A stretch of 39,559 nt of DNA, taken from positions 1 through 39,559 of the IMG/VR virus record IMGVR_UViG_3300038379_000636. The stretch is one strand, 5' to 3'. The translations under genes and the position numbers were made by a program. How positions within the stretch are numbered: the first letter of the stretch is position 1; every line of letters starts with the position of its first letter. The notes beneath the pieces were generated by a model. That model was not told the origin of the DNA, did no database searches, and was given only the letters and a program-made list of their open reading frames with translations. Positions 1 through 39,559 of the stretch are shown here, in pieces. This stretch comes from a virus.

Positions 1-107
1 TTGCCCGCAGGCTTGGCTTTTCCGCGCCGTACCTCTCAGACGTCGAGCTCGGCCGCAGGAACGCAACCGAGGCGATCCTCGGCGCATACGAGTGCCTCCG
101 GCGATGA
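1..107 (+). CDS. Partial 3' duplicate of the XRE-family HTH gene annotated in full at 39297-39539
   Basis: Same sequence and frame as 39433-39539, encoding ...ARRLGFSAPYLSDVELGRRNATEAILGAYECLRR and stopping at 105-107. This is an artefact of linearising a circular sequence. Confidence 0.7.
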   Translation, partial: ARRLGFSAPYLSDVELGRRNATEAILGAYECLRR

Positions 108-127
108 CGCGCGAGCAGCTTCGGCGG
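1..127. repeat. Exact 127-bp terminal direct repeat, copy 1 (copy 2 at 39433-39559). Signature of circular closure or terminal redundancy.
   Basis: Bases 1-127 (ttgcccgcaggcttggc...gagcagcttcggcgg) recur identically at the window end. The 39432 offset is confirmed by the same TGA at 105-107 and 39537-39539. The repeat lies inside coding sequence. Confidence 0.9.
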
Positions 128-478
128 CGTTTGGAGGGCGAAGGGGTTTCGCTCCTCGCCTTCGCGCGCGATCTCGGCCTGCGCATGAGCGACTACGTGA
201 TGCTCTCGCGCTGGCTTCGCGGGCGGCTCGACCCGCGCACGCGCCGGCCGTTCCCGCTCTCGCCGCGGCTCGCGCAGCTCGTGCTGGCACAGATCGACCC
301 CTCCCCCTCGGGCTCCCCCTCCCAAGTCTCGAACGAGAGGAGATGTGTGCAGGAGATCCGAGAGAAGAAGAAGAACAAGAAGAAGAGGGCCATGGAAAAG
401 GACAAAAGTCACTCAACCCTGCGAGTTCGCTCGGGAATCGAGGACAAAACTTCCGACAAAAACGGACACGCTCGATGA
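104..478 (+). CDS. Small DNA-binding-like protein (124 aa) with an HTH-like N-terminus and a Lys-rich tail
   Basis: The ATG at 104 overlaps the upstream TGA (ATGA). The N-terminus MTREQLRRRLEGEGVSLLAFARDLGLRMSDYVMLSRWLRG looks like a helix-turn-helix. Through the A-rich tract at 340-470 this frame keeps G/C-ending codons (AAG, GAG, AAC), whereas the two other frames do not. Confidence 0.6.
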   Translation: MTREQLRRRLEGEGVSLLAFARDLGLRMSDYVMLSRWLRGRLDPRTRRPFPLSPRLAQLVLAQIDPSPSGSPSQVSNERRCVQEIREKKKNKKKRAMEKDKSHSTLRVRSGIEDKTSDKNGHAR

Positions 479-1146
479 CGGACAGAGAGCGCAGCGCGAT
501 CACCCCCTACCCGCTCGCGTGGCCGGCCGGATGGCCGAGGAGTGCCGTGCGCAAGACCTCGCGCTTTGCACGGGGCTCAAGCCGCGTGCACACGGGCTAC
601 GCGAATGGCCAGCCGACCTACAGCTGGCACCGGCGCTCGCTGACGGTGTTCAACGCGACGCAGCACGTGCTGCGCGAGATCGACCGGCTCGGCGCAAAGC
701 GCGTGATCGTAAGCTCGAATCTCCGACTCAATCGGGACGGCACGCCGGCCTCGAAACAGCGCCCGCCCGAGGATCCAGGGGTCGCGGTCTACTTCGACCT
801 CGACGGCGAGCCGCGCGTGCTCGCGTGCGACCGGTTCGACGAGGCGAGCCACAACCTGCACGCCATCGCGCTTCACATCGAAGCGATGCGCGGCATGGAG
901 CGATGGGGCGTCGGCACCGTCGCGCAGGCGTTCGCCGGCTTCGTGGCGCTCCCGGAGCGTGCCGGCGCGAGCGCGCCGCACGTTGAGCTTGGGCTCGAGG
1001 AACCTGCGACCTCAGCCGAGCAGGTCGAGCGCGCGTTCCGCGTCATGGCGAGGCTGCGGCACCCCGACCAAGGCGGGACGCACGAAGCGTTTATCCGGCT
1101 GCAGGCCGCCAGAGATGCCGCGCTCGAGCAGCTTCGAACGAGCTAG
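475..1146 (+). CDS. J-domain (DnaJ-like co-chaperone) protein with an uncharacterised N-terminal domain, 223 aa
   Basis: C-terminal AEQVERAFRVMARLRHPDQGGTHEAFIRLQAARDAALEQL carries the HPD tripeptide at 1060-1068. The ATG at 475 overlaps the upstream stop (ATGA). The N-terminal part (PLAWPAGWPR...PEDPGVAVYFDLDGEPRVLACDRF) is not a canonical DnaJ region. Confidence 0.8.
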   Translation: MTDRERSAITPYPLAWPAGWPRSAVRKTSRFARGSSRVHTGYANGQPTYSWHRRSLTVFNATQHVLREIDRLGAKRVIVSSNLRLNRDGTPASKQRPPEDPGVAVYFDLDGEPRVLACDRFDEASHNLHAIALHIEAMRGMERWGVGTVAQAFAGFVALPERAGASAPHVELGLEEPATSAEQVERAFRVMARLRHPDQGGTHEAFIRLQAARDAALEQLRTS

Positions 1147-1343
1147 CCCTTAGCCGCGATCGCCGCGTCGAGCTCGGCCGTCTGGCCGCGGATCTCCGCA
1201 AGCACGGCCGCAATCGCTCTCTCCTTCTCGGGCCCGTCGGGTAGCGACGTGACCCCGCGCTGCGCGGCAAGGCGCAGCGCGATCGAGACGAGCTGCTCGG
1301 CGGCAGCCGGAGCGACGGTGAGCAGAGCGATGGCGAGGTTCAC
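1143..1343 (-). CDS. Hypothetical small protein (66 aa) with a hydrophobic N-terminus, last gene of the lysis cluster
   Basis: MNLAIALLTVAPAAAEQLV... The start at 1343 overlaps the upstream stop at 1340-1342. Its own stop overlaps the convergent plus-strand stop. Confidence 0.45.
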   Translation of the reverse strand: MNLAIALLTVAPAAAEQLVSIALRLAAQRGVTSLPDGPEKERAIAAVLAEIRGQTAELDAAIAAKG

Positions 1344-1927
1344 GGCTTCACCCCACGCGCTGCCAACCAGCGCAGTAAGTCAGACGAGACGCTGGCGACC
1401 CCCGCAGACGCGCGGGATAGGCCCGCCGCTGCGCCTTTGCAGGCCGGGGTGTCCTCTCCTGCGGAGCACGCCGCGATCGTCGCTTGGCGCGCATTCTCCA
1501 TCGCCTCGACCGCGGCGTCGCCCGGCACGAAGAACGCCTCGCGGATGGCGGTGCACTCCGAAGCGCTCGAGACGGGCGTGCGGCAGTACGCGATCGCCGC
1601 TTCCCGGGCGCCCGCGAGCGTCGTGAGCGCGCTGTAGTAGCGATCGGTCGGGGTCGTCCCGCACGCGAGCGCGGCGAGCGAGACGAGCGCGGCGAGCGAG
1701 ATCAGGCCCGCGCGTCGGTGGGCGAGCAAGTTCTCCACGAGACGGCGGAGAAAGCCGAACGCGGCCGAGCCCACGGCGACGAGCGCGATCGCGACCTCGA
1801 GCGGCGTGTCGGGTACGTAGTGCACGAGGATCGTCACGAGGTAGCCCGTCAAGCCGACGGTGCTCGCGTCTTTGACGGCGCCGCCGACGTAGGAGCTCGG
1901 GTTGCGCGCTGCCGCCACGGTGTTCAC
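1340..1927 (-). CDS. Membrane protein (195 aa), a holin / o-spanin-like composite: two TM helices, then a lipoprotein-like signal and a Cys-rich tail
   Basis: The GTG at 1927 overlaps the upstream TGA (GTGA). TM-like segments are STVGLTGYLVTILVHYV and LEVAIALVAVGSAAFGFL. These are followed by HRRAGLISLAALVSLAALAC|GTT (lipobox-like) and a tail with five further Cys. Confidence 0.55.
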   Translation of the reverse strand: MNTVAAARNPSSYVGGAVKDASTVGLTGYLVTILVHYVPDTPLEVAIALVAVGSAAFGFLRRLVENLLAHRRAGLISLAALVSLAALACGTTPTDRYYSALTTLAGAREAAIAYCRTPVSSASECTAIREAFFVPGDAAVEAMENARQATIAACSAGEDTPACKGAAAGLSRASAGVASVSSDLLRWLAARGVKP

Positions 1928-2349
1928 CCCCTCTGGATGTAGAGCACGTGCTCTCGTTCGCCCGCAAGATGCGCGCGAAGTGCCTGCATGGCAAGGACAC
2001 CCCCCGAGAGGTCGACGTCGTGCTCCGGGCGCGGCGCGTAGTAGTGCTCGCGGCCGACGAGGATGCAGCCGCGTGTGTCCTCGACCGTATCGCCGCCGTG
2101 GAAGAGGATCGCGCTGCGCGCTTTGCCCGCCGCGGGCTGATGGCTCACCGTGGCCCCGACGAGCGCCCACGTGTCCCGATACTTCGGGCCCGAGTGAGGG
2201 ACCAGCTGATACGAGCCTTCGGGCACGCAAGAATCCGGCCCGTTTCCCTTGAACGTGTCCTCGAGCGTCGCGAGCACGAAGCCGTCCTCGAGCTCGAGCA
2301 CTCCGCAGGTTGCGCGGCGCAGGTAGAGGCGGTGAAGCCACAGCTTCAT
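1924..2349 (-). CDS. DUF5675-like protein (141 aa), the candidate cell-wall hydrolase of the lysis cassette
   Basis: MKLWLHRLYLRRATCGVLELEDGFVLATLED...SAILFHGGDTVEDTRGCILVG matches the DUF5675 signature as I recall it (..IH.GN...DT.GCI.vG). It is flanked by membrane-protein genes and has ATGA overlap with the upstream gene. Confidence 0.7.
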   Translation of the reverse strand: MKLWLHRLYLRRATCGVLELEDGFVLATLEDTFKGNGPDSCVPEGSYQLVPHSGPKYRDTWALVGATVSHQPAAGKARSAILFHGGDTVEDTRGCILVGREHYYAPRPEHDVDLSGGVLAMQALRAHLAGEREHVLYIQRG

Positions 2350-2648
2350 CGGCGGTCCACCAGGATCCGCAGCGTCGCGTTCACGTCCGCAAGCGACATT
2401 TCCACCGCGCGAAGCCGGCGCTCGAGCTCGCTGGCGTCTCCGCGGCGCTCGCGACCGTCGCCCTCGCGCGCCGCCTCGAGCGCGCTTTGCCGAGCAGCCA
2501 CCGAGCGGAGCTCGACGCGCATCTCCGCAATCGTGCGGTACGTCCCGAGTGCACCCGCCGCGCCGGCCGTGATCGCCGCGAGCGCGAGCGATCCGATCCA
2601 CCCAACCATTCGGCCACTCAGGGTGATCGCGCCGTCGGTGCGAATCAT
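2346..2648 (-). CDS. Type-II membrane protein with a coiled-coil ectodomain (i-spanin-like or holin-like), 100 aa
   Basis: MIRTDGAITLSGRMVGWIGSLALAAITAGAAGALGTY is a single TM segment. It is followed by the charged helical stretch RTIAEMRVELRSVAARQSALEAAREG...LRAVEMSLADVNATLRIL. Confidence 0.5.
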   Translation of the reverse strand: MIRTDGAITLSGRMVGWIGSLALAAITAGAAGALGTYRTIAEMRVELRSVAARQSALEAAREGDGRERRGDASELERRLRAVEMSLADVNATLRILVDRR

Positions 2649-2700
2649 GGCGACGCCCTCCCGGGAAGTGCACAGACCACGCCAGTCTTCAGGATGAGGC

Positions 2701-4707
2701 TCATAGCGGCGTGCACGTCCCGGACTCAGCCCGAATCTGAGCGGGAAGCTTGCAGAGTGCTCCGCTGAAGTTGTCTCCGAAGGCCCCGATGCCATCGGAG
2801 TCCCACGAGCACGCCTCCTGGCACCACCAGCTCGGCGGCTCGGAGCGCGTTCGGTAAAGGGTGTTGGGGAAGTCGAGGTTCGCGTCCGAGTGAGGCCCGC
2901 TGGTGCCCTCGTTGGTGCCTGGGCAGGAGTCACCGAAGGAGGTGCCACACGAGCGATTGGAGGTGGTGCCAACCGGGTCCACGAAGTCGAACGCCTCGGA
3001 GCCGCCGTGCGTGTAGACGTTGCGCTCTGCCCAGGTGAGGTTGGCTCCAGTCCCGCCGGCACCGTCGCTGTTCAGGCTCTCGCCGTTTCTCTGAGGCGGG
3101 TCACAGCCAAGCGAGTCGGCATAGGGTGCAACCGTGAACACCCAGGAGATGTTGCCGATGATGTTGAGTTCGTCGGCTGCCCAAGGCGCGGGGCCGTCGT
3201 TGCCTTGGTAGTCCATGGTGATGCCGTTGTGGGTGCCGGGGATCGAGCTGCCGCAGTCGGTGCGCCTTGAGCGATTGCGGTAGGCCGTGATGTACTTGCC
3301 GTTGCGGCCCCACCAGAGGTCGGCAAGAAGCAGCTCGTCGTCGCAGTCGTTGCCCTCGAAGAGCGTGGCCCGCGCATAGTGGCCGTGGTTGAAGGCGCAG
3401 CGCTCACCCGTGGTGGCGTCCATGTCCACGAAGTTGTAGGCCCAGACGGTGGCCTCGGCCATCTCGATCTTCGAGCCGATCCGTGGCGCGCTGATCCAGT
3501 TGTTCTCGAACACGTTGTCGGTTGCGCCCTCCTCGAAGCTGAAGCCCTCCGTGTTGAAGGAGATCGAGGAGTCGGTGTTGGTGAGGTAGAGGCCCTGGAA
3601 CCAGCCCTGCGCTGTGTACTTGATCTTCGCCCAAGCCTCGTACACGCGGTCGATGTCCACGTTCACCATCCACACCTCTGCCGTCTCGTTGAAGACGGCA
3701 GCCGCGTAGTAGATGTTGGTGACAGAGTCGCCGCCCACGGCGATTCCAGTGTCCGTCGTGAGGCGAAGGTTCTCGACGCCGAACTTCTCCACCGGCGTCC
3801 AGGGGCGTGCGATGAACGTCACACAGCCTGCGGCGTTGTAGTCAAGGAGAAGCGGTCGGTCGAAGGTGACGTCGTTGCCGCTGATGTTGGTGATGCGGGC
3901 GTAGTGGTTGAAGGCCGGCGGGTCGGATCCACCGTTGAGCAGCTCGTCGATGTGCTCGCAGGCGAGCGCTCCTGCCATCAGGATGTTGATCCAGCCGCCG
4001 ATGGAGAAGCCCGAGACGCTGGAGAGCGTGATGGTGGTGGTGCCGGTGGTGTAGTTGGCGGTCCAGGTGGCGCTTGTTCCGCGCGCGGTTGGGGAGCAGA
4101 CGGAGATGAGCATGGCCCCGCTGTTTGCGTCACAGAGGCCCGAGTTGATGTAGGTGCGCCCGACCGTCGTCCGGCGCAGAGCCGTCCCGGTGCGAGACGC
4201 ACCCCGGATCACAAGCCTCCCGTTGCTGGTGGCGACGCCCGAGGACATCGCGTAGTTCCCGTCCGGCAGGTACAGCACGACATCGTCCGGGGCGGCATCG
4301 ACAAAGCAGTCGAGGTGTAAGCCGCTGGACGTGCTCACCAGCGTTGCGCAGGTGCCTGAGCCAACGATGGTGCGGATCGTCTCTTTCCCGCTGGAGCACG
4401 GGTTGGCCCCGCACGTCACGTCGTACTCAGGCCACGACTGCGCTGCCTCGTAAGTGCTTTCGGCGATAGCGGCGTGCTGCCAGATGGTGACGCGGCTGGA
4501 GGCCACATTGAGATCGCACAGCCCCGTTGGGCACTCTGGGGCAAACGCTCCGCCGCCTCCGCCCCCACCCCCGCTTCCTCCGCTCCCGACCAGCACGGGC
4601 GCGAATGGAATCGGAACAACGGTGGACTGCGGCGCTGGCACCACTGCCACCTGCGCAAGGGCCAAAGTGGCGAGCAGCAGCAGAATCAAGGTTGCTGCTA
4701 CTCGCAT
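2701..4707 (-). CDS. Exported Cys-rich beta-helix-like protein (putative polysaccharide depolymerase / tailspike-like), 668 aa
   Basis: Signal peptide MRVAATLILLLLATLALA|QV, then a poly-Gly linker (4549-4587). Beta-helix-like repeats are present (NVFENNWISAPRIGSKIE, SSISFNTEGFSFEEG). Many paired Cys occur (PECPTGLC, RSCGTSFGDSCPG, WWCQEACSW). RBS GAAGGAAG lies upstream. Confidence 0.75.
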   Translation of the reverse strand: MRVAATLILLLLATLALAQVAVVPAPQSTVVPIPFAPVLVGSGGSGGGGGGGGAFAPECPTGLCDLNVASSRVTIWQHAAIAESTYEAAQSWPEYDVTCGANPCSSGKETIRTIVGSGTCATLVSTSSGLHLDCFVDAAPDDVVLYLPDGNYAMSSGVATSNGRLVIRGASRTGTALRRTTVGRTYINSGLCDANSGAMLISVCSPTARGTSATWTANYTTGTTTITLSSVSGFSIGGWINILMAGALACEHIDELLNGGSDPPAFNHYARITNISGNDVTFDRPLLLDYNAAGCVTFIARPWTPVEKFGVENLRLTTDTGIAVGGDSVTNIYYAAAVFNETAEVWMVNVDIDRVYEAWAKIKYTAQGWFQGLYLTNTDSSISFNTEGFSFEEGATDNVFENNWISAPRIGSKIEMAEATVWAYNFVDMDATTGERCAFNHGHYARATLFEGNDCDDELLLADLWWGRNGKYITAYRNRSRRTDCGSSIPGTHNGITMDYQGNDGPAPWAADELNIIGNISWVFTVAPYADSLGCDPPQRNGESLNSDGAGGTGANLTWAERNVYTHGGSEAFDFVDPVGTTSNRSCGTSFGDSCPGTNEGTSGPHSDANLDFPNTLYRTRSEPPSWWCQEACSWDSDGIGAFGDNFSGALCKLPAQIRAESGTCTPL

Positions 4708-4764
4708 GGGACTTCCTTCGGCTGCGAGGTCGTTAGCCGCCCGTCCTGGTAGAGGAACTTGCGC

Positions 4765-5172
4765 TCAAGGAAGCAGCGTCGGGGCGACTGGGGTTGGGAC
4801 GACGGGAAAGGTCAGGGACGCGAACGTCGAGGCCCCCCTGCGCCCTTGGGCGTCCTCGCACGCGAAGTCGATGGTGCGCACGTCGCTTCCCGGCAGAGCG
4901 CGCGGAGCGCTGGCCGTGGCAAGGGTGACGGTGCCGCCCGGCGTGCCCGCGTTGACGCTGAGCAGCGGCGCGCCCGAGGTCTCGCGCAGCACGAGACGCA
5001 CGCCAGGCGCGGACGTGATGTTGTCGCCCGGACACACCTGCACGCTGAGAGCCGTCGTGGCCCAGTTGCGCGAGCAGGCGGGGGCAGTGGCCGTTCCGCC
5101 TTGGCAGGGCGACTGGGCGGAGGCGGCACGGGCGAGAAGGACGAGAACGAGCAACGTGAGAATCGGTTTCAC
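4765..5172 (-). CDS. Small exported protein, 135 aa
   Basis: GTG start with GTGA overlap onto the upstream stop. Signal peptide (M)KPILTLLVLVLLARAASA|QS. The mature part has 4 Cys and is beta-rich. Confidence 0.55.
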   Translation of the reverse strand: MKPILTLLVLVLLARAASAQSPCQGGTATAPACSRNWATTALSVQVCPGDNITSAPGVRLVLRETSGAPLLSVNAGTPGGTVTLATASAPRALPGSDVRTIDFACEDAQGRRGASTFASLTFPVVPTPVAPTLLP

Positions 5173-5444
5173 GATGCGACTCCCGTGGCAGGTTGATTTT
5201 CTTGCGGTCGAGGCTTCGGCACGGGTGAGCGTGGAACCGGACTCGCCACGATGGCGTCTGGATTCCATGCCTCGAATCGCTCGGGATCGCATCGCGGAAC
5301 CACGAGCACGCGATGCGGCCCGCACACGATTGCGCACTCGGCGCGGCGCTCGTCGTGTCGCAGCAGACAAGCACCGAGGTTATCTCCCTGACTTCTGTCA
5401 CAGGAGATCGCGAGCAGCGTCGCCGCGAAAATGAACCACCTCAC
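5169..5444 (-). CDS. Putative lipoprotein, 91 aa
   Basis: GTG start with GTGA overlap onto the upstream stop. (M)RWFIFAATLLAIS|CDRS is lipobox-like. There are six Cys in the mature part and a Pro-rich C-terminus. Confidence 0.55.
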   Translation of the reverse strand: MRWFIFAATLLAISCDRSQGDNLGACLLRHDERRAECAIVCGPHRVLVVPRCDPERFEAWNPDAIVASPVPRSPVPKPRPQENQPATGVAS

Positions 5445-8400
5445 GGGTTAGCACCTCCGTTCGGGTTCTCCGTCGAAGTGAGCGGAGGGATCAACTCGAT
5501 GTATCCGCTGAGCTTGAACACGTTGTTCGCGCCGGCCGTGTCAGTTACTCCGTCGATGGCTACGCCGATCATCGACTGACACTCATCCGCCAAAACCGCT
5601 GTGTTCCCGCATGACGTTCCGTCGCCGGTGAATGCGTTGCCGAGCGGCCCAACAATCCCGAGGCGCGTCAAACTTGTCGAGACTGGGCGGCCGATGTCAT
5701 AGGCACCGAGTACAAGCGGGCCAAACACGAACTGACTCTGTGTCCACGTTGTACACTGCCCGTTCCCGTCCTCGGCGGAGCAGTACCACTCGCGTACGCG
5801 AAGGTTGATCGAGTCTTCCGGTGAAGTGCTCCAGTTGGTGTTATCCGTACGGACGAACGTCGCGCGCTTGAGGAGCATGCGCTTTCGCAGCGGCCAGGTG
5901 TTTTGTCCGCCGTTCGTGCCGATGTTCGCCGCACTACACGAAAGGGCTGCGGTCGCCGTAGCCGGAGGCCCGCCCGCGAATAAGCAGTCGCCGTTCGTCC
6001 CGGTCGTCGGGGCCGTGCTTTGATTCATACCAAAGTGCAGGCGCACCTTGTTTTCGGATTCGATGCCACCGCAGTTCGGATACTTGACTCCCGCAGAGGT
6101 TCCGCCACCTAGCTGTGAGCCATCAAGAATGATAGTGGCGCTGCTGTTCACCAGGCTTTCGGCACAGCGGAAGTAAAACTTGCCGGTCAGGTTATAGACC
6201 CCGGCGTCGTCAACCGCATCCGAGGACGCCGAGGTCGCACCGCCATCCTCCGAGGAACCGATAAAGCTATTGATGCTGACCGCATCACCGCCGCGACTGA
6301 AACCAACCGCGAGGTGAATGGCGTCCCAAATCTCGTGTCCGCGATCGTTGCCGAGGCTTCCGCCGATGAATGTGGCGGACGTGATTGCGGTCGTAGCCGG
6401 TGGCGTGCATGTCAGCGACAACGGCACCTCGCCAGGACGGCCAATTGTCTGAGCGGGTGAGTCGACCGGGTTGTTATTTCCGGGCGTCCCGCAGACACCG
6501 AAAAAGTCCGCGGCACCCGCGCGCCCGGTGCCGATGCTGACGAGATCGAAGAACATCTCGTTCGTTTGAGGGGTTGCCAGGATCCACGCCACGCCCTCCG
6601 TCCAGACGTGATCGAACTGGTACTGATTCATGCGGTGGGCAACGATGTTCCCGTAACCGTTGCCCTCAATCACCGTATCTTTGAACGCTCCGTGAGCAGC
6701 CGGCGCGTTCTGCGCAAGAGCGGTGCAAGTCCCACTCACGCAGCTCGTGTAAAACGGGAGGTCGAACGTCGCCTGATCGGCTAGCACAAGACCCATCGCG
6801 TTGGCTGAGATGTAGCCGGCCTGGAATGATCCGACGAAGTTGCCGTACTGGTGGAAAGCGATTCCCTGATTCTTGATCCGCCAGCCGTGATAGTCATTGC
6901 CCCAAGCGTAGTCGTGCTCGACACCTTTGTTGTCGTTGTCGTCGTTGTTCCCCTCGATGGTCACGCGAAAGTCCACGTGATTCGAGCGCGTCATGTTGTC
7001 GTTCCACCAGCCGACAACCGTGTAGGGCGAGTCGAAGATCGTGGCGCTGTTCAATTGATTCACGCGCTGGCGCGGCCACTCGATCGAGTAAACCGTCGTC
7101 GCATCCGGCGCGGCGTCCAGCTCGACAACCCACTCGTCGCCGGCAGCGGGTGTGCAGCCGAGCGCACTTGACCAAGTGAGCGTGCGCTCGGTGTTGGACG
7201 CGATCTGCCGAGTGGACGCTGCGGCGCAACCGCTGATCCACCGCACTCGGTAGGTCGTCGCGAGTTCGTTCGTGTGCCAAGACTTGTCGTCGTCGGTCAC
7301 GCTCGTCGTCGTTGCGGAGTCGCCCGTAGCGTCGATGATGCCGCGACTCATGCAGGCGATGGTGAGGGTGTCGGCGTCGTTCGCCGTGATCGCCACCGTC
7401 CCGCCGCTGCCGGTGCCACCCGTCGCGCGATACCGCCAGCCCTGCCACTGATTCGTTGTCCACCCAGCGCCAGAATCCTCGACGGTTCCGCAGTCTGGCA
7501 GAGTGCCGGCTCCCGTCGTTCCGCCCGCGGAGGCCGTCAGGCTGGTCAGCCCGTAGACCCCACTCCCCGTGTTCACCGTCAGTTCGCCGAAGAAGCGCAC
7601 GCGCTCGTTCAGTTGCCCGAAGTTTTGTCCGGCGAAGAAGCGGTTGCCGAACTTCGCGAAGAGCCAAGGCTCGGTTTGCCCGGTCATACTCAACGGAACG
7701 TACGAGCCTTGGTGGAAGACGTAGGTGATGTTGTGGCCGCTGGTCCAATTTGTATCGGCGTCAGCGCCCAGCGGATTAATGTGTGTGTTGGAAGCTGGAC
7801 TCACCGCGGATGAGTAAGGGAAGATACCCCAGCAGATGCGCCCCGGTCCGAAGTCGTAGCCGTCCGTGAAGAGGACGTTGGGCGAGCGCCCGCCAATGTG
7901 CGCGACGATGTCGGCATCCGCCGGAGACGCCCCGGTCGAGTCGAGCACCGGACGAGTGAGTAGGTCGCAGCGGTCGTTGTAGAGCGTGAGAGTCTGCGTG
8001 TTCGCGTTGTAAAGGATGCCGGTCTCAAGGTCGCCCACATAATCGACGGCTGACTCGGCGTAGTTCAGAGTGCCGGACGGCCTGCGCGAGCTTGCGTACC
8101 CGCCGCATCGCACCTCTACGGTGCCGCCGCTGGCCGCCGTCCCCACGTTGAAGCGCAGGAACTTGGGCCCGAGCGGCCCCACCTCCGAGCCGGTGCGCCC
8201 CGTCCCCGTGACGGTGACGATCTGCGTGCCGCTGGAGGTGGCGGTGGTGGCGGTGTCTACGAGGTAGCCCGTGAGCGAGGGGCTGCCGCCCGCGGAGACG
8301 GCGCTGAAGGAGAGGTAGGCACAAGAGCGGACGTCGGTGGCGTCTTGATCGCCGGCGTCGGTCGAGGTCCACGCGAACGTGATGTATTCCCCAGCGCGAG

Positions 8401-8488
8401 CTCGGGGCAGACTCCACGTGCCTGCAACGCTTGGGAGCGCGGCGAACCACACGAAGCACAGAGCAAGCACAGCGCGCAGCGTCCTCAT
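5441..8488 (-). CDS. Large exported Cys-rich beta-helix-like protein (tailspike/depolymerase-like), 1015 aa
   Basis: The ATG at 8488 overlaps the upstream TGA. Signal peptide MRTLRAVLALCFVWFAALPSVA|GT. The N-terminal ~140 aa are paralogous to those of 8891-11347. Beta-helix-like motifs include VIEGNGYGNIVAH and RVTIEGNNDDNDNKG. Many paired Cys are present. Confidence 0.75.
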   Translation of the reverse strand: MRTLRAVLALCFVWFAALPSVAGTWSLPRARAGEYITFAWTSTDAGDQDATDVRSCAYLSFSAVSAGGSPSLTGYLVDTATTATSSGTQIVTVTGTGRTGSEVGPLGPKFLRFNVGTAASGGTVEVRCGGYASSRRPSGTLNYAESAVDYVGDLETGILYNANTQTLTLYNDRCDLLTRPVLDSTGASPADADIVAHIGGRSPNVLFTDGYDFGPGRICWGIFPYSSAVSPASNTHINPLGADADTNWTSGHNITYVFHQGSYVPLSMTGQTEPWLFAKFGNRFFAGQNFGQLNERVRFFGELTVNTGSGVYGLTSLTASAGGTTGAGTLPDCGTVEDSGAGWTTNQWQGWRYRATGGTGSGGTVAITANDADTLTIACMSRGIIDATGDSATTTSVTDDDKSWHTNELATTYRVRWISGCAAASTRQIASNTERTLTWSSALGCTPAAGDEWVVELDAAPDATTVYSIEWPRQRVNQLNSATIFDSPYTVVGWWNDNMTRSNHVDFRVTIEGNNDDNDNKGVEHDYAWGNDYHGWRIKNQGIAFHQYGNFVGSFQAGYISANAMGLVLADQATFDLPFYTSCVSGTCTALAQNAPAAHGAFKDTVIEGNGYGNIVAHRMNQYQFDHVWTEGVAWILATPQTNEMFFDLVSIGTGRAGAADFFGVCGTPGNNNPVDSPAQTIGRPGEVPLSLTCTPPATTAITSATFIGGSLGNDRGHEIWDAIHLAVGFSRGGDAVSINSFIGSSEDGGATSASSDAVDDAGVYNLTGKFYFRCAESLVNSSATIILDGSQLGGGTSAGVKYPNCGGIESENKVRLHFGMNQSTAPTTGTNGDCLFAGGPPATATAALSCSAANIGTNGGQNTWPLRKRMLLKRATFVRTDNTNWSTSPEDSINLRVREWYCSAEDGNGQCTTWTQSQFVFGPLVLGAYDIGRPVSTSLTRLGIVGPLGNAFTGDGTSCGNTAVLADECQSMIGVAIDGVTDTAGANNVFKLSGYIELIPPLTSTENPNGGANP

Positions 8489-8886
8489 TCTCGAATCACG
8501 ACCTCCCCCGCGACCGGCGCGGGCGTGGTTTCGGTCGGCGGCGCGAGAAGCACCTGCTCCTCGATCCCCGGCTTGGGCACATACGTCTCGGGCGCCGGCG
8601 CCGTCGCGCGGCGCATGCGGTTCGCCCAGTTGATGAGCGCGACTAGCGCCGCGTCTGCTTTGGCGCGCGCGAGCTCGCGCAGCGGCGAAGGCGCTTTGTG
8701 CGGCGGCTCGTAGGGATCGAAGTGCCCGAGCGGCTGCCACTCCGCGAGGAACTGCGCCTCGGAAAGCAGCGTCCGGCGTGTCGCGCCCGCGCGCGCAACC
8801 GTCCAGCGCCCGCCCTCGTCGCGGTAGGCGTACACGTACTCGGGCGGGAGCGGAGGAGCCTCGCGACGCTTTGCTTTGACGCGCAT
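8485..8886 (-). CDS. Small partner protein S1 (133 aa), paralogue of 11344-11592
   Basis: RREAPPLPPEYVYAYRDEGGRWTVARAG..LLSEAQFLAEWQPL aligns with RRRVMPVPPPEYVYAAPTESGQWAVSSPG..LLSARELLEQFAPL of S2. The gene is translationally coupled (ATGA) to the downstream large exported protein. Confidence 0.65.
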   Translation of the reverse strand: MRVKAKRREAPPLPPEYVYAYRDEGGRWTVARAGATRRTLLSEAQFLAEWQPLGHFDPYEPPHKAPSPLRELARAKADAALVALINWANRMRRATAPAPETYVPKPGIEEQVLLAPPTETTPAPVAGEVVIRE

Positions 8887-8890
8887 CAGC

Positions 8891-11347
8891 TCAGCTGCCT
8901 CGAATCGGGCTGAACGAGAGCCCGGTGAAGTCGATGTCGACGTTTCGCTGCGTGGTTCCCGCTTCCTTCACGATGACGACCGGAATCCAGTTTGTCGTCT
9001 CCGCGCCTTCGGGCAGGTTCGCGTCGTTCGTGATCGCGGTCGTGATCGTCCAGTCGACGCCGTTGGTCGAGTAGAAGAAGTCCGCGCGCGACCAGTCGCC
9101 GTTCAGGAAGATGCCGAGCCAGATGTAGTTCGTGTCCACCGTTGGCCCGGTGGCGGTCGCACAGTCCTGCACCCCGGCGTCCTCGCCGCAGCCGCGCCAC
9201 GCAGTCGAGGCGTCCACGTCGTAGAGCCAGTAGACTCCGTCGGTTGTGTTCAGCGGCTGGGTCGCGCCGCCGTCCGAAAAGCCCGAGAGCACCTCGTAGT
9301 CCTCGGTCCCCGCCGTCGCGAGCGCCTCGACCGCGATGCGCGCAAGGTGAAAGGCGGAGCTCTCCTCCGGATTGATCCCGGTCGTCCCCGACGCGGACAG
9401 CGCAATCGCCGCGCGACCCGTCGCCGTCGTCCCCGAATCGCACTGCAGCGCCGCGACGGGGTTTTGCGTGAGGCTCGTCGCGAGATACGTGCCGACCTGG
9501 CAAGACGCGCCCGTGCCGCTCACGAGGTTCGTCAGCTCCGCCGTCGCGCCGCCGAGGAACTCGCTCCAGGAGTCGAATAGGTTCGAGAGCCTGACCCGCT
9601 CGAGCGGCCGCCAGCGCGAGGTCGTCGCGTCGTAGGAGAACGTGATCGAATCGCCCGGCTGAAGGAACCACGCAGCGCGGTGCGGGAACGTGATGCGGTT
9701 GGCCGCGCTGGAGCTCGAGCTCTCGTGCGGCAGGATGATGAGCCGCGCGCCCGCGCCGCCGGGATCGGTCGCGTTCTCGATGCGCAGCAGCCGCCCACTC
9801 GAGCCGCCCGTGACGCCGGTGATCTGCAGGGTGACGGTGGGCGTGAGGCGGAGCGTGACCGCACGCGCCGGCTGCGTTCCGTTCCATCCCGTCGGCGCGT
9901 AGTCGTTCTGCGAGGCGCTCGGGGAGTCGCTCACCACGGCGAGCGCGAAGCTCGTGAACGCCAGGTTCCACGGCAGCACGTGCGCGCTCACGTTGTTCGG
10001 CGTGCTGGCGTCTTTCTGCCACACGACGTTCGTTCCGCCGCTCGCCGCTGCGGGGGTCGTGTCGTCGAAGTCGGCGTCGGTCGCGGCCGATCCGTTCACG
10101 CTGACGTTGTCCCCACCACCGCCGGCGCCGTCGTCCGAGTTGTCGGCGAAACCGATGGGGACGCCGACAAGCTGCGACCACTCCACCTTGCCCGTCGCCT
10201 GATTCGGGAAGCCGCCGCCGATCGTGTCGTCGAGCTCCTCGAGGGCAGGCCCGAGCGCCGTCGCGGTGAAGTTGGAGTCCGCGTCGTCGAAGGGGAGCGA
10301 ATCGTCGTCGAGCACGTCGGCGCCGCCCGCGTGATGCTCGCTCGCGTGCGACTCTTCCTCCAGATCCGCGGTGACATCCGTTCCCGCGTTCTGCGTAAGG
10401 CCGTGCGTGCCGGCGGACAGGGTGAGCGGCGCGCTGACGGTGATCTCTTCCGCGACGCCGGTGCCGACCGTGGTACGCCCCAGCAGTCGAGCGGTCGACA
10501 TCGACGTCGAAATGGTGCCGCCCGACTGCGTGATCGGAGCCGTGGCCGACAGCGCGCCGTAATCGCCCGCCTCGGGGACGTCGTCATCGGCCGTACAGCC
10601 TTCCGCGGCCCCCGCGGTATCGACGCCGGCGGCCCACTGATTCGCGCCGCAGTTGCCACCGTTGGACTCGAGGGCGTCGGCCTGCCGCACCTCGAAGATC
10701 ACGTCCTCGGCGGCGACGCAGCGCGCATCGGGCGCACCCGCCCCGGTGCAGCGAATCGGGTCCGCGTCGCCCTCATTCTCGAGGTCGGGATCCACCGCGG
10801 CGACGCCCTGCACCGAGACGTTGTCCCCGCCTCCGCCGCCCGGCGTGTAGCACTCCCAGGCCGAGTCGCCGGCGTCACGGCGGATTGACTGGCCGCCCGT
10901 GCAGCCGAGATCGTCGATGATCGCCGAGGCGTTGACCGAGCCCCCTGCGCTCGCCACCGCGACATTCGAACCACAGCTGAACTCGAGGATGCTCGTTCCG
11001 GCGCCGACGGCGACGCGCTGGACGCGCAGGCGCCGAAAGCGCGGAACGAAGATTGCCTCGCCGTCCGCGGTGAACGTGGCTTCGACCTTGCTCTCGGTAC
11101 ACGCCGCGTCGCTGCACGAGTAGACCGTGGCATCGCCGCCCGCGCCGTCGGCGAAGCCGACCGAGACGGTGCGGCCGAGCGGCCCGAGCCCGCGCACGCT
11201 CGAGAAGCCCGTCGAGTCGGTGGCGTCGAACCGATACTGCGAAGCGTTGTCATTCGCGCAGATCGTCGGGTCGACGTTGACCCACTGGGCGGCGGACGCC
11301 GCAAGCGACGCAAAGCAGAGCGCGAGCGCGAGGAATGCGCGCCTCAT
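8891..11347 (-). CDS. Large exported fibre-like protein with a jelly-roll/LamG-like C-terminus, 818 aa
   Basis: The ATG at 11347 overlaps the upstream TGA. Signal peptide MRRAFLALALCFASLAASA|AQ. An internal repeat GGGGDNVSV(Q/N)G occurs twice. The C-terminus YIWLGIFLNGDWSRADFFYSTNGVDWT looks lectin/LamG-like. Confidence 0.75.
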   Translation of the reverse strand: MRRAFLALALCFASLAASAAQWVNVDPTICANDNASQYRFDATDSTGFSSVRGLGPLGRTVSVGFADGAGGDATVYSCSDAACTESKVEATFTADGEAIFVPRFRRLRVQRVAVGAGTSILEFSCGSNVAVASAGGSVNASAIIDDLGCTGGQSIRRDAGDSAWECYTPGGGGGDNVSVQGVAAVDPDLENEGDADPIRCTGAGAPDARCVAAEDVIFEVRQADALESNGGNCGANQWAAGVDTAGAAEGCTADDDVPEAGDYGALSATAPITQSGGTISTSMSTARLLGRTTVGTGVAEEITVSAPLTLSAGTHGLTQNAGTDVTADLEEESHASEHHAGGADVLDDDSLPFDDADSNFTATALGPALEELDDTIGGGFPNQATGKVEWSQLVGVPIGFADNSDDGAGGGGDNVSVNGSAATDADFDDTTPAAASGGTNVVWQKDASTPNNVSAHVLPWNLAFTSFALAVVSDSPSASQNDYAPTGWNGTQPARAVTLRLTPTVTLQITGVTGGSSGRLLRIENATDPGGAGARLIILPHESSSSSAANRITFPHRAAWFLQPGDSITFSYDATTSRWRPLERVRLSNLFDSWSEFLGGATAELTNLVSGTGASCQVGTYLATSLTQNPVAALQCDSGTTATGRAAIALSASGTTGINPEESSAFHLARIAVEALATAGTEDYEVLSGFSDGGATQPLNTTDGVYWLYDVDASTAWRGCGEDAGVQDCATATGPTVDTNYIWLGIFLNGDWSRADFFYSTNGVDWTITTAITNDANLPEGAETTNWIPVVIVKEAGTTQRNVDIDFTGLSFSPIRGS

Positions 11348-11592
11348 AGCTGCCGGTTGCTCAGCACGTGCGCCTCGGCCGCCGCCTTTTCGTCCTCGGC
11401 ACGGGCCGCCGCCTCGAGCGCTGCGCTCGGCGCGAGCGGCGCAAACTGCTCGAGGAGCTCGCGCGCCGAGAGCAGAAAGATCGGGCTGCCCGGCGACGAG
11501 ACGGCCCACTGCCCGCTCTCCGTAGGCGCGGCGTAGACGTACTCGGGCGGCGGGACGGGCATCACGCGGCGGCGCAGTTTGATTGAATCCAT
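11344..11592 (-). CDS. Small partner protein S2 (82 aa), paralogue of 8485-8886
   Basis: Shares the PPEYVYA..G.W.V core with S1. RBS GGAGG lies upstream. ATGA coupling to the downstream exported protein. Confidence 0.65.
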   Translation of the reverse strand: MDSIKLRRRVMPVPPPEYVYAAPTESGQWAVSSPGSPIFLLSARELLEQFAPLAPSAALEAAARAEDEKAAAEAHVLSNRQL

Positions 11593-11601
11593 GAGGGCCT
11601 C

Positions 11602-13407
11602 CTAGTCGTAGAAGCTCGCGTCGTGCGTCGCGTGGATGTGCCAGTCGGTTTCGCTGGTCGTCACGGCGTCGAACCGGATGTACGTGTGCTTTTGGCCCGC
11701 GGCGATCGAGCCGAGCGTGCCATTGTTGCCCGAGAGGTTGCGCGGCGTGTTGGCCGCCGCGCCCGGGTTGTAAGTCGTGATCGTCCCGACAAAGCGCATG
11801 GGGCGCGCATGCTGCCAGCCGAATGCGGTCTGATTCGAGTCGTCGCCGGTCGCGACCAAGGTGCCCGGAAAACCCGCGGTGCCAGTCGCCAGCGTCGCGA
11901 CGCTCGTCGCGTAGTCCGCCGTCTTGTCGAACCCGACCTGGCACGCGGCGAGCGTTGCGTCGAAGTCGTCCACGCGCAGGCTCGAGGAGATGTCGCCGAA
12001 CGCGAGCCACGCATCGGTGACACGGAACTCGATCGTGGCCGCGTTCATCGCGAGCAGGTCCACGTAGATCTCGACCCCGTTCTGCGCGTCGGTCATCGCC
12101 CCGAGGTCGAACGTGTGCGTGAAGGCCACCTCGTTGCCTGCCGAGAGCGCACCGGGGAACGCTTGCGTCAGCCGGTTGGTCATGTTCGCCGCGGCGAACT
12201 TCGTCGCGTTGGCGTGGTCCGGCCCTGTGTTCGAGGTCGAGCGCACGTGGAAGTTGGGCGTGATCGAGCCGGTCGTGCCCGAGTGCCGCACCTTGATCCC
12301 GAACGTCACGTTCTTGGCGCCGAGTAGCGCCCCAAGCGCGCGCACTTTGCCGCGCCCAAGGCGCACGCCGAGGCGCATGTTCGTGATCCCGGCGGCGCCG
12401 GTGAAGGCGAGGCCCATCGGCGAGAGGGCCCCCGAGTGAAGGCCGGACGAGACGCGCGTCCAGGTCACGGTGCCCCCGGTCGGGAACACGAACCACTCGT
12501 CGCAGATGTAGGCGTCCACGCCGCTCGCGACGGTGCCCGTCGCCGTCTCGCTCGGGAAGCGCTGCGAGACGAGGAAGGATCCATTCACGAGCTCGTTCTC
12601 GCCCACGATGGCCGCAGCGATCGCGCTCGCAATCTGCGTCGGGACCGGCGTTCCGACCGCTTCGTAGGCGTGCGTGCGCGCGCCGGCGTCGAGGTTGTTC
12701 AGGACCGCGAGCAGCTGGAACTGGATCTTCTGCAGCTGCACGAGCAGGGTCGCGGAGTCCGCGAGCGCGAGCGGGTTCGTCTCGACCTGCTGCTCGGCTG
12801 TGTTGAGGCCCTTGATCTTGCCCAGCGTCAGCGGGTCGGTCGCGTCGAACTCGGCGTCCCCGATCGAGTTCGCCGGTGGAATCGCCGAGGGGCCCGAAGC
12901 GGTCGCCAAGTTGGCAAGCGCCCAGGCGCGCGTCACGGCGTCCTGTCCGGAAGTCGGGTCGGCGAGGTTCTTGATCCGGTTGCTGCGTGCGTCGAAGGCC
13001 CCCGCGCCATCGGTATCGGTTTCGCCAAGGCGCGGCGCGCGCTCGACGAGGTCGCGCGTGCGCTGATTCTGATGCACGGCGCGGTCGAGCTGCTCCTCGA
13101 GCGCCTCGGCCGGGAGCGACGTGCCTCCGACGAGGTCGACCTGCTGCTTGAGCTCGGGGTCGTGAATGATGTGCAGCGTGACGCCCGTCGCCGGCGCCGT
13201 GACCATCGTGACCGTTCCGCCCGCCGGCGCGTCCTCGCCGGCCACGCTGTAGTGCGTGCCGAGCGTCTTCGTCGTCTCGGTTCCGTCGGCGGCGCGCTCG
13301 ATGACGAGGAGCGCTGCCGCGTCGCGGAACATCCAGGGCACGGCGAAGGCGACCGTCGCGCCGTTGCCGGCATAGGACACTCGGACCTGCTCGCTCGTGA
13401 CCGCCAT
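11602..13407 (-). CDS. Tail fibre protein (podovirus type), 601 aa
   Basis: The N-terminus VRVSYAGNGATVAFAVPWMF...LLVIER..DGTET..LGTHYSV..GTVTMV.AP..GV.L.I..D..L.QQVDL, followed by FDARSNRIKNLADPTSGQDAVTRAW, matches recalled fibre/tailspike N-terminal signatures. It lies directly after the internal virion proteins, as in T7. Confidence 0.75.
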   Translation of the reverse strand: MAVTSEQVRVSYAGNGATVAFAVPWMFRDAAALLVIERAADGTETTKTLGTHYSVAGEDAPAGGTVTMVTAPATGVTLHIIHDPELKQQVDLVGGTSLPAEALEEQLDRAVHQNQRTRDLVERAPRLGETDTDGAGAFDARSNRIKNLADPTSGQDAVTRAWALANLATASGPSAIPPANSIGDAEFDATDPLTLGKIKGLNTAEQQVETNPLALADSATLLVQLQKIQFQLLAVLNNLDAGARTHAYEAVGTPVPTQIASAIAAAIVGENELVNGSFLVSQRFPSETATGTVASGVDAYICDEWFVFPTGGTVTWTRVSSGLHSGALSPMGLAFTGAAGITNMRLGVRLGRGKVRALGALLGAKNVTFGIKVRHSGTTGSITPNFHVRSTSNTGPDHANATKFAAANMTNRLTQAFPGALSAGNEVAFTHTFDLGAMTDAQNGVEIYVDLLAMNAATIEFRVTDAWLAFGDISSSLRVDDFDATLAACQVGFDKTADYATSVATLATGTAGFPGTLVATGDDSNQTAFGWQHARPMRFVGTITTYNPGAAANTPRNLSGNNGTLGSIAAGQKHTYIRFDAVTTSETDWHIHATHDASFYD

Positions 13408-16400
13408 CTATCGGCTCCTGCCGCTGCGCGAGCGCGCGGCCGTTTCGTCATCCTCTACCACACCCTCCGCCGTTTGCAGCGGCCAGTCCGCGGGCACGCC
13501 CTTGGCGAGCGCGGTCGAACGCAGCGCCGCCCAGAAGAGGTCGCCCCAGTCATCCTCATCGAGCGCCTCGTCGACCGCGCGGCCGAGGTTCGCGGCCTCC
13601 TTCCAGTAGACCCCGAGCCAGCCCGGCGCCTGCACGCGGCCGCTCGAGTAGGTGCTCCACAGATCGCGCACGCCGGGCACGAGGCCGAAGAGCGAGCCGA
13701 GCACTTCCTTGCCGAGCTTCTCGGGGATCTCGTCCTCGTCCGCAGGCTCCGGGCCGCCCGGGAACGCCGCGTAGATGAGCTGCCGCAGCCCAAAGCCGAG
13801 GATCGCCGGGAAGGTGACCGCGGTCAGCACCGCGGCGGCGGTCGCCGGGACCGAGTGGTGCCTGCGCCACGAGCCGCTGACTTGATTCAGCTGCGTGTTG
13901 AGGTAGGTCCCCATGAACGTGAAGATCTCGGCGAGCGTGCCGCCGTGGGTGAGCAGGCGCGCCTGCGAGACAAGCGAGCCAGACCCCTGCGAGAGCTTCA
14001 CCGTCGAGTCGGCCACCTCGGCCGCGTCCCGCGCCGAGCGGCCTTGATCGCGCGCGAGCCGCTCGCTCGCGAGCCAGACGGGGAGGTCGACCGCAAACAG
14101 CTGCACGCCCGCAATCGCACGCGCCCCGACGTGCTGCACGAAGGAGAGCGCGCCGGCGCGGCCCGCGACGCGGCGCTCGATCTCCTTGATCTCGCGGTCA
14201 AACGTCTCCGTCCGGGCGCGCAGCATCGCCGAGCGCGCCATCACCTCGCGGTAGGTCTTCTGCGCCCGCGCGAACGAGCCTTGCCCGAGCGCGTCGAAGA
14301 GCCCGCGCGCGAGGTAGCGCGCTGCGACCAGGTGGCGCGTTCCGGTGCCGACGGTGCGGCCCTCGACGTTCTCGACGAGCTGCTGCAGGCCGTTGGCGAG
14401 GCCCGTCGGCTGGACCGCGAGCGTGGTTGCGCGCGCGAGCAGCACGAACGAGCCCGCGCGCGCGCGCATCCCGCGCGCGAGCGCCTCGATCTCGCGCAGG
14501 CCCCCCGCGTGGCCGACGTCGCCGCTCATCGCCTGGAGCCACGGGAGCCAGAACTGCGAGACGCTAAACTCGTGGCCGAGCTGCGCGCGAATTTCTTCCT
14601 GGAGTTCGCGGCCCTGCAGCGTCTTGTAGGCGTCGAGGATCGGCTCGCGGAACGAGAGGTCGAGCGACACGTCCTCGAGGTGATCGAGCAGCATCGCGAA
14701 GGCGTCGAGCCGCAGCGCCCGGCTGCGCAGCATGGTGCGCGAGCGCGTGAAGTAGTGCGTCGGCTCGACCTTGCCGACGCCCGTGCCCTCGCGCCGGAAG
14801 ACTTCGGCGGCTTCGCGCAGCGCCGCCGCGTCCGAGCGCGTCGGGTCGTAGAGCGCCGGGAAGTAGCCGCCCGTCAGCTTCACCCCGCCCGCCTCGAACG
14901 GGACCGGCTCGAGCGGCGTCGGCGCAATGCCCGAGAGTCGGCGCTCGTGCTCGAACACCTCGGCGCGCATGCCCTCGAGCAGCGCCCACACGCGGTTGGC
15001 GAACTCGAAGTCTTCGGCGTCGAGGTGGTCGGCGAGAATGCCCGCGAGCGCGGCGCGCTGATCGGCGAGCTCCATGCCCTCGAACCAGTCGTACCCGCCC
15101 GTCAGCTTCATCAGGCTCGAGTCGTTGCCCATGTGCAGCAAGATGCCGAGGAGCGTCCGGCGCGTGAGCCACGCGGGCGCGCCGGCGCCCGCGCGCGCGA
15201 AGCGATTGCGCAGCCGCGTCTCGGGCAGGATCTCGTCGTAGCGACTGCGACCGCGCGAGGTGATGAAGCGGTCGGCGAGCGCGCGCACGGGCGTCACGTG
15301 GCTGCGCATCCGGTCGGCGTGCTGGCCTTCCGCCGCGACGAACGGGTGCACGAGCACTTGGAAGAGCATCGAGGTCGTGTCGCTGCGCACGAGCGCAGAG
15401 AGCAGCGCCTCGACGCCCGTCACCGCGGCCTGCGCACGGCGCCCAAGCGCCCAGAAGTGATCGCCGAGCTCCTCGGCGCTGCGCGTCGTGACCGCACGCG
15501 CGAACGATCCCAGCGTCGCCGGCACGGCAACCAGCCGCGGCGAGCGCGTCGCCGGCCGAAGGACTCCGCGGCGAATCTCGGCCGCCATCGTGTTCCGCAC
15601 TGTCTCGCGCTCGATCACTTCGCCCTGCACGGTCGTCTCGTACTCGCGGCGCGCGGCGTTCGCGATCGAGTCGAGGGTCTGCACGAAGCCCTGCCACTCT
15701 TCGAAGGTGAGCTCGCGGTAGTTCGTGCGCGCACCCTCGAGCATCCAGCGCGGGACCTCTTGCCAGATCGCCGAGTCGGCCTCGAGCGGGAGGTCGGGCA
15801 CCGCGAGCGCGTCGCCGGCCGCGAGTCGCTGGCGAAGCCACTCGATGAACGGGGTCCGGCGTCGCAGGATCTCGGCGCCCGACAGCACTCGCAGCGAGAC
15901 GGCCTCGAGCCGCGAGTCGATCATCTCGAGGTAGCCGTGGCCCGCGAGGCCGATCTTCTTGCGCACGGCCGGCGAGCGTTCGTAGCGCCGCGCCTTGGTG
16001 AGTCCGCTGCGCACGGACTCCTGCGCCTCATGCGCGTACTGCTCGACAAGCGTATGCAGGAGCTCGCGCCGCAGCTCGGCCGAGACGCGCGCGAAGTCGC
16101 CGGCGCGCGCCGCCCGCCACGCTTCCCGGCGAGCGGCCCGTGCCGTCTCCCGGTGAATGCGCGGGCCGCGCTCGAGCTCGGACAGTGTCTTGCCCGCGAC
16201 CATGCGGCGCGCCATGTCCTCGACCACGCGCCGCGGGGAGGGCTCTGACCCGCCCTTGGCGTGCGCGATCGCTTCCTCGTCGAGGAGGAACTGAATCCGC
16301 GCCTCGCCGGTCACGGCCTGCGCGGCCAATTCCTCAAGCACCCCCGGACCGAGCTCGCCGAGCGCCGCGAGCCGCTCGCGGGCGCGCGCCTCGGCGACGC

Positions 16401-19400
16401 GCTCGCGCGAGCCCGCCTCGACCGAGCCCGCGGCGAGGAGCGCACGCACCAGGTCCGCGCCCCGGTCGAACCCGAACTGCTCTGCGACCGTGTCGGGATG
16501 GACGCCGTCCTTCGAGGCGGTGAGCCACGAGCGCGCGCCCGTTGGAACCGCCTGGATGGCCCGGCCCGCGGGCGTGTCCGCGCCAAAGAGCTCGAGCATC
16601 GCCGCGCGTGAGAGCTTGACGCGCGGCACGTCCGCCGGCGTCTCGCGACCGAGCAGCTGCCCCGTCCGCAGGTAGGCGTCGGCCTGCCACACCGGCTCGC
16701 GCGCCATCTCGGCATCGACCTCGGCGCGGATCTCGACAAGGGCCTCGCGCTCGCGCCGCTTGCGTTCGCGCTCGAGCTTCTCGAAGAGCCCGCGCCGCTT
16801 GGCCACTTCCTGGAGCTGCGCGCGATCGAGCCGCTCGCGCGCCGATGCCTGCGAGCGCGCGATCGACGCCTCGAGCGTTCGGCGCTCGGCCTCGGTCAAC
16901 TGCTCGCGCGCGAAGACGCTCGCCGTCACGTCCTCGCGCGTCTCGGCGGCGATCGCGTCGTCGGTTGCGAGGAGCCGATCGAACACGGCGCGCACGTCCT
17001 CGGGCAGCGCGGCCTCGCCGGTGAGATCGCGCAGCGAGCGGTAGAGCGAGACGAGCCACTCGCGCATGCGCGCAAAGGCGGCGCGCAGATCCGCGCTCGG
17101 CGCGCGCCCTTCGCGCAGATAGCCGAGGAAGGCGTCCGCGAGCCACTCTTTGCCGGCCGTGTCGAGCGGCGCAAGCGGCCCGTCTGCGGGCCTCCCGGTC
17201 GCGCGCAGCGCGGCGCGCACCAGCGTCTCCGCGTCCTTCGCGACCCACTCGGGCGCGTCCGGCGACTCGGCCTCGTCGAGCAGGCGCAGCGTGTAGTAGT
17301 GGCCGAGCTCGTGCAGGCCGGTCGAGAGGTCGGCGGAGCGCGCAAAACGAATGAGCGCGTCGCGCATGTCGGCGGAGAACGTGATCGAGCCGCGTTCGGT
17401 GCCGCCACGTTCTTGGCTCCGGCGCTGGGAGAAGGTCTGCGCTCCGGATTCGCGGAATCCCTCGAAGTCCTCGCCCCTGGCGGAGAATCCAGGCGCGACC
17501 GCGTCGAGAAAGCTGACCCCAAATGCGCGGCCGAATCCTCCGAGGTTCTTCGTGAGCGCGCGGTCGATCGCCGCGCGGTCCGGGAACACGGCGATCATCG
17601 AGCCAGCGTTCGAGTCGCTGACTGCGCGCGCAATCGCGCCGATGCCGCGCTGCGGGTCGCCCGTGCGGAGCCGCCGCATCTCGTCTGGCGACATCGAGAG
17701 CCAAGCCGCCGGCACGTACCGCGTGTCGAGGAGCAGGAGCCCCGTCTCCCCGGGCACCCGCTCATTCGCCCACGCGAGCGCTTCCTCCGGGCTCCCAACC
17801 CGGCCACCGCGCTCGCGCACCGAAGCCGCCACTCGCCGCAAGCGCCGCTCGAGGATGGCGACCACGCGATCGCGCCGCTTGGGCGGGATCCGGAACTCCC
17901 GCTCCGTCTCCACGTTCGAGGCGCGCCCGCCCGGTGCCACGACCAGGCTCCCGGCGAGCTCGATCCCAGAGCCGCGCAGCACGCCGGCGAGGCGATCGGT
18001 CACCGCCTGATCCTCGACGCTGCGGCCCGTGTTGCCGCTCGGGTGATTGTGGACGACCCACACCTTCGCCGCGTTCGGCACCGCGAAGCTCGCCGCGAGC
18101 GTCTCGATCGGATGCACCAGCGAGCTATCGCGCAGCCCGCGCGAGACGCGCACCACGCGCAGCACATCGCCGGCCGCGTCCGTCGTGACCGCGAGAAACT
18201 GTTCCTGCGCGTCCTTGCGGATCGGCGCGACGAGGTGAGCGACCTCTTCGTCGGTGGTGACGCGCGTGAGCCCGGTCGCGAGCGTGCCCGTGCGCACGAG
18301 CGCGACGCGCGGCCCGCGCGGACCGCTTACCTTCGGGGCCGGTGCCGCTTCGGGCGCAGCGTCGAAGAGATCGACCTGTACCGGGGCGCGCGGTCCACCT
18401 TCAGAAACGGCCGAGCGGCCTCGTTCGTCAGCATCGGCCAGCCGATAGACCGCGCCGCCTTCGGCGACGACCTTCGCTTCGCGGCGCGGAGTGAGCGTGG
18501 CATCGGTACCTCCTTCCGGCTCCTCGACCTGAAAGTACTCGTCGGCGAAGCGCTGCGCCTCGAACGCGAGCAGAGCGCGCGCAGCCGCCTCGTCGTCGAG
18601 CTGCGTGAGGTCGACGCCTGCTTCCCCGAGCAGCGCGCCGAGCTCGCCGCGCGCACCTTCGATCTCGGCGAGCTGCGCGATCTCGGCGGCCGTCCGCGTC
18701 GGCGAGCCCGCAAGCTCGGCGCGGATCGCCTCGAGCACGGCCCCGCGGTCGGCGTAGTCCGTGCCCGGCTGCGCGGGCAGGTACTCGAGCACATCGTGCT
18801 CGCTGCGAACAAGCGTGTCGGCATCGCCGACGCTGCGCGCCGTGCGGCTGAAGAGCCCGGGAAAGCGCTTCGGCGTCACGTCCATCGCGCGCAGCTCGCC
18901 CGCGAGCACGCTGTCCGGGTGCACGCCGCCGAGTTTCTTGAGCAGGTCAAGCACGGGGTACTGCGGGAGCTTCGGGAGCTTGCCGCCTCGCAGGTCCGCG
19001 ATGGCCGCGCGCAGCTCGGCGAGCCGGCGCGCGGCGGTCACGTCCTGCACCGGAGCGTCCGCGAGATCCGGGCGAGCGAGCGCGGTACGGGGTGCCGCGC
19101 CCACAAAGCGCAGCGCCGGCTCGTCCGCGATCGCCTCTTCGACCGAGATCCCGAGGCGCGCCGCGCGCGTGAGCGTGGCCGCGCGGATCACCGCAACGAG
19201 CGTGTCGGCCGCGCGGCGGTCGTAGGGCGAGTGCTCCGCGCCGACGATCGCATCGCGCAGGCGCCGGAAGTGTCCGGCCACGGCCGGCGAAACGGGCGGC
19301 GGAGTTTCGACGCCGACCGTCGCGACCGGCGACGCCGCGGCGTCGCGGAGCAGCTGCGCCTCCTCGGTCTCGGTGAGCGTGCGCGGATCGAGCCGCGCCG

Positions 19401-21201
19401 TTGCGAGCGCGCCACCGGCGGGCCTATTTGGTCCCGGAAGGCCAGCCGGAGCGGCCCCCGGAACCTCCGTGGGCGCGCGGAGCGGCGCGATCGCGGCGAG
19501 ATACTCGCCCATCGGAATCCGCGCGTCACGTCCCGAGCGCGCCGCCTCGGTGATCTCGGCGAGCGTGCGCGGCGAGAGCCCACGAATCGCGGCCTGCCCC
19601 GGCTCGCTCTGGAAGAGCTCGACGAGCTCCGCGGGGCTCATGTGCGCGGTGTCGACGCCCGCCTCTTCGCCGATGCGCTGCGCGAGCGCGCGAAACGACG
19701 CCGGCGCGCGCTCGCGCATCGTAAGCGCCGCGGCCGCCTGCTCGACTGCGCGCAGTCGCTCGCGCTCGCGCCGGCTCGCCTCGGCATGCGCCGCAAGGCG
19801 CCGCGCGGCGGCTGCGCCGAGTCCGCCCGCGGCGCCGAACACAGCGGTCGCGGTCGCTGCGGCACGGCGCGCCTCGGCGCGCGCGAGACTCGCTTCGTCG
19901 CTCGCAGCGCCCGCGGCCCCCGCCCGGGCGACCTGCGCCGCGCCCGCACCCTCGGCGTAGGCGGCCGAGGCATCGCGCGCCGCGAAGTCGAGCGCGGTCT
20001 GCACGTCCTCGGTCAGCACCTCGGAGCCGATCGCGGCCAGGTACGCCGCGCCGAACTTCGCGAACGCCGCGAGCGCGGCTCGGTCGCCCGCGAGCGCGGC
20101 AACCCTTCGACGCACCGCGGCGAGCGGGCCGCGCAGCACGGCCGAGCCGCCGATCGTTCCGAGCAGCGCCTCGAGTCCGACGAGGTCGAGCCCGGTCTTG
20201 ATGGCGCCCGTCGCGACGGCGAAGCCGACCAGCGCGTCGCGCGGGAGCATGCGCCCGTCCTTAAGCACGGTGTCCTCGAGCATCGCGTACGTCTCGGCGG
20301 TGTTCGCCCGGAACATCTCGCGCCCGGCGCCGGCGCGCGCGCCGAGTCCGGCACCAATCGGGGCGACCTCGGCGGCGAACGCGAGCCCGGCCGGATTGCC
20401 GGTCGCGGCCGTGAAGGCAACGCCGGCCGCGAGCGGGAGCCCGCCGCCGATCGCAGCGCCCGCGGCGCCGCCCGCGCTGCTGGCCAAGAGGATCTCCCAC
20501 TGCTGCGCCACGTCGCCGGCGGCGATCGCGAGCGCGCCCGTGCGATCCTCACTATGGGCGCGAGCGAGCCGATCGTAAACCTGCGCCTCCTCGGGCGACA
20601 TCCACGGCGGCACGGTCCCGATCGGAACCTCTCGATCGGGCGGCGCGGTCTTGAGCCGTGCCCACTCGGCAGCTTCTTCGGGCGTCTCGGTCCCATAGAT
20701 GTGCCCCCAGAGCAACTCGCCCTGCCGCACAGACCGGCGCCCGAGCTCGGAGCCGATCGCGGCCTGCTCGCTCGGCGCGCGCGAGCGAGCGCGGCTGTGG
20801 AGCGCGCGGCGCAGTCGCAGCCACTCGTGGAGCTGCTTGAGCACGGCGGCGCCCGCGATCGGGTCGCGGAAGGCATCCGAGAGCGCGCGCGAATCGGCGA
20901 GCTCGCCGCGGGCGGCGCGGTCGAGCCGTGCCTTGCGCAGCATGCGGCGCGCCTGCGCGGCGTTGCGCAGCGCGACATCGCGCGGCAGCCCAAGCTGCGA
21001 CTCGAAGCTGAGCGCGAGCTCGGCCTCGCCCGGCTCGGGGATCGTCGCGGCCTCGAACTCAAGGCGTCCGCTCGCAAGGCTTGGGACGCCGACGTCGAGC
21101 GCCGGCGCGTCCGGCGCGGCCGGGCGGAAGCCTTCGGGCAGCGCTTCGGGCGCGTCCGGCGCGGCTGGGCGGAAGCCCGCCGGGATGGCACCGCTACTCA
21201 T
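13408..21201 (-). CDS. Giant internal-virion / ejected polyvalent protein, 2,597 aa, in the T7 gp16 position
   Basis: The ATG at 21201 is the first in-frame Met after the upstream gene's stop at 21194. It contains a RadC-like JAB motif, an HExxH motif and C-terminal hydrophobic helices (about 13753-13854). The long Ala/Arg/Glu-rich helical regions are typical of ejection proteins. Confidence 0.85.
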   Translation of the reverse strand: MSSGAIPAGFRPAAPDAPEALPEGFRPAAPDAPALDVGVPSLASGRLEFEAATIPEPGEAELALSFESQLGLPRDVALRNAAQARRMLRKARLDRAARGELADSRALSDAFRDPIAGAAVLKQLHEWLRLRRALHSRARSRAPSEQAAIGSELGRRSVRQGELLWGHIYGTETPEEAAEWARLKTAPPDREVPIGTVPPWMSPEEAQVYDRLARAHSEDRTGALAIAAGDVAQQWEILLASSAGGAAGAAIGGGLPLAAGVAFTAATGNPAGLAFAAEVAPIGAGLGARAGAGREMFRANTAETYAMLEDTVLKDGRMLPRDALVGFAVATGAIKTGLDLVGLEALLGTIGGSAVLRGPLAAVRRRVAALAGDRAALAAFAKFGAAYLAAIGSEVLTEDVQTALDFAARDASAAYAEGAGAAQVARAGAAGAASDEASLARAEARRAAATATAVFGAAGGLGAAAARRLAAHAEASRRERERLRAVEQAAAALTMRERAPASFRALAQRIGEEAGVDTAHMSPAELVELFQSEPGQAAIRGLSPRTLAEITEAARSGRDARIPMGEYLAAIAPLRAPTEVPGAAPAGLPGPNRPAGGALATARLDPRTLTETEEAQLLRDAAASPVATVGVETPPPVSPAVAGHFRRLRDAIVGAEHSPYDRRAADTLVAVIRAATLTRAARLGISVEEAIADEPALRFVGAAPRTALARPDLADAPVQDVTAARRLAELRAAIADLRGGKLPKLPQYPVLDLLKKLGGVHPDSVLAGELRAMDVTPKRFPGLFSRTARSVGDADTLVRSEHDVLEYLPAQPGTDYADRGAVLEAIRAELAGSPTRTAAEIAQLAEIEGARGELGALLGEAGVDLTQLDDEAAARALLAFEAQRFADEYFQVEEPEGGTDATLTPRREAKVVAEGGAVYRLADADERGRSAVSEGGPRAPVQVDLFDAAPEAAPAPKVSGPRGPRVALVRTGTLATGLTRVTTDEEVAHLVAPIRKDAQEQFLAVTTDAAGDVLRVVRVSRGLRDSSLVHPIETLAASFAVPNAAKVWVVHNHPSGNTGRSVEDQAVTDRLAGVLRGSGIELAGSLVVAPGGRASNVETEREFRIPPKRRDRVVAILERRLRRVAASVRERGGRVGSPEEALAWANERVPGETGLLLLDTRYVPAAWLSMSPDEMRRLRTGDPQRGIGAIARAVSDSNAGSMIAVFPDRAAIDRALTKNLGGFGRAFGVSFLDAVAPGFSARGEDFEGFRESGAQTFSQRRSQERGGTERGSITFSADMRDALIRFARSADLSTGLHELGHYYTLRLLDEAESPDAPEWVAKDAETLVRAALRATGRPADGPLAPLDTAGKEWLADAFLGYLREGRAPSADLRAAFARMREWLVSLYRSLRDLTGEAALPEDVRAVFDRLLATDDAIAAETREDVTASVFAREQLTEAERRTLEASIARSQASARERLDRAQLQEVAKRRGLFEKLERERKRREREALVEIRAEVDAEMAREPVWQADAYLRTGQLLGRETPADVPRVKLSRAAMLELFGADTPAGRAIQAVPTGARSWLTASKDGVHPDTVAEQFGFDRGADLVRALLAAGSVEAGSRERVAEARARERLAALGELGPGVLEELAAQAVTGEARIQFLLDEEAIAHAKGGSEPSPRRVVEDMARRMVAGKTLSELERGPRIHRETARAARREAWRAARAGDFARVSAELRRELLHTLVEQYAHEAQESVRSGLTKARRYERSPAVRKKIGLAGHGYLEMIDSRLEAVSLRVLSGAEILRRRTPFIEWLRQRLAAGDALAVPDLPLEADSAIWQEVPRWMLEGARTNYRELTFEEWQGFVQTLDSIANAARREYETTVQGEVIERETVRNTMAAEIRRGVLRPATRSPRLVAVPATLGSFARAVTTRSAEELGDHFWALGRRAQAAVTGVEALLSALVRSDTTSMLFQVLVHPFVAAEGQHADRMRSHVTPVRALADRFITSRGRSRYDEILPETRLRNRFARAGAGAPAWLTRRTLLGILLHMGNDSSLMKLTGGYDWFEGMELADQRAALAGILADHLDAEDFEFANRVWALLEGMRAEVFEHERRLSGIAPTPLEPVPFEAGGVKLTGGYFPALYDPTRSDAAALREAAEVFRREGTGVGKVEPTHYFTRSRTMLRSRALRLDAFAMLLDHLEDVSLDLSFREPILDAYKTLQGRELQEEIRAQLGHEFSVSQFWLPWLQAMSGDVGHAGGLREIEALARGMRARAGSFVLLARATTLAVQPTGLANGLQQLVENVEGRTVGTGTRHLVAARYLARGLFDALGQGSFARAQKTYREVMARSAMLRARTETFDREIKEIERRVAGRAGALSFVQHVGARAIAGVQLFAVDLPVWLASERLARDQGRSARDAAEVADSTVKLSQGSGSLVSQARLLTHGGTLAEIFTFMGTYLNTQLNQVSGSWRRHHSVPATAAAVLTAVTFPAILGFGLRQLIYAAFPGGPEPADEDEIPEKLGKEVLGSLFGLVPGVRDLWSTYSSGRVQAPGWLGVYWKEAANLGRAVDEALDEDDWGDLFWAALRSTALAKGVPADWPLQTAEGVVEDDETAARSRSGRSR
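17299..17313 (-). other. HExxH (HELGH) zincin-like motif inside the giant protein
   Basis: gtggccgagctcgtg reverse-complements to CAC GAG CTC GGC CAC. Context: SITFSADMRDALIRFARSADLSTGLHELGHYY...EWLADAFLGYLREGRAPSADL, which resembles a module I recall from large polyvalent phage/conjugative proteins. Confidence 0.6.
17932..18279 (-). other. RadC-like JAB/MPN domain inside the giant protein
   Basis: EEVAHLVAPIRKDAQEQFLAVTTDAAGDVLRVVRVSRGLRDSSLVHPIETLAASFAVPNAAKVWVVHNHPSGNTGRSVEDQAVTDRL. HNHPSG is encoded at 18034-18051, and the JAMM-type H.H...S..D spacing is kept. Confidence 0.75.
21104..21177. repeat. Coding tandem repeat with a 45-bp period: a 29-bp core present twice with one mismatch
   Basis: ggcgcgtccggcgcggc(c/t)gggcggaagcc occurs at 21104-21132 and 21149-21177. 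It encodes GFRPAAPDAP twice at the N-terminus of the giant protein. Confidence 0.8.
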
Positions 21202-22732
21202 CGCGCTCGACCAGCTGCCCGCTTGGGAGCACCCACACCCCGGCCCGCGTCGGATGCGGCCGCGTGCCCGCCGGCAGTCCCGGCGCAGCGCGGCTGCGCT
21301 GCGTGCCCGTCGGCGGCGCAAGACGACCGCGAGCGCGCGGGAAGATGCCGAGCGCCGGACCGGGCTCGATGTCGACCCCGCGCTCGCGCACGAGGTCGAG
21401 CACCACCTGATCGAGCACCGCTTCCTGCTCGACCGGGTCCGGCGAGCGCTTCTCGCGGTCGGCCCACGCGATGACCGCGAGCTCGGCGCGCTGCCAGAAC
21501 GCCGTCTCGTCCTCAAGCGACGTCTCGACGACGGGAGCGCCGAACCACGGGTCGACCTGCAGGAGCTTCAGGCGCGCGTTCGCGCGCACGCCGAAGCCCT
21601 CGGGCACCCTGGCGGTGCGCTGGCGCAGCGCTTCTTGTTTGGCGCGCCACGTGTCCAGCTCGGGCCCGAGCTTTCCGGCGTCGAGCGGCTCCTCGGCGAG
21701 CTGCGCCGGCGTGAGGCCCTCGAGCCGCGCGACCTCCGCCGTGATCGCCGCGCGGCGCGAAGGGGTCACGGCCTCGGGGTCGACGATGTAGCCCCCTCGG
21801 CCGGCGACGCCGAACCAGTAGTCCGCCTCGCCGGCCAGGTCGTCGACGCGCTCGAGCACGTCGTCCACCGAGACGCCCGGGCCGCCAGGCCGCCCAAGCT
21901 GCGCGAGCTCGCTCTGCGCCGTGCGCTTGCGGTCCGCGCGGTCGCGGTCGGCATCGGCACGAGCTCGCCGCTCCTCGGCGCGCGCCGCGCGCTCCAGCGT
22001 CTCCATGCGACGCTGCGCCTTGAGCTCGGCCTCCTCGAGCCACTTCGCCGGCATCTCGGCGAACGGACCCTCGCGCGCAGCGATGCGCTGGCGGAGCGTC
22101 GCCGGGTCGTCGATGAGCCCCTGGGCGAGCGCCGCCCCAGCCACCGTGTCTCGGTAGGTCTTGATGCGCTTGTCCCGCTCGACCGGATCCCACTGCTGCG
22201 CGTTGCGGATGACCTGCGCGGCGCGCTGGCGCACGGCGAGCGCCTGCTCGGGCGTCGCGGCGCGCGCCTCGTCGTCGGCGAGCTGCGCGAGCGTCCAGTC
22301 GTCGTTCGCGGCGGCGTCCTCGACGGCTTGTTTTCGGATCGCGCTCGCGACCTGCAGCGCGATGTCCGCCTCGTCGTCGTCGAGCAGATCCTCGTACAGA
22401 TCCCGGTACCCGCCCGGCAGATCGCCAGCCGACTCGAGCGCCTGCTCGCGAGCCGACGTCCTGGCGGCCTCGAAGGTCGCGAGCGCCTTCTCGGGATCCC
22501 GCTCGGCGAGCGCCGCGGCGGCGGCCTCGCGCAGCGCGCGACCGGCCTCGCGCGCCGCGCGCGTGGCACGCGAGCGGTGGAGGTTGTCGAGCACACGCGC
22601 CGTTGTCTCGCCCACCTGCTCGAGCGCGCCGCCGAGCGCCGCCAGCCCGCGGGCGTCGCCGAACACCTCCGGGGTGGCGCGCGCCTCGCGGGGCGCGGCC
22701 GGCGCGCCGAGGAGCGGGATGCGAGACGGCAC
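21194..22732 (-). CDS. Internal virion protein (T7 gp15 position), 512 aa
   Basis: A long helical, charged protein (AELKAQRRMETLERAARAEERRARADADRDRADRK). It sits between a small TM protein and the giant protein. The function is assigned by synteny only. Confidence 0.55.
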   Translation of the reverse strand: MPSRIPLLGAPAAPREARATPEVFGDARGLAALGGALEQVGETTARVLDNLHRSRATRAAREAGRALREAAAAALAERDPEKALATFEAARTSAREQALESAGDLPGGYRDLYEDLLDDDEADIALQVASAIRKQAVEDAAANDDWTLAQLADDEARAATPEQALAVRQRAAQVIRNAQQWDPVERDKRIKTYRDTVAGAALAQGLIDDPATLRQRIAAREGPFAEMPAKWLEEAELKAQRRMETLERAARAEERRARADADRDRADRKRTAQSELAQLGRPGGPGVSVDDVLERVDDLAGEADYWFGVAGRGGYIVDPEAVTPSRRAAITAEVARLEGLTPAQLAEEPLDAGKLGPELDTWRAKQEALRQRTARVPEGFGVRANARLKLLQVDPWFGAPVVETSLEDETAFWQRAELAVIAWADREKRSPDPVEQEAVLDQVVLDLVRERGVDIEPGPALGIFPRARGRLAPPTGTQRSRAAPGLPAGTRPHPTRAGVWVLPSGQLVERDE

Positions 22733-22733
22733 C

Positions 22734-23234
22734 CTACGGCGTCCTCGGCGGCGGCGGCGGCGGGCTCGGCGGCGGCGGCGGCGGGAGCGGCGTCCTCGTC
22801 CTCGGCGACCCCGCCGGGTAGCGCAGCGAGTAGGCCGTCGCGCCGGCGCTCGCGAGCCCCGAGAGCACGGTCCCGGCCGCGGCCAGCCGCCCCGACCGCA
22901 GCGTGCTCCGCGCCGCGCTGCGCAGCATGCGATGCTCGGACAGACCCGCGCGGCGCGCCGACAGCGCCTCGCGCTCGATCATCTCGGCGTCGTTGACCAG
23001 CGCGTCGAGCGAGGTGCCCTCGAGCGCGACGCCGCTCTTTGCCGCCGCCAGCCGACGATGCGCGAGGAGCCGAGCCCCTTGCAGGCGGACGCGACGCTCC
23101 TCGGCGTAGCCCTCTTCTTTGGCGAGCTCGGCGTTGTACCGCGCCGCCGCCGCCTCGGCACCCGCCTGTTTCGACTGCGCGGCGCCCTGGATCACGGAGC
23201 CGGCGACCATCACGAGCGGGACGAACCAACCCAC
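22734..23234 (-). CDS. Small internal virion / membrane protein (T7 gp13/14 position), 166 aa, with a Pro-rich tail
   Basis: The GTG at 23234 is preceded by a GGGGGG RBS; an alternative ATG lies at 23210. The N-terminal hydrophobic segment is VGWFVPLVMVAGSVIQGAAQ. The C-terminus is PLPPPPPPSPPPPPPRTP. Confidence 0.5.
   Translation of the reverse strand: MGWFVPLVMVAGSVIQGAAQSKQAGAEAAAARYNAELAKEEGYAEERRVRLQGARLLAHRRLAAAKSGVALEGTSLDALVNDAEMIEREALSARRAGLSEHRMLRSAARSTLRSGRLAAAGTVLSGLASAGATAYSLRYPAGSPRTRTPLPPPPPPSPPPPPPRTP
22737..22790. repeat. GGC-rich coding microsatellite-like tract
   Basis: ggcggcggcggcggcgggctcggcggcggcggcggcggg... reads as poly-Pro on the minus strand. Confidence 0.7.
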
Positions 23235-23265
23235 ACGACCCCCCGAAATATCTCCACGGTTGTTT

Positions 23266-23274
23266 ATTATCACA
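23266..23274 (-). promoter_or_regulatory. Candidate extended -10 promoter element (TGTGATAAT)
   Basis: This is the only AT-rich patch in the 191-bp non-coding gap 23235-23425. Its minus-strand reading is TGtGATAAT, 31 nt upstream of the GTG at 23234. I found no convincing -35. Confidence 0.3.
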
Positions 23275-23425
23275 GCCGCCGAGCACGGCACGCGCGAACT
23301 CTGCACGCCGCCGAGCAGTAGACGGCGCTCTCGGCGCGGGTCATCGCGCGCGTCACGCGCGAGCACGTCGAGGCCGCGCTCGCCGCAATCCCGTCCAGCG
23401 CGACGTACGCGCTCGCCGAGGCGCT

Positions 23426-25681
23426 CTACTTCGCGCCCGTCACGAGCTCGCCCATGAGCGCGACAATCGTGCAGGGTGTCGGGCCACGATGCTCGAACGC
23501 GAGGAAGCCGTCTTGCCCATGCCCATCCGGCCACGGGAGCGGCACCGAGTCAGCGGTCTCGTCGATGAGGGGTACGGCCGTCGAGAGGAGATCGAAGCGG
23601 TCGCGTAGCACGAGCTCGTCGAGCTCAGCACCGGCCGTCGCGCTGCCGTAGTAGAGGCCCTCGCCCGTATGATGCAGGCGCACGACGACGTGCGACCAGC
23701 GCTTGGTCTTGCCGGAGGCCGCTCCGCCTTCGTCGCCCGGCTCTGGACGCATCGGCACCAGGAGCGAGGAGTACGGGAGCCCGACGTGCACCACGCTCGC
23801 CGGCTCGTCGAGGGTGACCTTTCCGCCCGACACGAGGCGATCGGCAACGCGAGCTCCGTCGGCCAGAATGGCGACGGTTTCGCCCTCATGCGGGATGCCG
23901 CTGATGACGGTCGCCGGCGGGCCCTCGTACGTGAGTCCGCCGTCGACGTAGAAGCTGTCTTCGAGCGGCGGCTCGAAGAAGGAGCCCTTCTCGAGGAACT
24001 CGACCGAGCGCGTGACGGTGCCCAGGAAGGTTCGTTCCACCGCGAGCCACACCTGATCGCTGTCGCCGTCGGGGTGCGGAATTGTGCACACGTCCTCGAT
24101 GTAGACCCCGGATCCGCCAAGCTCGACGCGGCAGAAGGCGAGGGCTTCCTGCGCGCGGTCATAGAGCGCAGCGGCGAGCGCCCCGTCCTCGCACGCGGCG
24201 AGCAGCAGCCGGTACGGCTCCTGCGCATAGGCCACGCGCCGAATCCCGCCGCGCACAAGATGCGAAGCGAGTACCGTCAGGTCGGGGGCCTGGTACGTCT
24301 GCTCGACGTCGGAGAAGAGCACCTCGCGCAGCGCGCGACCGGAGCGCTGGACAAACAGCGACACATTGTCGACCGCGAGCGCCTGCACGCCCGCGCGCGC
24401 GCCGTAGTTCACCTGGCGATCGCGCGCGAGCTCGTTCTCGATCGAGACGGCGAGCGCGGGGTCGCGGCCCGCGGCCGGGAAGATGCCCGCCGAGGTGGCG
24501 ACGGTGAGGATGCGCGTCGCTGCCATCGTCTCGATCGTGACCGCCTCGCCCGCGAGCAGCCGGAACGAGAGAGCGCCCTCTTCGGTCCGGTCGGGACGAA
24601 AGTTGTCATAGGCCCCGCCCGGGCGCGTCGCCCAGAGGAGGTCTGGGTCGGCGTCGGTCCCGCCCCACCAAAGGCGCTCTTCGAAGAACTCGAGCGCGCG
24701 GGGATAGCCCGACGTCTCGTCCCACGCGCCCCACGCCCAGCGGAAGGTCGACGCCGCGACGACCGAGTCCGGCAGCCGATGCAGCACCGTCGCGGTCGCC
24801 GTCGCGCCGCCGGCGGCGACCGAGGTGATGATCGCGTAGCCGGAGCCCGAGTGGATGTATTCCCAGCTCCACCGGCCATCGCTCTCGACGACGCCGTCGG
24901 TGTTCGTGTGGATCGGTGGGCGCGTGCCGGAGGTGCTGCTGACCCCAAGGCTCGTCAGGCGGTAGACATTGCCCTCCCAGTGCACGCGATCGTTGACGGC
25001 CGAGCTCGTGCCGGTGTCGAGGTTGTGGATGTTCACGCCGGCGGCCCAGAGGGGTTGCTTGCTCTCGGGGATCTCGCGCAGGCGCACGAGTCGGCCCTGA
25101 TCGCTGTCGGCGAACGTGAAGCCCGTCGCCGTGAGCGTGATGACGCCCGTGATCGCGCTCGCCTGGATCTTAAGACTCTCATTCGTGTTCTCGGCCCGAA
25201 ACGGCGCCCAGTCGGGCGCGTAGTCCGCGAGCGTGAAGCTCGAGGCGCCCGTGCGCGAGAGCTTTTGCGGCGGCACGGCGGGGTGCGCCATGAAGAGCAC
25301 GTCGGCCGATTGCCGCACCTGAAGCTGGCGCGCCTGCGCCGCGGTCCACGGCGTCACGAGCTCGAGCGGGAGCCCCGTGCCGGGGTCGAGCAGCTGCCCC
25401 GATTGCGTGTAGAAGCGCATCCAGTTCTCGCCGAGCTCGAGCACGTACGCCTGCTCGGTCGAGAAGCGAAACGGGAGCAGCGCGCGGCGGTGTGTGGTGG
25501 TCTTCGCCATCGCGACGTGGCGCGTGCCCGCGCGCCGCTCGGCAGGTCCCTCGACCAGCGGCCAAAAGTTGCGCAGGCGCCGGCAAGCCGCGCCGTAGCG
25601 CTCCTGATCGACGCGACCGTCGAGCGCCGAGTGCCACTCGCCCGCGTTGAACGCCACCTGCATCGGCGAGGCGCGTCCCAT
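23426..25681 (-). CDS. Tail tubular protein B / nozzle-like protein (T7 gp12 position), 751 aa
   Basis: The N-terminus FNAGEWHSALDGRVDQERYGAACRRLRNFWPLVEGPAERRAGTRH matches the recalled F..GE.S..L.GR.D...Y......L.N.....G....R.GT signature of podovirus nozzle proteins. Its size and its position after the gp11-like gene fit. An alternative start lies at 25663. Confidence 0.65.
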   Translation of the reverse strand: MGRASPMQVAFNAGEWHSALDGRVDQERYGAACRRLRNFWPLVEGPAERRAGTRHVAMAKTTTHRRALLPFRFSTEQAYVLELGENWMRFYTQSGQLLDPGTGLPLELVTPWTAAQARQLQVRQSADVLFMAHPAVPPQKLSRTGASSFTLADYAPDWAPFRAENTNESLKIQASAITGVITLTATGFTFADSDQGRLVRLREIPESKQPLWAAGVNIHNLDTGTSSAVNDRVHWEGNVYRLTSLGVSSTSGTRPPIHTNTDGVVESDGRWSWEYIHSGSGYAIITSVAAGGATATATVLHRLPDSVVAASTFRWAWGAWDETSGYPRALEFFEERLWWGGTDADPDLLWATRPGGAYDNFRPDRTEEGALSFRLLAGEAVTIETMAATRILTVATSAGIFPAAGRDPALAVSIENELARDRQVNYGARAGVQALAVDNVSLFVQRSGRALREVLFSDVEQTYQAPDLTVLASHLVRGGIRRVAYAQEPYRLLLAACEDGALAAALYDRAQEALAFCRVELGGSGVYIEDVCTIPHPDGDSDQVWLAVERTFLGTVTRSVEFLEKGSFFEPPLEDSFYVDGGLTYEGPPATVISGIPHEGETVAILADGARVADRLVSGGKVTLDEPASVVHVGLPYSSLLVPMRPEPGDEGGAASGKTKRWSHVVVRLHHTGEGLYYGSATAGAELDELVLRDRFDLLSTAVPLIDETADSVPLPWPDGHGQDGFLAFEHRGPTPCTIVALMGELVTGAK

Positions 25682-25942
25682 CTACACCACCCCAAGGAGC
25701 GCCAGCCGACGGCGGAGCACGTGCTGCTCGAGGATCCAGCAGGCCGAGGCATCGTCCACATTGACGCACTGCACGGTCGCCGTGCCCTCGCGGTCGATGG
25801 CGATGGCGATGAGTCCGCTGGTCTCTTGTCGTTCGACGCCGGCGACGAGCTCGCCAAGAACCTGGGCGAGCTCGCGGCGCACGCGCGGCGACTCCGCGAG
25901 GGAACGCACCAGTCGAACCGATTTCGCGCCCGCCGCGCTCAC
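25682..25942 (-). CDS. Hypothetical protein, 86 aa
   Basis: The GTG at 25942 overlaps the upstream TGA (GTGA). G/C is high at the third codon position. No motif recognised. Confidence 0.45.
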   Translation of the reverse strand: MSAAGAKSVRLVRSLAESPRVRRELAQVLGELVAGVERQETSGLIAIAIDREGTATVQCVNVDDASACWILEQHVLRRRLALLGVV

Positions 25943-26520
25943 GCCCGATAACGAGCCCCGACCCACTCGGAGTCGGAGTCGTCCTCAGTCACCTCCTCCT
26001 CGAGCCCGTCGACCGCGCGGGCCGCGTCGAGCGCCGCCTGGTAGGCCGCCTCGGCGTCGGCGCGCTTGCCGCGATCCTGCGTGAGCGGCATGGCGAGCTC
26101 CATTGCAAGCCGCGCCGAGAGCGCGGCGCGCAGCATCGGGTCGTAGGTGTTCGCGTCGGTCTGCTGGAACACGTACCGCACGTTGAGGGGCGCGTCCCAA
26201 TCCGTCAGGATCAAGCGCCCCTCGATCGTCCAGCCCACCTTGGCCGCGAAGTCCTCCTCGTTCACGGCCAGGATGCGCAGGGCGTCGGCCGGCCATGCGT
26301 ACTCGAACGCCCACTCGAACGCCGGCGTGGTCGCGAGCGCGGCGAGCGCGGTGCGCTTGATGGCGCCGTTCCACGGATGCTCGCGCAGCACCGCGTCGCG
26401 GAGCTCGGGCCAGATGGCTTTGGCGAGCCGCGCCGCTTTGACCGGATCGTCGAGCGAAGTGATCGGCGACTCGCCGAGCGCGATCAGGCCGCGGTTCACG
26501 ATGCCGGTTTCAGACGCCAC
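25939..26520 (-). CDS. Tail tubular protein A / adaptor-like protein (T7 gp11 type), 193 aa
   Basis: IVNRGLIALGESPITSLDDPVKAARLAKAIWPELRDAVLREHPWNGA parallels the T7 gp11 N-terminus as I recall it (VNDILASIGEPPVSTLEGD...[20 protein letters not shown]). Confidence 0.7.
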   Translation of the reverse strand: MASETGIVNRGLIALGESPITSLDDPVKAARLAKAIWPELRDAVLREHPWNGAIKRTALAALATTPAFEWAFEYAWPADALRILAVNEEDFAAKVGWTIEGRLILTDWDAPLNVRYVFQQTDANTYDPMLRAALSARLAMELAMPLTQDRGKRADAEAAYQAALDAARAVDGLEEEVTEDDSDSEWVGARYRA

Positions 26521-26532
26521 GGCGAGAGCCTA

Positions 26533-26715
26533 CTAGGTTTCGTTCGCGAGGATCGCCAGCTTCGCCTTCTCGAGCGCAACGAGGATCGAGCTCGAGGTCG
26601 CGGTGTCGTCCCAGAGAACGCGCACGCCCGTCGTGTTCGTGAGTGTGAGCGCGGTTCCGTCCTGAATCGCCGGGTCGGCGCCCGAGGGGCCCGTGTCGAC
26701 GAACTTCCTTGCCAT
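26533..26715 (-). CDS. Hypothetical small protein, 60 aa
   Basis: ATG preceded by a GGAGGGGG RBS. The coding-like frame reads MARKFVDTGPSGADPAIQDG... Confidence 0.45.
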   Translation of the reverse strand: MARKFVDTGPSGADPAIQDGTALTLTNTTGVRVLWDDTATSSSILVALEKAKLAILANET

Positions 26716-26798
26716 CGCCCCCTCCGCCTACTCGCGCCGCCGCCCAGTCCCCAATCCGGGCGGGCGGCGCTTTCGGTCTCCCCGTTAGACGTTGTGAG

Positions 26799-27398
26799 CT
26801 AGAAGCCCGCGGCGAACAGTCCCGCGAGCTTGATCGTGCCGGCGCCGGTGCCCACCGTGTTCGCGGTGATGCAGACGTCATACTCGGTGCCCGGCGTCGG
26901 AGCCGCGGCGAGCCCGGCGTCCTCCCACACCCGCCGGAAGCGCTGGATGCCCGTGATCGCGCCGCCGCCCGAGATCGTGCCGAGCACGTTCTGCGCACTC
27001 CCGAGCGACGCCACGGCGTCCGACGCGGCACGCGAGGCGAGCGCGGGATCGACCGAGATGCCGAAGATCCGCGCGGTCGCCATCGAGGCCCCGTCGACCC
27101 AGATGTCCCTGTCTCGCACGGTCTGATCGGCGAGGTTCCAGTTGCCGGCGTTGTAGAGGCCGACGTCGTAGTCGGTGCCGCCCGTGATCGCGTCGTTGAA
27201 CAGCCAGAGGTCGATGAGGCGCCACTCCGACGACACCCGGAAGGCGGGGTAGATGTGCCCGTCGTTGTCGGCCGCAAGCACGCTGATCGTGCCGACGAGG
27301 AACTTCACCTGCGCGAAGCCGAGGTTGACTTCGTTGAACAGAGCAGGCGGCGAGCTCGGGTAGAGGTTCGCCATCAGGTCGGAGAGGCGGTTTGCCAC
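26799..27398 (-). CDS. Virion-associated protein downstream of the capsid gene (possible capsid decoration/cement protein), 199 aa
   Basis: GTG start with a GAAGGAG RBS, immediately after the MCP. The function is suggested by position only. Confidence 0.45.
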   Translation of the reverse strand: MANRLSDLMANLYPSSPPALFNEVNLGFAQVKFLVGTISVLAADNDGHIYPAFRVSSEWRLIDLWLFNDAITGGTDYDVGLYNAGNWNLADQTVRDRDIWVDGASMATARIFGISVDPALASRAASDAVASLGSAQNVLGTISGGGAITGIQRFRRVWEDAGLAAAPTPGTEYDVCITANTVGTGAGTIKLAGLFAAGF

Positions 27399-27443
27399 GG
27401 TGGGCTCCTTCTCAGAGTTCGGGGGTGGGCGAAGTGCGGCGGA

Positions 27444-28322
27444 CTAGGCGCAGAGCACCTCGACGACCTTCTTCTCTTGCGTGCGGGTCGCGTTGGCCGT
27501 GAGGCAGCTGTAGATCTGCCACGTCTTGCCCTTGGCCGGCAGCCGGTCGACCGTCGTGTAGACGTCCTGCCAGATGCCGCAGTGCAGGCCCGACTTCGCC
27601 CACGCGATGACGCGGCGATCGGTGCCCGAGAGCAAGAGACGCTCGGTGCGGATGAAGTTGAAGCCCATGAAGGACTTGACGCGCCCGTCGACCAGCACGG
27701 CGCGGTCGTTGTAGTCCGTGTTGACGATCTGAATCTCGTTGAGCAGGTCGTCGTGCTCTTCCGAGGAGATCGCCATGTAGAGCGGCTCGGTCTCGGGCAC
27801 TTCGGCCGCGTCGAACGCCTTCCTCGCCGCGCGCAGCTTGGCGACGGTCAGGCCCGCGCCGCCGGCCGCGATCGAGTGGCCCGGGTTCGCGGCCACGAAG
27901 GCGGCCCACGTGACCCCGGTCGTGCCGTTCTCCCCCGTGAACGCCGTCGCGAAGGCGGCATTGATGATCAGATCGTCGAGCTGGCGCATGGCCGCGCTCT
28001 TGAAGTTCTGGGCGTAGATGCCGGTCGGGTCGACCAGCATGCGCAGCTTGTCCTGATCGTCGACGTAGTCGGCGATGTCGTAGTCCTCGGGGTGGATCCA
28101 GCGCGCGTCGTGCGGCGTGTTCACCGGGACCACGTCGCCGTGGCGGACGGTGCGCTTGCGCATCGCGACCTGGCCGACCTGCTCGATGATCTTTGCGGCC
28201 TTGCCCACGTAGTCGCTGCGGACGTCGACCGCGGACAGAAACCGCGAGTCCATCTGCTGGAGCAGCTGCTCGATGTTGGCCTTGTAGGTCTGGACGGTGG
28301 CGACGGTGACCTGGAACGACAT
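27444..28322 (-). CDS. Major capsid protein, 292 aa
   Basis: Strong GGGAGG RBS. Sequence ...ARWIHPEDYDIADYVDDQDKLRMLVDPTGIYAQNFKSAAMRQLDDLIINAAF..GLTVAKLRAARKAF..VNTDYNDRAVLVDGRVKSFMGFNFIRTERL...QEKKVVEVLC matches a recalled podovirus MCP family signature. It follows the scaffold gene. Confidence 0.85.
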   Translation of the reverse strand: MSFQVTVATVQTYKANIEQLLQQMDSRFLSAVDVRSDYVGKAAKIIEQVGQVAMRKRTVRHGDVVPVNTPHDARWIHPEDYDIADYVDDQDKLRMLVDPTGIYAQNFKSAAMRQLDDLIINAAFATAFTGENGTTGVTWAAFVAANPGHSIAAGGAGLTVAKLRAARKAFDAAEVPETEPLYMAISSEEHDDLLNEIQIVNTDYNDRAVLVDGRVKSFMGFNFIRTERLLLSGTDRRVIAWAKSGLHCGIWQDVYTTVDRLPAKGKTWQIYSCLTANATRTQEKKVVEVLCA

Positions 28323-28527
28323 GGAGAGCCTCCCGGGATTCGAGGGACACGCAAAGCGGCGTCGGCCGGGCTTGCGTATCCGCCGGGAAGGCGGGGCCTG
28401 AGGAGCTTTCGCTCGGGCTCCGAGGCTGGATTCAGCGACTCATGCGCCGGGTGTCCGCGCGCGGGCCGGCGAGCCGCTGGGCTCTCGAAGGTGTCCGGGC
28501 TGGGCTCCTCTCCTGTCGATGGCTGAA

Positions 28528-28557
28528 CTTCTACCGCGGGATGCGAGCCCCTGTCAA
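28528..28557 (-). promoter_or_regulatory. Candidate sigma70-type promoter for the capsid gene (TTGACA-18 nt-TAGAAG)
   Basis: On the minus strand there is a perfect -35 TTGACA (28557-28552) and a weak -10 TAGAAG (28533-28528). It lies in the 400-bp non-coding gap upstream of the MCP. Confidence 0.25.
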
Positions 28558-28722
28558 CGCCCACGCGGCTCTTTTTCACGCGGCGTTCTGGTAAGCTCGA
28601 GCTCGGCACTTCGGGCCTCGCCATACCCGAGGTCGCTCCCAAAGCCGGCGGCGCGCATGGCGATTGCCGGCGCGCCGCCGCGCGACGCGGAACAAGGGCC
28701 GCAACGCGCGAACGGCTGCGGG

Positions 28723-29037
28723 CTAACGGGGGGCTGGCGTCGCCGACGGCGAGGGCGGCGCCAGCACACCGCACGCTTCAAGCGCCATGCGCGCGTCGCG
28801 CGCGAAGAAGCCCGCGGTCACGGGCGTCAGGAACCCGAGCCGCTCGGCGTAGTCGTAGACGTTGCCTTCGGGATCCCGCGCGGTCGCGTGGGTCGCGATC
28901 GCCCACCACGCACGATTGCGGCCCTGCACGAAGCGCACGCGCACCTCGGCAGGCAGCACCTGCGCGCAGAGCGCGTGCGCTTCGTTGGGCGTCACCCTCT
29001 CTTCTTGCGACTTGACACAATGTCCCTTATCGGACAC
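28723..29037 (-). CDS. Hypothetical protein, 104 aa
   Basis: GTG start with consistently G/C-ending codons. No motif recognised. Confidence 0.5.
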   Translation of the reverse strand: MSDKGHCVKSQEERVTPNEAHALCAQVLPAEVRVRFVQGRNRAWWAIATHATARDPEGNVYDYAERLGFLTPVTAGFFARDARMALEACGVLAPPSPSATPAPR

Positions 29038-29110
29038 CGAGGCGCAGCCTGGCAGGCCGTTCGGGTTGTCCCGCGCACGCTACCACGCCGGGCGCACGAG
29101 CTGCAATCCT

Positions 29111-30025
29111 CTAGGGCAAGCCCTGCCCGAGGATCGCGTCCATGCCGGGCAGCTTCGCCGTGAGCGCCGCCACGCGCTCAACCAGCGCCTTGTGCTCGGG
29201 GTGCCGCCGATCGAGGAACGCCGGCTCCGCGCGCAGCTCGCGCAGCTTCGCGTGGATGGCCGTCTCGCTGTTCTCGCCCGCGCCGCCCCGGCCCTCGACG
29301 ACGCCCGCCTCCCCCAGCTTCGCGCCGAGCTCGGCGAAGCGGTACAGCACGCGCTCGGGCCCCATCACCTGCACCATCGCCTTGAGCTCCGCGTCGTCGA
29401 TGCCGAGCGCCTGCGCAAAGCGCACCGAGGCATCCGCCTTCGCGTCGAACTCTTTGCCCCACTCCGCGCGCGCCTTCGCCTCCGCAGCCTGGATCGCCGC
29501 CGCGCTCTCCGCCTCCGCGTTCGCCGCAGCCTTCGCCCCGAGCTCCTCGTAGGCGGACACGATGCGGCGAGCCTGCGCGTTGGTCAGCCCCACCTCGTGA
29601 AAGATCGGATTGAACTGCGCGAGCGTCTCCTGCGCGCCCTCGCTCAGCTTCACGTCCTTGTAGTCGTAGCCGTCCGGCTTCTCGGGCAGGCCAAGGCGCG
29701 TGAGCAGCGGCCGAATCTCCTCCGGCTTCGCGCCCGACTTCGGGATGCGCACGAGCTCCTCGGGCGGCGCGCCGATGAACTTGGCCTGCGCCTTCACCAT
29801 GTGCATCAGATCCACCGGGCTCTGCATCTTGCGCTGCGTGACGAGCTCCATCGCCTCGCCGTCGAACCCATCCGTCCACGGCTTCGGCTGCGTTCCCGCA
29901 GTGCGCGCGTAGCGCACCACGTCGGCGGGGCTCTTCCAGTCGGGATGCGCCTCGAGGAAGGTCTTCTCCTCAGCGCCGAGGCCCTCGAGGTTCGCGTGCC
30001 AGTGCGGCGTGTTTTCAGGGGGCAT
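29111..30025 (-). CDS. Scaffolding protein, 304 aa
   Basis: An acidic, helical, Ala/Glu/Lys-rich protein (AKAAANAEAESAAAIQAAEAKARAEWGKEFDAKADASVRFAQALG) sitting between the portal and capsid genes. Confidence 0.65.
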   Translation of the reverse strand: MPPENTPHWHANLEGLGAEEKTFLEAHPDWKSPADVVRYARTAGTQPKPWTDGFDGEAMELVTQRKMQSPVDLMHMVKAQAKFIGAPPEELVRIPKSGAKPEEIRPLLTRLGLPEKPDGYDYKDVKLSEGAQETLAQFNPIFHEVGLTNAQARRIVSAYEELGAKAAANAEAESAAAIQAAEAKARAEWGKEFDAKADASVRFAQALGIDDAELKAMVQVMGPERVLYRFAELGAKLGEAGVVEGRGGAGENSETAIHAKLRELRAEPAFLDRRHPEHKALVERVAALTAKLPGMDAILGQGLP

Positions 30026-30413
30026 CGAGGTCGTTCTCCTGTTCTTCGGCGAGCATGCGGCGCTCGACCGCGAGGATCTCCGCGGGCGTCAGCGCGACAT
30101 AGCCGACGATGCGAAGATACACCTGGCGGCGCCCCTCGAGCTGCGCGGAATCGCGGCCCGTCGGGTCGTCGTGCACGTGGGTCGTTTGCTCTCGCCCGGC
30201 GTGGCAGAAGCGCTCGAGGTCGGCCAGCACAAGAGCCTGCCAGGTCTGATCCGCCAGCACGAAGCGCGCGAGCCGCGCGATCCCAAGCCGCGCACCGAGG
30301 CGCGCCCACCAGCGACCCGCAAGCGGCGCGCCGTCTTCGAACGCGCGCTTGTAGTTGCGCACGCGCTCGCGCCAGACTTCGGCCCGCGCGCCGGCGCGCT
30401 GCGAGGCGTTCAC
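30015..30413 (-). CDS. Hypothetical protein, 132 aa
   Basis: The start overlaps the portal stop by 4 nt. No motif recognised. Confidence 0.5.
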   Translation of the reverse strand: MNASQRAGARAEVWRERVRNYKRAFEDGAPLAGRWWARLGARLGIARLARFVLADQTWQALVLADLERFCHAGREQTTHVHDDPTGRDSAQLEGRRQVYLRIVGYVALTPAEILAVERRMLAEEQENDLDAP

Positions 30414-32050
30414 GCCGCCGTCGCGGCGCTCGCGATGTCCTTCGCCGCCTTCGCGGCCGGCGGCACCATCGCGAGCGCGTTCTCGCGCTCCGCCGCCTCG
30501 AGCCGCGCGCGGCTGCGGCGCTCGACCTCGGCCTCGCTGCGCACCAGCTTCGACGGCGTCCCGCGCAGCTCGGCGATGTGCCGCCCCGCGGCGCGCAGGT
30601 CGATCACCTCGAGCGCATCAGGGTCGAGATCGGCGAGCGCACGCAGGTCGGCAATCGTTTGGCTGATCGCATTCACGTCGCCGGCGCGCTGCATCTGCTG
30701 CGCGGGCGTCTCGTACTCGTTCACGTAGGAGCCGCCCGCCTCTACGAGCTCGCGGGGCATCGGCGGAAGCCTTCCTTGACGCGCGAGGATGCCGAGCTCG
30801 CGCTCGGTCATCGGGGCGAGCTTTTGCTCTTGGTGGCTGCCCACCACCGGGCCGATGAACACGCCCTTCTCGTTCGCCCGCTCCAGGATCTCGGCGGCGG
30901 TCATCTGCGGCCGCTCGGTGAGCAGCGTGAAGAGGTCGACGAAGAAGGCGCGGTCGAGCTTGGCGCGGAAGTGATCGAGCAGCGCTTCGGTGATGCCGAT
31001 GTTCGCACCCGTATAGAGCGGATCGACCATGCGCTTGCCGTCGCGGCTGATGCCGCCGCGCGTCAGCGTGCCCGCCCGCAGCCGCACGGCGCGCGTCACG
31101 CCGAGTACGCCGTCGTCGGCGACCAGCAGCGGCGGATCCGCCTGCTTCTCGCCCGCCCGCAGCATGTCGCGGATCATGCGGTTCATCGTCTTGATCGTCG
31201 GCAGCAGATCCATCGCGATGCCGCGCCCGTAGTCCTCGCCGGGCGCGCGCTCGGCGGAGGTGAAGATGAACGGCATCTCGTCGTAGCCGTTCTCTTCGTC
31301 GCGCAGCACGGCCTTCTCGTTCGGGAGCAGATCGCGCACCGAGTAGGGCTTCGCGTAGAGGTTGCCCGGGTCGTAGTCCGGGTTCGGCTCGACCACCATC
31401 AGGAGCTCCGCCACGTCCTGCGGCTTGTCCTTCGCCTTGCTCAGCCACTTCTCGGGGATGCGCGACGGGTCGAAGAGCCGCGGCAGCTGATCGGCCGGCA
31501 GCTCGTAGCGGCGGAACACACGCTCGACGAGGCCCTGCCAATTGCGCGTGACCCAGACGTTCTGCAGCGGCTCCATGCGATACCGAATGCCGTCACGGCG
31601 CCGGGTGATCGGGTCGATGCGGTCGTCGACGAACAGGCAGTCGTTTCCGAGCACGCCCTCGGAGCGGTAGCACTGCGAGAGGTTCTCGTAGCAGCCGGCC
31701 TGCTTCGCCTCGCGCTCGCGGAAGAGCACGTCGAGCACCTCGTCGTAGTAGTCGCGCACGCGCGCGATCTTGCGCAGCGGTGCCTCGCTCGCCGTGATGC
31801 GGTGCCAGCGCGTCCCGCGGCGCGTCAGCAGCGTCTCGAGCACGGCCGCATACTTCTTCGAGTTCACCGGCGCCGTGTCGTCGTACAGGTCAAGGTTCTT
31901 CTCGCTGCCCGGCGTCTCGCGGCTCGTGAAGTTTTTCTGATTCGGCCACACGTAGCGCGCGGTCGACTCGAAGTAGGTGTCGAACAGCGCGCGCGCGGTC
32001 TTGGCCTGCTCCCACATGCGGAGCAGCTTCACCACATCCGCGCTAGCCAC
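30410..32050 (-). CDS. Portal (head-to-tail connector) protein, T7/podovirus type, 546 aa
   Basis: VVKLLRMWEQAKTARALFDTYFESTARYVWPNQ...DLYDDTAPVNSKKYAAVLETLL...GRGIAMDLLPTIKTMNRMIRDMLRAGEKQADPPLLV fits the recalled podovirus connector family. Its size and synteny (terminase upstream, scaffold and MCP downstream) also fit. Confidence 0.85.
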   Translation of the reverse strand: MASADVVKLLRMWEQAKTARALFDTYFESTARYVWPNQKNFTSRETPGSEKNLDLYDDTAPVNSKKYAAVLETLLTRRGTRWHRITASEAPLRKIARVRDYYDEVLDVLFREREAKQAGCYENLSQCYRSEGVLGNDCLFVDDRIDPITRRRDGIRYRMEPLQNVWVTRNWQGLVERVFRRYELPADQLPRLFDPSRIPEKWLSKAKDKPQDVAELLMVVEPNPDYDPGNLYAKPYSVRDLLPNEKAVLRDEENGYDEMPFIFTSAERAPGEDYGRGIAMDLLPTIKTMNRMIRDMLRAGEKQADPPLLVADDGVLGVTRAVRLRAGTLTRGGISRDGKRMVDPLYTGANIGITEALLDHFRAKLDRAFFVDLFTLLTERPQMTAAEILERANEKGVFIGPVVGSHQEQKLAPMTERELGILARQGRLPPMPRELVEAGGSYVNEYETPAQQMQRAGDVNAISQTIADLRALADLDPDALEVIDLRAAGRHIAELRGTPSKLVRSEAEVERRSRARLEAAERENALAMVPPAAKAAKDIASAATAA

Positions 32051-32237
32051 CGGAGAGCACCGTGCGGCCCGTCAGCGGGCGCTCGGCAGCGCCGCGGGGG
32101 CCTGTAATCACCGTGCGCCGATTGCCCTCCGCTGCTCGACGCCGACGCTCGCGGTCGGCGGCCTCCGCAGCCTCGGCGTCGACCTGCGGAAGCGGCTTCA
32201 GCTTGGGAACTTTCGGCTTGCGAAAGAACAGGCCCAT
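32043..32237 (-). CDS. Small basic protein P2 (64 aa), paralogue of 32237-32419
   Basis: MGLFFRKPKVPKLKPLPQV...RRRRAAEGNRRTVITGPRGAAERPLTGRTVLSGG. I recall the same MG.F.KPK.PK...STILTG-type architecture in small proteins next to podovirus portal genes. Confidence 0.5.
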   Translation of the reverse strand: MGLFFRKPKVPKLKPLPQVDAEAAEAADRERRRRAAEGNRRTVITGPRGAAERPLTGRTVLSGG

Positions 32238-32419
32238 CAATAGGCCCTGCCGCTGATCGCGGTCAGGCGCCCACCTGGTCGCCCGAGCACGCCCGCGCTT
32301 GGGCGGCCACCGCCAGCACCCTCGGCCCCACGCCCGCCAGGGCGCGACGGGACGCTACGTCGCGGCAGTACCGTCTCAGGCCGGACCTTCGGTTTCTTCG
32401 GCTTCTTGAAAGCGCCCAT
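32237..32419 (-). CDS. Small basic protein P1 (60 aa), paralogue of P2
   Basis: MGAFKKPKKPKVRPETVLP... In the 44-nt overlap with the upstream ORF this frame has the G/C-ending codons. Its stop overlaps the P2 ATG (TGATG). Confidence 0.45.
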   Translation of the reverse strand: MGAFKKPKKPKVRPETVLPRRSVPSRPGGRGAEGAGGGRPSAGVLGRPGGRLTAISGRAY

Positions 32420-32810
32420 ACACGGAGAAGTACCACCGCTCGCCGCGCTTCGTCCACCCCTTCCGCGCAAGGAGGCGCAGCACGCCAGGCTTCACCGTGC
32501 GCGTACCGACGACGAGCTCGCACACACCGCACAGTTGCGCGACCACGCGCAGCACCACGAAGAACGCATCGACGTCGTAGCGCCCGCGCATGGCCGGCGC
32601 GACGCACACGTGCAGCCCAGCCTCGCCATCCGCACAACTTCCGTCGGCGATGATCCAGAACACCGCGGAGTCGCCGTACGCGAACCAGTGGCCTGCGAGG
32701 AGCTCGACCTCGTCAAGCGCGCGCGGGTAGCCCCACTCGGCAAGGCGCGCGCGCATGCCAAGGAGCTCGATCAGAGTGATCTCACGAACGCGCGGACGTA
32801 AGCCGGGCAC
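32376..32810 (-). CDS. Hypothetical protein, possibly a GNAT-like acetyltransferase fold, 144 aa
   Basis: LHVCVAPAMRGRYDVDAFFVVL...LLARKGWTKRGE weakly resembles GNAT motif A and the C-terminal strand. The GTG start at 32810 abuts the stop of the C5-MTase remnant; an alternative ATG begins MRARLAEW. Confidence 0.35.
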   Translation of the reverse strand: MPGLRPRVREITLIELLGMRARLAEWGYPRALDEVELLAGHWFAYGDSAVFWIIADGSCADGEAGLHVCVAPAMRGRYDVDAFFVVLRVVAQLCGVCELVVGTRTVKPGVLRLLARKGWTKRGERWYFSVYGRFQEAEETEGPA

Positions 32811-32999
32811 TCAGCACCTCGAAGGCAAGGGCGGCTTGCGCGGGAACGGCTCCAAGTCGCCGCTCGCCATCCTCTCCGCCAGGACGGCGGCAGCGTAGGG
32901 ATCCCACTCGACGAGCCCGACGCAGCGGGCTCCGGGGTGTGCGTCTCGGATGCCAAGCTCGAGCCCTCCGACGCCGGCGCACAGGCCGAGCACGTTCAC
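32811..32999 (-). pseudogene. Truncated N-terminal remnant (62 codons) of a DNA cytosine-5 methyltransferase
   Basis: MNVLGLCAGVGGLELGIRDAHPGARCVGLVEWDPYAAAVLAERM corresponds to C5-MTase motif I (L.aG.GG) and the following E.D..A region. The ORF stops before any PC(Q) catalytic motif, and I found no continuation in any frame. Confidence 0.6.
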
Positions 33000-33217
33000 A
33001 GGTACATCTCGCCGCGCGAAGGCCCAAAGAGGAGCCAGTCGATGCGGCGCCCGCTCTTCCCGTAGGCGATCAAGAATGCGGCGCTCGGCTTCGACTGCGC
33101 GCGCTCGATGCGCTGAACCTGCTGGAACGAGACGCCCATCTCGCGCGCAAACGCGCGCTGCGAGAGCTCGCCGCGTGCGCGGCGCAGGCGCGCTGCGACT
33201 TGCTCCCAGCGCTTCAT
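32996..33217 (-). CDS. XRE-family helix-turn-helix protein, 73 aa
   Basis: LRRARGELSQRAFAREMGVSFQQVQRIERAQSKPS is a classic XRE HTH. ATGA overlaps occur on both sides. Confidence 0.75.
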   Translation of the reverse strand: MKRWEQVAARLRRARGELSQRAFAREMGVSFQQVQRIERAQSKPSAAFLIAYGKSGRRIDWLLFGPSRGEMYL

Positions 33218-34176
33218 GGAACGAGCCCCAGCTGCGCGGTCTTGCGCTCGGCGAACGCGGCGTACTCCGGGCGAACCTCGATCAGGAGCGAGTGGCGGCC
33301 GAGATCCTCGGCGACGCGACCGACCGTCACCGTGCCGGCAAACGGGTCGAGCACCACGCCGCCAGGGGGGCAACCCGCGAGCACGCACGGCTCGACGAGC
33401 TTGCGCGGGAACGTGGCGAAGTGCGACTCCACGGTCGGCGTCGTCGGGATCGTCCAGACGGTCCGCTTCGTCCGCGTCGGAGTCGGCGATTCGTGATGCA
33501 GACGCGGGGCACGATCCTTCGGTGCCCGCTCACGCCTTGAGTGATCGACGACGTGATGCGAGCCGGGCCCGCTGGCCCAGCCATCGGGCTTGCGCGCCGG
33601 ACCGCGATCTCGCGACACAACAGGCTCCGCGATCGCCTGCGCGTCGTAGTAGTAGCGCTCACTCTTCGCAAGCAGGAACAGGTACTCGTGCGCCTTCGTC
33701 GGGCGATCGCGCACGCTCTCGGGCATCGGGTTCGGCTTCGACCAGATGATGTCGCTGCGCAGCCACCAGCCGTCGGCCTGAAGAGCGAGCGCGATGCGCC
33801 AGGGCATGCCGAGCAGGTCTTTCGGCTTGACGCCTTCCGGCAGGTGCCTGCGGCATTTCAGGCCGCGCTGCGTGTGCCTCCGATTCGCACGCGCACCGTG
33901 TTTGCCCTGCGCGCCGCCGCCGCCCAAGCTCGCGTAGGAGTCGCCGAGGTTCAGCCAGAGCGTTCCGTCAGAACGCAATACGCGCCGCACCTCGCGGAAC
34001 ACCAAGACGAGCTGCTCGAGGTGCGCGGCGAGTGACGGTTCGAGGCCGATCTGATCCGCGTGCCCGTAGTCGCGCAGACCCCAATAGGGCGGCGACGTCA
34101 CGCAGCAGTGGACGCTGCCCGCTGCAAGGGTGGGCAAGATCTCGCGGCAGTCGCCGATGCGCAGGTCAACGCTCAC
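33214..34176 (-). CDS. DNA methyltransferase, N4-cytosine/N6-adenine (beta-class, SPPY) family, 320 aa
   Basis: IGDCREILPTLAAGSVHCCVTSPPYWGLRDYG...DGTLWLNLGDSY...IIWSKPNPMPESVRDRPTKAHEYLFLL...HFATFPRKLVEPCVLAGCPPGGVVLDPFAG. GTGA overlap with the terminase stop. Confidence 0.9.
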   Translation of the reverse strand: MSVDLRIGDCREILPTLAAGSVHCCVTSPPYWGLRDYGHADQIGLEPSLAAHLEQLVLVFREVRRVLRSDGTLWLNLGDSYASLGGGGAQGKHGARANRRHTQRGLKCRRHLPEGVKPKDLLGMPWRIALALQADGWWLRSDIIWSKPNPMPESVRDRPTKAHEYLFLLAKSERYYYDAQAIAEPVVSRDRGPARKPDGWASGPGSHHVVDHSRRERAPKDRAPRLHHESPTPTRTKRTVWTIPTTPTVESHFATFPRKLVEPCVLAGCPPGGVVLDPFAGTVTVGRVAEDLGRHSLLIEVRPEYAAFAERKTAQLGLVP

Positions 34177-35747
34177 AGCTCCGCGTACTCCTGCTCTCGG
34201 ACCAGCTCGGGATGCTCGCGCAGCATGCGCTGCTCCGGCGTCTCGATGGCCCGGCTCGACTCGCCGCCGCCCGCGAGCGCGTACTCGAGCGCTTCGCAGG
34301 GGTGGGACCAGCGGTTCTTGGCGGGCGAGTCCTTGTATTCGTCGACGACGCCGACGCGATTCACGCGCTCGAAGCACCACGCGCCGCCGAGTCCCTTGCG
34401 CAGCATCGGGCAGTCGGGGCCCGACAGCAGGAAGGCGCGGCGTCCGTCCATCGTGCCGCGCGTCAGCGGCCCGGCGAGCGCGGCCCGGCGAAGCACGGCG
34501 TCGTTGGTCGGCGCGGGCTCGATCGGGATGCCCGCCGCGCGCACGATCATCATGGGCGACTCGTCGACGGTGTCGCCCGCGTGGTCGCCCGCCGGATCCC
34601 CGTAGGCCCGAATCGCGTAGCCCGGGAACCTGCGCTCGAGCCAGCGCTTGCACTCGGGCGCGAAAGTCGCAGCGCTGCGGTCTTCGTCGTAGAACTCGGC
34701 GAGCGCGACCCAGCGCCCCAGGCCCGGCTGATACTGCGTCACGATGCACGCGGGGGTGCGCCCGAAGTCGAAGCCGAGGATGAGCGGCTCGCCGCGGTCC
34801 GGCGGGATCGAGGTCTCCGAGACGTGCACGGAGTCGATGAAGTCGGGGTGCACGGGCTTGCCTTCCTGCACGTAGCCCCACTCGTTCGCGAGGTAGACGA
34901 GCACCCAGTCCTCGCGCTTGCCCTCGAGGAGCTCCGTGTAGTAGAGGTGACCGCCAAGTAAGTGGTTGAGGTTCTCGGCGTCGGGGTTGGCCGCAAAGAT
35001 GCGCGAGCCGTCCGGGCGTACGCCAACTTGCACCACGCCGCCCGGCTGATGAAAGAAGCGCCAGCCCTTCGGCCGCGCATGCGGCCGACCGCGCTCGTCC
35101 ACGCCCTGCGAGAGCCGGTAGTACCAATGCTCGCGGTCGGGCTTGTTCGTATCGCCGAACATGCCGCGGTAGGTCGGCATCACGCCGCCCTGCGCCGCGC
35201 TCGGAAAGCGCCCGTGTCGGCCGTCGAGCATGTCGACGACGGCCTTGGAGAGCTCACGAAACTCCGAGAGGTAGATCCACGTGAACTCGGTGCCGAGCGT
35301 CTTTCGCACGTCGGCCGGGCGATCGAGCGCGAGGAAGATCACCTCGCTGTCGACGACCGTGCCATCCGGCAGATCGTACTGGAACTCGGCCATCGGCGGC
35401 TCAGCGCCGCCGCCATACCAGCGCCCGAGCTTCGGGAGCGGCGGCAGCGGATTGCCGAGCTCGTCGAGCCGCGACTCGCCCCACTCGGGGAAGAAGAAGT
35501 TCTTGAACGTGACCGCCGTGCTCGAGAGCAGATCCGGGTACGTGTTGCGCACGACGAGGAAACGCGAGGGGCGCGTGCCGGACCGATTCGCGGCTTGCAG
35601 GATCTGGAAGCGCAGGATGCGCTGGCACGAGGCCGTCGTCTTACCGCTGCCCAGCGGCCCGTCGATCAGCTGCACGCGCTCGGTCGAGGCGATGTAGGCA
35701 TTCAGCGTCGGGTAGCCCGGCGTCCCGAGCTCGAATTGCGTAGCCAT
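34173..35747 (-). CDS. terL: Terminase large subunit, 524 aa
   Basis: Walker A GPLGSGKT occurs in LIDGPLGSGKTTASCQRIL. A Walker B-like segment (WIYLSEFRE) and a C-terminal nuclease-like region (ILGFDFGRTPA...YGDPAG) are present. Its size and its position upstream of the portal fit. Confidence 0.9.
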   Translation of the reverse strand: MATQFELGTPGYPTLNAYIASTERVQLIDGPLGSGKTTASCQRILRFQILQAANRSGTRPSRFLVVRNTYPDLLSSTAVTFKNFFFPEWGESRLDELGNPLPPLPKLGRWYGGGAEPPMAEFQYDLPDGTVVDSEVIFLALDRPADVRKTLGTEFTWIYLSEFRELSKAVVDMLDGRHGRFPSAAQGGVMPTYRGMFGDTNKPDREHWYYRLSQGVDERGRPHARPKGWRFFHQPGGVVQVGVRPDGSRIFAANPDAENLNHLLGGHLYYTELLEGKREDWVLVYLANEWGYVQEGKPVHPDFIDSVHVSETSIPPDRGEPLILGFDFGRTPACIVTQYQPGLGRWVALAEFYDEDRSAATFAPECKRWLERRFPGYAIRAYGDPAGDHAGDTVDESPMMIVRAAGIPIEPAPTNDAVLRRAALAGPLTRGTMDGRRAFLLSGPDCPMLRKGLGGAWCFERVNRVGVVDEYKDSPAKNRWSHPCEALEYALAGGGESSRAIETPEQRMLREHPELVREQEYAEL

Positions 35748-35753
35748 AAGGTG

Positions 35754-35984
35754 TCAGCCGTCAGGCGTCACGATGCGCCGCTCGCTCTCGAGTAGCTTTT
35801 GCTCGAACTCCTGAAGCAGCCCCGCGACGATGCGCTTGGCCGCATCCGGCACCCACACCTGCGGGTGCATCTCGATCTGTGTGCCGGTCACGGTGAACAG
35901 CATTTGCACCGAAGCGACAAGATGCGGCTTCGCCGGCGTCGGAAGTCCGGGCAGCGTGCCGTCGTTTCGCAGGGCGGGGTTCAC
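35754..35984 (-). CDS. Hypothetical protein, 76 aa
   Basis: The GTG at 35984 overlaps the upstream TGA. No motif recognised. Confidence 0.45.
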   Translation of the reverse strand: MNPALRNDGTLPGLPTPAKPHLVASVQMLFTVTGTQIEMHPQVWVPDAAKRIVAGLLQEFEQKLLESERRIVTPDG

Positions 35985-36214
35985 GGGGGGCTCCCCTTCG
36001 GCAGACGCCGACGGCGCTCCTGCACCATCGCGAAGGCGAGGTCGAAGGACTCGCGCGCGACGCTTTGCGCGGTCAGACCGCGGCGCACCGAGTCCGTGAG
36101 CAGCGAGCGCATGGCCGCGCTCGCGTAGTAGTCGAGCAGCGTCGCCGACGGGGTCGCGAGCTCGCGCGCCTCGGCGTCGTCCTCGGGCGAAACCGGCGGA
36201 GCAGGCGCACTCAT
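35981..36214 (-). CDS. Hypothetical protein, 77 aa
   Basis: The ATG at 36214 overlaps the upstream TGA. No motif recognised. Confidence 0.45.
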   Translation of the reverse strand: MSAPAPPVSPEDDAEARELATPSATLLDYYASAAMRSLLTDSVRRGLTAQSVARESFDLAFAMVQERRRRLPKGSPP

Positions 36215-36441
36215 CCGGCCAAGAACGCCGCGCAGCCGGGATCGTCGAGACGGACCACCGCAAAGCCGCCCATGCCGGCCGGAGGCCCTCCGTGGCAGCG
36301 CCCGGTGGCGTGTGTCGCCTTGGTGCCGCGTGGATTGAAGAACGCGCACGCGCTGCACGGGCCGAACACCTTGCCGGACTTCGAGCGCAGCACGAACACC
36401 TCTTTCTCTTCGGCCTTCGCGGGCTGGGCTGCTTCGGTCAT
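36211..36441 (-). CDS. Small four-cysteine protein, 76 aa
   Basis: GPCSACAFFNPRGTKATHATGRCHGGPPAGMGGFAVVRLDDPGCAAF has the pattern C-x2-C-x16-C-x20-C. ATGA overlaps occur on both sides. Confidence 0.5.
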   Translation of the reverse strand: MTEAAQPAKAEEKEVFVLRSKSGKVFGPCSACAFFNPRGTKATHATGRCHGGPPAGMGGFAVVRLDDPGCAAFLAG

Positions 36442-36860
36442 TTCGTCGCCTCCTCTCGGGTGATTTGAGCCGCCGCTTCTGCCGCAGCGCGGCGGGCGGA
36501 CTCGATCTTGCGCCGGGCGACCTCGGGGAGATCCTCGAGCCCGATCCCGGTGTAGTCGCGCATGATGACAAGCTCGCGCGGCGCGTCGATTTTCACGTGC
36601 TTCTCGATGGTCTTGCCGAGCACGGAAAGGAATGCGACCGGCTGCGCTTCGGCCATGTCCGCCAAGTAGCCCAGCGCGCCGCCGAGCGGCGACTCCGCGA
36701 GCTTGAGTCCCTTCGCCTTCGCCTCGCCGAGCACCTTGGCAGCGCGCCGATCGCCGGCGATCTCCGCCGCGGCCCGGACCAGAAGGCGCATCTCCTTCGT
36801 GATCTTGTTCTCGCTGCCCTTCGGACGGCCGCCGCGGTTCTTTTTCGGCGCGTCGCTCAC
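36438..36860 (-). CDS. Basic N-terminus protein, possibly DNA-binding (a weak candidate for the small terminase), 140 aa
   Basis: (M)SDAPKKNRGGRPKGSENKITKEMRLL... The GRPKG-type N-terminus recalls small terminase / DNA-binding proteins. Three small genes separate it from terL, so the call is weak. Confidence 0.3.
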   Translation of the reverse strand: MSDAPKKNRGGRPKGSENKITKEMRLLVRAAAEIAGDRRAAKVLGEAKAKGLKLAESPLGGALGYLADMAEAQPVAFLSVLGKTIEKHVKIDAPRELVIMRDYTGIGLEDLPEVARRKIESARRAAAEAAAQITREEATK

Positions 36861-37627
36861 CCGCCCCTCTTCAGCGTCGCGACGTGCGCGAGCGCGTAGT
36901 AGACCGCGTCGCCCTCGAAGACGATGGTCGCCGCCTCGTAGAGCCTCGCGTGAAGCGCGGCCTCGAGGTTCACGTGCGTCCGGAACTCCAGACCACCCGG
37001 GCCGGACCAGGGATAGATCGGCACGAGGAGCCCGCCATCCGGGAGCCCGCCGACCAGCGGCGCGCGCAGGCGCACCTCGATCTCGAACATGCGCGGAAGC
37101 TCGAGCTCGATCTTCTCGCCGCGCGCGCCCGCGATGTGCGTCACGGTGCCGGTGTCGTTGATCTCGCTCTCCATCGTCTCGGTCGCCTTCACGAGCCGCC
37201 GCGATGCGAACGAGCGCAGCTTCTCGCGCACGATCGGGTCGACGATGGCCGACTCCGCGCTGTTCAGGAGCTCGTGGAGCGAGCGGCCCGTGAGAGGCGA
37301 CTTCTCGACGAGCACGCGGCGCCACAGCGCGCTCTCATCGCTGACCCAGTGCCCGCACGAGAGCGCTGCCCAGTCGCAACCGCGCCTGTAGATCAGCGTC
37401 TCGACCGGGCCGACGAACACTTCGAAGTAGCCCGCCCCAAAGCGCTCCTGCGCGAACCGGCGCATGGACGCCCACGACGAAAACTCGTGCGCCGGTGTCG
37501 TCTGCGGGTCCGCCTCATGCAGCCGGTAGTCCTTGTGCACCGCGACGAGGCCGACCGGGAGCGCGCCCTCGACGGGCGACGCCGCGATCAGCGCCTTGGG
37601 CGCGGCGGCGGATGTGGATTCGCTCAT
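36857..37627 (-). CDS. Hypothetical protein, 256 aa (loosely reminiscent of DUF2303/YfdQ-type prophage proteins)
   Basis: A clean coding frame with ATGA overlap upstream. The family assignment rests on a vague recollection only. Confidence 0.6.
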   Translation of the reverse strand: MSESTSAAAPKALIAASPVEGALPVGLVAVHKDYRLHEADPQTTPAHEFSSWASMRRFAQERFGAGYFEVFVGPVETLIYRRGCDWAALSCGHWVSDESALWRRVLVEKSPLTGRSLHELLNSAESAIVDPIVREKLRSFASRRLVKATETMESEINDTGTVTHIAGARGEKIELELPRMFEIEVRLRAPLVGGLPDGGLLVPIYPWSGPGGLEFRTHVNLEAALHARLYEAATIVFEGDAVYYALAHVATLKRGG

Positions 37628-37965
37628 TCCTTCTCCTTCTCGAAGAGGTCAACTTGCTTCGCCTTCTCCACCGCGATCCCGCCGCCGGCGAGGAACGCCT
37701 GCGTGCCCCTGCGCACGCGAGCCGGGCGCTTCACGCGGTCGAGTCCGCCGTAGACGATCGTCGTGCCCGCGTCGAGCGAGTGCACGAGCTCGACCGAGAT
37801 CGAGATCGTGACGCGGAGCTCCTTGTCCTTGTTCGGCTGATAGATGCCGTCGTGGGCGCGCCCGAAGATCTCGGTCGCCTCGGCGAGCGCTTCCTGAAAC
37901 TGCTCCTCGAGGTGGCCCCTGCCCACACGCTCGAGCGTCAGCCCTTCGTATTGTGAGGCGGTCAT
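37624..37965 (-). CDS. Hypothetical protein, 113 aa
   Basis: The ATG at 37965 is preceded by GGGGGGTGAGAGG. An alternative ATG at 37983 would give 119 aa. Confidence 0.55.
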   Translation of the reverse strand: MTASQYEGLTLERVGRGHLEEQFQEALAEATEIFGRAHDGIYQPNKDKELRVTISISVELVHSLDAGTTIVYGGLDRVKRPARVRRGTQAFLAGGGIAVEKAKQVDLFEKEKE

Positions 37966-37972
37966 CAGCCTC

Positions 37973-38476
37973 TCACCCCCCATCGGCAGCGACCCCAGCG
38001 CTGCCCGTTGTGCCGAGGACGCGCGCGGCGACTCGCCGCTCGCGCTCGCGCAGGTTGCAGTTGCGGCAGGCGCCTTTGCAGCGCCGCAGATCGACTCGGC
38101 CGTCGGGCAGCCGCGGGAGCCCGCCGTCCGGCCCGTAGGTGACCTCGTGCAGCTGCGTCGCTATGCCGGTGCACGTCGCGCCCTCGAGCTCGCAGCGATA
38201 CAGGCAGCGCACCAGCACGACGCGCCGAATCTCGCGGAACTCCGCCGTCTGGTAGTGGGCGAGAAACTTGCGCTTGCGAGCGGTCGGCTGCGGCTTGCGG
38301 CGGTGCTCGAAGCGCGGGAGCGCGAGCACGTCGAGGTCGAGCCCGAGGACGGGTGCCGTCGACAGCACCTTGCCGCACGCCGGCCGGATGCACTGCCACA
38401 CCGCGCGCACGCGACCAAAGGCTTCCCGCTGGCGAAGCTCGGCGGATCCGCCGCAGCGGCAGGTCGGCGCTCTCAT
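37973..38476 (-). CDS. Zinc-ribbon protein with a degenerate HNH-like C-terminal half, 167 aa
   Basis: CRCGG...CIRPACG at the N-terminus. This is followed by YQTAEFREIRRVVLVRCLYRCELEGATCTGIATQLHEVTYG...CKGACRNCN, which resembles the HNH-nuclease layout with the HH pair replaced. Confidence 0.4.
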   Translation of the reverse strand: MRAPTCRCGGSAELRQREAFGRVRAVWQCIRPACGKVLSTAPVLGLDLDVLALPRFEHRRKPQPTARKRKFLAHYQTAEFREIRRVVLVRCLYRCELEGATCTGIATQLHEVTYGPDGGLPRLPDGRVDLRRCKGACRNCNLRERERRVAARVLGTTGSAGVAADGG

Positions 38477-38811
38477 CCGTGCGCCTTCGCGCGTTCGCCG
38501 TCGAGCACCAGCCACTCAAGGAACTCATGCTCGTGCATCGCCTTGAGAATCGTCCAGCAGTGCGCGCGGGCCGTCTCGCGCGTCATGGTGCGCAGGTCCT
38601 TGTGCGATAGTGGGTGCACGTTCGTCAGCTCAATCACCCGGCTCGGATCCTCGCGATCAGGAACGCGACAACTCGCCCGAAGCAGCGCCCCGCCGACGAG
38701 CCCTCTTTCCTTCCCGAGAATCCCAAAGTCCAACGTCTCGACGTGCAGCGTGATCGGGAACAGCGGATGCTCGAACCGCGTGCGCGCGGCCACCTCATCG
38801 AGCAGGTTCAT
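38473..38811 (-). CDS. Hypothetical protein, 112 aa
   Basis: ATGA overlaps on both sides in a coding-like frame. No motif recognised. Confidence 0.55.
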   Translation of the reverse strand: MNLLDEVAARTRFEHPLFPITLHVETLDFGILGKERGLVGGALLRASCRVPDREDPSRVIELTNVHPLSHKDLRTMTRETARAHCWTILKAMHEHEFLEWLVLDGERAKAHG

Positions 38812-39065
38812 AGGTACGCCTCCGACGCCCGAATGACTTCTTCGCCCCGCGCGCGCAAGACGCGCCAGTAATACGAGCCGACGCGCGCACGAGCTTCGTC
38901 TCCGACGGCGTCGTCGCCTAACAAGTCTCGCCGAGTCAGCAGGTCCTCAAGCGCCAGTTGATCCTCAAACGAAAGCTGCTGCGAAGGCGACGAGAAGAAC
39001 ACGTCGCGCGAACGGCGCGCCGTCGCGCGGCGGGCTTGGCTCTTGAGGGCTCGTCGCTTTCGCAT
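38808..39065 (-). CDS. Hypothetical protein, 85 aa, first gene of the minus-strand array
   Basis: The ATG at 39065 has no RBS and lies only 8 nt from a -10-like hexamer, so the transcript is possibly leaderless. Confidence 0.5.
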   Translation of the reverse strand: MRKRRALKSQARRATARRSRDVFFSSPSQQLSFEDQLALEDLLTRRDLLGDDAVGDEARARVGSYYWRVLRARGEEVIRASEAYL

Positions 39066-39073
39066 TGCGGAGC

Positions 39074-39103
39074 TAAATAACTCGTGTCAGTGTAAGCGGT
39101 CAA
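39074..39103 (-). promoter_or_regulatory. Candidate sigma70-type promoter for the minus-strand array (TTGACC-18 nt-TATTTA)
   Basis: On the minus strand, TTGACC spans 39103-39098 and TATTTA spans 39079-39074. These lie in the 49-bp divergent intergenic region, which is the most AT-rich spot in the window. Confidence 0.35.
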
Positions 39104-39114
39104 GGGGGGATCGC

Positions 39115-39300
39115 ATGCGCTGCTCCTTTTGTTTTCGACCGCTGCGCGTCGGAACGCGCGCGGTGCGTGTCGTGAGGCCGGTGTGCTTCGAATGCGCGCG
39201 CTCGCCGCGCTTCGCCGTCGGCTGGCGGGGTGTCTTGGTCGTCGCTCTCGTCGCGGGCCTCGTGATGTTCCACGCGGGCCGCTGGTTCGCCGACCGATGA
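39115..39300 (+). CDS. Zinc-ribbon protein with a C-terminal TM helix, 61 aa
   Basis: RBS AAGGGGGGA. MRCSFCFRPLRVGTRAVRVVRPVCFECARS carries CxxC...CxxC, followed by WRGVLVVALVAGLVMFHAG (TM). Confidence 0.5.
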   Translation: MRCSFCFRPLRVGTRAVRVVRPVCFECARSPRFAVGWRGVLVVALVAGLVMFHAGRWFADR

Positions 39301-39539
39301 ACCCGAGGTCCGGTGCGATGAAGCTCGAGCGCCGCGTTTGCCCGCACTGCCGAGGCCGGGGCGAGACGTTCGTGCCCGCAGCCGGCGAGCTCCGCCGCCG
39401 GCGCGAATCCGAGGGCCTCTCATTACGCGAGGTTGCCCGCAGGCTTGGCTTTTCCGCGCCGTACCTCTCAGACGTCGAGCTCGGCCGCAGGAACGCAACC
39501 GAGGCGATCCTCGGCGCATACGAGTGCCTCCGGCGATGA
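39297..39539 (+). CDS. XRE-family HTH regulator with an N-terminal CxxC, 80 aa
   Basis: The ATG at 39297 overlaps the upstream TGA; an alternative ATG lies at 39318. LRRRRESEGLSLREVARRLGFSAPYLSDVELGRRNAT is a classic XRE HTH. Its stop overlaps the next ATG across the junction. Confidence 0.75.
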   Translation: MNPRSGAMKLERRVCPHCRGRGETFVPAAGELRRRRESEGLSLREVARRLGFSAPYLSDVELGRRNATEAILGAYECLRR

Positions 39540-39559
39540 CGCGCGAGCAGCTTCGGCGG
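39433..39559. repeat. Exact 127-bp terminal direct repeat, copy 2
   Basis: Identical to 1-127. Confidence 0.9.

Follow-up and report, generated by a model that had tools for sequence, protein, structure and literature searches.

The window analysed here, the whole 39,559-nucleotide stretch of IMG/VR record IMGVR_UViG_3300038379_000636, is a circular assembly whose first and last 127 nt are identical, which gives a genome of 39,432 bp. It carries a T7-type capsid-tail module and a lysis cassette, and seven genes separate the T7-type tail-fibre gene (11602-13407) from the lysis genes, which are found below 2648. All five open reading frames to which the initial annotation had assigned signal peptides are present among these seven, on the minus strand and with the N-termini it had read. 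Finding five such genes within seven consecutive genes out of 28 has a probability of p = 0.004 under random placement. The genes are thus clustered as had been claimed, but they are not strictly consecutive, as two genes without a signal peptide (11344-11592 and 8485-8886) are interspersed among them. The five occupy 20.8% of the genome and their span, 2701-11347, occupies 21.9%, in line with the earlier figure of 22%. In the order of transcription, the features of the region are as follows (a slash marks a predicted cleavage site).

11602-13407, minus strand: T7-type tail fibre, 601 aa, 2 Cys, no signal peptide (PF03906)
11344-11592, minus strand: small protein "type 1", 82 aa, no signal peptide, no Cys
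8891-11347, minus strand: exported (predicted) fibre-like protein, 818 aa, 15 Cys
11291-11347, minus strand: signal peptide of the 818-aa protein, MRRAFLALALCFASLAASA (heuristic score 5.33)
10943-11290, minus strand: N-domain type 1 of the 818-aa protein, followed by a fibre-repeat middle region
8894-9955, minus strand: tail-fibre tip domain of the 818-aa protein
8485-8886, minus strand: small protein "type 2", 133 aa, no signal peptide, no Cys
5441-8488, minus strand: exported (predicted) protein, 1015 aa, 21 Cys
8423-8488, minus strand: signal peptide of the 1015-aa protein, MRTLRAVLALCFVWFAALPSVA (heuristic score 5.07)
8087-8422, minus strand: N-domain type 2 of the 1015-aa protein
5444-8056, minus strand: region of the 1015-aa protein common to homologue P0008
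5169-5444, minus strand: putative lipoprotein, 91 aa, 5 Cys, proline-rich C-terminus
5400-5444, minus strand: signal peptide and lipobox (...LLAIS/C) of the 91-aa protein
4765-5172, minus strand: exported (predicted) protein, 135 aa, 4 Cys
5116-5172, minus strand: signal peptide (...ARAASA/QS) of the 135-aa protein (heuristic score 5.68)
2701-4707, minus strand: exported (predicted) beta-helix protein, putative polysaccharide depolymerase, 668 aa, 20 Cys
4654-4707, minus strand: signal peptide of the 668-aa protein
4531-4653, minus strand: Pro/Gly linker of the 668-aa protein, 41 aa
about 3328-4470, minus strand: beta-helix core of the 668-aa protein (AF2 model)
2704-3000, minus strand: Cys-rich C-terminal module of the 668-aa protein
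2346-2648, minus strand: first lysis-cassette gene, about 100 aa, N-terminal transmembrane segment and coiled coil (from sequence)
1924-2349, minus strand: DUF5675 protein, 141 aa, presumed lysis enzyme (Pfam PF18925, E = 4e-17)

The product of 11602-13407 matches PF03906 (Phage_T7_tail) in Pfam at residues 7-167 with E = 1e-8, it also matches PHROG tail-fibre families, and it is 57-81% identical over its whole length to the fibres of contigs L008 and L019. It is the virion-anchored fibre that precedes the cassette, complete and conserved. The earlier proposal that the large exported proteins sit where T7 carries its fibre is imprecise, as the true T7-type fibre, which has no signal peptide, is this upstream gene. 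Its T7 gp17-type N-terminal domain (PF03906) was not found in any of the five proteins with a signal peptide. On the downstream side the cassette ends at 2346-2648. Proteins of this type also occur in L001, behind the 668-aa homologue, and in L019, behind the cassette, and in L020 the DUF5675 family is found two small genes downstream of a signal-peptide cassette. The lysis cassette of the window holds a separate lipobox-containing ORF.

The cassette genes are packed throughout, neighbours overlapping by 4 nt or lying no more than 57 nt apart. No sigma-70-like promoter was found in 1000-14000, and the two terminator-like sites, which is fewer than expected by chance, are weak and both located inside the 1015-aa ORF, one per strand. 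As the genes overlap and have no internal promoter or terminator, the block appears to be expressed with the late genes; a promoter and terminator of its own, as in a moron or lysogenic-conversion gene, were not found for the cassette. No integrase or repressor was recognised in the 39.4-kb genome. In the cultured relative RpY1 the fibre gene is followed by one small ORF and then by the lysis genes. The cassette is absent there, and hence the block is an add-on. RpY1-like relatives are temperate.

Signal peptides were scored on all ORFs of the genome with a simple n/h/c-region heuristic, which is not a trained predictor. The five ORFs score 3.9-6.1, compared with at most 3.7 for every other ORF, most of which score nothing, and the predicted Sec and lipoprotein signals of the initial annotation are thus borne out at this level. 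The four peptides of the signal peptidase I type, which score 5.07-6.11, combine a positive n-region, an uncharged hydrophobic h-region of about 10-15 residues and, no further than about 30 residues from the start, an AxA cleavage site with small residues at -3 and -1: MRR-AFLALALCFASLA-ASA/A in the 818-aa protein, MRTLR-AVLALCFVWFAAL-PSVA/G in the 1015-aa protein, MK-PILTLLVLVLLA-RAASA/Q in the 135-aa protein and MR-VAATLILLLLATL-ALA/Q in the 668-aa protein. The lipobox of the 91-aa protein, LLAIS/C, fits the looser PROSITE-type pattern with A at position -3, the strict pattern being [LVI][ASTVI][GAS]C. Residue +2 after the Cys is Asp in this protein and Gln in its L004 homologue. A Tat signal was considered and rejected: an RRAFL motif occurs in the 818-aa protein only, its orthologues have KR (P0015) and RVR (L019) instead, and the peptides, at 18-22 aa, are short, with h-regions of strong hydrophobicity.

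The gene starts are backed by Shine-Dalgarno-like sequences or by a 4-nt ATGA/GTGA overlap with the upstream gene, homologues start at the same place, and independent gene calls on more than ten other contigs include the hydrophobic segment. Signal-peptide-like N-termini that are unrelated in sequence are found in P0003-P0005, P0008, P0015-P0018, P0021, P0025, P0032 and P0033, as well as in neighbours from L001, L004, L008, L010, L012, L019 and L020; those of P0002, which scores 3.19, and P0006 are weakly hydrophobic. The signal is therefore conserved as a property and not as a sequence, across homologues from different gene-calling pipelines. The sole call that starts downstream of the hydrophobic segment is P0001, JGI's version of the 668-aa gene itself, which begins 67 codons further in. 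Upstream of that start sits CPxGLCDLNV, a motif that the nearest homologues, P0002 and P0003, retain.

The description of these proteins as cysteine-rich is confirmed. Cys makes up 2.38% of the five proteins versus 0.67% of the 23 other ORFs, a 3.6-fold difference (Fisher p = 5e-12). In the 668-aa family 12 of 20 Cys are conserved versus 17.5% of other residues, in the 1015-aa family 18 of 21 versus 52.7%, and among 150 relatives of the 818-aa protein those that carry a signal peptide have twice the Cys of those that do not. Cys conservation, its coupling to the signal and the conserved hydrophobic N-termini support the earlier notion of oxidative folding outside the cytoplasm. Judged by sequence, the N-termini have the appearance of genuine export signals, and the proteins behind them seem made for an oxidising compartment.

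All three large proteins had been described as beta-helix-like, which holds for the 668-aa protein: no evidence of a beta-helix was found for the 818-aa protein, and the AF2 model of the 1015-aa protein has a pLDDT of 28. The AF2 model of the 668-aa protein is a right-handed parallel beta-helix with a core pLDDT of about 80-95. Its best Foldseek matches are phage tailspikes and depolymerases (4ru5, 4y9v, 4ru4 and 7w1c at E = 1e-10 to 1e-8, with 4ru5 at E = 1e-10 and 4ru4 at TM 0.41/0.46), and AlgE4 and RbmB are also among the matches. The protein has a weak Pfam pectate-lyase-like match and a weak NCBIfam hyaluronate-lyase match. Its order is signal peptide, linker, helix, and an N-terminal particle-binding or adaptor domain was not found in it. 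A homologue in a Mu-like myovirus is 69% identical and has no lineage-specific anchor domain. Such sharing between a podovirus and a Mu-like phage in the absence of an anchor domain is the look expected of a self-contained free enzyme. Three independent cellular homologues (P0004/L003, L014 and L015) lie in exopolysaccharide (EPS) synthesis loci among genes for glycosyltransferases, a Wzx flippase and sugar-nucleotide enzymes, and they have signal-like N-termini and the same architecture minus the linker. EPS loci with a homologue were seen in Myxococcota, Binatia and other MAGs.

The 818- and 1015-aa proteins have in common a modular N-domain right behind the signal peptide. This domain occurs only in that position, with a Trp conserved 2-3 residues past the predicted cleavage site, and type 2 is kept at 33-37% identity across the window, L008, L019 and P0018, while the C-terminal parts are completely different. 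The homologues P0015, P0016 and P0017 of the 818-aa protein all have a signal peptide. Relatives of its C-terminal domain number 1,869, and T7-type fibres that lack a signal peptide are among them; with these fibres the distal tip domain is the only shared part. About 78% of the relatives have ordinary unexported fibre N-termini and about 22% have export signals, and among the latter are proteins whose long, fibre-like shafts reach 2,210 aa. The 1015-aa protein, whose gene has a GC content of 62.8% versus 69.8% for the genome, is 56% identical over residues 145-1015 (871 aa) to P0008, a 1289-aa protein of an HK97-capsid phage, which begins with a signal peptide of its own and differs in the rest of its N-terminal part. 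Each of the two large genes is preceded by the gene of a small protein whose stop overlaps its start (ATGA). The 82-aa protein upstream of the 818-aa gene is a paralogue of the 133-aa protein upstream of the 1015-aa gene (42% over 52 aa); it has an orthologue in L008 at 9762-10004 and no match in Pfam, PHROG or NCBIfam. Orthologues of the 133-aa protein, 60-64% identical, are found directly upstream of type-2 N-domain proteins in L008 and L019, and it has no relatives in IMG/VR.

The two small exported proteins recur together in L004. There, a 93-aa homologue of the 91-aa protein (E = 6e-17) with the canonical lipobox LSA/C directly follows the homologue of the 1015-aa gene, as in the window, and further along the cassette lies a 132-aa protein that is 49% identical to the 135-aa protein and also has a signal peptide. 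The C-terminal PVAPTLLP of the 135-aa protein is a motif common to the cellular homologues of the 668-aa protein. A two-component spanin was rejected for this pair, as the 135-aa protein, with its cleavable signal and a beta-rich sequence full of Gly, Pro and Thr, has neither the transmembrane segment nor the coiled coil of an i-spanin, and both genes lie outside the lysis cassette, between the 1015- and 668-aa genes.

Homologues that carry the signal occur in five or more further phage types (podo-, Mu-like myo-, sipho- and HK97-type among them), and their genes are invariably flanked by tail genes on one side and lysis genes on the other. L001 has a short baseplate-proximal fibre of 329 aa, and the protein that comes next, of 1454 aa, bears a signal peptide. 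No homologues of the cassette proteins were found in 50,697 GenBank phage records, and full-text literature searches found no description of a comparable phage system, in agreement with the initial annotation. We know of no precedent in tailed phages for receptor-binding proteins matured in the periplasm. Phage PBR31 does encode an esterase with a signal peptide next to its lysis genes (PMC10975493).

The best reading of these findings is that 2701-11592 is a horizontally mobile seven-gene late-operon cassette, whose proteins derive from tail fibres and tailspikes and are directed to Sec and not to virion assembly in the cytoplasm. Its proteins are probably exported and glycan-targeting. Signal peptidase I, or signal peptidase II in the case of the 91-aa protein, would cleave the signal peptides, and folding and disulfide formation would take place in the periplasm of the host, presumably a high-GC diderm, with the proteins building up there late in infection. 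A type II secretion system may pass the beta-helix enzymes outward. When the adjacent lysis genes fire, the proteins would be set free and, as virion-independent factors, would bind and cut host surface or matrix polysaccharide, which would open a path for progeny and eliminate the receptors that debris carries. For the 668-aa protein, the clearest case, a free depolymerase is the favoured reading. That all of the proteins act free rather than on virions has, in our estimate, somewhat less than an even chance. Several observations speak against it. The 818- and 1015-aa proteins resemble modular receptor-binding proteins more than free enzymes, since the mature-N-terminal domain is conserved and the C-terminal parts are swapped, shafts such as those of their relatives are not needed in a soluble enzyme, and 21% of a 39-kb genome is much for accessory enzymes. 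Furthermore, each of the two is paired with a signal-less small protein that matches its N-domain type.

Because the 818- and 1015-aa proteins share an N-domain after the signal peptide, docking to virions after lysis stays a live alternative. These two proteins, and perhaps others, would then be virion fibres or spikes that mature in the periplasm for the sake of their disulfides and dock onto particles from the cytoplasm once the holin has opened the inner membrane, by means of the mature-N-terminal domain and possibly via the 82- and 133-aa proteins as adaptors on the T7-type fibre. Retention of the type-2 N-domain with swapped C-terminal parts is the usual signature of virion-anchored receptor-binding proteins, and in the pair of the 1015-aa protein and P0008 it is the N-terminal part that changes with the phage morphotype while the 871-aa C-terminal part is kept. 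The confinement of the N-domain with its Trp to the position behind the signal peptide, the translational coupling of the matching partner genes, the tip domain shared with signal-less T7-type fibres and the gene order of L001 all point the same way, as does the signal-less fibre, which is adaptor-like and conserved over its whole length whereas the downstream proteins vary. Fibres can also join particles outside cells, as in the classical in vitro complementation of T4. However, the literature offered no tailed-phage precedent, the 668-aa protein lacks an anchor domain and is nearly unchanged between podovirus and myovirus, the small "adaptor" is missing before the L019 type-1 protein and before P0018, and the time between holin firing and dilution is short. 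We regard this alternative as possible but doubtful. The same tentative standing applies to its generalisation, a two-compartment assembly in Caudoviricetes in which Sec-exported, disulfide-rich fibres or spikes dock after holin action through the N-domain and small cytoplasmic adaptors; it would span podo-, myo- and siphoviruses of environmental high-GC diderm hosts.

The remaining explanations are less probable still. The proteins could be retained in the envelope, where they would mask or destroy the receptor glycan, at the surface or from the periplasmic side, and keep other phages and the phage's own progeny from adsorbing to the infected or lysogenic cell, similar to Llp, Cor and Lom/Bor. 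A lipoprotein and small exported proteins are indeed part of the cassette, the 818-aa tip domain would give receptor specificity, relatives such as RpY1 are temperate and, because the homologues sit in EPS loci, an exported depolymerase would meet EPS and O-antigen in the periplasm, where they are polymerised. Such exclusion is nevertheless improbable, as coupling to the structural genes in a late operon without its own promoter or terminator implies expression shortly before lysis, the genome has no recognised integrase or repressor, and known exclusion proteins are small, compared with 668-1015 aa here and up to 2,210 aa in relatives. We give very little credence to host-derived secreted glycanases that the phage carries to boost nutrient acquisition by the host and that have no part in adsorption or release. 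About 5% of prophage-encoded CAZymes do carry signal peptides (PMC13507307), the 668-aa family has cellular members and the GC content of the 1015-aa gene deviates, but the cellular homologues lie in EPS synthesis loci and not in catabolic ones, the 818-aa protein has a tail-fibre tip domain and fibre repeats, the position at the junction of tail and lysis genes is kept in many phages, and there are no CAZy-type Pfam matches. Just as improbable is that the proteins are not exported and that their N-termini are gene-start artefacts or uncleaved structural or membrane helices of proteins assembled in the cytoplasm. The JGI start of the 668-aa gene, the tendency of high-GC genomes to yield Ala/Leu-rich translations and the use of a heuristic in place of a trained predictor would allow this. 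It conflicts with the conserved Cys motif upstream of the JGI start, with starts that have ribosome-binding sites or ATGA coupling, with the independent calls on more than ten contigs, with the restriction of the full n/h/AxA layout to these five ORFs genome-wide and with the coupling of Cys content to the presence of a signal peptide.

In textbooks, the morphogenesis of tailed phages is entirely cytoplasmic, and phage depolymerases are regarded as virion parts or as surplus unassembled copies freed by lysis. Our analysis suggests host-surface proteins that fold outside the cytoplasm, which have not been described for tailed phages previously. Their recurrence in unrelated morphotypes, together with the roughly 22% of tip-domain relatives that bear signals, suggests a sizeable class of environmental phages that handles glycan-targeting proteins differently. 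If these are free enzymes, they represent a new route for phage-driven degradation of matrix and capsule and offer biotechnology a supply of depolymerases that are secreted by nature and stabilised by oxidation. If they instead attach to virions once the cell has lysed, another approach is needed to host range, to virion proteomes and to the prediction of receptor-binding proteins, and pipelines that drop signal-peptide proteins as non-structural would miss them.

Among known systems, phage tailspikes and depolymerases (phi297 gp61, LKA1 gp49, AP22 gp54 and those of Klebsiella phages) have the same beta-helix core as the 668-aa protein, whose gene likewise lies by a tail-fibre gene, the cassette being located between that gene and the lysis genes. 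Known tailspikes, however, bind the particle through an N-terminal domain, lack a signal peptide, contain few Cys and are assembled onto virions in the cytoplasm, whereas the 668-aa protein has a signal peptide, a Pro/Gly linker and 20 Cys (12 of them invariant), and its nearest non-phage relatives are cellular EPS-locus proteins. Besides AlgE4 and RbmB, which are fold matches of the 668-aa protein, the exported tailspike-like EPS enzyme WceF of Pantoea stewartii is a close comparison: it also combines a signal peptide with a tailspike-like beta-helix, but its signal is of the Tat type (PMC7949094) and those of the window look Sec-type. Enzymes of the WceF type reside in polysaccharide loci, whereas the window copy is in a phage late operon packed with fibre-like genes, and no sequence similarity of the window protein to WceF was found. 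Sec-exported and SAR endolysins (Lys44 of Oenococcus phage fOg44, Lyz of P1) are also late proteins that the Sec machinery of the host exports ahead of lysis and that stay in the envelope until then (PMC6116005). They are small peptidoglycan hydrolases, unlike the set of five in the window, which comprises large fibre-like and spike-like proteins together with accessory ones and in which no muralytic domain was detected. The 91-aa protein resembles the Rz/Rz1 o-spanin in being a small, Cys-containing, proline-rich lipoprotein. T5 Llp, phi80 Cor and lambda Lom/Bor share signal peptides or lipoboxes with the window proteins, and lambda lom and bor are located near tail-fibre and lysis genes. These are small single-gene morons expressed from the prophage, whereas the window genes have no separate promoter or terminator and encode proteins that reach 1015 aa and contain fibre and depolymerase domains. 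The pIII protein of filamentous phages, a part of the virion that binds the receptor, likewise carries a Sec signal peptide and has disulfides formed in the periplasm. However, inoviruses are assembled by extrusion at the membrane, whereas the phage described here has a T7-type capsid-tail module and a lysis cassette.

The five open reading frames that the initial annotation had singled out, together with their N-termini, were recovered exactly when we re-read the sequence, and all five carry a signal peptide (SP) or, in one case, a putative lipobox. They are not consecutive, however. The block between the T7-type tail fibre and the lysis genes comprises seven genes, two of which encode proteins without a signal.

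Genes of the block (position, strand, product)
11344-11592, minus strand, 82-aa protein, no signal
8891-11347, minus strand, 818-aa protein, signal peptide
8485-8886, minus strand, 133-aa protein, no signal
5441-8488, minus strand, 1015-aa protein, signal peptide
5169-5444, minus strand, 91-aa protein, putative lipobox
4765-5172, minus strand, 135-aa protein, signal peptide
2701-4707, minus strand, 668-aa protein, signal peptide

Four of the junctions are 4-nt ATGA/GTGA overlaps, the remaining gaps are 57 nt or less, and good Shine-Dalgarno sequences precede several of the starts. As the block contains no promoter-like site and its two terminator-like sites are weak and fewer than expected by chance, it is part of the late operon. 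We rejected the idea that a programmed frameshift joins each small protein to a large one, as supporting evidence was not found and plain ATGA coupling accounts for the overlap. Also rejected were a spanin reading of the 91-/135-aa pair, a Tat reading of the export signals, and long upstream ORF extensions, which overlap the fibre gene, are rich in Arg and look off-frame.

Signals were scored in all ORFs of the genome with a simple n/h/c-region heuristic, which is not a trained predictor. The five proteins scored 3.9-6.1, every other ORF scored 3.7 or less, and random placement would put five such genes inside seven neighbours of 28 with p = 0.004. The predicted cleavage sites read ASA|AQW (818 aa), SVA|GTW (1015 aa), AIS|C (91 aa), ASA|QS (135 aa) and ALA|QV (668 aa). 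These genes occupy 20.8% of the genome, and the Cys content of their products is 2.38% versus 0.67% elsewhere (p = 5e-12). The JGI gene call for the 668-aa ORF (P0001) starts 67 codons downstream. The Cys motif CPxGLCDLNV, which the 668-aa protein has in common with P0002 and P0003, the homologues nearest to it, is encoded upstream of this start, and hence the long form is right. The GC content falls to ~63% across the 1015- and 91-aa genes (5169-8488; 62.8% in the 1015-aa gene) versus ~70% for the genome, which suggests that the 1015-aa gene was acquired recently and is compatible with a recent gain of the pair; the homologous pair in an HK97-capsid phage (L004) has a GC content of 60-65%.

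The first and last 127 nt of the window (1-127 and 39433-39559) are identical, and the genome was therefore assembled as a circle of 39,432 bp. All recognised genes lie on the minus strand except for one ORF at 490-1146, the sole convincing plus-strand ORF, which ends in a weak match to the DnaJ J-domain (HPD-like 'RHPDQGG'; Pfam E = 0.003, under the curated cutoff). The structural genes were assigned by family searches.

Structural and lysis genes (position, strand, product)
34173-35747, minus strand, large terminase
30410-32050, minus strand, portal
minus strand, scaffold/protease-like protein
27444-28322, minus strand, major capsid protein
23426-25681, minus strand, tail tube B
13408-21516, minus strand, internal protein of 2702 aa
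11602-13407, minus strand, T7-type tail fibre (Pfam PF03906)
below 2648, lysis region: protein with a TM segment and a coiled coil; DUF5675 protein; ORF with TM segments and a lipobox; 66-aa ORF

By capsid DNA, the closest cultured relatives are temperate Ralstonia and Burkholderia podoviruses. In one of these, Ralstonia phage RpY1, the tail fibre is followed by one small ORF of unknown function, holin, lysin and Rz, and the cassette is absent. The block is thus an insertion between the fibre and lysis genes. Outside the structural, cassette and lysis genes only ~5 kb of the genome is left, in which no DNA polymerase, RNA polymerase or integrase was recognised, whereas the 43-kb RpY1 has an integrase and a DNA polymerase. 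The internal virion protein is almost Cys-free and carries a RadC-like JAB domain at residues 1089-1200 (Pfam PF04002, E = 2e-17); its 2638-aa orthologue in a close podovirus relative (L008) has no Cys at all. The DUF5675 protein (1924-2349, minus strand) occupies the endolysin position, and another family member (10646-11083) lies just downstream of the SP cassette of contig L020, two small genes after it; this protein may be the muralytic enzyme of both phages. A Cys-rich ORF with CxxC pairs (37973-38515, minus strand) resembles an HNH or zinc-finger nuclease, with no Pfam match at the thresholds applied to neighbouring ORFs.

Database relatives of the 668- and 1015-aa proteins are very few. 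All that are full length keep a hydrophobic N-terminus, although these segments are unrelated in sequence; its SP character is clear in most, but less so in P0002 and P0006. Among relatives of the 818-aa protein, the closest ones likewise start with an SP-like hydrophobic segment. The homologues are found in the tail regions of quite different phage types.

Cassette contexts (SP-n, SP protein of n aa)
L001/L002, Mu-like myovirus: baseplate genes, four SP proteins (197, 1454, 256 and 658 aa), lysis genes
L004-L007, 57-kb HK97-capsid phage: seven SP proteins in a row (1289, 93 (lipoprotein), 712, 702, 132, 159 and 718 aa)
L008, close podovirus relative: fibre, 80 aa, SP-749, 126 aa, SP-732, SP-bearing ORF of at least 70 aa at the contig end
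L019, close podovirus relative: fibre, SP-365, SP-220, small type 2, SP-565, lysis genes
L012, siphovirus: SP-1074, SP-287, GH108 lysin
L010, L011, L020: further contexts

The order common to these contigs is a tail or fibre protein without SP, a run of Cys-rich SP proteins and then the lysis genes. The 1289-, 93- and 132-aa proteins of the HK97-capsid phage are homologues of the 1015-, 91- and 135-aa proteins, respectively. The incomplete last ORF of L008 (14839-15048) has an SP followed by thrombospondin-type-3-like, Asp-rich calcium-binding repeats (DADGVADLVDNCP…); it adds a further protein of extracellular type at this cassette position.

Wider searches added little. The 50,697 GenBank phage records hold no relatives of these proteins bar one domain match: tblastn with the three large proteins yielded nothing beyond a weak hit to a domain, in four podoviruses from metagenomes. 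IMG/VR yielded just one additional lineage member, L019; IMG/VR scans with the small-protein and N-domain alignments and two metagenome scans with the fibre gave no further ones. Six of the seven cassette proteins have no family in Pfam, PHROGs or NCBIfam, and the SP proteins of the related loci produced one weak sub-threshold match in the family libraries (Glyco_hydro_43, E = 3e-4, to the L004 702-aa protein). PDB sequence and profile searches with the three large proteins and the N-domain returned nothing useful.

For the 818-aa protein, 1,869 relatives were retrieved by an exhaustive HMMER search, nearly all of them matching its C-terminal 350 residues. Of the 150 top-ranking ones, 117 carry ordinary fibre N-termini, T7-type included, and 33 (22%) carry SP-like ones; Cys content is about twofold higher in the latter (1.33% versus 0.71%, p = 2e-7). 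The same domain is present in the SP-less T7-type fibre of one GenBank metagenomic podovirus. Since this tip domain is mostly found on ordinary fibres, the 818-aa protein is a tail-fibre derivative in which a putative export signal has replaced the virion anchor.

The region behind the signal is modular. A domain of ~110 aa (type 2) directly follows the predicted cleavage site in the 1015-aa protein, the L008 732-aa protein, the L019 565-aa protein and P0018, at 33-37% identity, whereas the C-terminal parts are unrelated. A second domain (type 1) is common to the 818-aa protein, P0015, P0042 and the L019 365-aa protein (P0053). Both open with a conserved Trp 2-3 residues past the predicted cleavage site, and within this data set both are seen only behind an SP. 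The T7-type fibre, which lacks an SP, is 57-81% conserved along its whole length. In all three podoviruses the type-2 protein is preceded by a 126-133-aa protein without SP or Cys, and two of them also have its 80-82-aa paralogue before the type-1 protein. These small basic proteins (11344-11592 and 8485-8886 in the window) have a K/R-rich N-terminal stretch followed by P-P-(P/A)-E-Y-x-Y-A; they have no database family and no IMG/VR relatives, and within this data set they are confined to the present podovirus lineage, where they stand before SP proteins.

The large proteins had been described as beta-helix-like, and this holds for the 668-aa protein, the core of which is a right-handed beta-helix in an AlphaFold2 model that is confident at residues ~80-460. 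For the 1015-aa protein, modelled with its sole full-length homologue, confidence was low (pLDDT 28); profile-profile comparison showed no relation between its family and that of the 668-aa protein, and 18 of its 21 Cys are kept in P0008, the 1289-aa homologue. The best PDB matches of the 668-aa model are the tailspikes or depolymerases phi297 gp61, AP22 gp54, LKA1 gp49 and the Klebsiella K1 lyase, followed by AlgE4 and RbmB. The BFVD matches agree, and weak sequence matches are to pectate-lyase-like proteins and the hyaluronate endo-lyase family. The model thus shows a beta-helix fold of depolymerase type.

Cellular homologues of the 668-aa protein are found in MAGs of Myxococcota, Binatia, Gemmatimonadota and Eisenbacteria, which suggests a high-GC environmental diderm as the host. 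Those with flanking sequence lie among glycosyltransferases, a Wzx-type flippase, sugar-nucleotide enzymes and an acetyltransferase, i.e. in polysaccharide synthesis loci. Of the 20 Cys in the 668-aa protein, 12 are invariant across phage and cellular members, as compared with 17.5% of all positions. The Cys-rich C-terminal module (2704-3000; …WWCQEACSW…GIGAFGD.F…LCKLPAQIR..G.CTP) also ends a different, 848-aa SP protein of L020 (7446-9992) and hence behaves as a separate mobile domain. The motif P-[VL]-A-P-x-L-[LP] stands at the extreme C-terminus of small exported cassette proteins (the 135-aa protein, 4765-4790; L004 18404-18802) and of the cellular EPS-locus homologues of the enzyme (P0005/P0006/P0040), and a similar PFAPVLV lies in its phage-specific linker (4590-4610), close to where the mature protein would begin. 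The motif could serve in common as a peptide for docking or sorting.

We infer that the five signal-bearing proteins would be exported via Sec with cleavage of the signal, would fold oxidatively in the periplasm of a diderm host and would accumulate until the adjacent lysis genes fire. Our preferred explanation, held tentatively and at slightly less than an even chance, is that they then act as free factors on the polysaccharide of the host surface or matrix. The case is clearest for the 668-aa enzyme, because this is self-contained, of cellular type and moves unchanged between phage morphotypes; its podovirus and Mu-like copies share 69% identity and both lack an anchor domain. In the main rival explanation, the 818- and 1015-aa proteins would be genuine receptor-binding proteins, folded in the periplasm and docked on the particles once the holin has opened the membrane. 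The conserved N-domains with swapped C-termini, an N-terminal part that differs with phage morphotype (1015-aa protein versus P0008), the great length of some fibre-like relatives (up to 2,210 aa) and the small partner genes matching the N-domain type argue for docking, but no precedent for it is known and the 668-aa enzyme is without an anchor; we give it a fair chance, though a smaller one than free action.

Compared with free action and docking, the other explanations are less likely. Improbable is a role in exclusion or surface remodelling. That the genes are metabolic CAZyme morons would agree with the signal peptides borne by about 5% of prophage CAZymes (PMC13507307), but we give this very little credence, and just as little to the proteins not being exported at all.

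The initial annotation knew of no phage system organised in this way, and full-text literature searches are in agreement with it, as they retrieved neither such a system nor any report of SP-bearing fibre or tailspike homologues in tailed phages. The nearest known items are exported endolysins (PMC6116005), an SGNH esterase with an SP that adjoins the lysis genes of Xanthomonas phage PBR31 (PMC10975493), and WceF of Pantoea, a tailspike-like enzyme that is exported and belongs to the stewartan locus (PMC7949094). The latter parallels the 668-aa protein as an exported tailspike-like enzyme of a polysaccharide locus, the loci in the 668-aa case being those of its cellular homologues. In summary, the parts of the cassette are of known kinds; what is new, as far as can be told, is the export signal on such proteins, their assembly into a multi-gene cassette and the recurrence of that cassette in different types of phage.

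Follow-up and report, generated by a model that had tools for sequence, protein, structure and literature searches.

Small S proteins encoded in front of large signal-peptide fibre-like proteins behind the tail fibre of a T7-like podophage

Introduction

What does a T7-like podophage do with large fibre-like proteins that begin with a signal peptide, and what is the part of the small proteins encoded directly in front of them? The question is raised by the window analysed here (the whole stretch of 39,559 nucleotides of the virus record IMGVR_UViG_3300038379_000636), which is the late operon of such a phage. The genes of the portal, the capsid, the tail tube proteins A and B and the internal proteins are followed by a T7-type fibre gene, and past this canonical tail-fibre gene lies a block of signal-peptide proteins that includes two cassettes, each composed of a small gene (S1, S2) and a large one (L1, L2). 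An earlier note on this DNA had described the cassettes as a duplicated two-gene module, and its claims are taken up below together with the evidence that bears on them. The answer proposed here, which we regard as plausible rather than probable, is that the phage exports the fibre-like L proteins and that S is a co-translated, dedicated holding or targeting chaperone for L.

The Locus and the S Family

The four ORFs of the two cassettes all run on the minus strand, with the boundaries first assigned to them (Table 1), and bear the local coding signature (third-position GC 0.78–0.89); the DNA of the S-L module was without match among known phages. The 601-aa fibre matches Phage_T7_tail (PF03906) at E = 1e-8 and the PHROG tail families with E-values of up to 6e-28.

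Table 1. Features of the locus behind the tail fibre, in window coordinates.
Feature	Positions	Strand	Description	Basis
p668 and p201	2701..5172	minus	two further signal-peptide, Cys-paired context proteins
p668	2701-4707	minus	signal peptide, Cys-paired; local match beta-helix, lyase-like
p201	about 4765-5172	minus	signal peptide, Cys-paired
L1 gene	5441..8488	minus	1015 aa from the signal-peptide Met; probably exported
L1-type N-domain	8093..8419	minus	residues 24-132, one Cys pair
L1 signal peptide	8420..8488	minus	MRTLRAVLALCFVWFAALPSVAG, then TW	hydropathy and charge table
S1/L1 overlap	8485..8488	minus	ATGA stop/start
S1 gene	8485..8886	minus	133 aa, long form: core, long helix, then disordered tail
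L1 Shine-Dalgarno	8502..8509	minus	GGGGGAGG, within S1, in the codons of its conserved C-terminal AGEV
S1 conserved core	8728..8883	minus	residues 2-53	alignments
L2 gene	8891..11347	minus	818 aa, fibre-like; probably exported
L2 C-terminal body	8894..9967	minus	residues 461-818
L2 mosaic shaft	9968..10930	minus	residues 140-460
L2-type N-domain	10964..11284	minus	residues 22-128, 4 Cys
L2 signal peptide	11285..11347	minus	MRRAFLALALCFASLAASAAQ, then Trp	hydropathy and charge table vs controls
S2/L2 overlap	11344..11347	minus	ATGA stop/start	no preceding Shine-Dalgarno
S2 gene	11344..11592	minus	82 aa, short S form, without signal peptide	ORF, family matches, third-position GC 0.87
S2 conserved core	11434..11583	minus	residues 4-53: IKLRRRVMPVPPPEYVYA..GQWAV..LLSARELLEQFAPL	alignments
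Canonical tail fibre	11602..13407	minus	T7 gp17-type N-terminal domain, 601 aa

S1 and S2 are homologous across their first ~55–68 residues (BLASTP E = 1e-5; unmasked, 3e-8), and an HMM built from the S1-type relatives only found S2 at E = 9.6e-9 and all the other S2-type members at E = 2e-8 to 2e-5 (Z set to 1e6). The core motif that the earlier note had read in both proteins appears in the alignment as written there, and by these two comparisons the likeness is beyond chance. The S proteins have neither a signal peptide nor a membrane segment, their core being conserved and foldable, and the description of the small partner as a protein without signal peptide was borne out by the comparison of hydropathy and charge. 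No Pfam, PHROG, NCBIfam or PADLOC family was found for S1 and S2 at E ≤ 0.1, the PDB sequence searches with S1, S2, L1 and L2 gave nothing, and the best hits of the fold search with the S1 model had E = 2.3 (PDB) and E = 0.17 (viral library), with partial SH3-like overlaps only. S forms an unannotated family, with about 11 members in ~15 billion proteins and a clear genetic partner; it could show what keeps very large trimer-forming proteins competent for Sec export.

Signal Peptides and Cysteines of the L Proteins

In all 16 L-type and neighbouring proteins that were compared, the N-terminus combines one to three Lys/Arg residues with an Ala/Gly/Ser-rich end followed by Trp, and the maximal 10-residue hydropathy is 2.1–3.5, with the segment starting at residue 3–10, whereas the six controls do not exceed 1.6. 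By their sequence, the signal peptides of L1 and L2 are typical of the Sec type; the Sec features are absent from the phage control proteins, in agreement with the earlier designation of L1 and L2 as signal-peptide proteins. A lipoprotein nature of L was considered and rejected, the mature N-termini being Trp or (T/S/G/R)W, with no lipobox Cys. The mature forms of L1, L2 and the two downstream proteins contain even numbers of cysteines (14, 20, 4 and 20, respectively), at 1.8–3.0 per 100 residues as compared with 0–1.2 in cytoplasmic virion proteins, and these even and elevated counts suggest that all four proteins are disulfide-bonded and exported.

L1 and L2 found nothing in Pfam, PHROGs, NCBIfam and PADLOC and were without match to Phage_T7_tail, and nine related L-type or neighbouring proteins likewise found nothing in Pfam. 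In the literature, no direct precedent was found for phage fibres or tailspikes with signal peptides. The L proteins indicate a class of phage proteins that are like receptor-binding fibres, yet carry export signals and paired cysteines.

N-Terminal Domains and Exchangeable Bodies

Behind the signal peptide, the L proteins carry N-domains that fall, as far as sequence comparison goes, into two separate classes in L1 and L2, with a third one in contig L003. The L1-type N-domain occurs on at least seven proteins with unrelated bodies; pairwise matches among the seven domains have E-values of 1e-8 to 1e-65, except for one pair at just E = 1e-3, and the Cys pair moves jointly between two alternative column pairs in all eight complete sequences. 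The L2-type N-domain is 70–74% identical in contigs L001, L004 and L019, and its strands are predicted with low confidence (model pLDDT 48). For L1 and L2, paralogy of the first ~140 residues had been claimed, which found no support: BLASTP aligns the signal peptides only (E = 0.46). The hhalign comparisons of the L1-type profile (three or eight sequences) with the L2-type profile (two or three sequences) were non-significant, that of eight against three sequences in both global and local modes; with three against two sequences, the signal peptide alone was aligned, and after removal of the signal peptides the segment on which the claim had rested was recovered co-linearly (88–108 vs 87–108) at P = 0.36. 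The GPLG motif, which had been given as common to both proteins, occupies non-equivalent positions (about residue 104 in L1 and about 55 in L2) and is not conserved among the relatives of either type. A protein search with the L1-type N-domain profile yielded one fragment only, low-complexity candidates having probably swamped it.

Six full-length L1-type bodies have nothing in common at E < 1e-3. Because the L1-type N-domain is thus found with at least six bodies that are unrelated among themselves, the cassette idea of the earlier note holds as regards a conserved N-terminal module with exchangeable bodies; no support was found for a single detectable N-domain common to L1 and L2 or for an obligatory S partner. 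For the L1 body no relatives could be detected, and its GC content is lower. The L2 shaft is composed of modules of 35–90 aa that are 55–80% identical, vary in order and are common to many signal-peptide fibre-like phage proteins. The L2 monomer model had a mean pLDDT of 48, which is too low to bear out a fibre fold, and its fold search returned noise only (best E = 0.26).

Proposed Export of L and the Virion Alternative

An L protein would accordingly begin with a cleavable Sec signal peptide, followed by a beta-rich address domain of ~110 residues, which contains one or two Cys pairs; a Gly/Ser/Ala linker would then lead to an exchangeable body made of tail-fibre-type modules or of unknown domains. 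From the signal peptides and cysteines we infer that L may be exported in the infected cell, with oxidative folding in its periplasm or envelope. Retention at an envelope component would be the task of the N-domain, whereas binding or modification of a glycan or receptor on the surface would fall to the variable body. The recurrence of the S-L pair in every relative found suggests that these phages export swappable surface-binding fibres. If so, fibre modules would be used on the surface of the infected cell too, with receptor masking, receptor destruction and adhesion as possible roles. Why a lytic podophage should export fibre-like proteins is a matter of speculation; one conceivable purpose is that receptors are masked or destroyed so that progeny and superinfecting phages escape trapping. 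Since the L bodies are unlike the phage's own fibre (the T7-type fibre of the window has no similarity to L1, L2 or p668), the idea of self-receptor masking or of a decoy is weakened.

Another reading, which we consider unlikely, is that L1 and L2 are virion receptor-binding proteins docked on the T7-type fibre, with the fibre acting as an anchor or branching adaptor, and that S is an assembly factor or a signal-peptide-masking factor, the masked L staying in the cytoplasm. The L genes come straight after the tail-fibre gene, and the fibre is 57–71% identical over its whole length among related phages, the L bodies being unrelated, as would be expected if L sets the host range. Moreover, L2 residues 477–583 match a domain within a true tail fibre of the T7 type, one without signal peptide, and the structural module of L015, a contig of an unrelated phage, includes fibre-like genes with signal peptides. 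However, the virions of tailed phages assemble in the cytoplasm, and the cleavable canonical signal peptides of L, together with its even and elevated cysteine counts, argue against a virion role. The block behind the fibre also holds small signal-peptide proteins without fibre character, L contains neither Phage_T7_tail nor any other known adaptor domain, and some L genes are without S. Dual receptor-binding podophages (KP32-type anchor-branch, K1-5/SP6 adaptor) have a T7 gp17-type fibre followed by variable receptor-binding genes, and their secondary proteins, similarly to L, carry a short conserved N-terminal attachment module. However, these secondary proteins are cytoplasmic and lack a signal peptide, whereas the N-terminal module of L has its Cys pair behind one.

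The two views may also be combined, in that the host-range fibres take a route via the periplasm, L being exported and disulfide-bonded outside the cytoplasm and docking via its N-domain on the T7-type fibre only at or after lysis, or that S is a switch between export and virion; we think either very improbable, and we know of no extracytoplasmic step described in the assembly of tailed phages. In annotation, a gene behind the tail fibre of such a phage should not be called a tail fibre automatically; signal-peptide fibre-like genes are found in unrelated phage contigs too.

Junctions and Translation

The export proposal leaves the part of S to be accounted for, and the junctions bear on it directly. 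An ATGA overlap had been reported at both junctions and is present at S1/L1 and S2/L2 alike; in ten of the eleven S contexts the overlap is ATGA or GTGA, and it is 11 nt in the eleventh. Relatives encode the C-terminal peptide AGEVIE of S as GGGGGAGGTGATCGA-ATGA, and GGGGGAGGTGATCGA is an extended Shine-Dalgarno sequence 5 nt before the ATG of L. No Shine-Dalgarno sequence precedes the S2/L2 overlap, and L2 therefore probably relies on translational coupling; S2 itself has a strong one (taggagg) 6 nt upstream, immediately past the fibre stop codon. An S-L fusion by programmed frameshift was considered; no canonical slippery heptamer was seen at the junctions on inspection by eye.

Such junctions would be expected if S were mainly a translational device, by which termination is followed by reinitiation onto L and the 3' end supplies the Shine-Dalgarno sequence, with the S peptide having little or no function, or a function in cis only, e.g., polyproline-dependent pausing, to which the PPP or PPxP run near the N-terminus of every S could be assigned. 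This is, in our judgement, rather improbable. The conservation at the protein level is highest in the N-terminal ~55 residues (identity 33–67%, with conservative substitutions), far from the junction; the HMM of one S group detects the other; the third-position GC of S is 0.84–0.87; and the AlphaFold2 model of S1 (pLDDT 72) shows a small folded domain and a confident helix. Furthermore, the L genes without S simply have Shine-Dalgarno sequences of their own.

Distribution and Neighbours of S

In 11 of 11 contexts, which comprise this window and eight other contigs, S lies directly upstream of a signal-peptide L gene and overlaps it. A conserved small partner had been claimed to precede each large signal-peptide protein, and this recurred in all of the S contexts; when the homologues of the small ORF were checked for a missing large neighbour, each had its adjacent L. 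L genes with the same N-domains and without S are found in L001, L011, L006 and L020 (three to four genes), namely as a tandem second copy in L011, as an L2-type gene in L001 and as L1-type genes in L006 and L020, and, since they exist, S is not required in cis. In L006 and L020, the ORFs that precede L had no match among the window proteins tested, including the giant internal protein.

The gene downstream of S is always L. Upstream of S the neighbours vary: a T7-type fibre, an L2 body, a signal-peptide protein of 220 aa and two unrelated proteins. In 6/11 cases, namely all five S2-type genes and a single S1-type gene, S comes immediately after the T7-type fibre and has a strong Shine-Dalgarno sequence 6–7 nt before its ATG, and S1 of the window sits behind the fibre-like L2. 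From these positions one could take S for an ordinary downstream chaperone of tail-fibre assembly that serves the preceding gene, be it the T7-type fibre or L2. This is improbable given the heterogeneous genes before S and the constant one after it, the overlap that is always with the downstream gene, and the L001 fibre, which has no S behind it; nor does S match the tail-fibre assembly families in Pfam or PHROG.

All members of the S family are found in closely related high-GC podophage contigs, and, because the S genes all stem from a single narrow lineage of phages, the 11/11 adjacency does not amount to 11 independent events. It might even be an inherited gene order of that lineage without functional meaning, as the S-less L1-type genes of the L006/L020 sub-lineage, seen in short recovered stretches, could also indicate; this we hold to be no likelier than the downstream chaperone, for S stays beside L as the bodies, the N-domain class and the upstream neighbour change, and the pair has been duplicated as a unit both in this window and in L004. 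Scanning IMG/VR with S, the two N-domain types and the fibre returned only one contig, already known; the metagenome scan gave no loci, and the genome scan gave only the known MAG contig, whose label Spirochaetales may be a binning artefact.

Proposed Role of S

In the proposal favoured here, S would be a small cytoplasmic protein made just before L from the same mRNA, the last codons of its long forms doubling as the Shine-Dalgarno sequence of L. It would bind the N-terminus of nascent L, i.e., the signal peptide and the start of the N-domain, and would keep the large, trimer-prone L export-competent. One S type is paired with different N-domain classes, which points to a target that is common to them, such as the signal peptide. 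It speaks against this role that Sec substrates of the size of L normally need no private chaperone.

Comparison with Known Systems

The best analogy for what S may do is offered by dedicated secretion chaperones. The class I chaperones of type III secretion and the Tat proofreading chaperones NapD and TorD are small, cytosolic, encoded adjacent to their substrates and act on the N-terminal region or the signal peptide. However, S has no sequence or fold similarity to them (the best E of the S1 model is the 0.17 given above), and their substrates carry Tat or type III signals, whereas L has a Sec-type one. The tail-fibre assembly chaperones (Tfa of lambda and Mu, gp38 and gp57A of T4) are small, encoded beside fibre genes and needed for folding. 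They usually lie downstream of the client, whereas S lies upstream of L, and the putative client of S appears to be exported. A cassette of polymorphic toxin and immunity protein was considered and rejected: the S partner is upstream and conserved, not variable, and no toxin or defence profile was matched.

Signal-peptide envelope proteins encoded beside tail-fibre genes are known from infected or lysogenic cells, such as Llp of T5, Cor of T1 and phi80, and Lom and Bor of lambda, and some of them block the receptor of the phage itself. As small lipoproteins or beta-barrels, they differ from L, which is fibre-like and modular, of 800–1000 aa and without a lipobox Cys.

In layout, L matches the mosaic adhesive trimer (MAT) fibres of Bdellovibrio bacteriovorus, in which a signal peptide and a conserved ~130-aa beta-rich domain precede a mosaic trimeric fibre (PMC10769870); the MAT N-terminal domain has no homologue in the PDB (PMC10769870). 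In both, the signal peptide is directly followed by a conserved beta-rich N-domain of about 110–130 residues (the N-domains being compared by their description), then by a long body of phage-tail-fibre-related modules with a swappable, diversified distal part, so that a conserved end serves retention and a varied end the targets. The MAT fibres, however, belong to a predatory bacterium and are displayed on its own surface, whereas L is encoded in a podophage late operon; no small upstream partner is described for the MAT genes, and L has no S74 chaperone-protease domain. The shared layout points to a possible link between phage fibres and the MAT adhesins of predatory bacteria.

Genomic context

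In the window (G+C about 70% over 39.6 kb), the late genes of a T7-like podophage lie on the minus strand. The T7-type fibre is followed directly downstream by S2, L2, S1 and L1, and then by p201 and p668, where S denotes a family of small proteins and L the large signal-peptide proteins; as judged from the sequence, some 22% of the window codes for probably exported proteins. The coordinates, the strand and the two ATGA overlaps of the S/L pairs were correct in the earlier note, and the third-position GC excess typical of real genes of this genome is present in S1, S2, L1 and L2. Tail tube B shares only about 30-36% identity with the nearest cultured phages, and the lineage is rare across all collections searched, with a relative present in one MAG labelled Spirochaetales, a label that may be a binning artefact. 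p668 locally matches the BT3328 hyaluronate endo-lyase family in the beta-helix part of that family (E 2e-9, far under the family cut-off). The internal-virion-type giant protein of 2702 aa contains a RadC/JAB-like segment at residues 1086-1203 (phrog_10276), and its homologue in the related contig L001 has 4091 aa, with Pfam matches to RadC and HATPase_c.

Features of the window discussed in the text
Feature	Positions	Strand	Remarks
Terminase	34173-35747	-	
Portal	30410-32050	-	
Protease/scaffold	29111-30025	-	
Major capsid protein	27444-28322	-	
Tail tube A	25939-26520	-	
Tail tube B	23426-25681	-	
Giant internal protein	13408-21516	-	2702 aa; one of the internal proteins
T7-type fibre	11602-13407	-	601 aa; T7 gp17 N-terminal domain (Pfam PF03906, E 1e-8); PHROG tail families up to 6e-28
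S2	11344-11592	-	82 aa
Proline run of S2	11545-11565	-	
L2	8891-11347	-	818 aa
S1	8485-8886	-	133 aa
Proline run of S1	8839-8859	-	
Shine-Dalgarno sequence in S1	8502-8509	-	GGGGGAGG
L1	5441-8488	-	1015 aa
L1 body	5441-8092	-	
p201	about 4765-5172	-	small; signal peptide, Cys-paired (4 Cys)
p668	2701-4707	-	signal peptide, Cys-paired (20 Cys), poly-Gly run

Domain architecture and probable export of the L proteins

The paralogy proposed earlier for the N-terminal ~140 residues of L1 and of L2 was not borne out, as both BLASTP and hhalign align the signal peptides alone; with these removed and eight L1-type sequences included, the best local alignment was the segment originally put forward, co-linear but at P 0.36, and the GPLG motif said to be common to both does not occupy equivalent positions in the two and is not conserved among relatives. 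The two N-domain classes, L1-type and L2-type, are of similar length; in each, the mature chain begins with a Trp close behind the predicted cleavage site, and the domain closes with a strand containing Cys, after which comes a linker of Gly/Ser/Ala. A common fold is conceivable, though not demonstrated by sequence. Among seven L1-type N-domains, matches range from E 1e-8 to 1e-65, except for one pair at no better than E 1e-3, and the six full-length bodies found on them have nothing in common at E<1e-3. For the L1 body, no relatives were found in any database searched; its G+C of 0.59-0.65 and third-position GC of 0.78, against 0.87-0.92 at third positions of the neighbouring genes, are consistent with a recently imported module.

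In L2, whose structure model was poor (pLDDT 48), residues 140-460 form a chain of 35-90-residue modules that recur at 55-80% identity, in differing order, in about 25 other proteins, two of them from unrelated phage contigs; all nine inspected begin with a signal peptide. Residues 477-583 match a domain within a protein annotated as tail fibre in an uncultured podovirus, a fibre that is T7-type at its N-terminus and lacks a signal peptide, so that L bodies are tail-fibre material. Moreover, an 85-residue module is common, at 73% identity, to a body carried by an L1-type N-domain and to the body of L2, which belongs to the other class, and this is direct evidence of cassette-like shuffling between N-domains and bodies. 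Thus, the cassette idea of the earlier note is supported as regards conserved N-domains with exchangeable bodies, and is not supported as regards a single N-domain common to L1 and L2.

The signal peptides of L are canonical, and the Cys content of L1, L2, p201 and p668 is 1.8-3.0 per 100 residues, compared with 0-1.2 in the cytoplasmic virion proteins, with even counts in the mature chains (20, 14, 4 and 20, respectively). All eight complete L1-type N-domains have exactly two Cys, in alignment columns 18 and 125 or 41 and 126, a switch as expected if a disulfide had migrated, probably in a single evolutionary event. No lipobox is present at the mature N-termini of L. Together, the signal peptides, the Cys pattern and the missing lipobox favour true export of L to an oxidising compartment. 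The main rival explanation is that L are virion receptor-binding proteins docked on the conserved fibre. The latter retains 57-71% identity over its entire length, including the C-terminal part, among four related phages (window compared with L001, L004 and L011), an exceptional degree of conservation for a receptor-binding protein beside hypervariable neighbours; this combination with hypervariable L bodies speaks for docking, the export features of L speak against it, and on balance it is considered unlikely. L as T7-type virion fibres themselves are ruled out by the absence of PF03906.

The S family and its coupling to L genes

The homology of S1 and S2 was upheld by BLASTP (E 1e-5; 3e-8 unmasked) and, in a stricter test, by an HMM built from five S1-type sequences alone; with the database size nominally set to one million sequences, this HMM found S2 at E 9.6e-9 and the four remaining S2-type sequences at E 7e-18 to 2e-5. 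The common part comprises the first ~55-68 residues, with a basic start and the core P-x-P-P-P-E-Y/F-V-Y-A, G-x-W-x-V and L-S-x-x-x-L/F-L-x-x-W/F-x-P-L. Only about 11 members came to light when 5.8 billion clusters were searched by word index and 1.84 billion representatives were scanned in full with HMMER, and none of the Pfam, PHROG, NCBIfam or PADLOC models matched. The long form has 126-133 aa, apart from one 167-aa protein with a duplicated core, and the short form 80-110 aa; a hydrophobic segment is absent from both. The AlphaFold2 model of S1 (10-sequence alignment, mean pLDDT 72) predicts three short strands and a helix for the conserved core, a confident long helix at 68-95 and a disordered tail, and fold searches returned no significant structural neighbour. 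In nearly every S, a proline run (PPLPP, PVPPP, PPPPP) directly precedes EY(V/F)Y at about residues 10-16; such runs are ribosome-pausing, EF-P-dependent motifs. In long S, the tail contains a second, weaker motif copy, APAPETYVP.

The claim of a conserved small partner before a large exported-type protein was confirmed in all 11 contexts of S (two each in the window and contig L004, one each in L001, L002, L003, L009, L011, L013 and L019): the S stop codon lies in an overlap with the following gene (ATGA or GTGA in ten contexts, 11 nt in L011), and the product of that gene starts with a textbook signal peptide, with Trp 1-4 residues later. The conserved C-terminal peptide of long S, AGEVIE (codons GCG GGG GAG GTG ATC GAA TGA), has the coding sequence GGAGGTGATC, complementary to the 16S rRNA 3' end and ending 5 nt before the L ATG; encoded as GGGGGAGGTGATCGA-ATGA at the S 3' ends of L001, L002, L003, L004, L009 and L013, it provides the downstream gene with an extended Shine-Dalgarno sequence. 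Some of the conservation of S thus lies at the nucleotide level, as that of the L ribosome-binding site. At the S2/L2 junction of the window, a Shine-Dalgarno sequence of this kind is absent, and L2, having no ribosome-binding site of its own, is therefore probably dependent on coupling to S2. A purely translational role of S would draw on both observations, the nucleotide level accounting for the conservation only in part, and is judged rather improbable.

Upstream of S, the gene for the T7-type fibre was found in six contexts and that for the L2 body in two; a 220-aa signal-peptide protein is encoded there in one context and unrelated proteins in the last two, so that the constant partner of S is the downstream gene; a chaperone for the upstream product, for which the six fibre contexts might be cited, is thus very unlikely. 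All S genes belong to one narrow lineage, therefore the 11 cases are not independent events, and the S-L pair is duplicated as a unit in the window and in L004; adjacency as inherited synteny without function is given equally little credence.

L genes with the same N-domains lacking S occur in four places: in L001, where an L2-type gene sits directly on a Shine-Dalgarno sequence after the fibre; in L011, as a tandem second L1-type copy; and in L006 and L020, of a lower-GC sub-lineage. Since every larger L-bearing contig has at least one S, action in trans is possible. In L011 (6661-6700), the 3' end of S is repeated almost exactly over 24 nt before the second L gene, with both the Shine-Dalgarno sequence and the start ATGCTGCGTAG, which shows tandem duplication of L with its ribosome-binding site and without S.

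Proposed role and comparison with known systems

The preferred reading, held tentatively, is that of exported envelope proteins L with S as an export-competence factor. L would be exported and fold with disulfides in the envelope, the N-domain keeping it there and the variable body engaging surface glycans or receptors, while S, translated immediately ahead of L from the same mRNA, would act on the nascent L N-terminus, so that the large, trimer-prone protein stays export-competent. Short S precedes both L2-type and L1-type L, and therefore the common element to be recognised would be the signal-peptide region. Confidence in the architecture and shuffling is much higher than in this overall picture, and much lower for what S does and for why L would be exported.

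The closest described architecture is that of the mosaic adhesive trimer (MAT) fibres of Bdellovibrio bacteriovorus, in which a signal peptide and a conserved ~130-aa beta-rich domain, which has no PDB homologue and is thought to retain the fibre on the cell, precede a trimeric fibre of mosaic build, whose swappable tips are akin to phage fibres (PMC10769870). L has the same layout. L as Llp/Cor-type lipoproteins were rejected, the mature N-termini being without a lipobox, as were polymorphic toxin cassettes. S matches known tail-fibre or secretion chaperones neither by sequence nor by fold; by analogy, it may functionally be most like the small dedicated chaperones encoded beside exported substrates.

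Signal-peptide fibre-like proteins, of which no direct description was found in the literature searched, were also seen in unrelated phage contigs, namely L015 (38% GC, SU10-type portal), with five signal-peptide proteins within the structural module, and L014 (57% GC, 10001-14690), with a 1373-aa protein containing a Beta_helix domain, and the phenomenon may be wider. In L006 (3955-4569) and L014 (14100-14690), phage contigs that otherwise differ, a small signal-peptide protein lies just downstream of a large signal-peptide fibre and looks conserved by eye (VDEDVDSPGTDRC and IDEDPDSPDGAWC; FDFPSP and VDFTTP); this protein may represent another type of exported-fibre partner.

Follow-up and report, generated by a model that had tools for sequence, protein, structure and literature searches.

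A probable internal virion protein of a BPP-1-related podophage with a RadC-type JAB domain in an exchangeable cargo bay

Results

Gene order around the largest gene

The window analysed here is the whole stretch of 39,559 nucleotides. It ends in an exact 127-nt terminal repeat, which gives a genome of ~39,432 bp, and the source is a complete ~39.4-kb podophage genome. On the minus strand the genes follow the order portal, protease/scaffold, tail tube A, tail tube B, gp14-like protein, a 512-aa protein, the big gene studied here and the fibre. The following features were assigned from the tail tubes to the fibre:

25939-26520, minus strand, tail tubular protein A (phrog_394, E=6.7e-55)
23426-25681, minus strand, tail tubular protein B (phrog_376, E=2.6e-159)
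23426..26520, minus strand, the tail tubular proteins together
22734..23534, minus strand, gp14-like internal virion protein (phrog_418 'internal virion protein', E=3.3e-10; Pfam T7_gp14, E=0.006, below the cut-off)
21194..22732, minus strand, 512-aa protein in the gp15 (IVP-C) slot (by synteny; stop codon overlapping the big gene's start)
13408..21201, minus strand, whole big gene, probable polyvalent internal virion (ejection-slot) protein (ORF, GC3, homologues P0001 and BPP-1 Bbp10)
11602..13407, minus strand, tail fibre with a T7-type N-terminal adaptor, directly downstream of the big gene (Pfam Phage_T7_tail, E=1e-8; phrog_1640, E=6e-28)

Among the internal-protein genes that separate tail tube B from the fibre, the big gene comes last and is the largest. 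It occupies positions 13408-21201, starts with an ATG at 21201 and encodes 2,597 aa plus a stop, which is 19.8% of the ~39.4-kb genome and agrees with the preliminary description of the largest gene covering about 20%. The mechanical ORF extends past this ATG to a TTG at 21516; the ATG was taken as the better start because it shares bases with the stop codon of the 512-aa gene upstream (ATGAGTAG) and because the homologue P0001 likewise begins with 'MS' there. The GC3 of the reading frame was 0.894. Long antisense ORFs on the plus strand (12436-16248 and 17299-21474) were rejected as shadow ORFs, in which GC peaks at codon position 1.

The gene was previously placed in the ejection-protein (T7 gp16) slot. 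This placement holds, with tail tubes A and B, the gp14-like protein and the 512-aa protein before it and the T7-type fibre after it, and the gene order is repeated at six related loci (P0001, P0033, P0030, P0068, BPP-1 and Caulobacter phage Jess A). The 512-aa protein gave no family match in Pfam, PHROGs or NCBIfam except a weak one to phrog_14627, and its slot is filled by genes of 530, 504, 493 and 570 aa at the P0001, P0030, P0033 and P0068 loci, respectively. No RT-family match was found among the scanned ORFs and no TR/VR-like repeat in the window, so that a diversity-generating retroelement, listed as a difference from the BPP-1/Bbp10 group, was not seen here.

Overall architecture and N-module

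Matches of the big protein lay far above chance (RadC Pfam, E=1.9e-17; phrog_9880, E=1.7e-168; closest homologue P0001, E=0). The protein is built as a chassis, consisting of an N-module (aa 1-892) and a zincin/all-α C-module (aa 1255-2581), which frames a single cargo bay (aa 893-1254). It had been suggested that the ~2,000 residues outside the recognised motifs might hide further effectors; they proved instead to be conserved N- and C-modules common to relatives with entirely different cargo, and only aa 893-1254 are variable. The N-module contains:

21103..21183, minus strand, N-terminal tandem repeat PxGFRPAAPDAP x2 (aa 7-33; read from the translation)
20722..21039, minus strand, divergent LPD22-equivalent N-terminal region (aa ~55-160; positional alignment only)
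20011..20493, minus strand, Gly/Ala-rich hydrophobic zone (aa 237-397; Kyte-Doolittle windows 1.2-1.5)
18526..20010, minus strand, rest of the conserved N-module (aa 398-892; homologue alignment)

The N-module is 43% identical to aa 60-908 of P0001 and weakly conserved in many homologues. Its region aa ~55-160 aligns by position with LPD22 (PF18834) of BPP-1 Bbp10, Jess A and P0002-P0027, and the 'DD' conserved in the family is apparently replaced there. No LPD family was detected in the big protein itself (Pfam, E<=1), and the relation to LPD22 is positional only. In the Gly/Ala-rich zone, G287 is nearly invariant across the family. This zone is a candidate membrane-interacting region, in a position analogous to that of transmembrane region TMH I of T7 gp16 (PMC8954989).

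RadC-type cargo cassette

The cargo bay holds one cassette with the following features:

17440..18525, minus strand, exchangeable cargo cassette (aa 893-1254; flanks, but not the cassette, alignable to P0001)
17917..18252, minus strand, RadC-type JAB/MPN+ domain (aa 984-1095; PF04002, phrog_10276, PDB 2qlc, NCBIfam)
18202-18204, minus strand, upstream predicted catalytic Glu E1000 (aligns with the Glu of 2qlc)
18010..18051, minus strand, JAMM metal-binding motif H1051-x-H1053-x7-S1061-xx-D1064 (read from the sequence)
17482..17820, minus strand, cassette-specific accessory subdomain of ~110 residues after the JAB (aa ~1128-1240; conserved in five RadC cassettes)

P0001 matches both flanks but not aa 893-1192, and the GC3 of the cassette is 0.84 against 0.88-0.92 in the flanks. 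The clear RadC-like JAB/MPN domain of the preliminary description was recovered by Pfam (PF04002, 63.7 bits against a cut-off of 22.1, aa 984-1095), PHROGs (phrog_10276, E=1.3e-13), PDB 2qlc (E=4e-4) and NCBIfam, with a complete JAMM motif. HNHPSG corresponds to aa 1051-1056 at 18034-18051, where it had been placed before; the same was true of the HELGH motif treated below. The NCBIfam RadC models match the JAB part only, and the equivalog NF000642 reached 54.6 bits against a cut-off of 180, over model positions 94-206 of 212. Judged by its sequence, the cargo is a RadC-type JAB domain and not a RadC orthologue.

The cassette recurs in P0030, P0033, P0053 and P0068, which makes RadC a rare cargo (4/177 other relatives). 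Synteny of the phage slot was confirmed for three of these four, P0030, P0033 and P0068. The five cassettes are only 26-46% identical to one another, yet E1000, H1051, H1053, S1061 and D1064 are invariant in all of them. A word-indexed homologue search with the cassette alone returned nothing at E<=1e-5, and the same search with the five-cassette profile returned stand-alone RadC proteins only. The 87 stand-alone RadC matches span only the JAB part and lack the accessory subdomain. The nearest database relatives of the domain are cellular RadC proteins of 150-250 aa. Stand-alone bacterial RadC (PF04002; e.g. PDB 2qlc) has the same JAB fold signature and a complete JAMM motif, whereas the domain of the big protein lacks the N-terminal part of canonical RadC and has the extra ~110 residues after the JAB. 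A second, degenerate JAB following the first (an MPN+/MPN- pair) was considered for these residues and rejected, the hhalign probability between the sub-alignments being 0.4% and the 'MIAVFPD' stretch aligning with the 'VVFD..I' junction motif of other family members.

Zincin-like domain

16942..17418, minus strand, zincin-like (gluzincin-type) domain (aa ~1262-1420; invariant HExxH+E, AF2, Spartan SprT profile)

Nowhere else is the family as strongly conserved as in this domain. HELGH (aa 1297-1301, 17299-17313) is the sole HExxH in the protein, and EWLADAFLGYLREGRAPS follows at aa 1352-1369 (17095-17148), with E1352 at 17146-17148. H1297, E1298, H1301 and E1352 are invariant in 32 homologues of ~25% identity. 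The sequence context 'EWLADAF..YLREGRAPS', which had been associated with polyvalent proteins, contains the invariant E1352 and is a hallmark of the family.

The AF2 model of the domain (pLDDT 84.9) has a β-β-α-α-α core that includes two strands and the helices carrying HExxH and the Glu. At pLDDT ~89-96, HELGH falls within helix 35-54, and helix 91-107 contains E1352 (model residue 95). The two strands were predicted just upstream of the active-site helix (model residues 14-18 and 25-29), and a third strand or an N-terminal helix may precede the modelled segment; three strands before this helix are described for the polyvalent-protein metallopeptidase (PMC5512222). A profile search against PDB matched the Spartan SprT domain at the active-site helix (E=0.005), and Pfam gave sub-threshold matches only (DUF4344, E=0.035; SprT-like, E=0.047). 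Pfam MPTase-PolyVal matched neither the big protein nor any of 27 aligned domains, and Foldseek of the model, which is dominated by long helices, found no solved zincin in PDB at E<=0.001. The zincin-like reading of HELGH in the preliminary description therefore stands on the invariant HExxH+E, the AF2 topology and the weak Spartan/SprT/DUF4344 matches, and the missing MPTase-PolyVal and Foldseek matches count against it. In profile searches RadC/JAB was backed above threshold and the zincin by sub-threshold or weak matches. The assignment of aa ~1262-1420 as a zincin-like metalloprotease domain is partly supported.

All-α C-module

13459..16941, minus strand, all-α C-module (aa 1421-2581), which defines the family (phrog_9880; AF2)
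14842-14871, minus strand, invariant GGYxPxxYDP motif in the C-module
14062-14151, minus strand, weaker hydrophobic segment (aa 2351-2380; Kyte-Doolittle)
13762..13857, minus strand, strongest hydrophobic segment (aa 2449-2480), with an acidic patch after it (position kept in the family consensus)

The AF2 model of aa 1398-2597 was almost wholly helical (pLDDT 73.6). The hydrophobic segment at aa 2449-2480 is the strongest of the whole protein (Kyte-Doolittle 1.81). C-terminal hydrophobic helices that insert into the membrane had been proposed earlier; the hydrophobic segment was found, and from it we infer membrane insertion. The C-terminus of the big protein is positively charged (..ARSRSGRSR). 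A positive C-terminus, as needed in T7 gp16, was rejected as a feature of the family, only 40% of whose members have a net charge >= +2.

The chassis family comprises 7,571 representative clusters at E<=1e-3 (50% identity clusters). Foldseek against BFVD gave 63 matches, all of them C-terminal pieces of large phage proteins, and the named ones are called polyvalent, LPD ('Large polyvalent protein associated domain-containing') or ART-PolyVal. Against PDB the C-module gave nothing significant by Foldseek (cyanophage A4 pre-ejectosome at E=6 only), and the profile of zincin plus C-module had zero matches to PDB sequences at E<=10. By hhalign this profile reached a probability of 0.9% with epsilon15 gp17 and 0.4% with N4 gp50, each used as a single-sequence template. 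Although the N4 gp50 alignment coincides with the invariant GGYxPxxYDP motif, it is not reliable.

Relatives in known phages

Whole-protein searches of genome and viral contigs returned no close relatives. By tblastn, aa ~1211-2527 matched BPP-1 Bbp10, Caulobacter Rauchvirus phages, Pseudomonas phage AF and others. The Bbp10-like group (phrog_9880) includes Rauchvirus and related podophages, namely Caulobacter phages Jess A, SR18, RapA and BL94, Pseudomonas phage AF, and Cobetia, Vibrio and Xanthomonas phages. Its genes occupy the same position, preceded by tail tube B, a gp14-like gene and a gene for a 500-750-aa protein and followed by the fibre or Mtd; the proteins also share the zincin and all-α C-module (24-28% identity over ~1,250 residues) and an equivalent N-module with the LPD22 position. 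The cargo differs, being LPD22+PBECR1 in Bbp10 and LPD22+ART-PolyVal in Jess A, as against RadC in the big protein, which is also ~550 residues longer and has an LPD22-like head outside the Pfam model. LPD22 (PF18834) was carried by 23/29 homologue matches, many of them also with ART-PolyVal (PF18760) or others, and across the homologues the cargo comprises LPD22, ART-PolyVal, PBECR1, Zeta toxin, cytosine methylase, SLT, ParB or helicase domains.

The name polyvalent protein in the preliminary description is borne out by the 2,597 aa with RadC JAB and zincin-like domains, by homologues with LPD22, ART-PolyVal and PBECR1, and by the position in a virion-gene block. Polyvalent proteins were defined by Iyer, Burroughs, Anand, de Souza and Aravind (2017, J Bacteriol), who proposed their processing by the MPTase (PMC5512222). 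The phage-type proteins described there are likewise very large, multidomain and encoded among late virion genes; they likewise combine a zincin-type metallopeptidase with exchangeable conflict-type enzymes and are predicted to be packaged and injected (PMC5512222). The big protein differs from them in that RadC sits in a phage ejection-slot protein, with four more examples, and in that its zincin clade lies outside the Pfam MPTase-PolyVal model.

Discussion

The product of the big gene is probably the large internal virion (ejection) protein of a podophage related to BPP-1, with the phage-type polyvalent build of a chassis and a RadC cargo bay. Hardies et al. (2016) listed BPP-1 Bbp10 as a homologue of T7 IVP-D (gp16) (PMC4819975, Table 2), for which chained family profiles were needed, and stated that IVPs host 'domains destined for the cytoplasm' (PMC4819975). 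As in T7 gp16, epsilon15 gp17, the C-terminal domain of N4 gp50 and H66 gp60, the gene is the third and largest of three consecutive internal-protein genes, and the product resembles IVP-D in being almost entirely α-helical. The hydrophobic zones (aa 237-397; aa 2351-2380 and 2449-2480) bracket the central portion like TMH I and TMH II of T7 gp16 (PMC8954989), and N4 gp50 and H66 gp60 likewise carry a domain that must act in the cytoplasm (PMC4819975). The big protein differs from T7 gp16 (1,318 aa) in being about twice as long and in lacking the N-terminal lytic transglycosylase, which is T7-specific and not universal. No sequence or fold match to T7 gp16, epsilon15 gp17 or N4 gp50 was detectable with the tools used, and the homology is taken from Hardies et al. 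2016 only.

Proteomics detected gp47 of the Stx phage phi24B, a polyvalent protein of 2,811 aa, in virions, and it was proposed as the ejection protein (bioRxiv 10.64898/2026.04.10.717836). It is also a giant podovirus polyvalent protein with a metallopeptidase, and differs in carrying LPD5, LPD1, LPD38 and a MuF-C metallopeptidase. Since the tblastn matches in the phage collection included no phage named as an Stx phage, we regard it as an analogue from another podovirus lineage and not as a demonstrated homologue. With N4 gp50 and H66 gp60 as cited in PMC4819975, it serves as the analogous case for packaging in the virion and delivery into the host. Among the papers searched, none gave direct virion proteomics of a Bbp10-family member.

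For packaging, ejection, topology, proteolysis and RadC activity we infer the following course. A few copies of the protein would be packaged in the capsid core and would leave through the tail before the DNA, accompanied by the gp14-like and 512-aa proteins. The hydrophobic zones would interact with the inner membrane in the way suggested for the two transmembrane regions of T7 gp16, and the intervening portion with RadC and zincin would reach the cytoplasm. The zincin may cut the polypeptide in cis or in trans, freeing the cargo, and the RadC domain may act on a host target at the very start of infection, its substrate being either nucleic acid or a protein conjugate.

The zincin could instead be a cell-wall or periplasmic peptidase that helps the ejectosome across the peptidoglycan in place of the missing transglycosylase, and not an autoprocessing enzyme. 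As the preliminary description had noted, the big protein has no recognisable lytic transglycosylase, and neither this nor a lysozyme or peptidoglycan peptidase was found in Pfam (E<=1), NCBIfam (E<=0.1) or PHROGs (E<=0.01); the 512-aa and gp14-like proteins are equally devoid of a peptidoglycan hydrolase domain in Pfam and NCBIfam. The authors of the phi24B study propose such a role for the metallopeptidase of their polyvalent ejection protein (bioRxiv 10.64898/2026.04.10.717836), and the family-wide conservation of the zincin would suit it. However, the domain lies between the two hydrophobic zones and beside cargo whose site of action must be the cytoplasm (methylases, ARTs, RadC), its profile similarity is to Spartan/SprT-type proteases and not to M23 or M15, and the family member P0009 has its own SLT domain as cargo, so that we consider a cell-wall role unlikely. 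A structural ejection protein only, in which RadC and HExxH are inactive relics or structural metal sites, would fit a RadC without demonstrated activity (PMC11981726) and an LPD22-like head that has diverged beyond the Pfam model. Against it stand the five intact JAMM residues, kept through cassettes as divergent as these, the HExxH+E kept in all 32 sequences, and the turnover of cargo at one site, which argues for selection on function; this reading is very unlikely.

A late lysis or 'lysin' protein outside the virion is the reading behind the GenBank names 'lysis protein' and 'lysin containing a beta/gamma crystallin motif' on Jess A gp039c, on OANV1 gp16 and on the BL94, RapA, Nostoc and Microcystis phage homologues. 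We regard it as extremely improbable, because no lysozyme, amidase, holin or crystallin domain was found in Pfam, PHROGs or NCBIfam, the gene lies inside the tail and internal-protein block and not in a lysis cassette, a separate Phage_lysozyme gene is present at the P0068 locus, and Bbp10 was assigned to IVP-D (PMC4819975).

Podovirus ejection proteins carrying cytoplasm-bound enzymes (Hardies 2016) and the polyvalent concept (Iyer 2017) are already known, and the general reading of the big protein as a polyvalent ejection protein is not new. What is added here is that conserved modules frame one exchangeable cargo bay, and the closest relative differs exactly there. RadC is also added to the cargo of phage-type polyvalent proteins, always with the same accessory subdomain and with intact predicted catalytic residues. 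The chassis family of >7,500 clusters is further described by an HExxH+E that is invariant in the 32 sequences aligned and lies outside current Pfam metallopeptidase models, with no solved structural relative.

No biochemical activity is known for RadC (PMC11981726). We put forward, as a distinctly unlikely proposal, that the virion-delivered RadC/JAB might be a counter-defence enzyme at DNA entry, either a deconjugating isopeptidase acting on ubiquitin-like or other host immune conjugates or a processor of nucleic-acid or nucleotide defence signals, with the zincin as its release protease. If true, this would give the enigmatic RadC domain its first assayable function, in the single cargo bay of a 39-kb phage. 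A small phage with RadC as the sole cargo of a predicted ejected protein would be a convenient system for the search for RadC substrates.

Genomic slot and coding strand

The largest gene of the window (13408-21201, minus strand) encodes a polyvalent internal virion protein of the Bbp10 family whose RadC cargo is uncommon, and the earlier observation as a whole is confirmed. An exact 127-nt direct repeat was found at the two ends (window 1-127 and 39433-39559). The value 127 is a common maximum k-mer, and the repeat stems either from overlap in a circular assembly or from a short direct terminal repeat. Since the ends are identical over this length, the window represents the complete genome of a phage, about 39,432 bp (~39.43 kb) long, of which the large gene takes up 19.8%. 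No tRNA genes were found in the window. The structural genes are all on the minus strand and follow a T7-like order.

Structural genes of the window
34176-35747, minus strand: large terminase
30413-32050, minus strand: portal (phrog_332)
29114-30025, minus strand: protease/scaffold-like protein
25942-26520, minus strand: tail tubular A (phrog_394, E=6.7e-55)
23429-25681, minus strand: tail tubular B (phrog_376, E=2.6e-159)
22737-23534, minus strand: gp14-like internal virion protein (phrog_418, E=3.3e-10)
Between the gp14-like gene and the large gene, minus strand: 512-aa protein, no family
13408-21201, minus strand: large gene (2,597 aa), after the 512-aa gene
Next after the large gene, minus strand: fibre with T7 N-terminal adaptor (Pfam Phage_T7_tail, E=1e-8)

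Because tail tubular A and B, the gp14-like protein, the 512-aa protein, the large gene and the fibre succeed one another in this order, the preliminary description was correct in assigning the large gene to the gp16 slot. Its motif coordinates were all exact when checked against the translation.

The gene is a single ORF of 2,597 residues with an ATG at 21201, and the mechanical ORF reaches further upstream to a TTG at 21516. The ATG was preferred because the 512-aa gene upstream ends in a stop codon that overlaps it (ATGAGTAG), and because the closest homologue, P0001, also starts with 'MS...' at the aligned position and likewise has the gene overlap. The G+C content of the DNA is ~72% and long ORFs occur on both strands; GC3 of the minus frame of the large gene is 0.894. 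Two plus-strand ORFs overlap the gene (12436-16248, 1,270 aa; 17299-21474, 1,391 aa), and since their GC is highest at codon position 1, they are shadow frames of the high-GC coding strand. The N-terminus of the protein carries a proline-rich tandem repeat (PAGFRPAAPDAPEA / PEGFRPAAPDAP; aa 7-33, window 21103-21183, minus strand), which none of the aligned homologues showed at its N-terminus.

A conserved chassis

It had been suggested that the other ~2,000 residues could hide further effectors. This was not borne out, and these residues form a conserved chassis common to the relatives, in which an N-module (aa 1-892), a zincin-like domain (aa ~1262-1420) and an all-α C-module (aa 1421-2581) enclose a cargo bay (aa 893-1254). 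Using tblastn against 50,697 phage records, aa ~1211-2527 were matched at 24-28% identity (E down to 3e-67) in, among others, Bbp10 of Bordetella phage BPP-1, Caulobacter Rauchvirus phages and Pseudomonas phage AF, and also in Cobetia, Vibrio, Xanthomonas, Nostoc and Microcystis phages; in BPP-1 and Caulobacter phage Jess A the matching gene occupies the same genomic slot. The family phrog_9880 (unknown function) matched aa 1260-2581 (E=1.7e-168), and an exhaustive HMMER search with aa 1255-2454 retrieved 7,571 representative clusters at E<=1e-3, 2,902 of them at E<=1e-30. The AlphaFold2 model of aa 1398-2597 is almost wholly α-helical (pLDDT 73.6). It had no significant match in the PDB. In BFVD it matched 63 models at E<=1e-3, each of them the C-terminal part of a very large phage protein, and several bear names such as 'Large polyvalent protein associated domain-containing', 'ART-PolyVal-like' or 'PolyVal ADP-ribosyltransferase'.

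Residues 1-892 are shared as well, with 43% identity to P0001 and weak similarity to many others. They include a region that aligns to LPD22 in the homologues and a Gly/Ala-rich hydrophobic zone (aa 237-397), which together with a second hydrophobic zone (aa 2351-2380 and 2449-2480) brackets the cargo, the zincin-like domain and most of the C-module.

An invariant GGYxPxxYDP motif (aa 2111-2120, window 14842-14871, minus strand) begins a conserved region of the C-module that extends downstream to about aa 2160 and holds the only short β-strands of a model that is otherwise helical. R2155 is invariant, D2119 and H2174 are nearly invariant, and this pattern of conservation looks like that of a functional site. 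The region was paired by hhalign with N4 gp50 residues 2918-2965, non-significantly.

An exchangeable cargo bay with a RadC cassette

P0001 (2,638 aa, on a 40-kb contig whose genes run in the same order as in the window) aligns at aa 71-892 and 1193-2574 of the large protein with a gap between. Judged from subject coordinates, the spacing between N-module and zincin differs by more than 2,000 residues among other homologues, and the interval holds different domains, such as PBECR1 in BPP-1 and ART-PolyVal in Jess A. Elsewhere it holds what we take, from the Pfam accessions, to be Zeta toxin, C5 methylase, SLT, ParB, DdrB-ParB or SNF2-type helicase modules; the names LPD22, ART-PolyVal, RadC and PBECR1 do not depend on this assumption.

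Here the cargo consists of a RadC JAB domain and an accessory subdomain of ~110 residues. RadC (PF04002; aa 984-1095, 63.7 bits, E=1.9e-17) is the sole Pfam family in the whole protein, and the JAMM motif is complete (E1000, H1051-x-H1053-x7-S1061-xx-D1064). The PHROGs family phrog_10276, NCBIfam NF000642 and TIGR00608 (JAB part only) and a PDB sequence search (2qlc, E=4e-4) agree with Pfam, and the RadC-like JAB domain recognised in the preliminary description is upheld by all four sources. [quoted passage not shown]

The RadC cassette (~273 residues, JAMM residues intact) was present in 4 of the 177 other family members retrieved (P0030, P0033, P0053 and P0068), and the three looked up have the same phage slot.

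Position of RadC-cassette homologues
P0033: after portal, Bbp19-like, capsid and nozzle genes
P0030 (L005:5778-21449, 5,223 aa): between tail-tube genes and a 602-aa fibre
P0068: after T7_gp14, before an mtd-bAvd-RT retroelement

The cassette profile retrieved only cellular RadC proteins of 150-460 aa, in which the JAB part alone was covered; therefore, the accessory subdomain is specific to the polyvalent cassette. Its reading as a second JAB domain was rejected by hhalign of the two sub-alignments. GC3 of the cassette is 0.84 versus 0.88-0.92 in the flanks, weakly suggesting a separate history.

P0030, the product of the orthologous gene on a related metagenomic phage contig, is twice the size of the large protein, with the RadC cassette included, and thus one ejection protein can carry far more cargo. 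The P0068 locus (L006:9987-13620) has an mtd / bAvd / reverse-transcriptase diversity-generating retroelement after its RadC-bearing polyvalent gene, an arrangement also found in BPP-1; no TR/VR-like repeat was found in the window. Where the RadC cassette sits, P0001 (L003:10001-17917) has a different cassette of ~370 residues (aa 909-1279), which had no Pfam match and may be an undescribed cargo domain.

The zincin-like domain

HELGH (aa 1297-1301) is the single HExxH and belongs to the stretch with the highest conservation in the protein. Across 32 aligned homologues (overall identity ~25%), H1297, E1298, H1301 and E1352, the latter being the E of the 'EWLADAF' motif noted before, were invariant. 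AlphaFold2 gave a confident model of aa 1258-1470 from a 27-sequence alignment (pLDDT 84.9, pTM 0.72), in which two predicted β-strands are followed by the HELGH helix and then two more helices, the last bearing E1352; this is the order expected of a small gluzincin. The profile of the region matched the Spartan SprT protease domain in the PDB at the active-site helix (6mdw, E=0.005), and individual members had sub-threshold matches only, to DUF4344 'putative metallopeptidase' and SprT-like families. Pfam MPTase-PolyVal matched none of the members examined and Foldseek with the model matched no solved structure. The zincin claim is thus supported by the invariant site, the model and the Spartan match, against which stand the two negative searches, and the domain is therefore worded 'zincin-like', with good but incomplete support.

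Just upstream, many family members have a junction motif (in order, 'VVFD..x..I', '..F/Y-x-Q' and 'RGxI'), here 'MIAVFPDRAAIDRA ... TFSQRR ... RGSITF' (window 17440-17560, minus strand, aa ~1214-1254), which could be the cargo-bay end or a processing site.

Relation to known systems and proposed mechanism

BPP-1 Bbp10 was listed by Hardies et al. (2016) as a homologue of the T7 internal virion protein IVP-D (gp16) (PMC4819975), polyvalent proteins were defined by Iyer et al. (2017) (PMC5512222), and the 2,811-aa polyvalent protein gp47 of phi24B was found in virions by proteomics and proposed as an ejection protein in a 2026 preprint (bioRxiv 10.64898/2026.04.10.717836). The earlier interpretation therefore fits existing concepts and is supported overall; the exceptions are the additional effectors suggested for the rest of the protein and the zincin fold, which is not yet fully proven. 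Homology to IVP-D was not reproduced by PDB profile search, Foldseek against the PDB, or hhalign against epsilon15 gp17 and N4 gp50; synteny, helicity, hydrophobic zones and the literature argue for a putative membership. The general principle is already known, and our results depart from the literature on one point only, that RadC recurs, though rarely, as cargo in the ejection-slot proteins of phages. The locus offers a simple setting in which to find out what RadC does. It also draws attention to a chassis family that is very large and structurally uncharacterised and has an invariant metalloprotease-like site.

The analysis established the slot, the chassis-plus-cassette architecture, the intact catalytic motifs and the two hydrophobic zones. 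T7 gp16 has a cytoplasmic hub flanked by two transmembrane regions (PMC8954989), and by analogy the large protein would be packaged in the capsid core and expelled together with the gp14-like and 512-aa proteins; its hydrophobic zones would insert in the inner membrane, with the central portion exposed to the cytoplasm. The zincin would be the best candidate for polypeptide processing and cargo release, after Iyer et al. (PMC5512222).

Other genes of the window

Immediately after the large terminase gene, on its downstream side, comes an N6/N4 DNA methyltransferase gene (33217-34170, minus strand; Pfam N6_N4_Mtase, E=1e-43), and the mechanical 637-aa ORF 33214-35127 is this methylase gene over-extended across the terminase gene. 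Downstream of the T7-type fibre adaptor gene, three large minus-strand ORFs (2701-4707, 5441-8740 and 8891-12496) had no PHROG or Pfam family, the sole hint being a weak pectate-lyase-like match (E=0.005) in the 668-aa ORF; the three probably encode distal fibre or tailspike proteins. The 1,201-aa ORF overlaps the fibre gene at its start, and this start is likely to be over-called.
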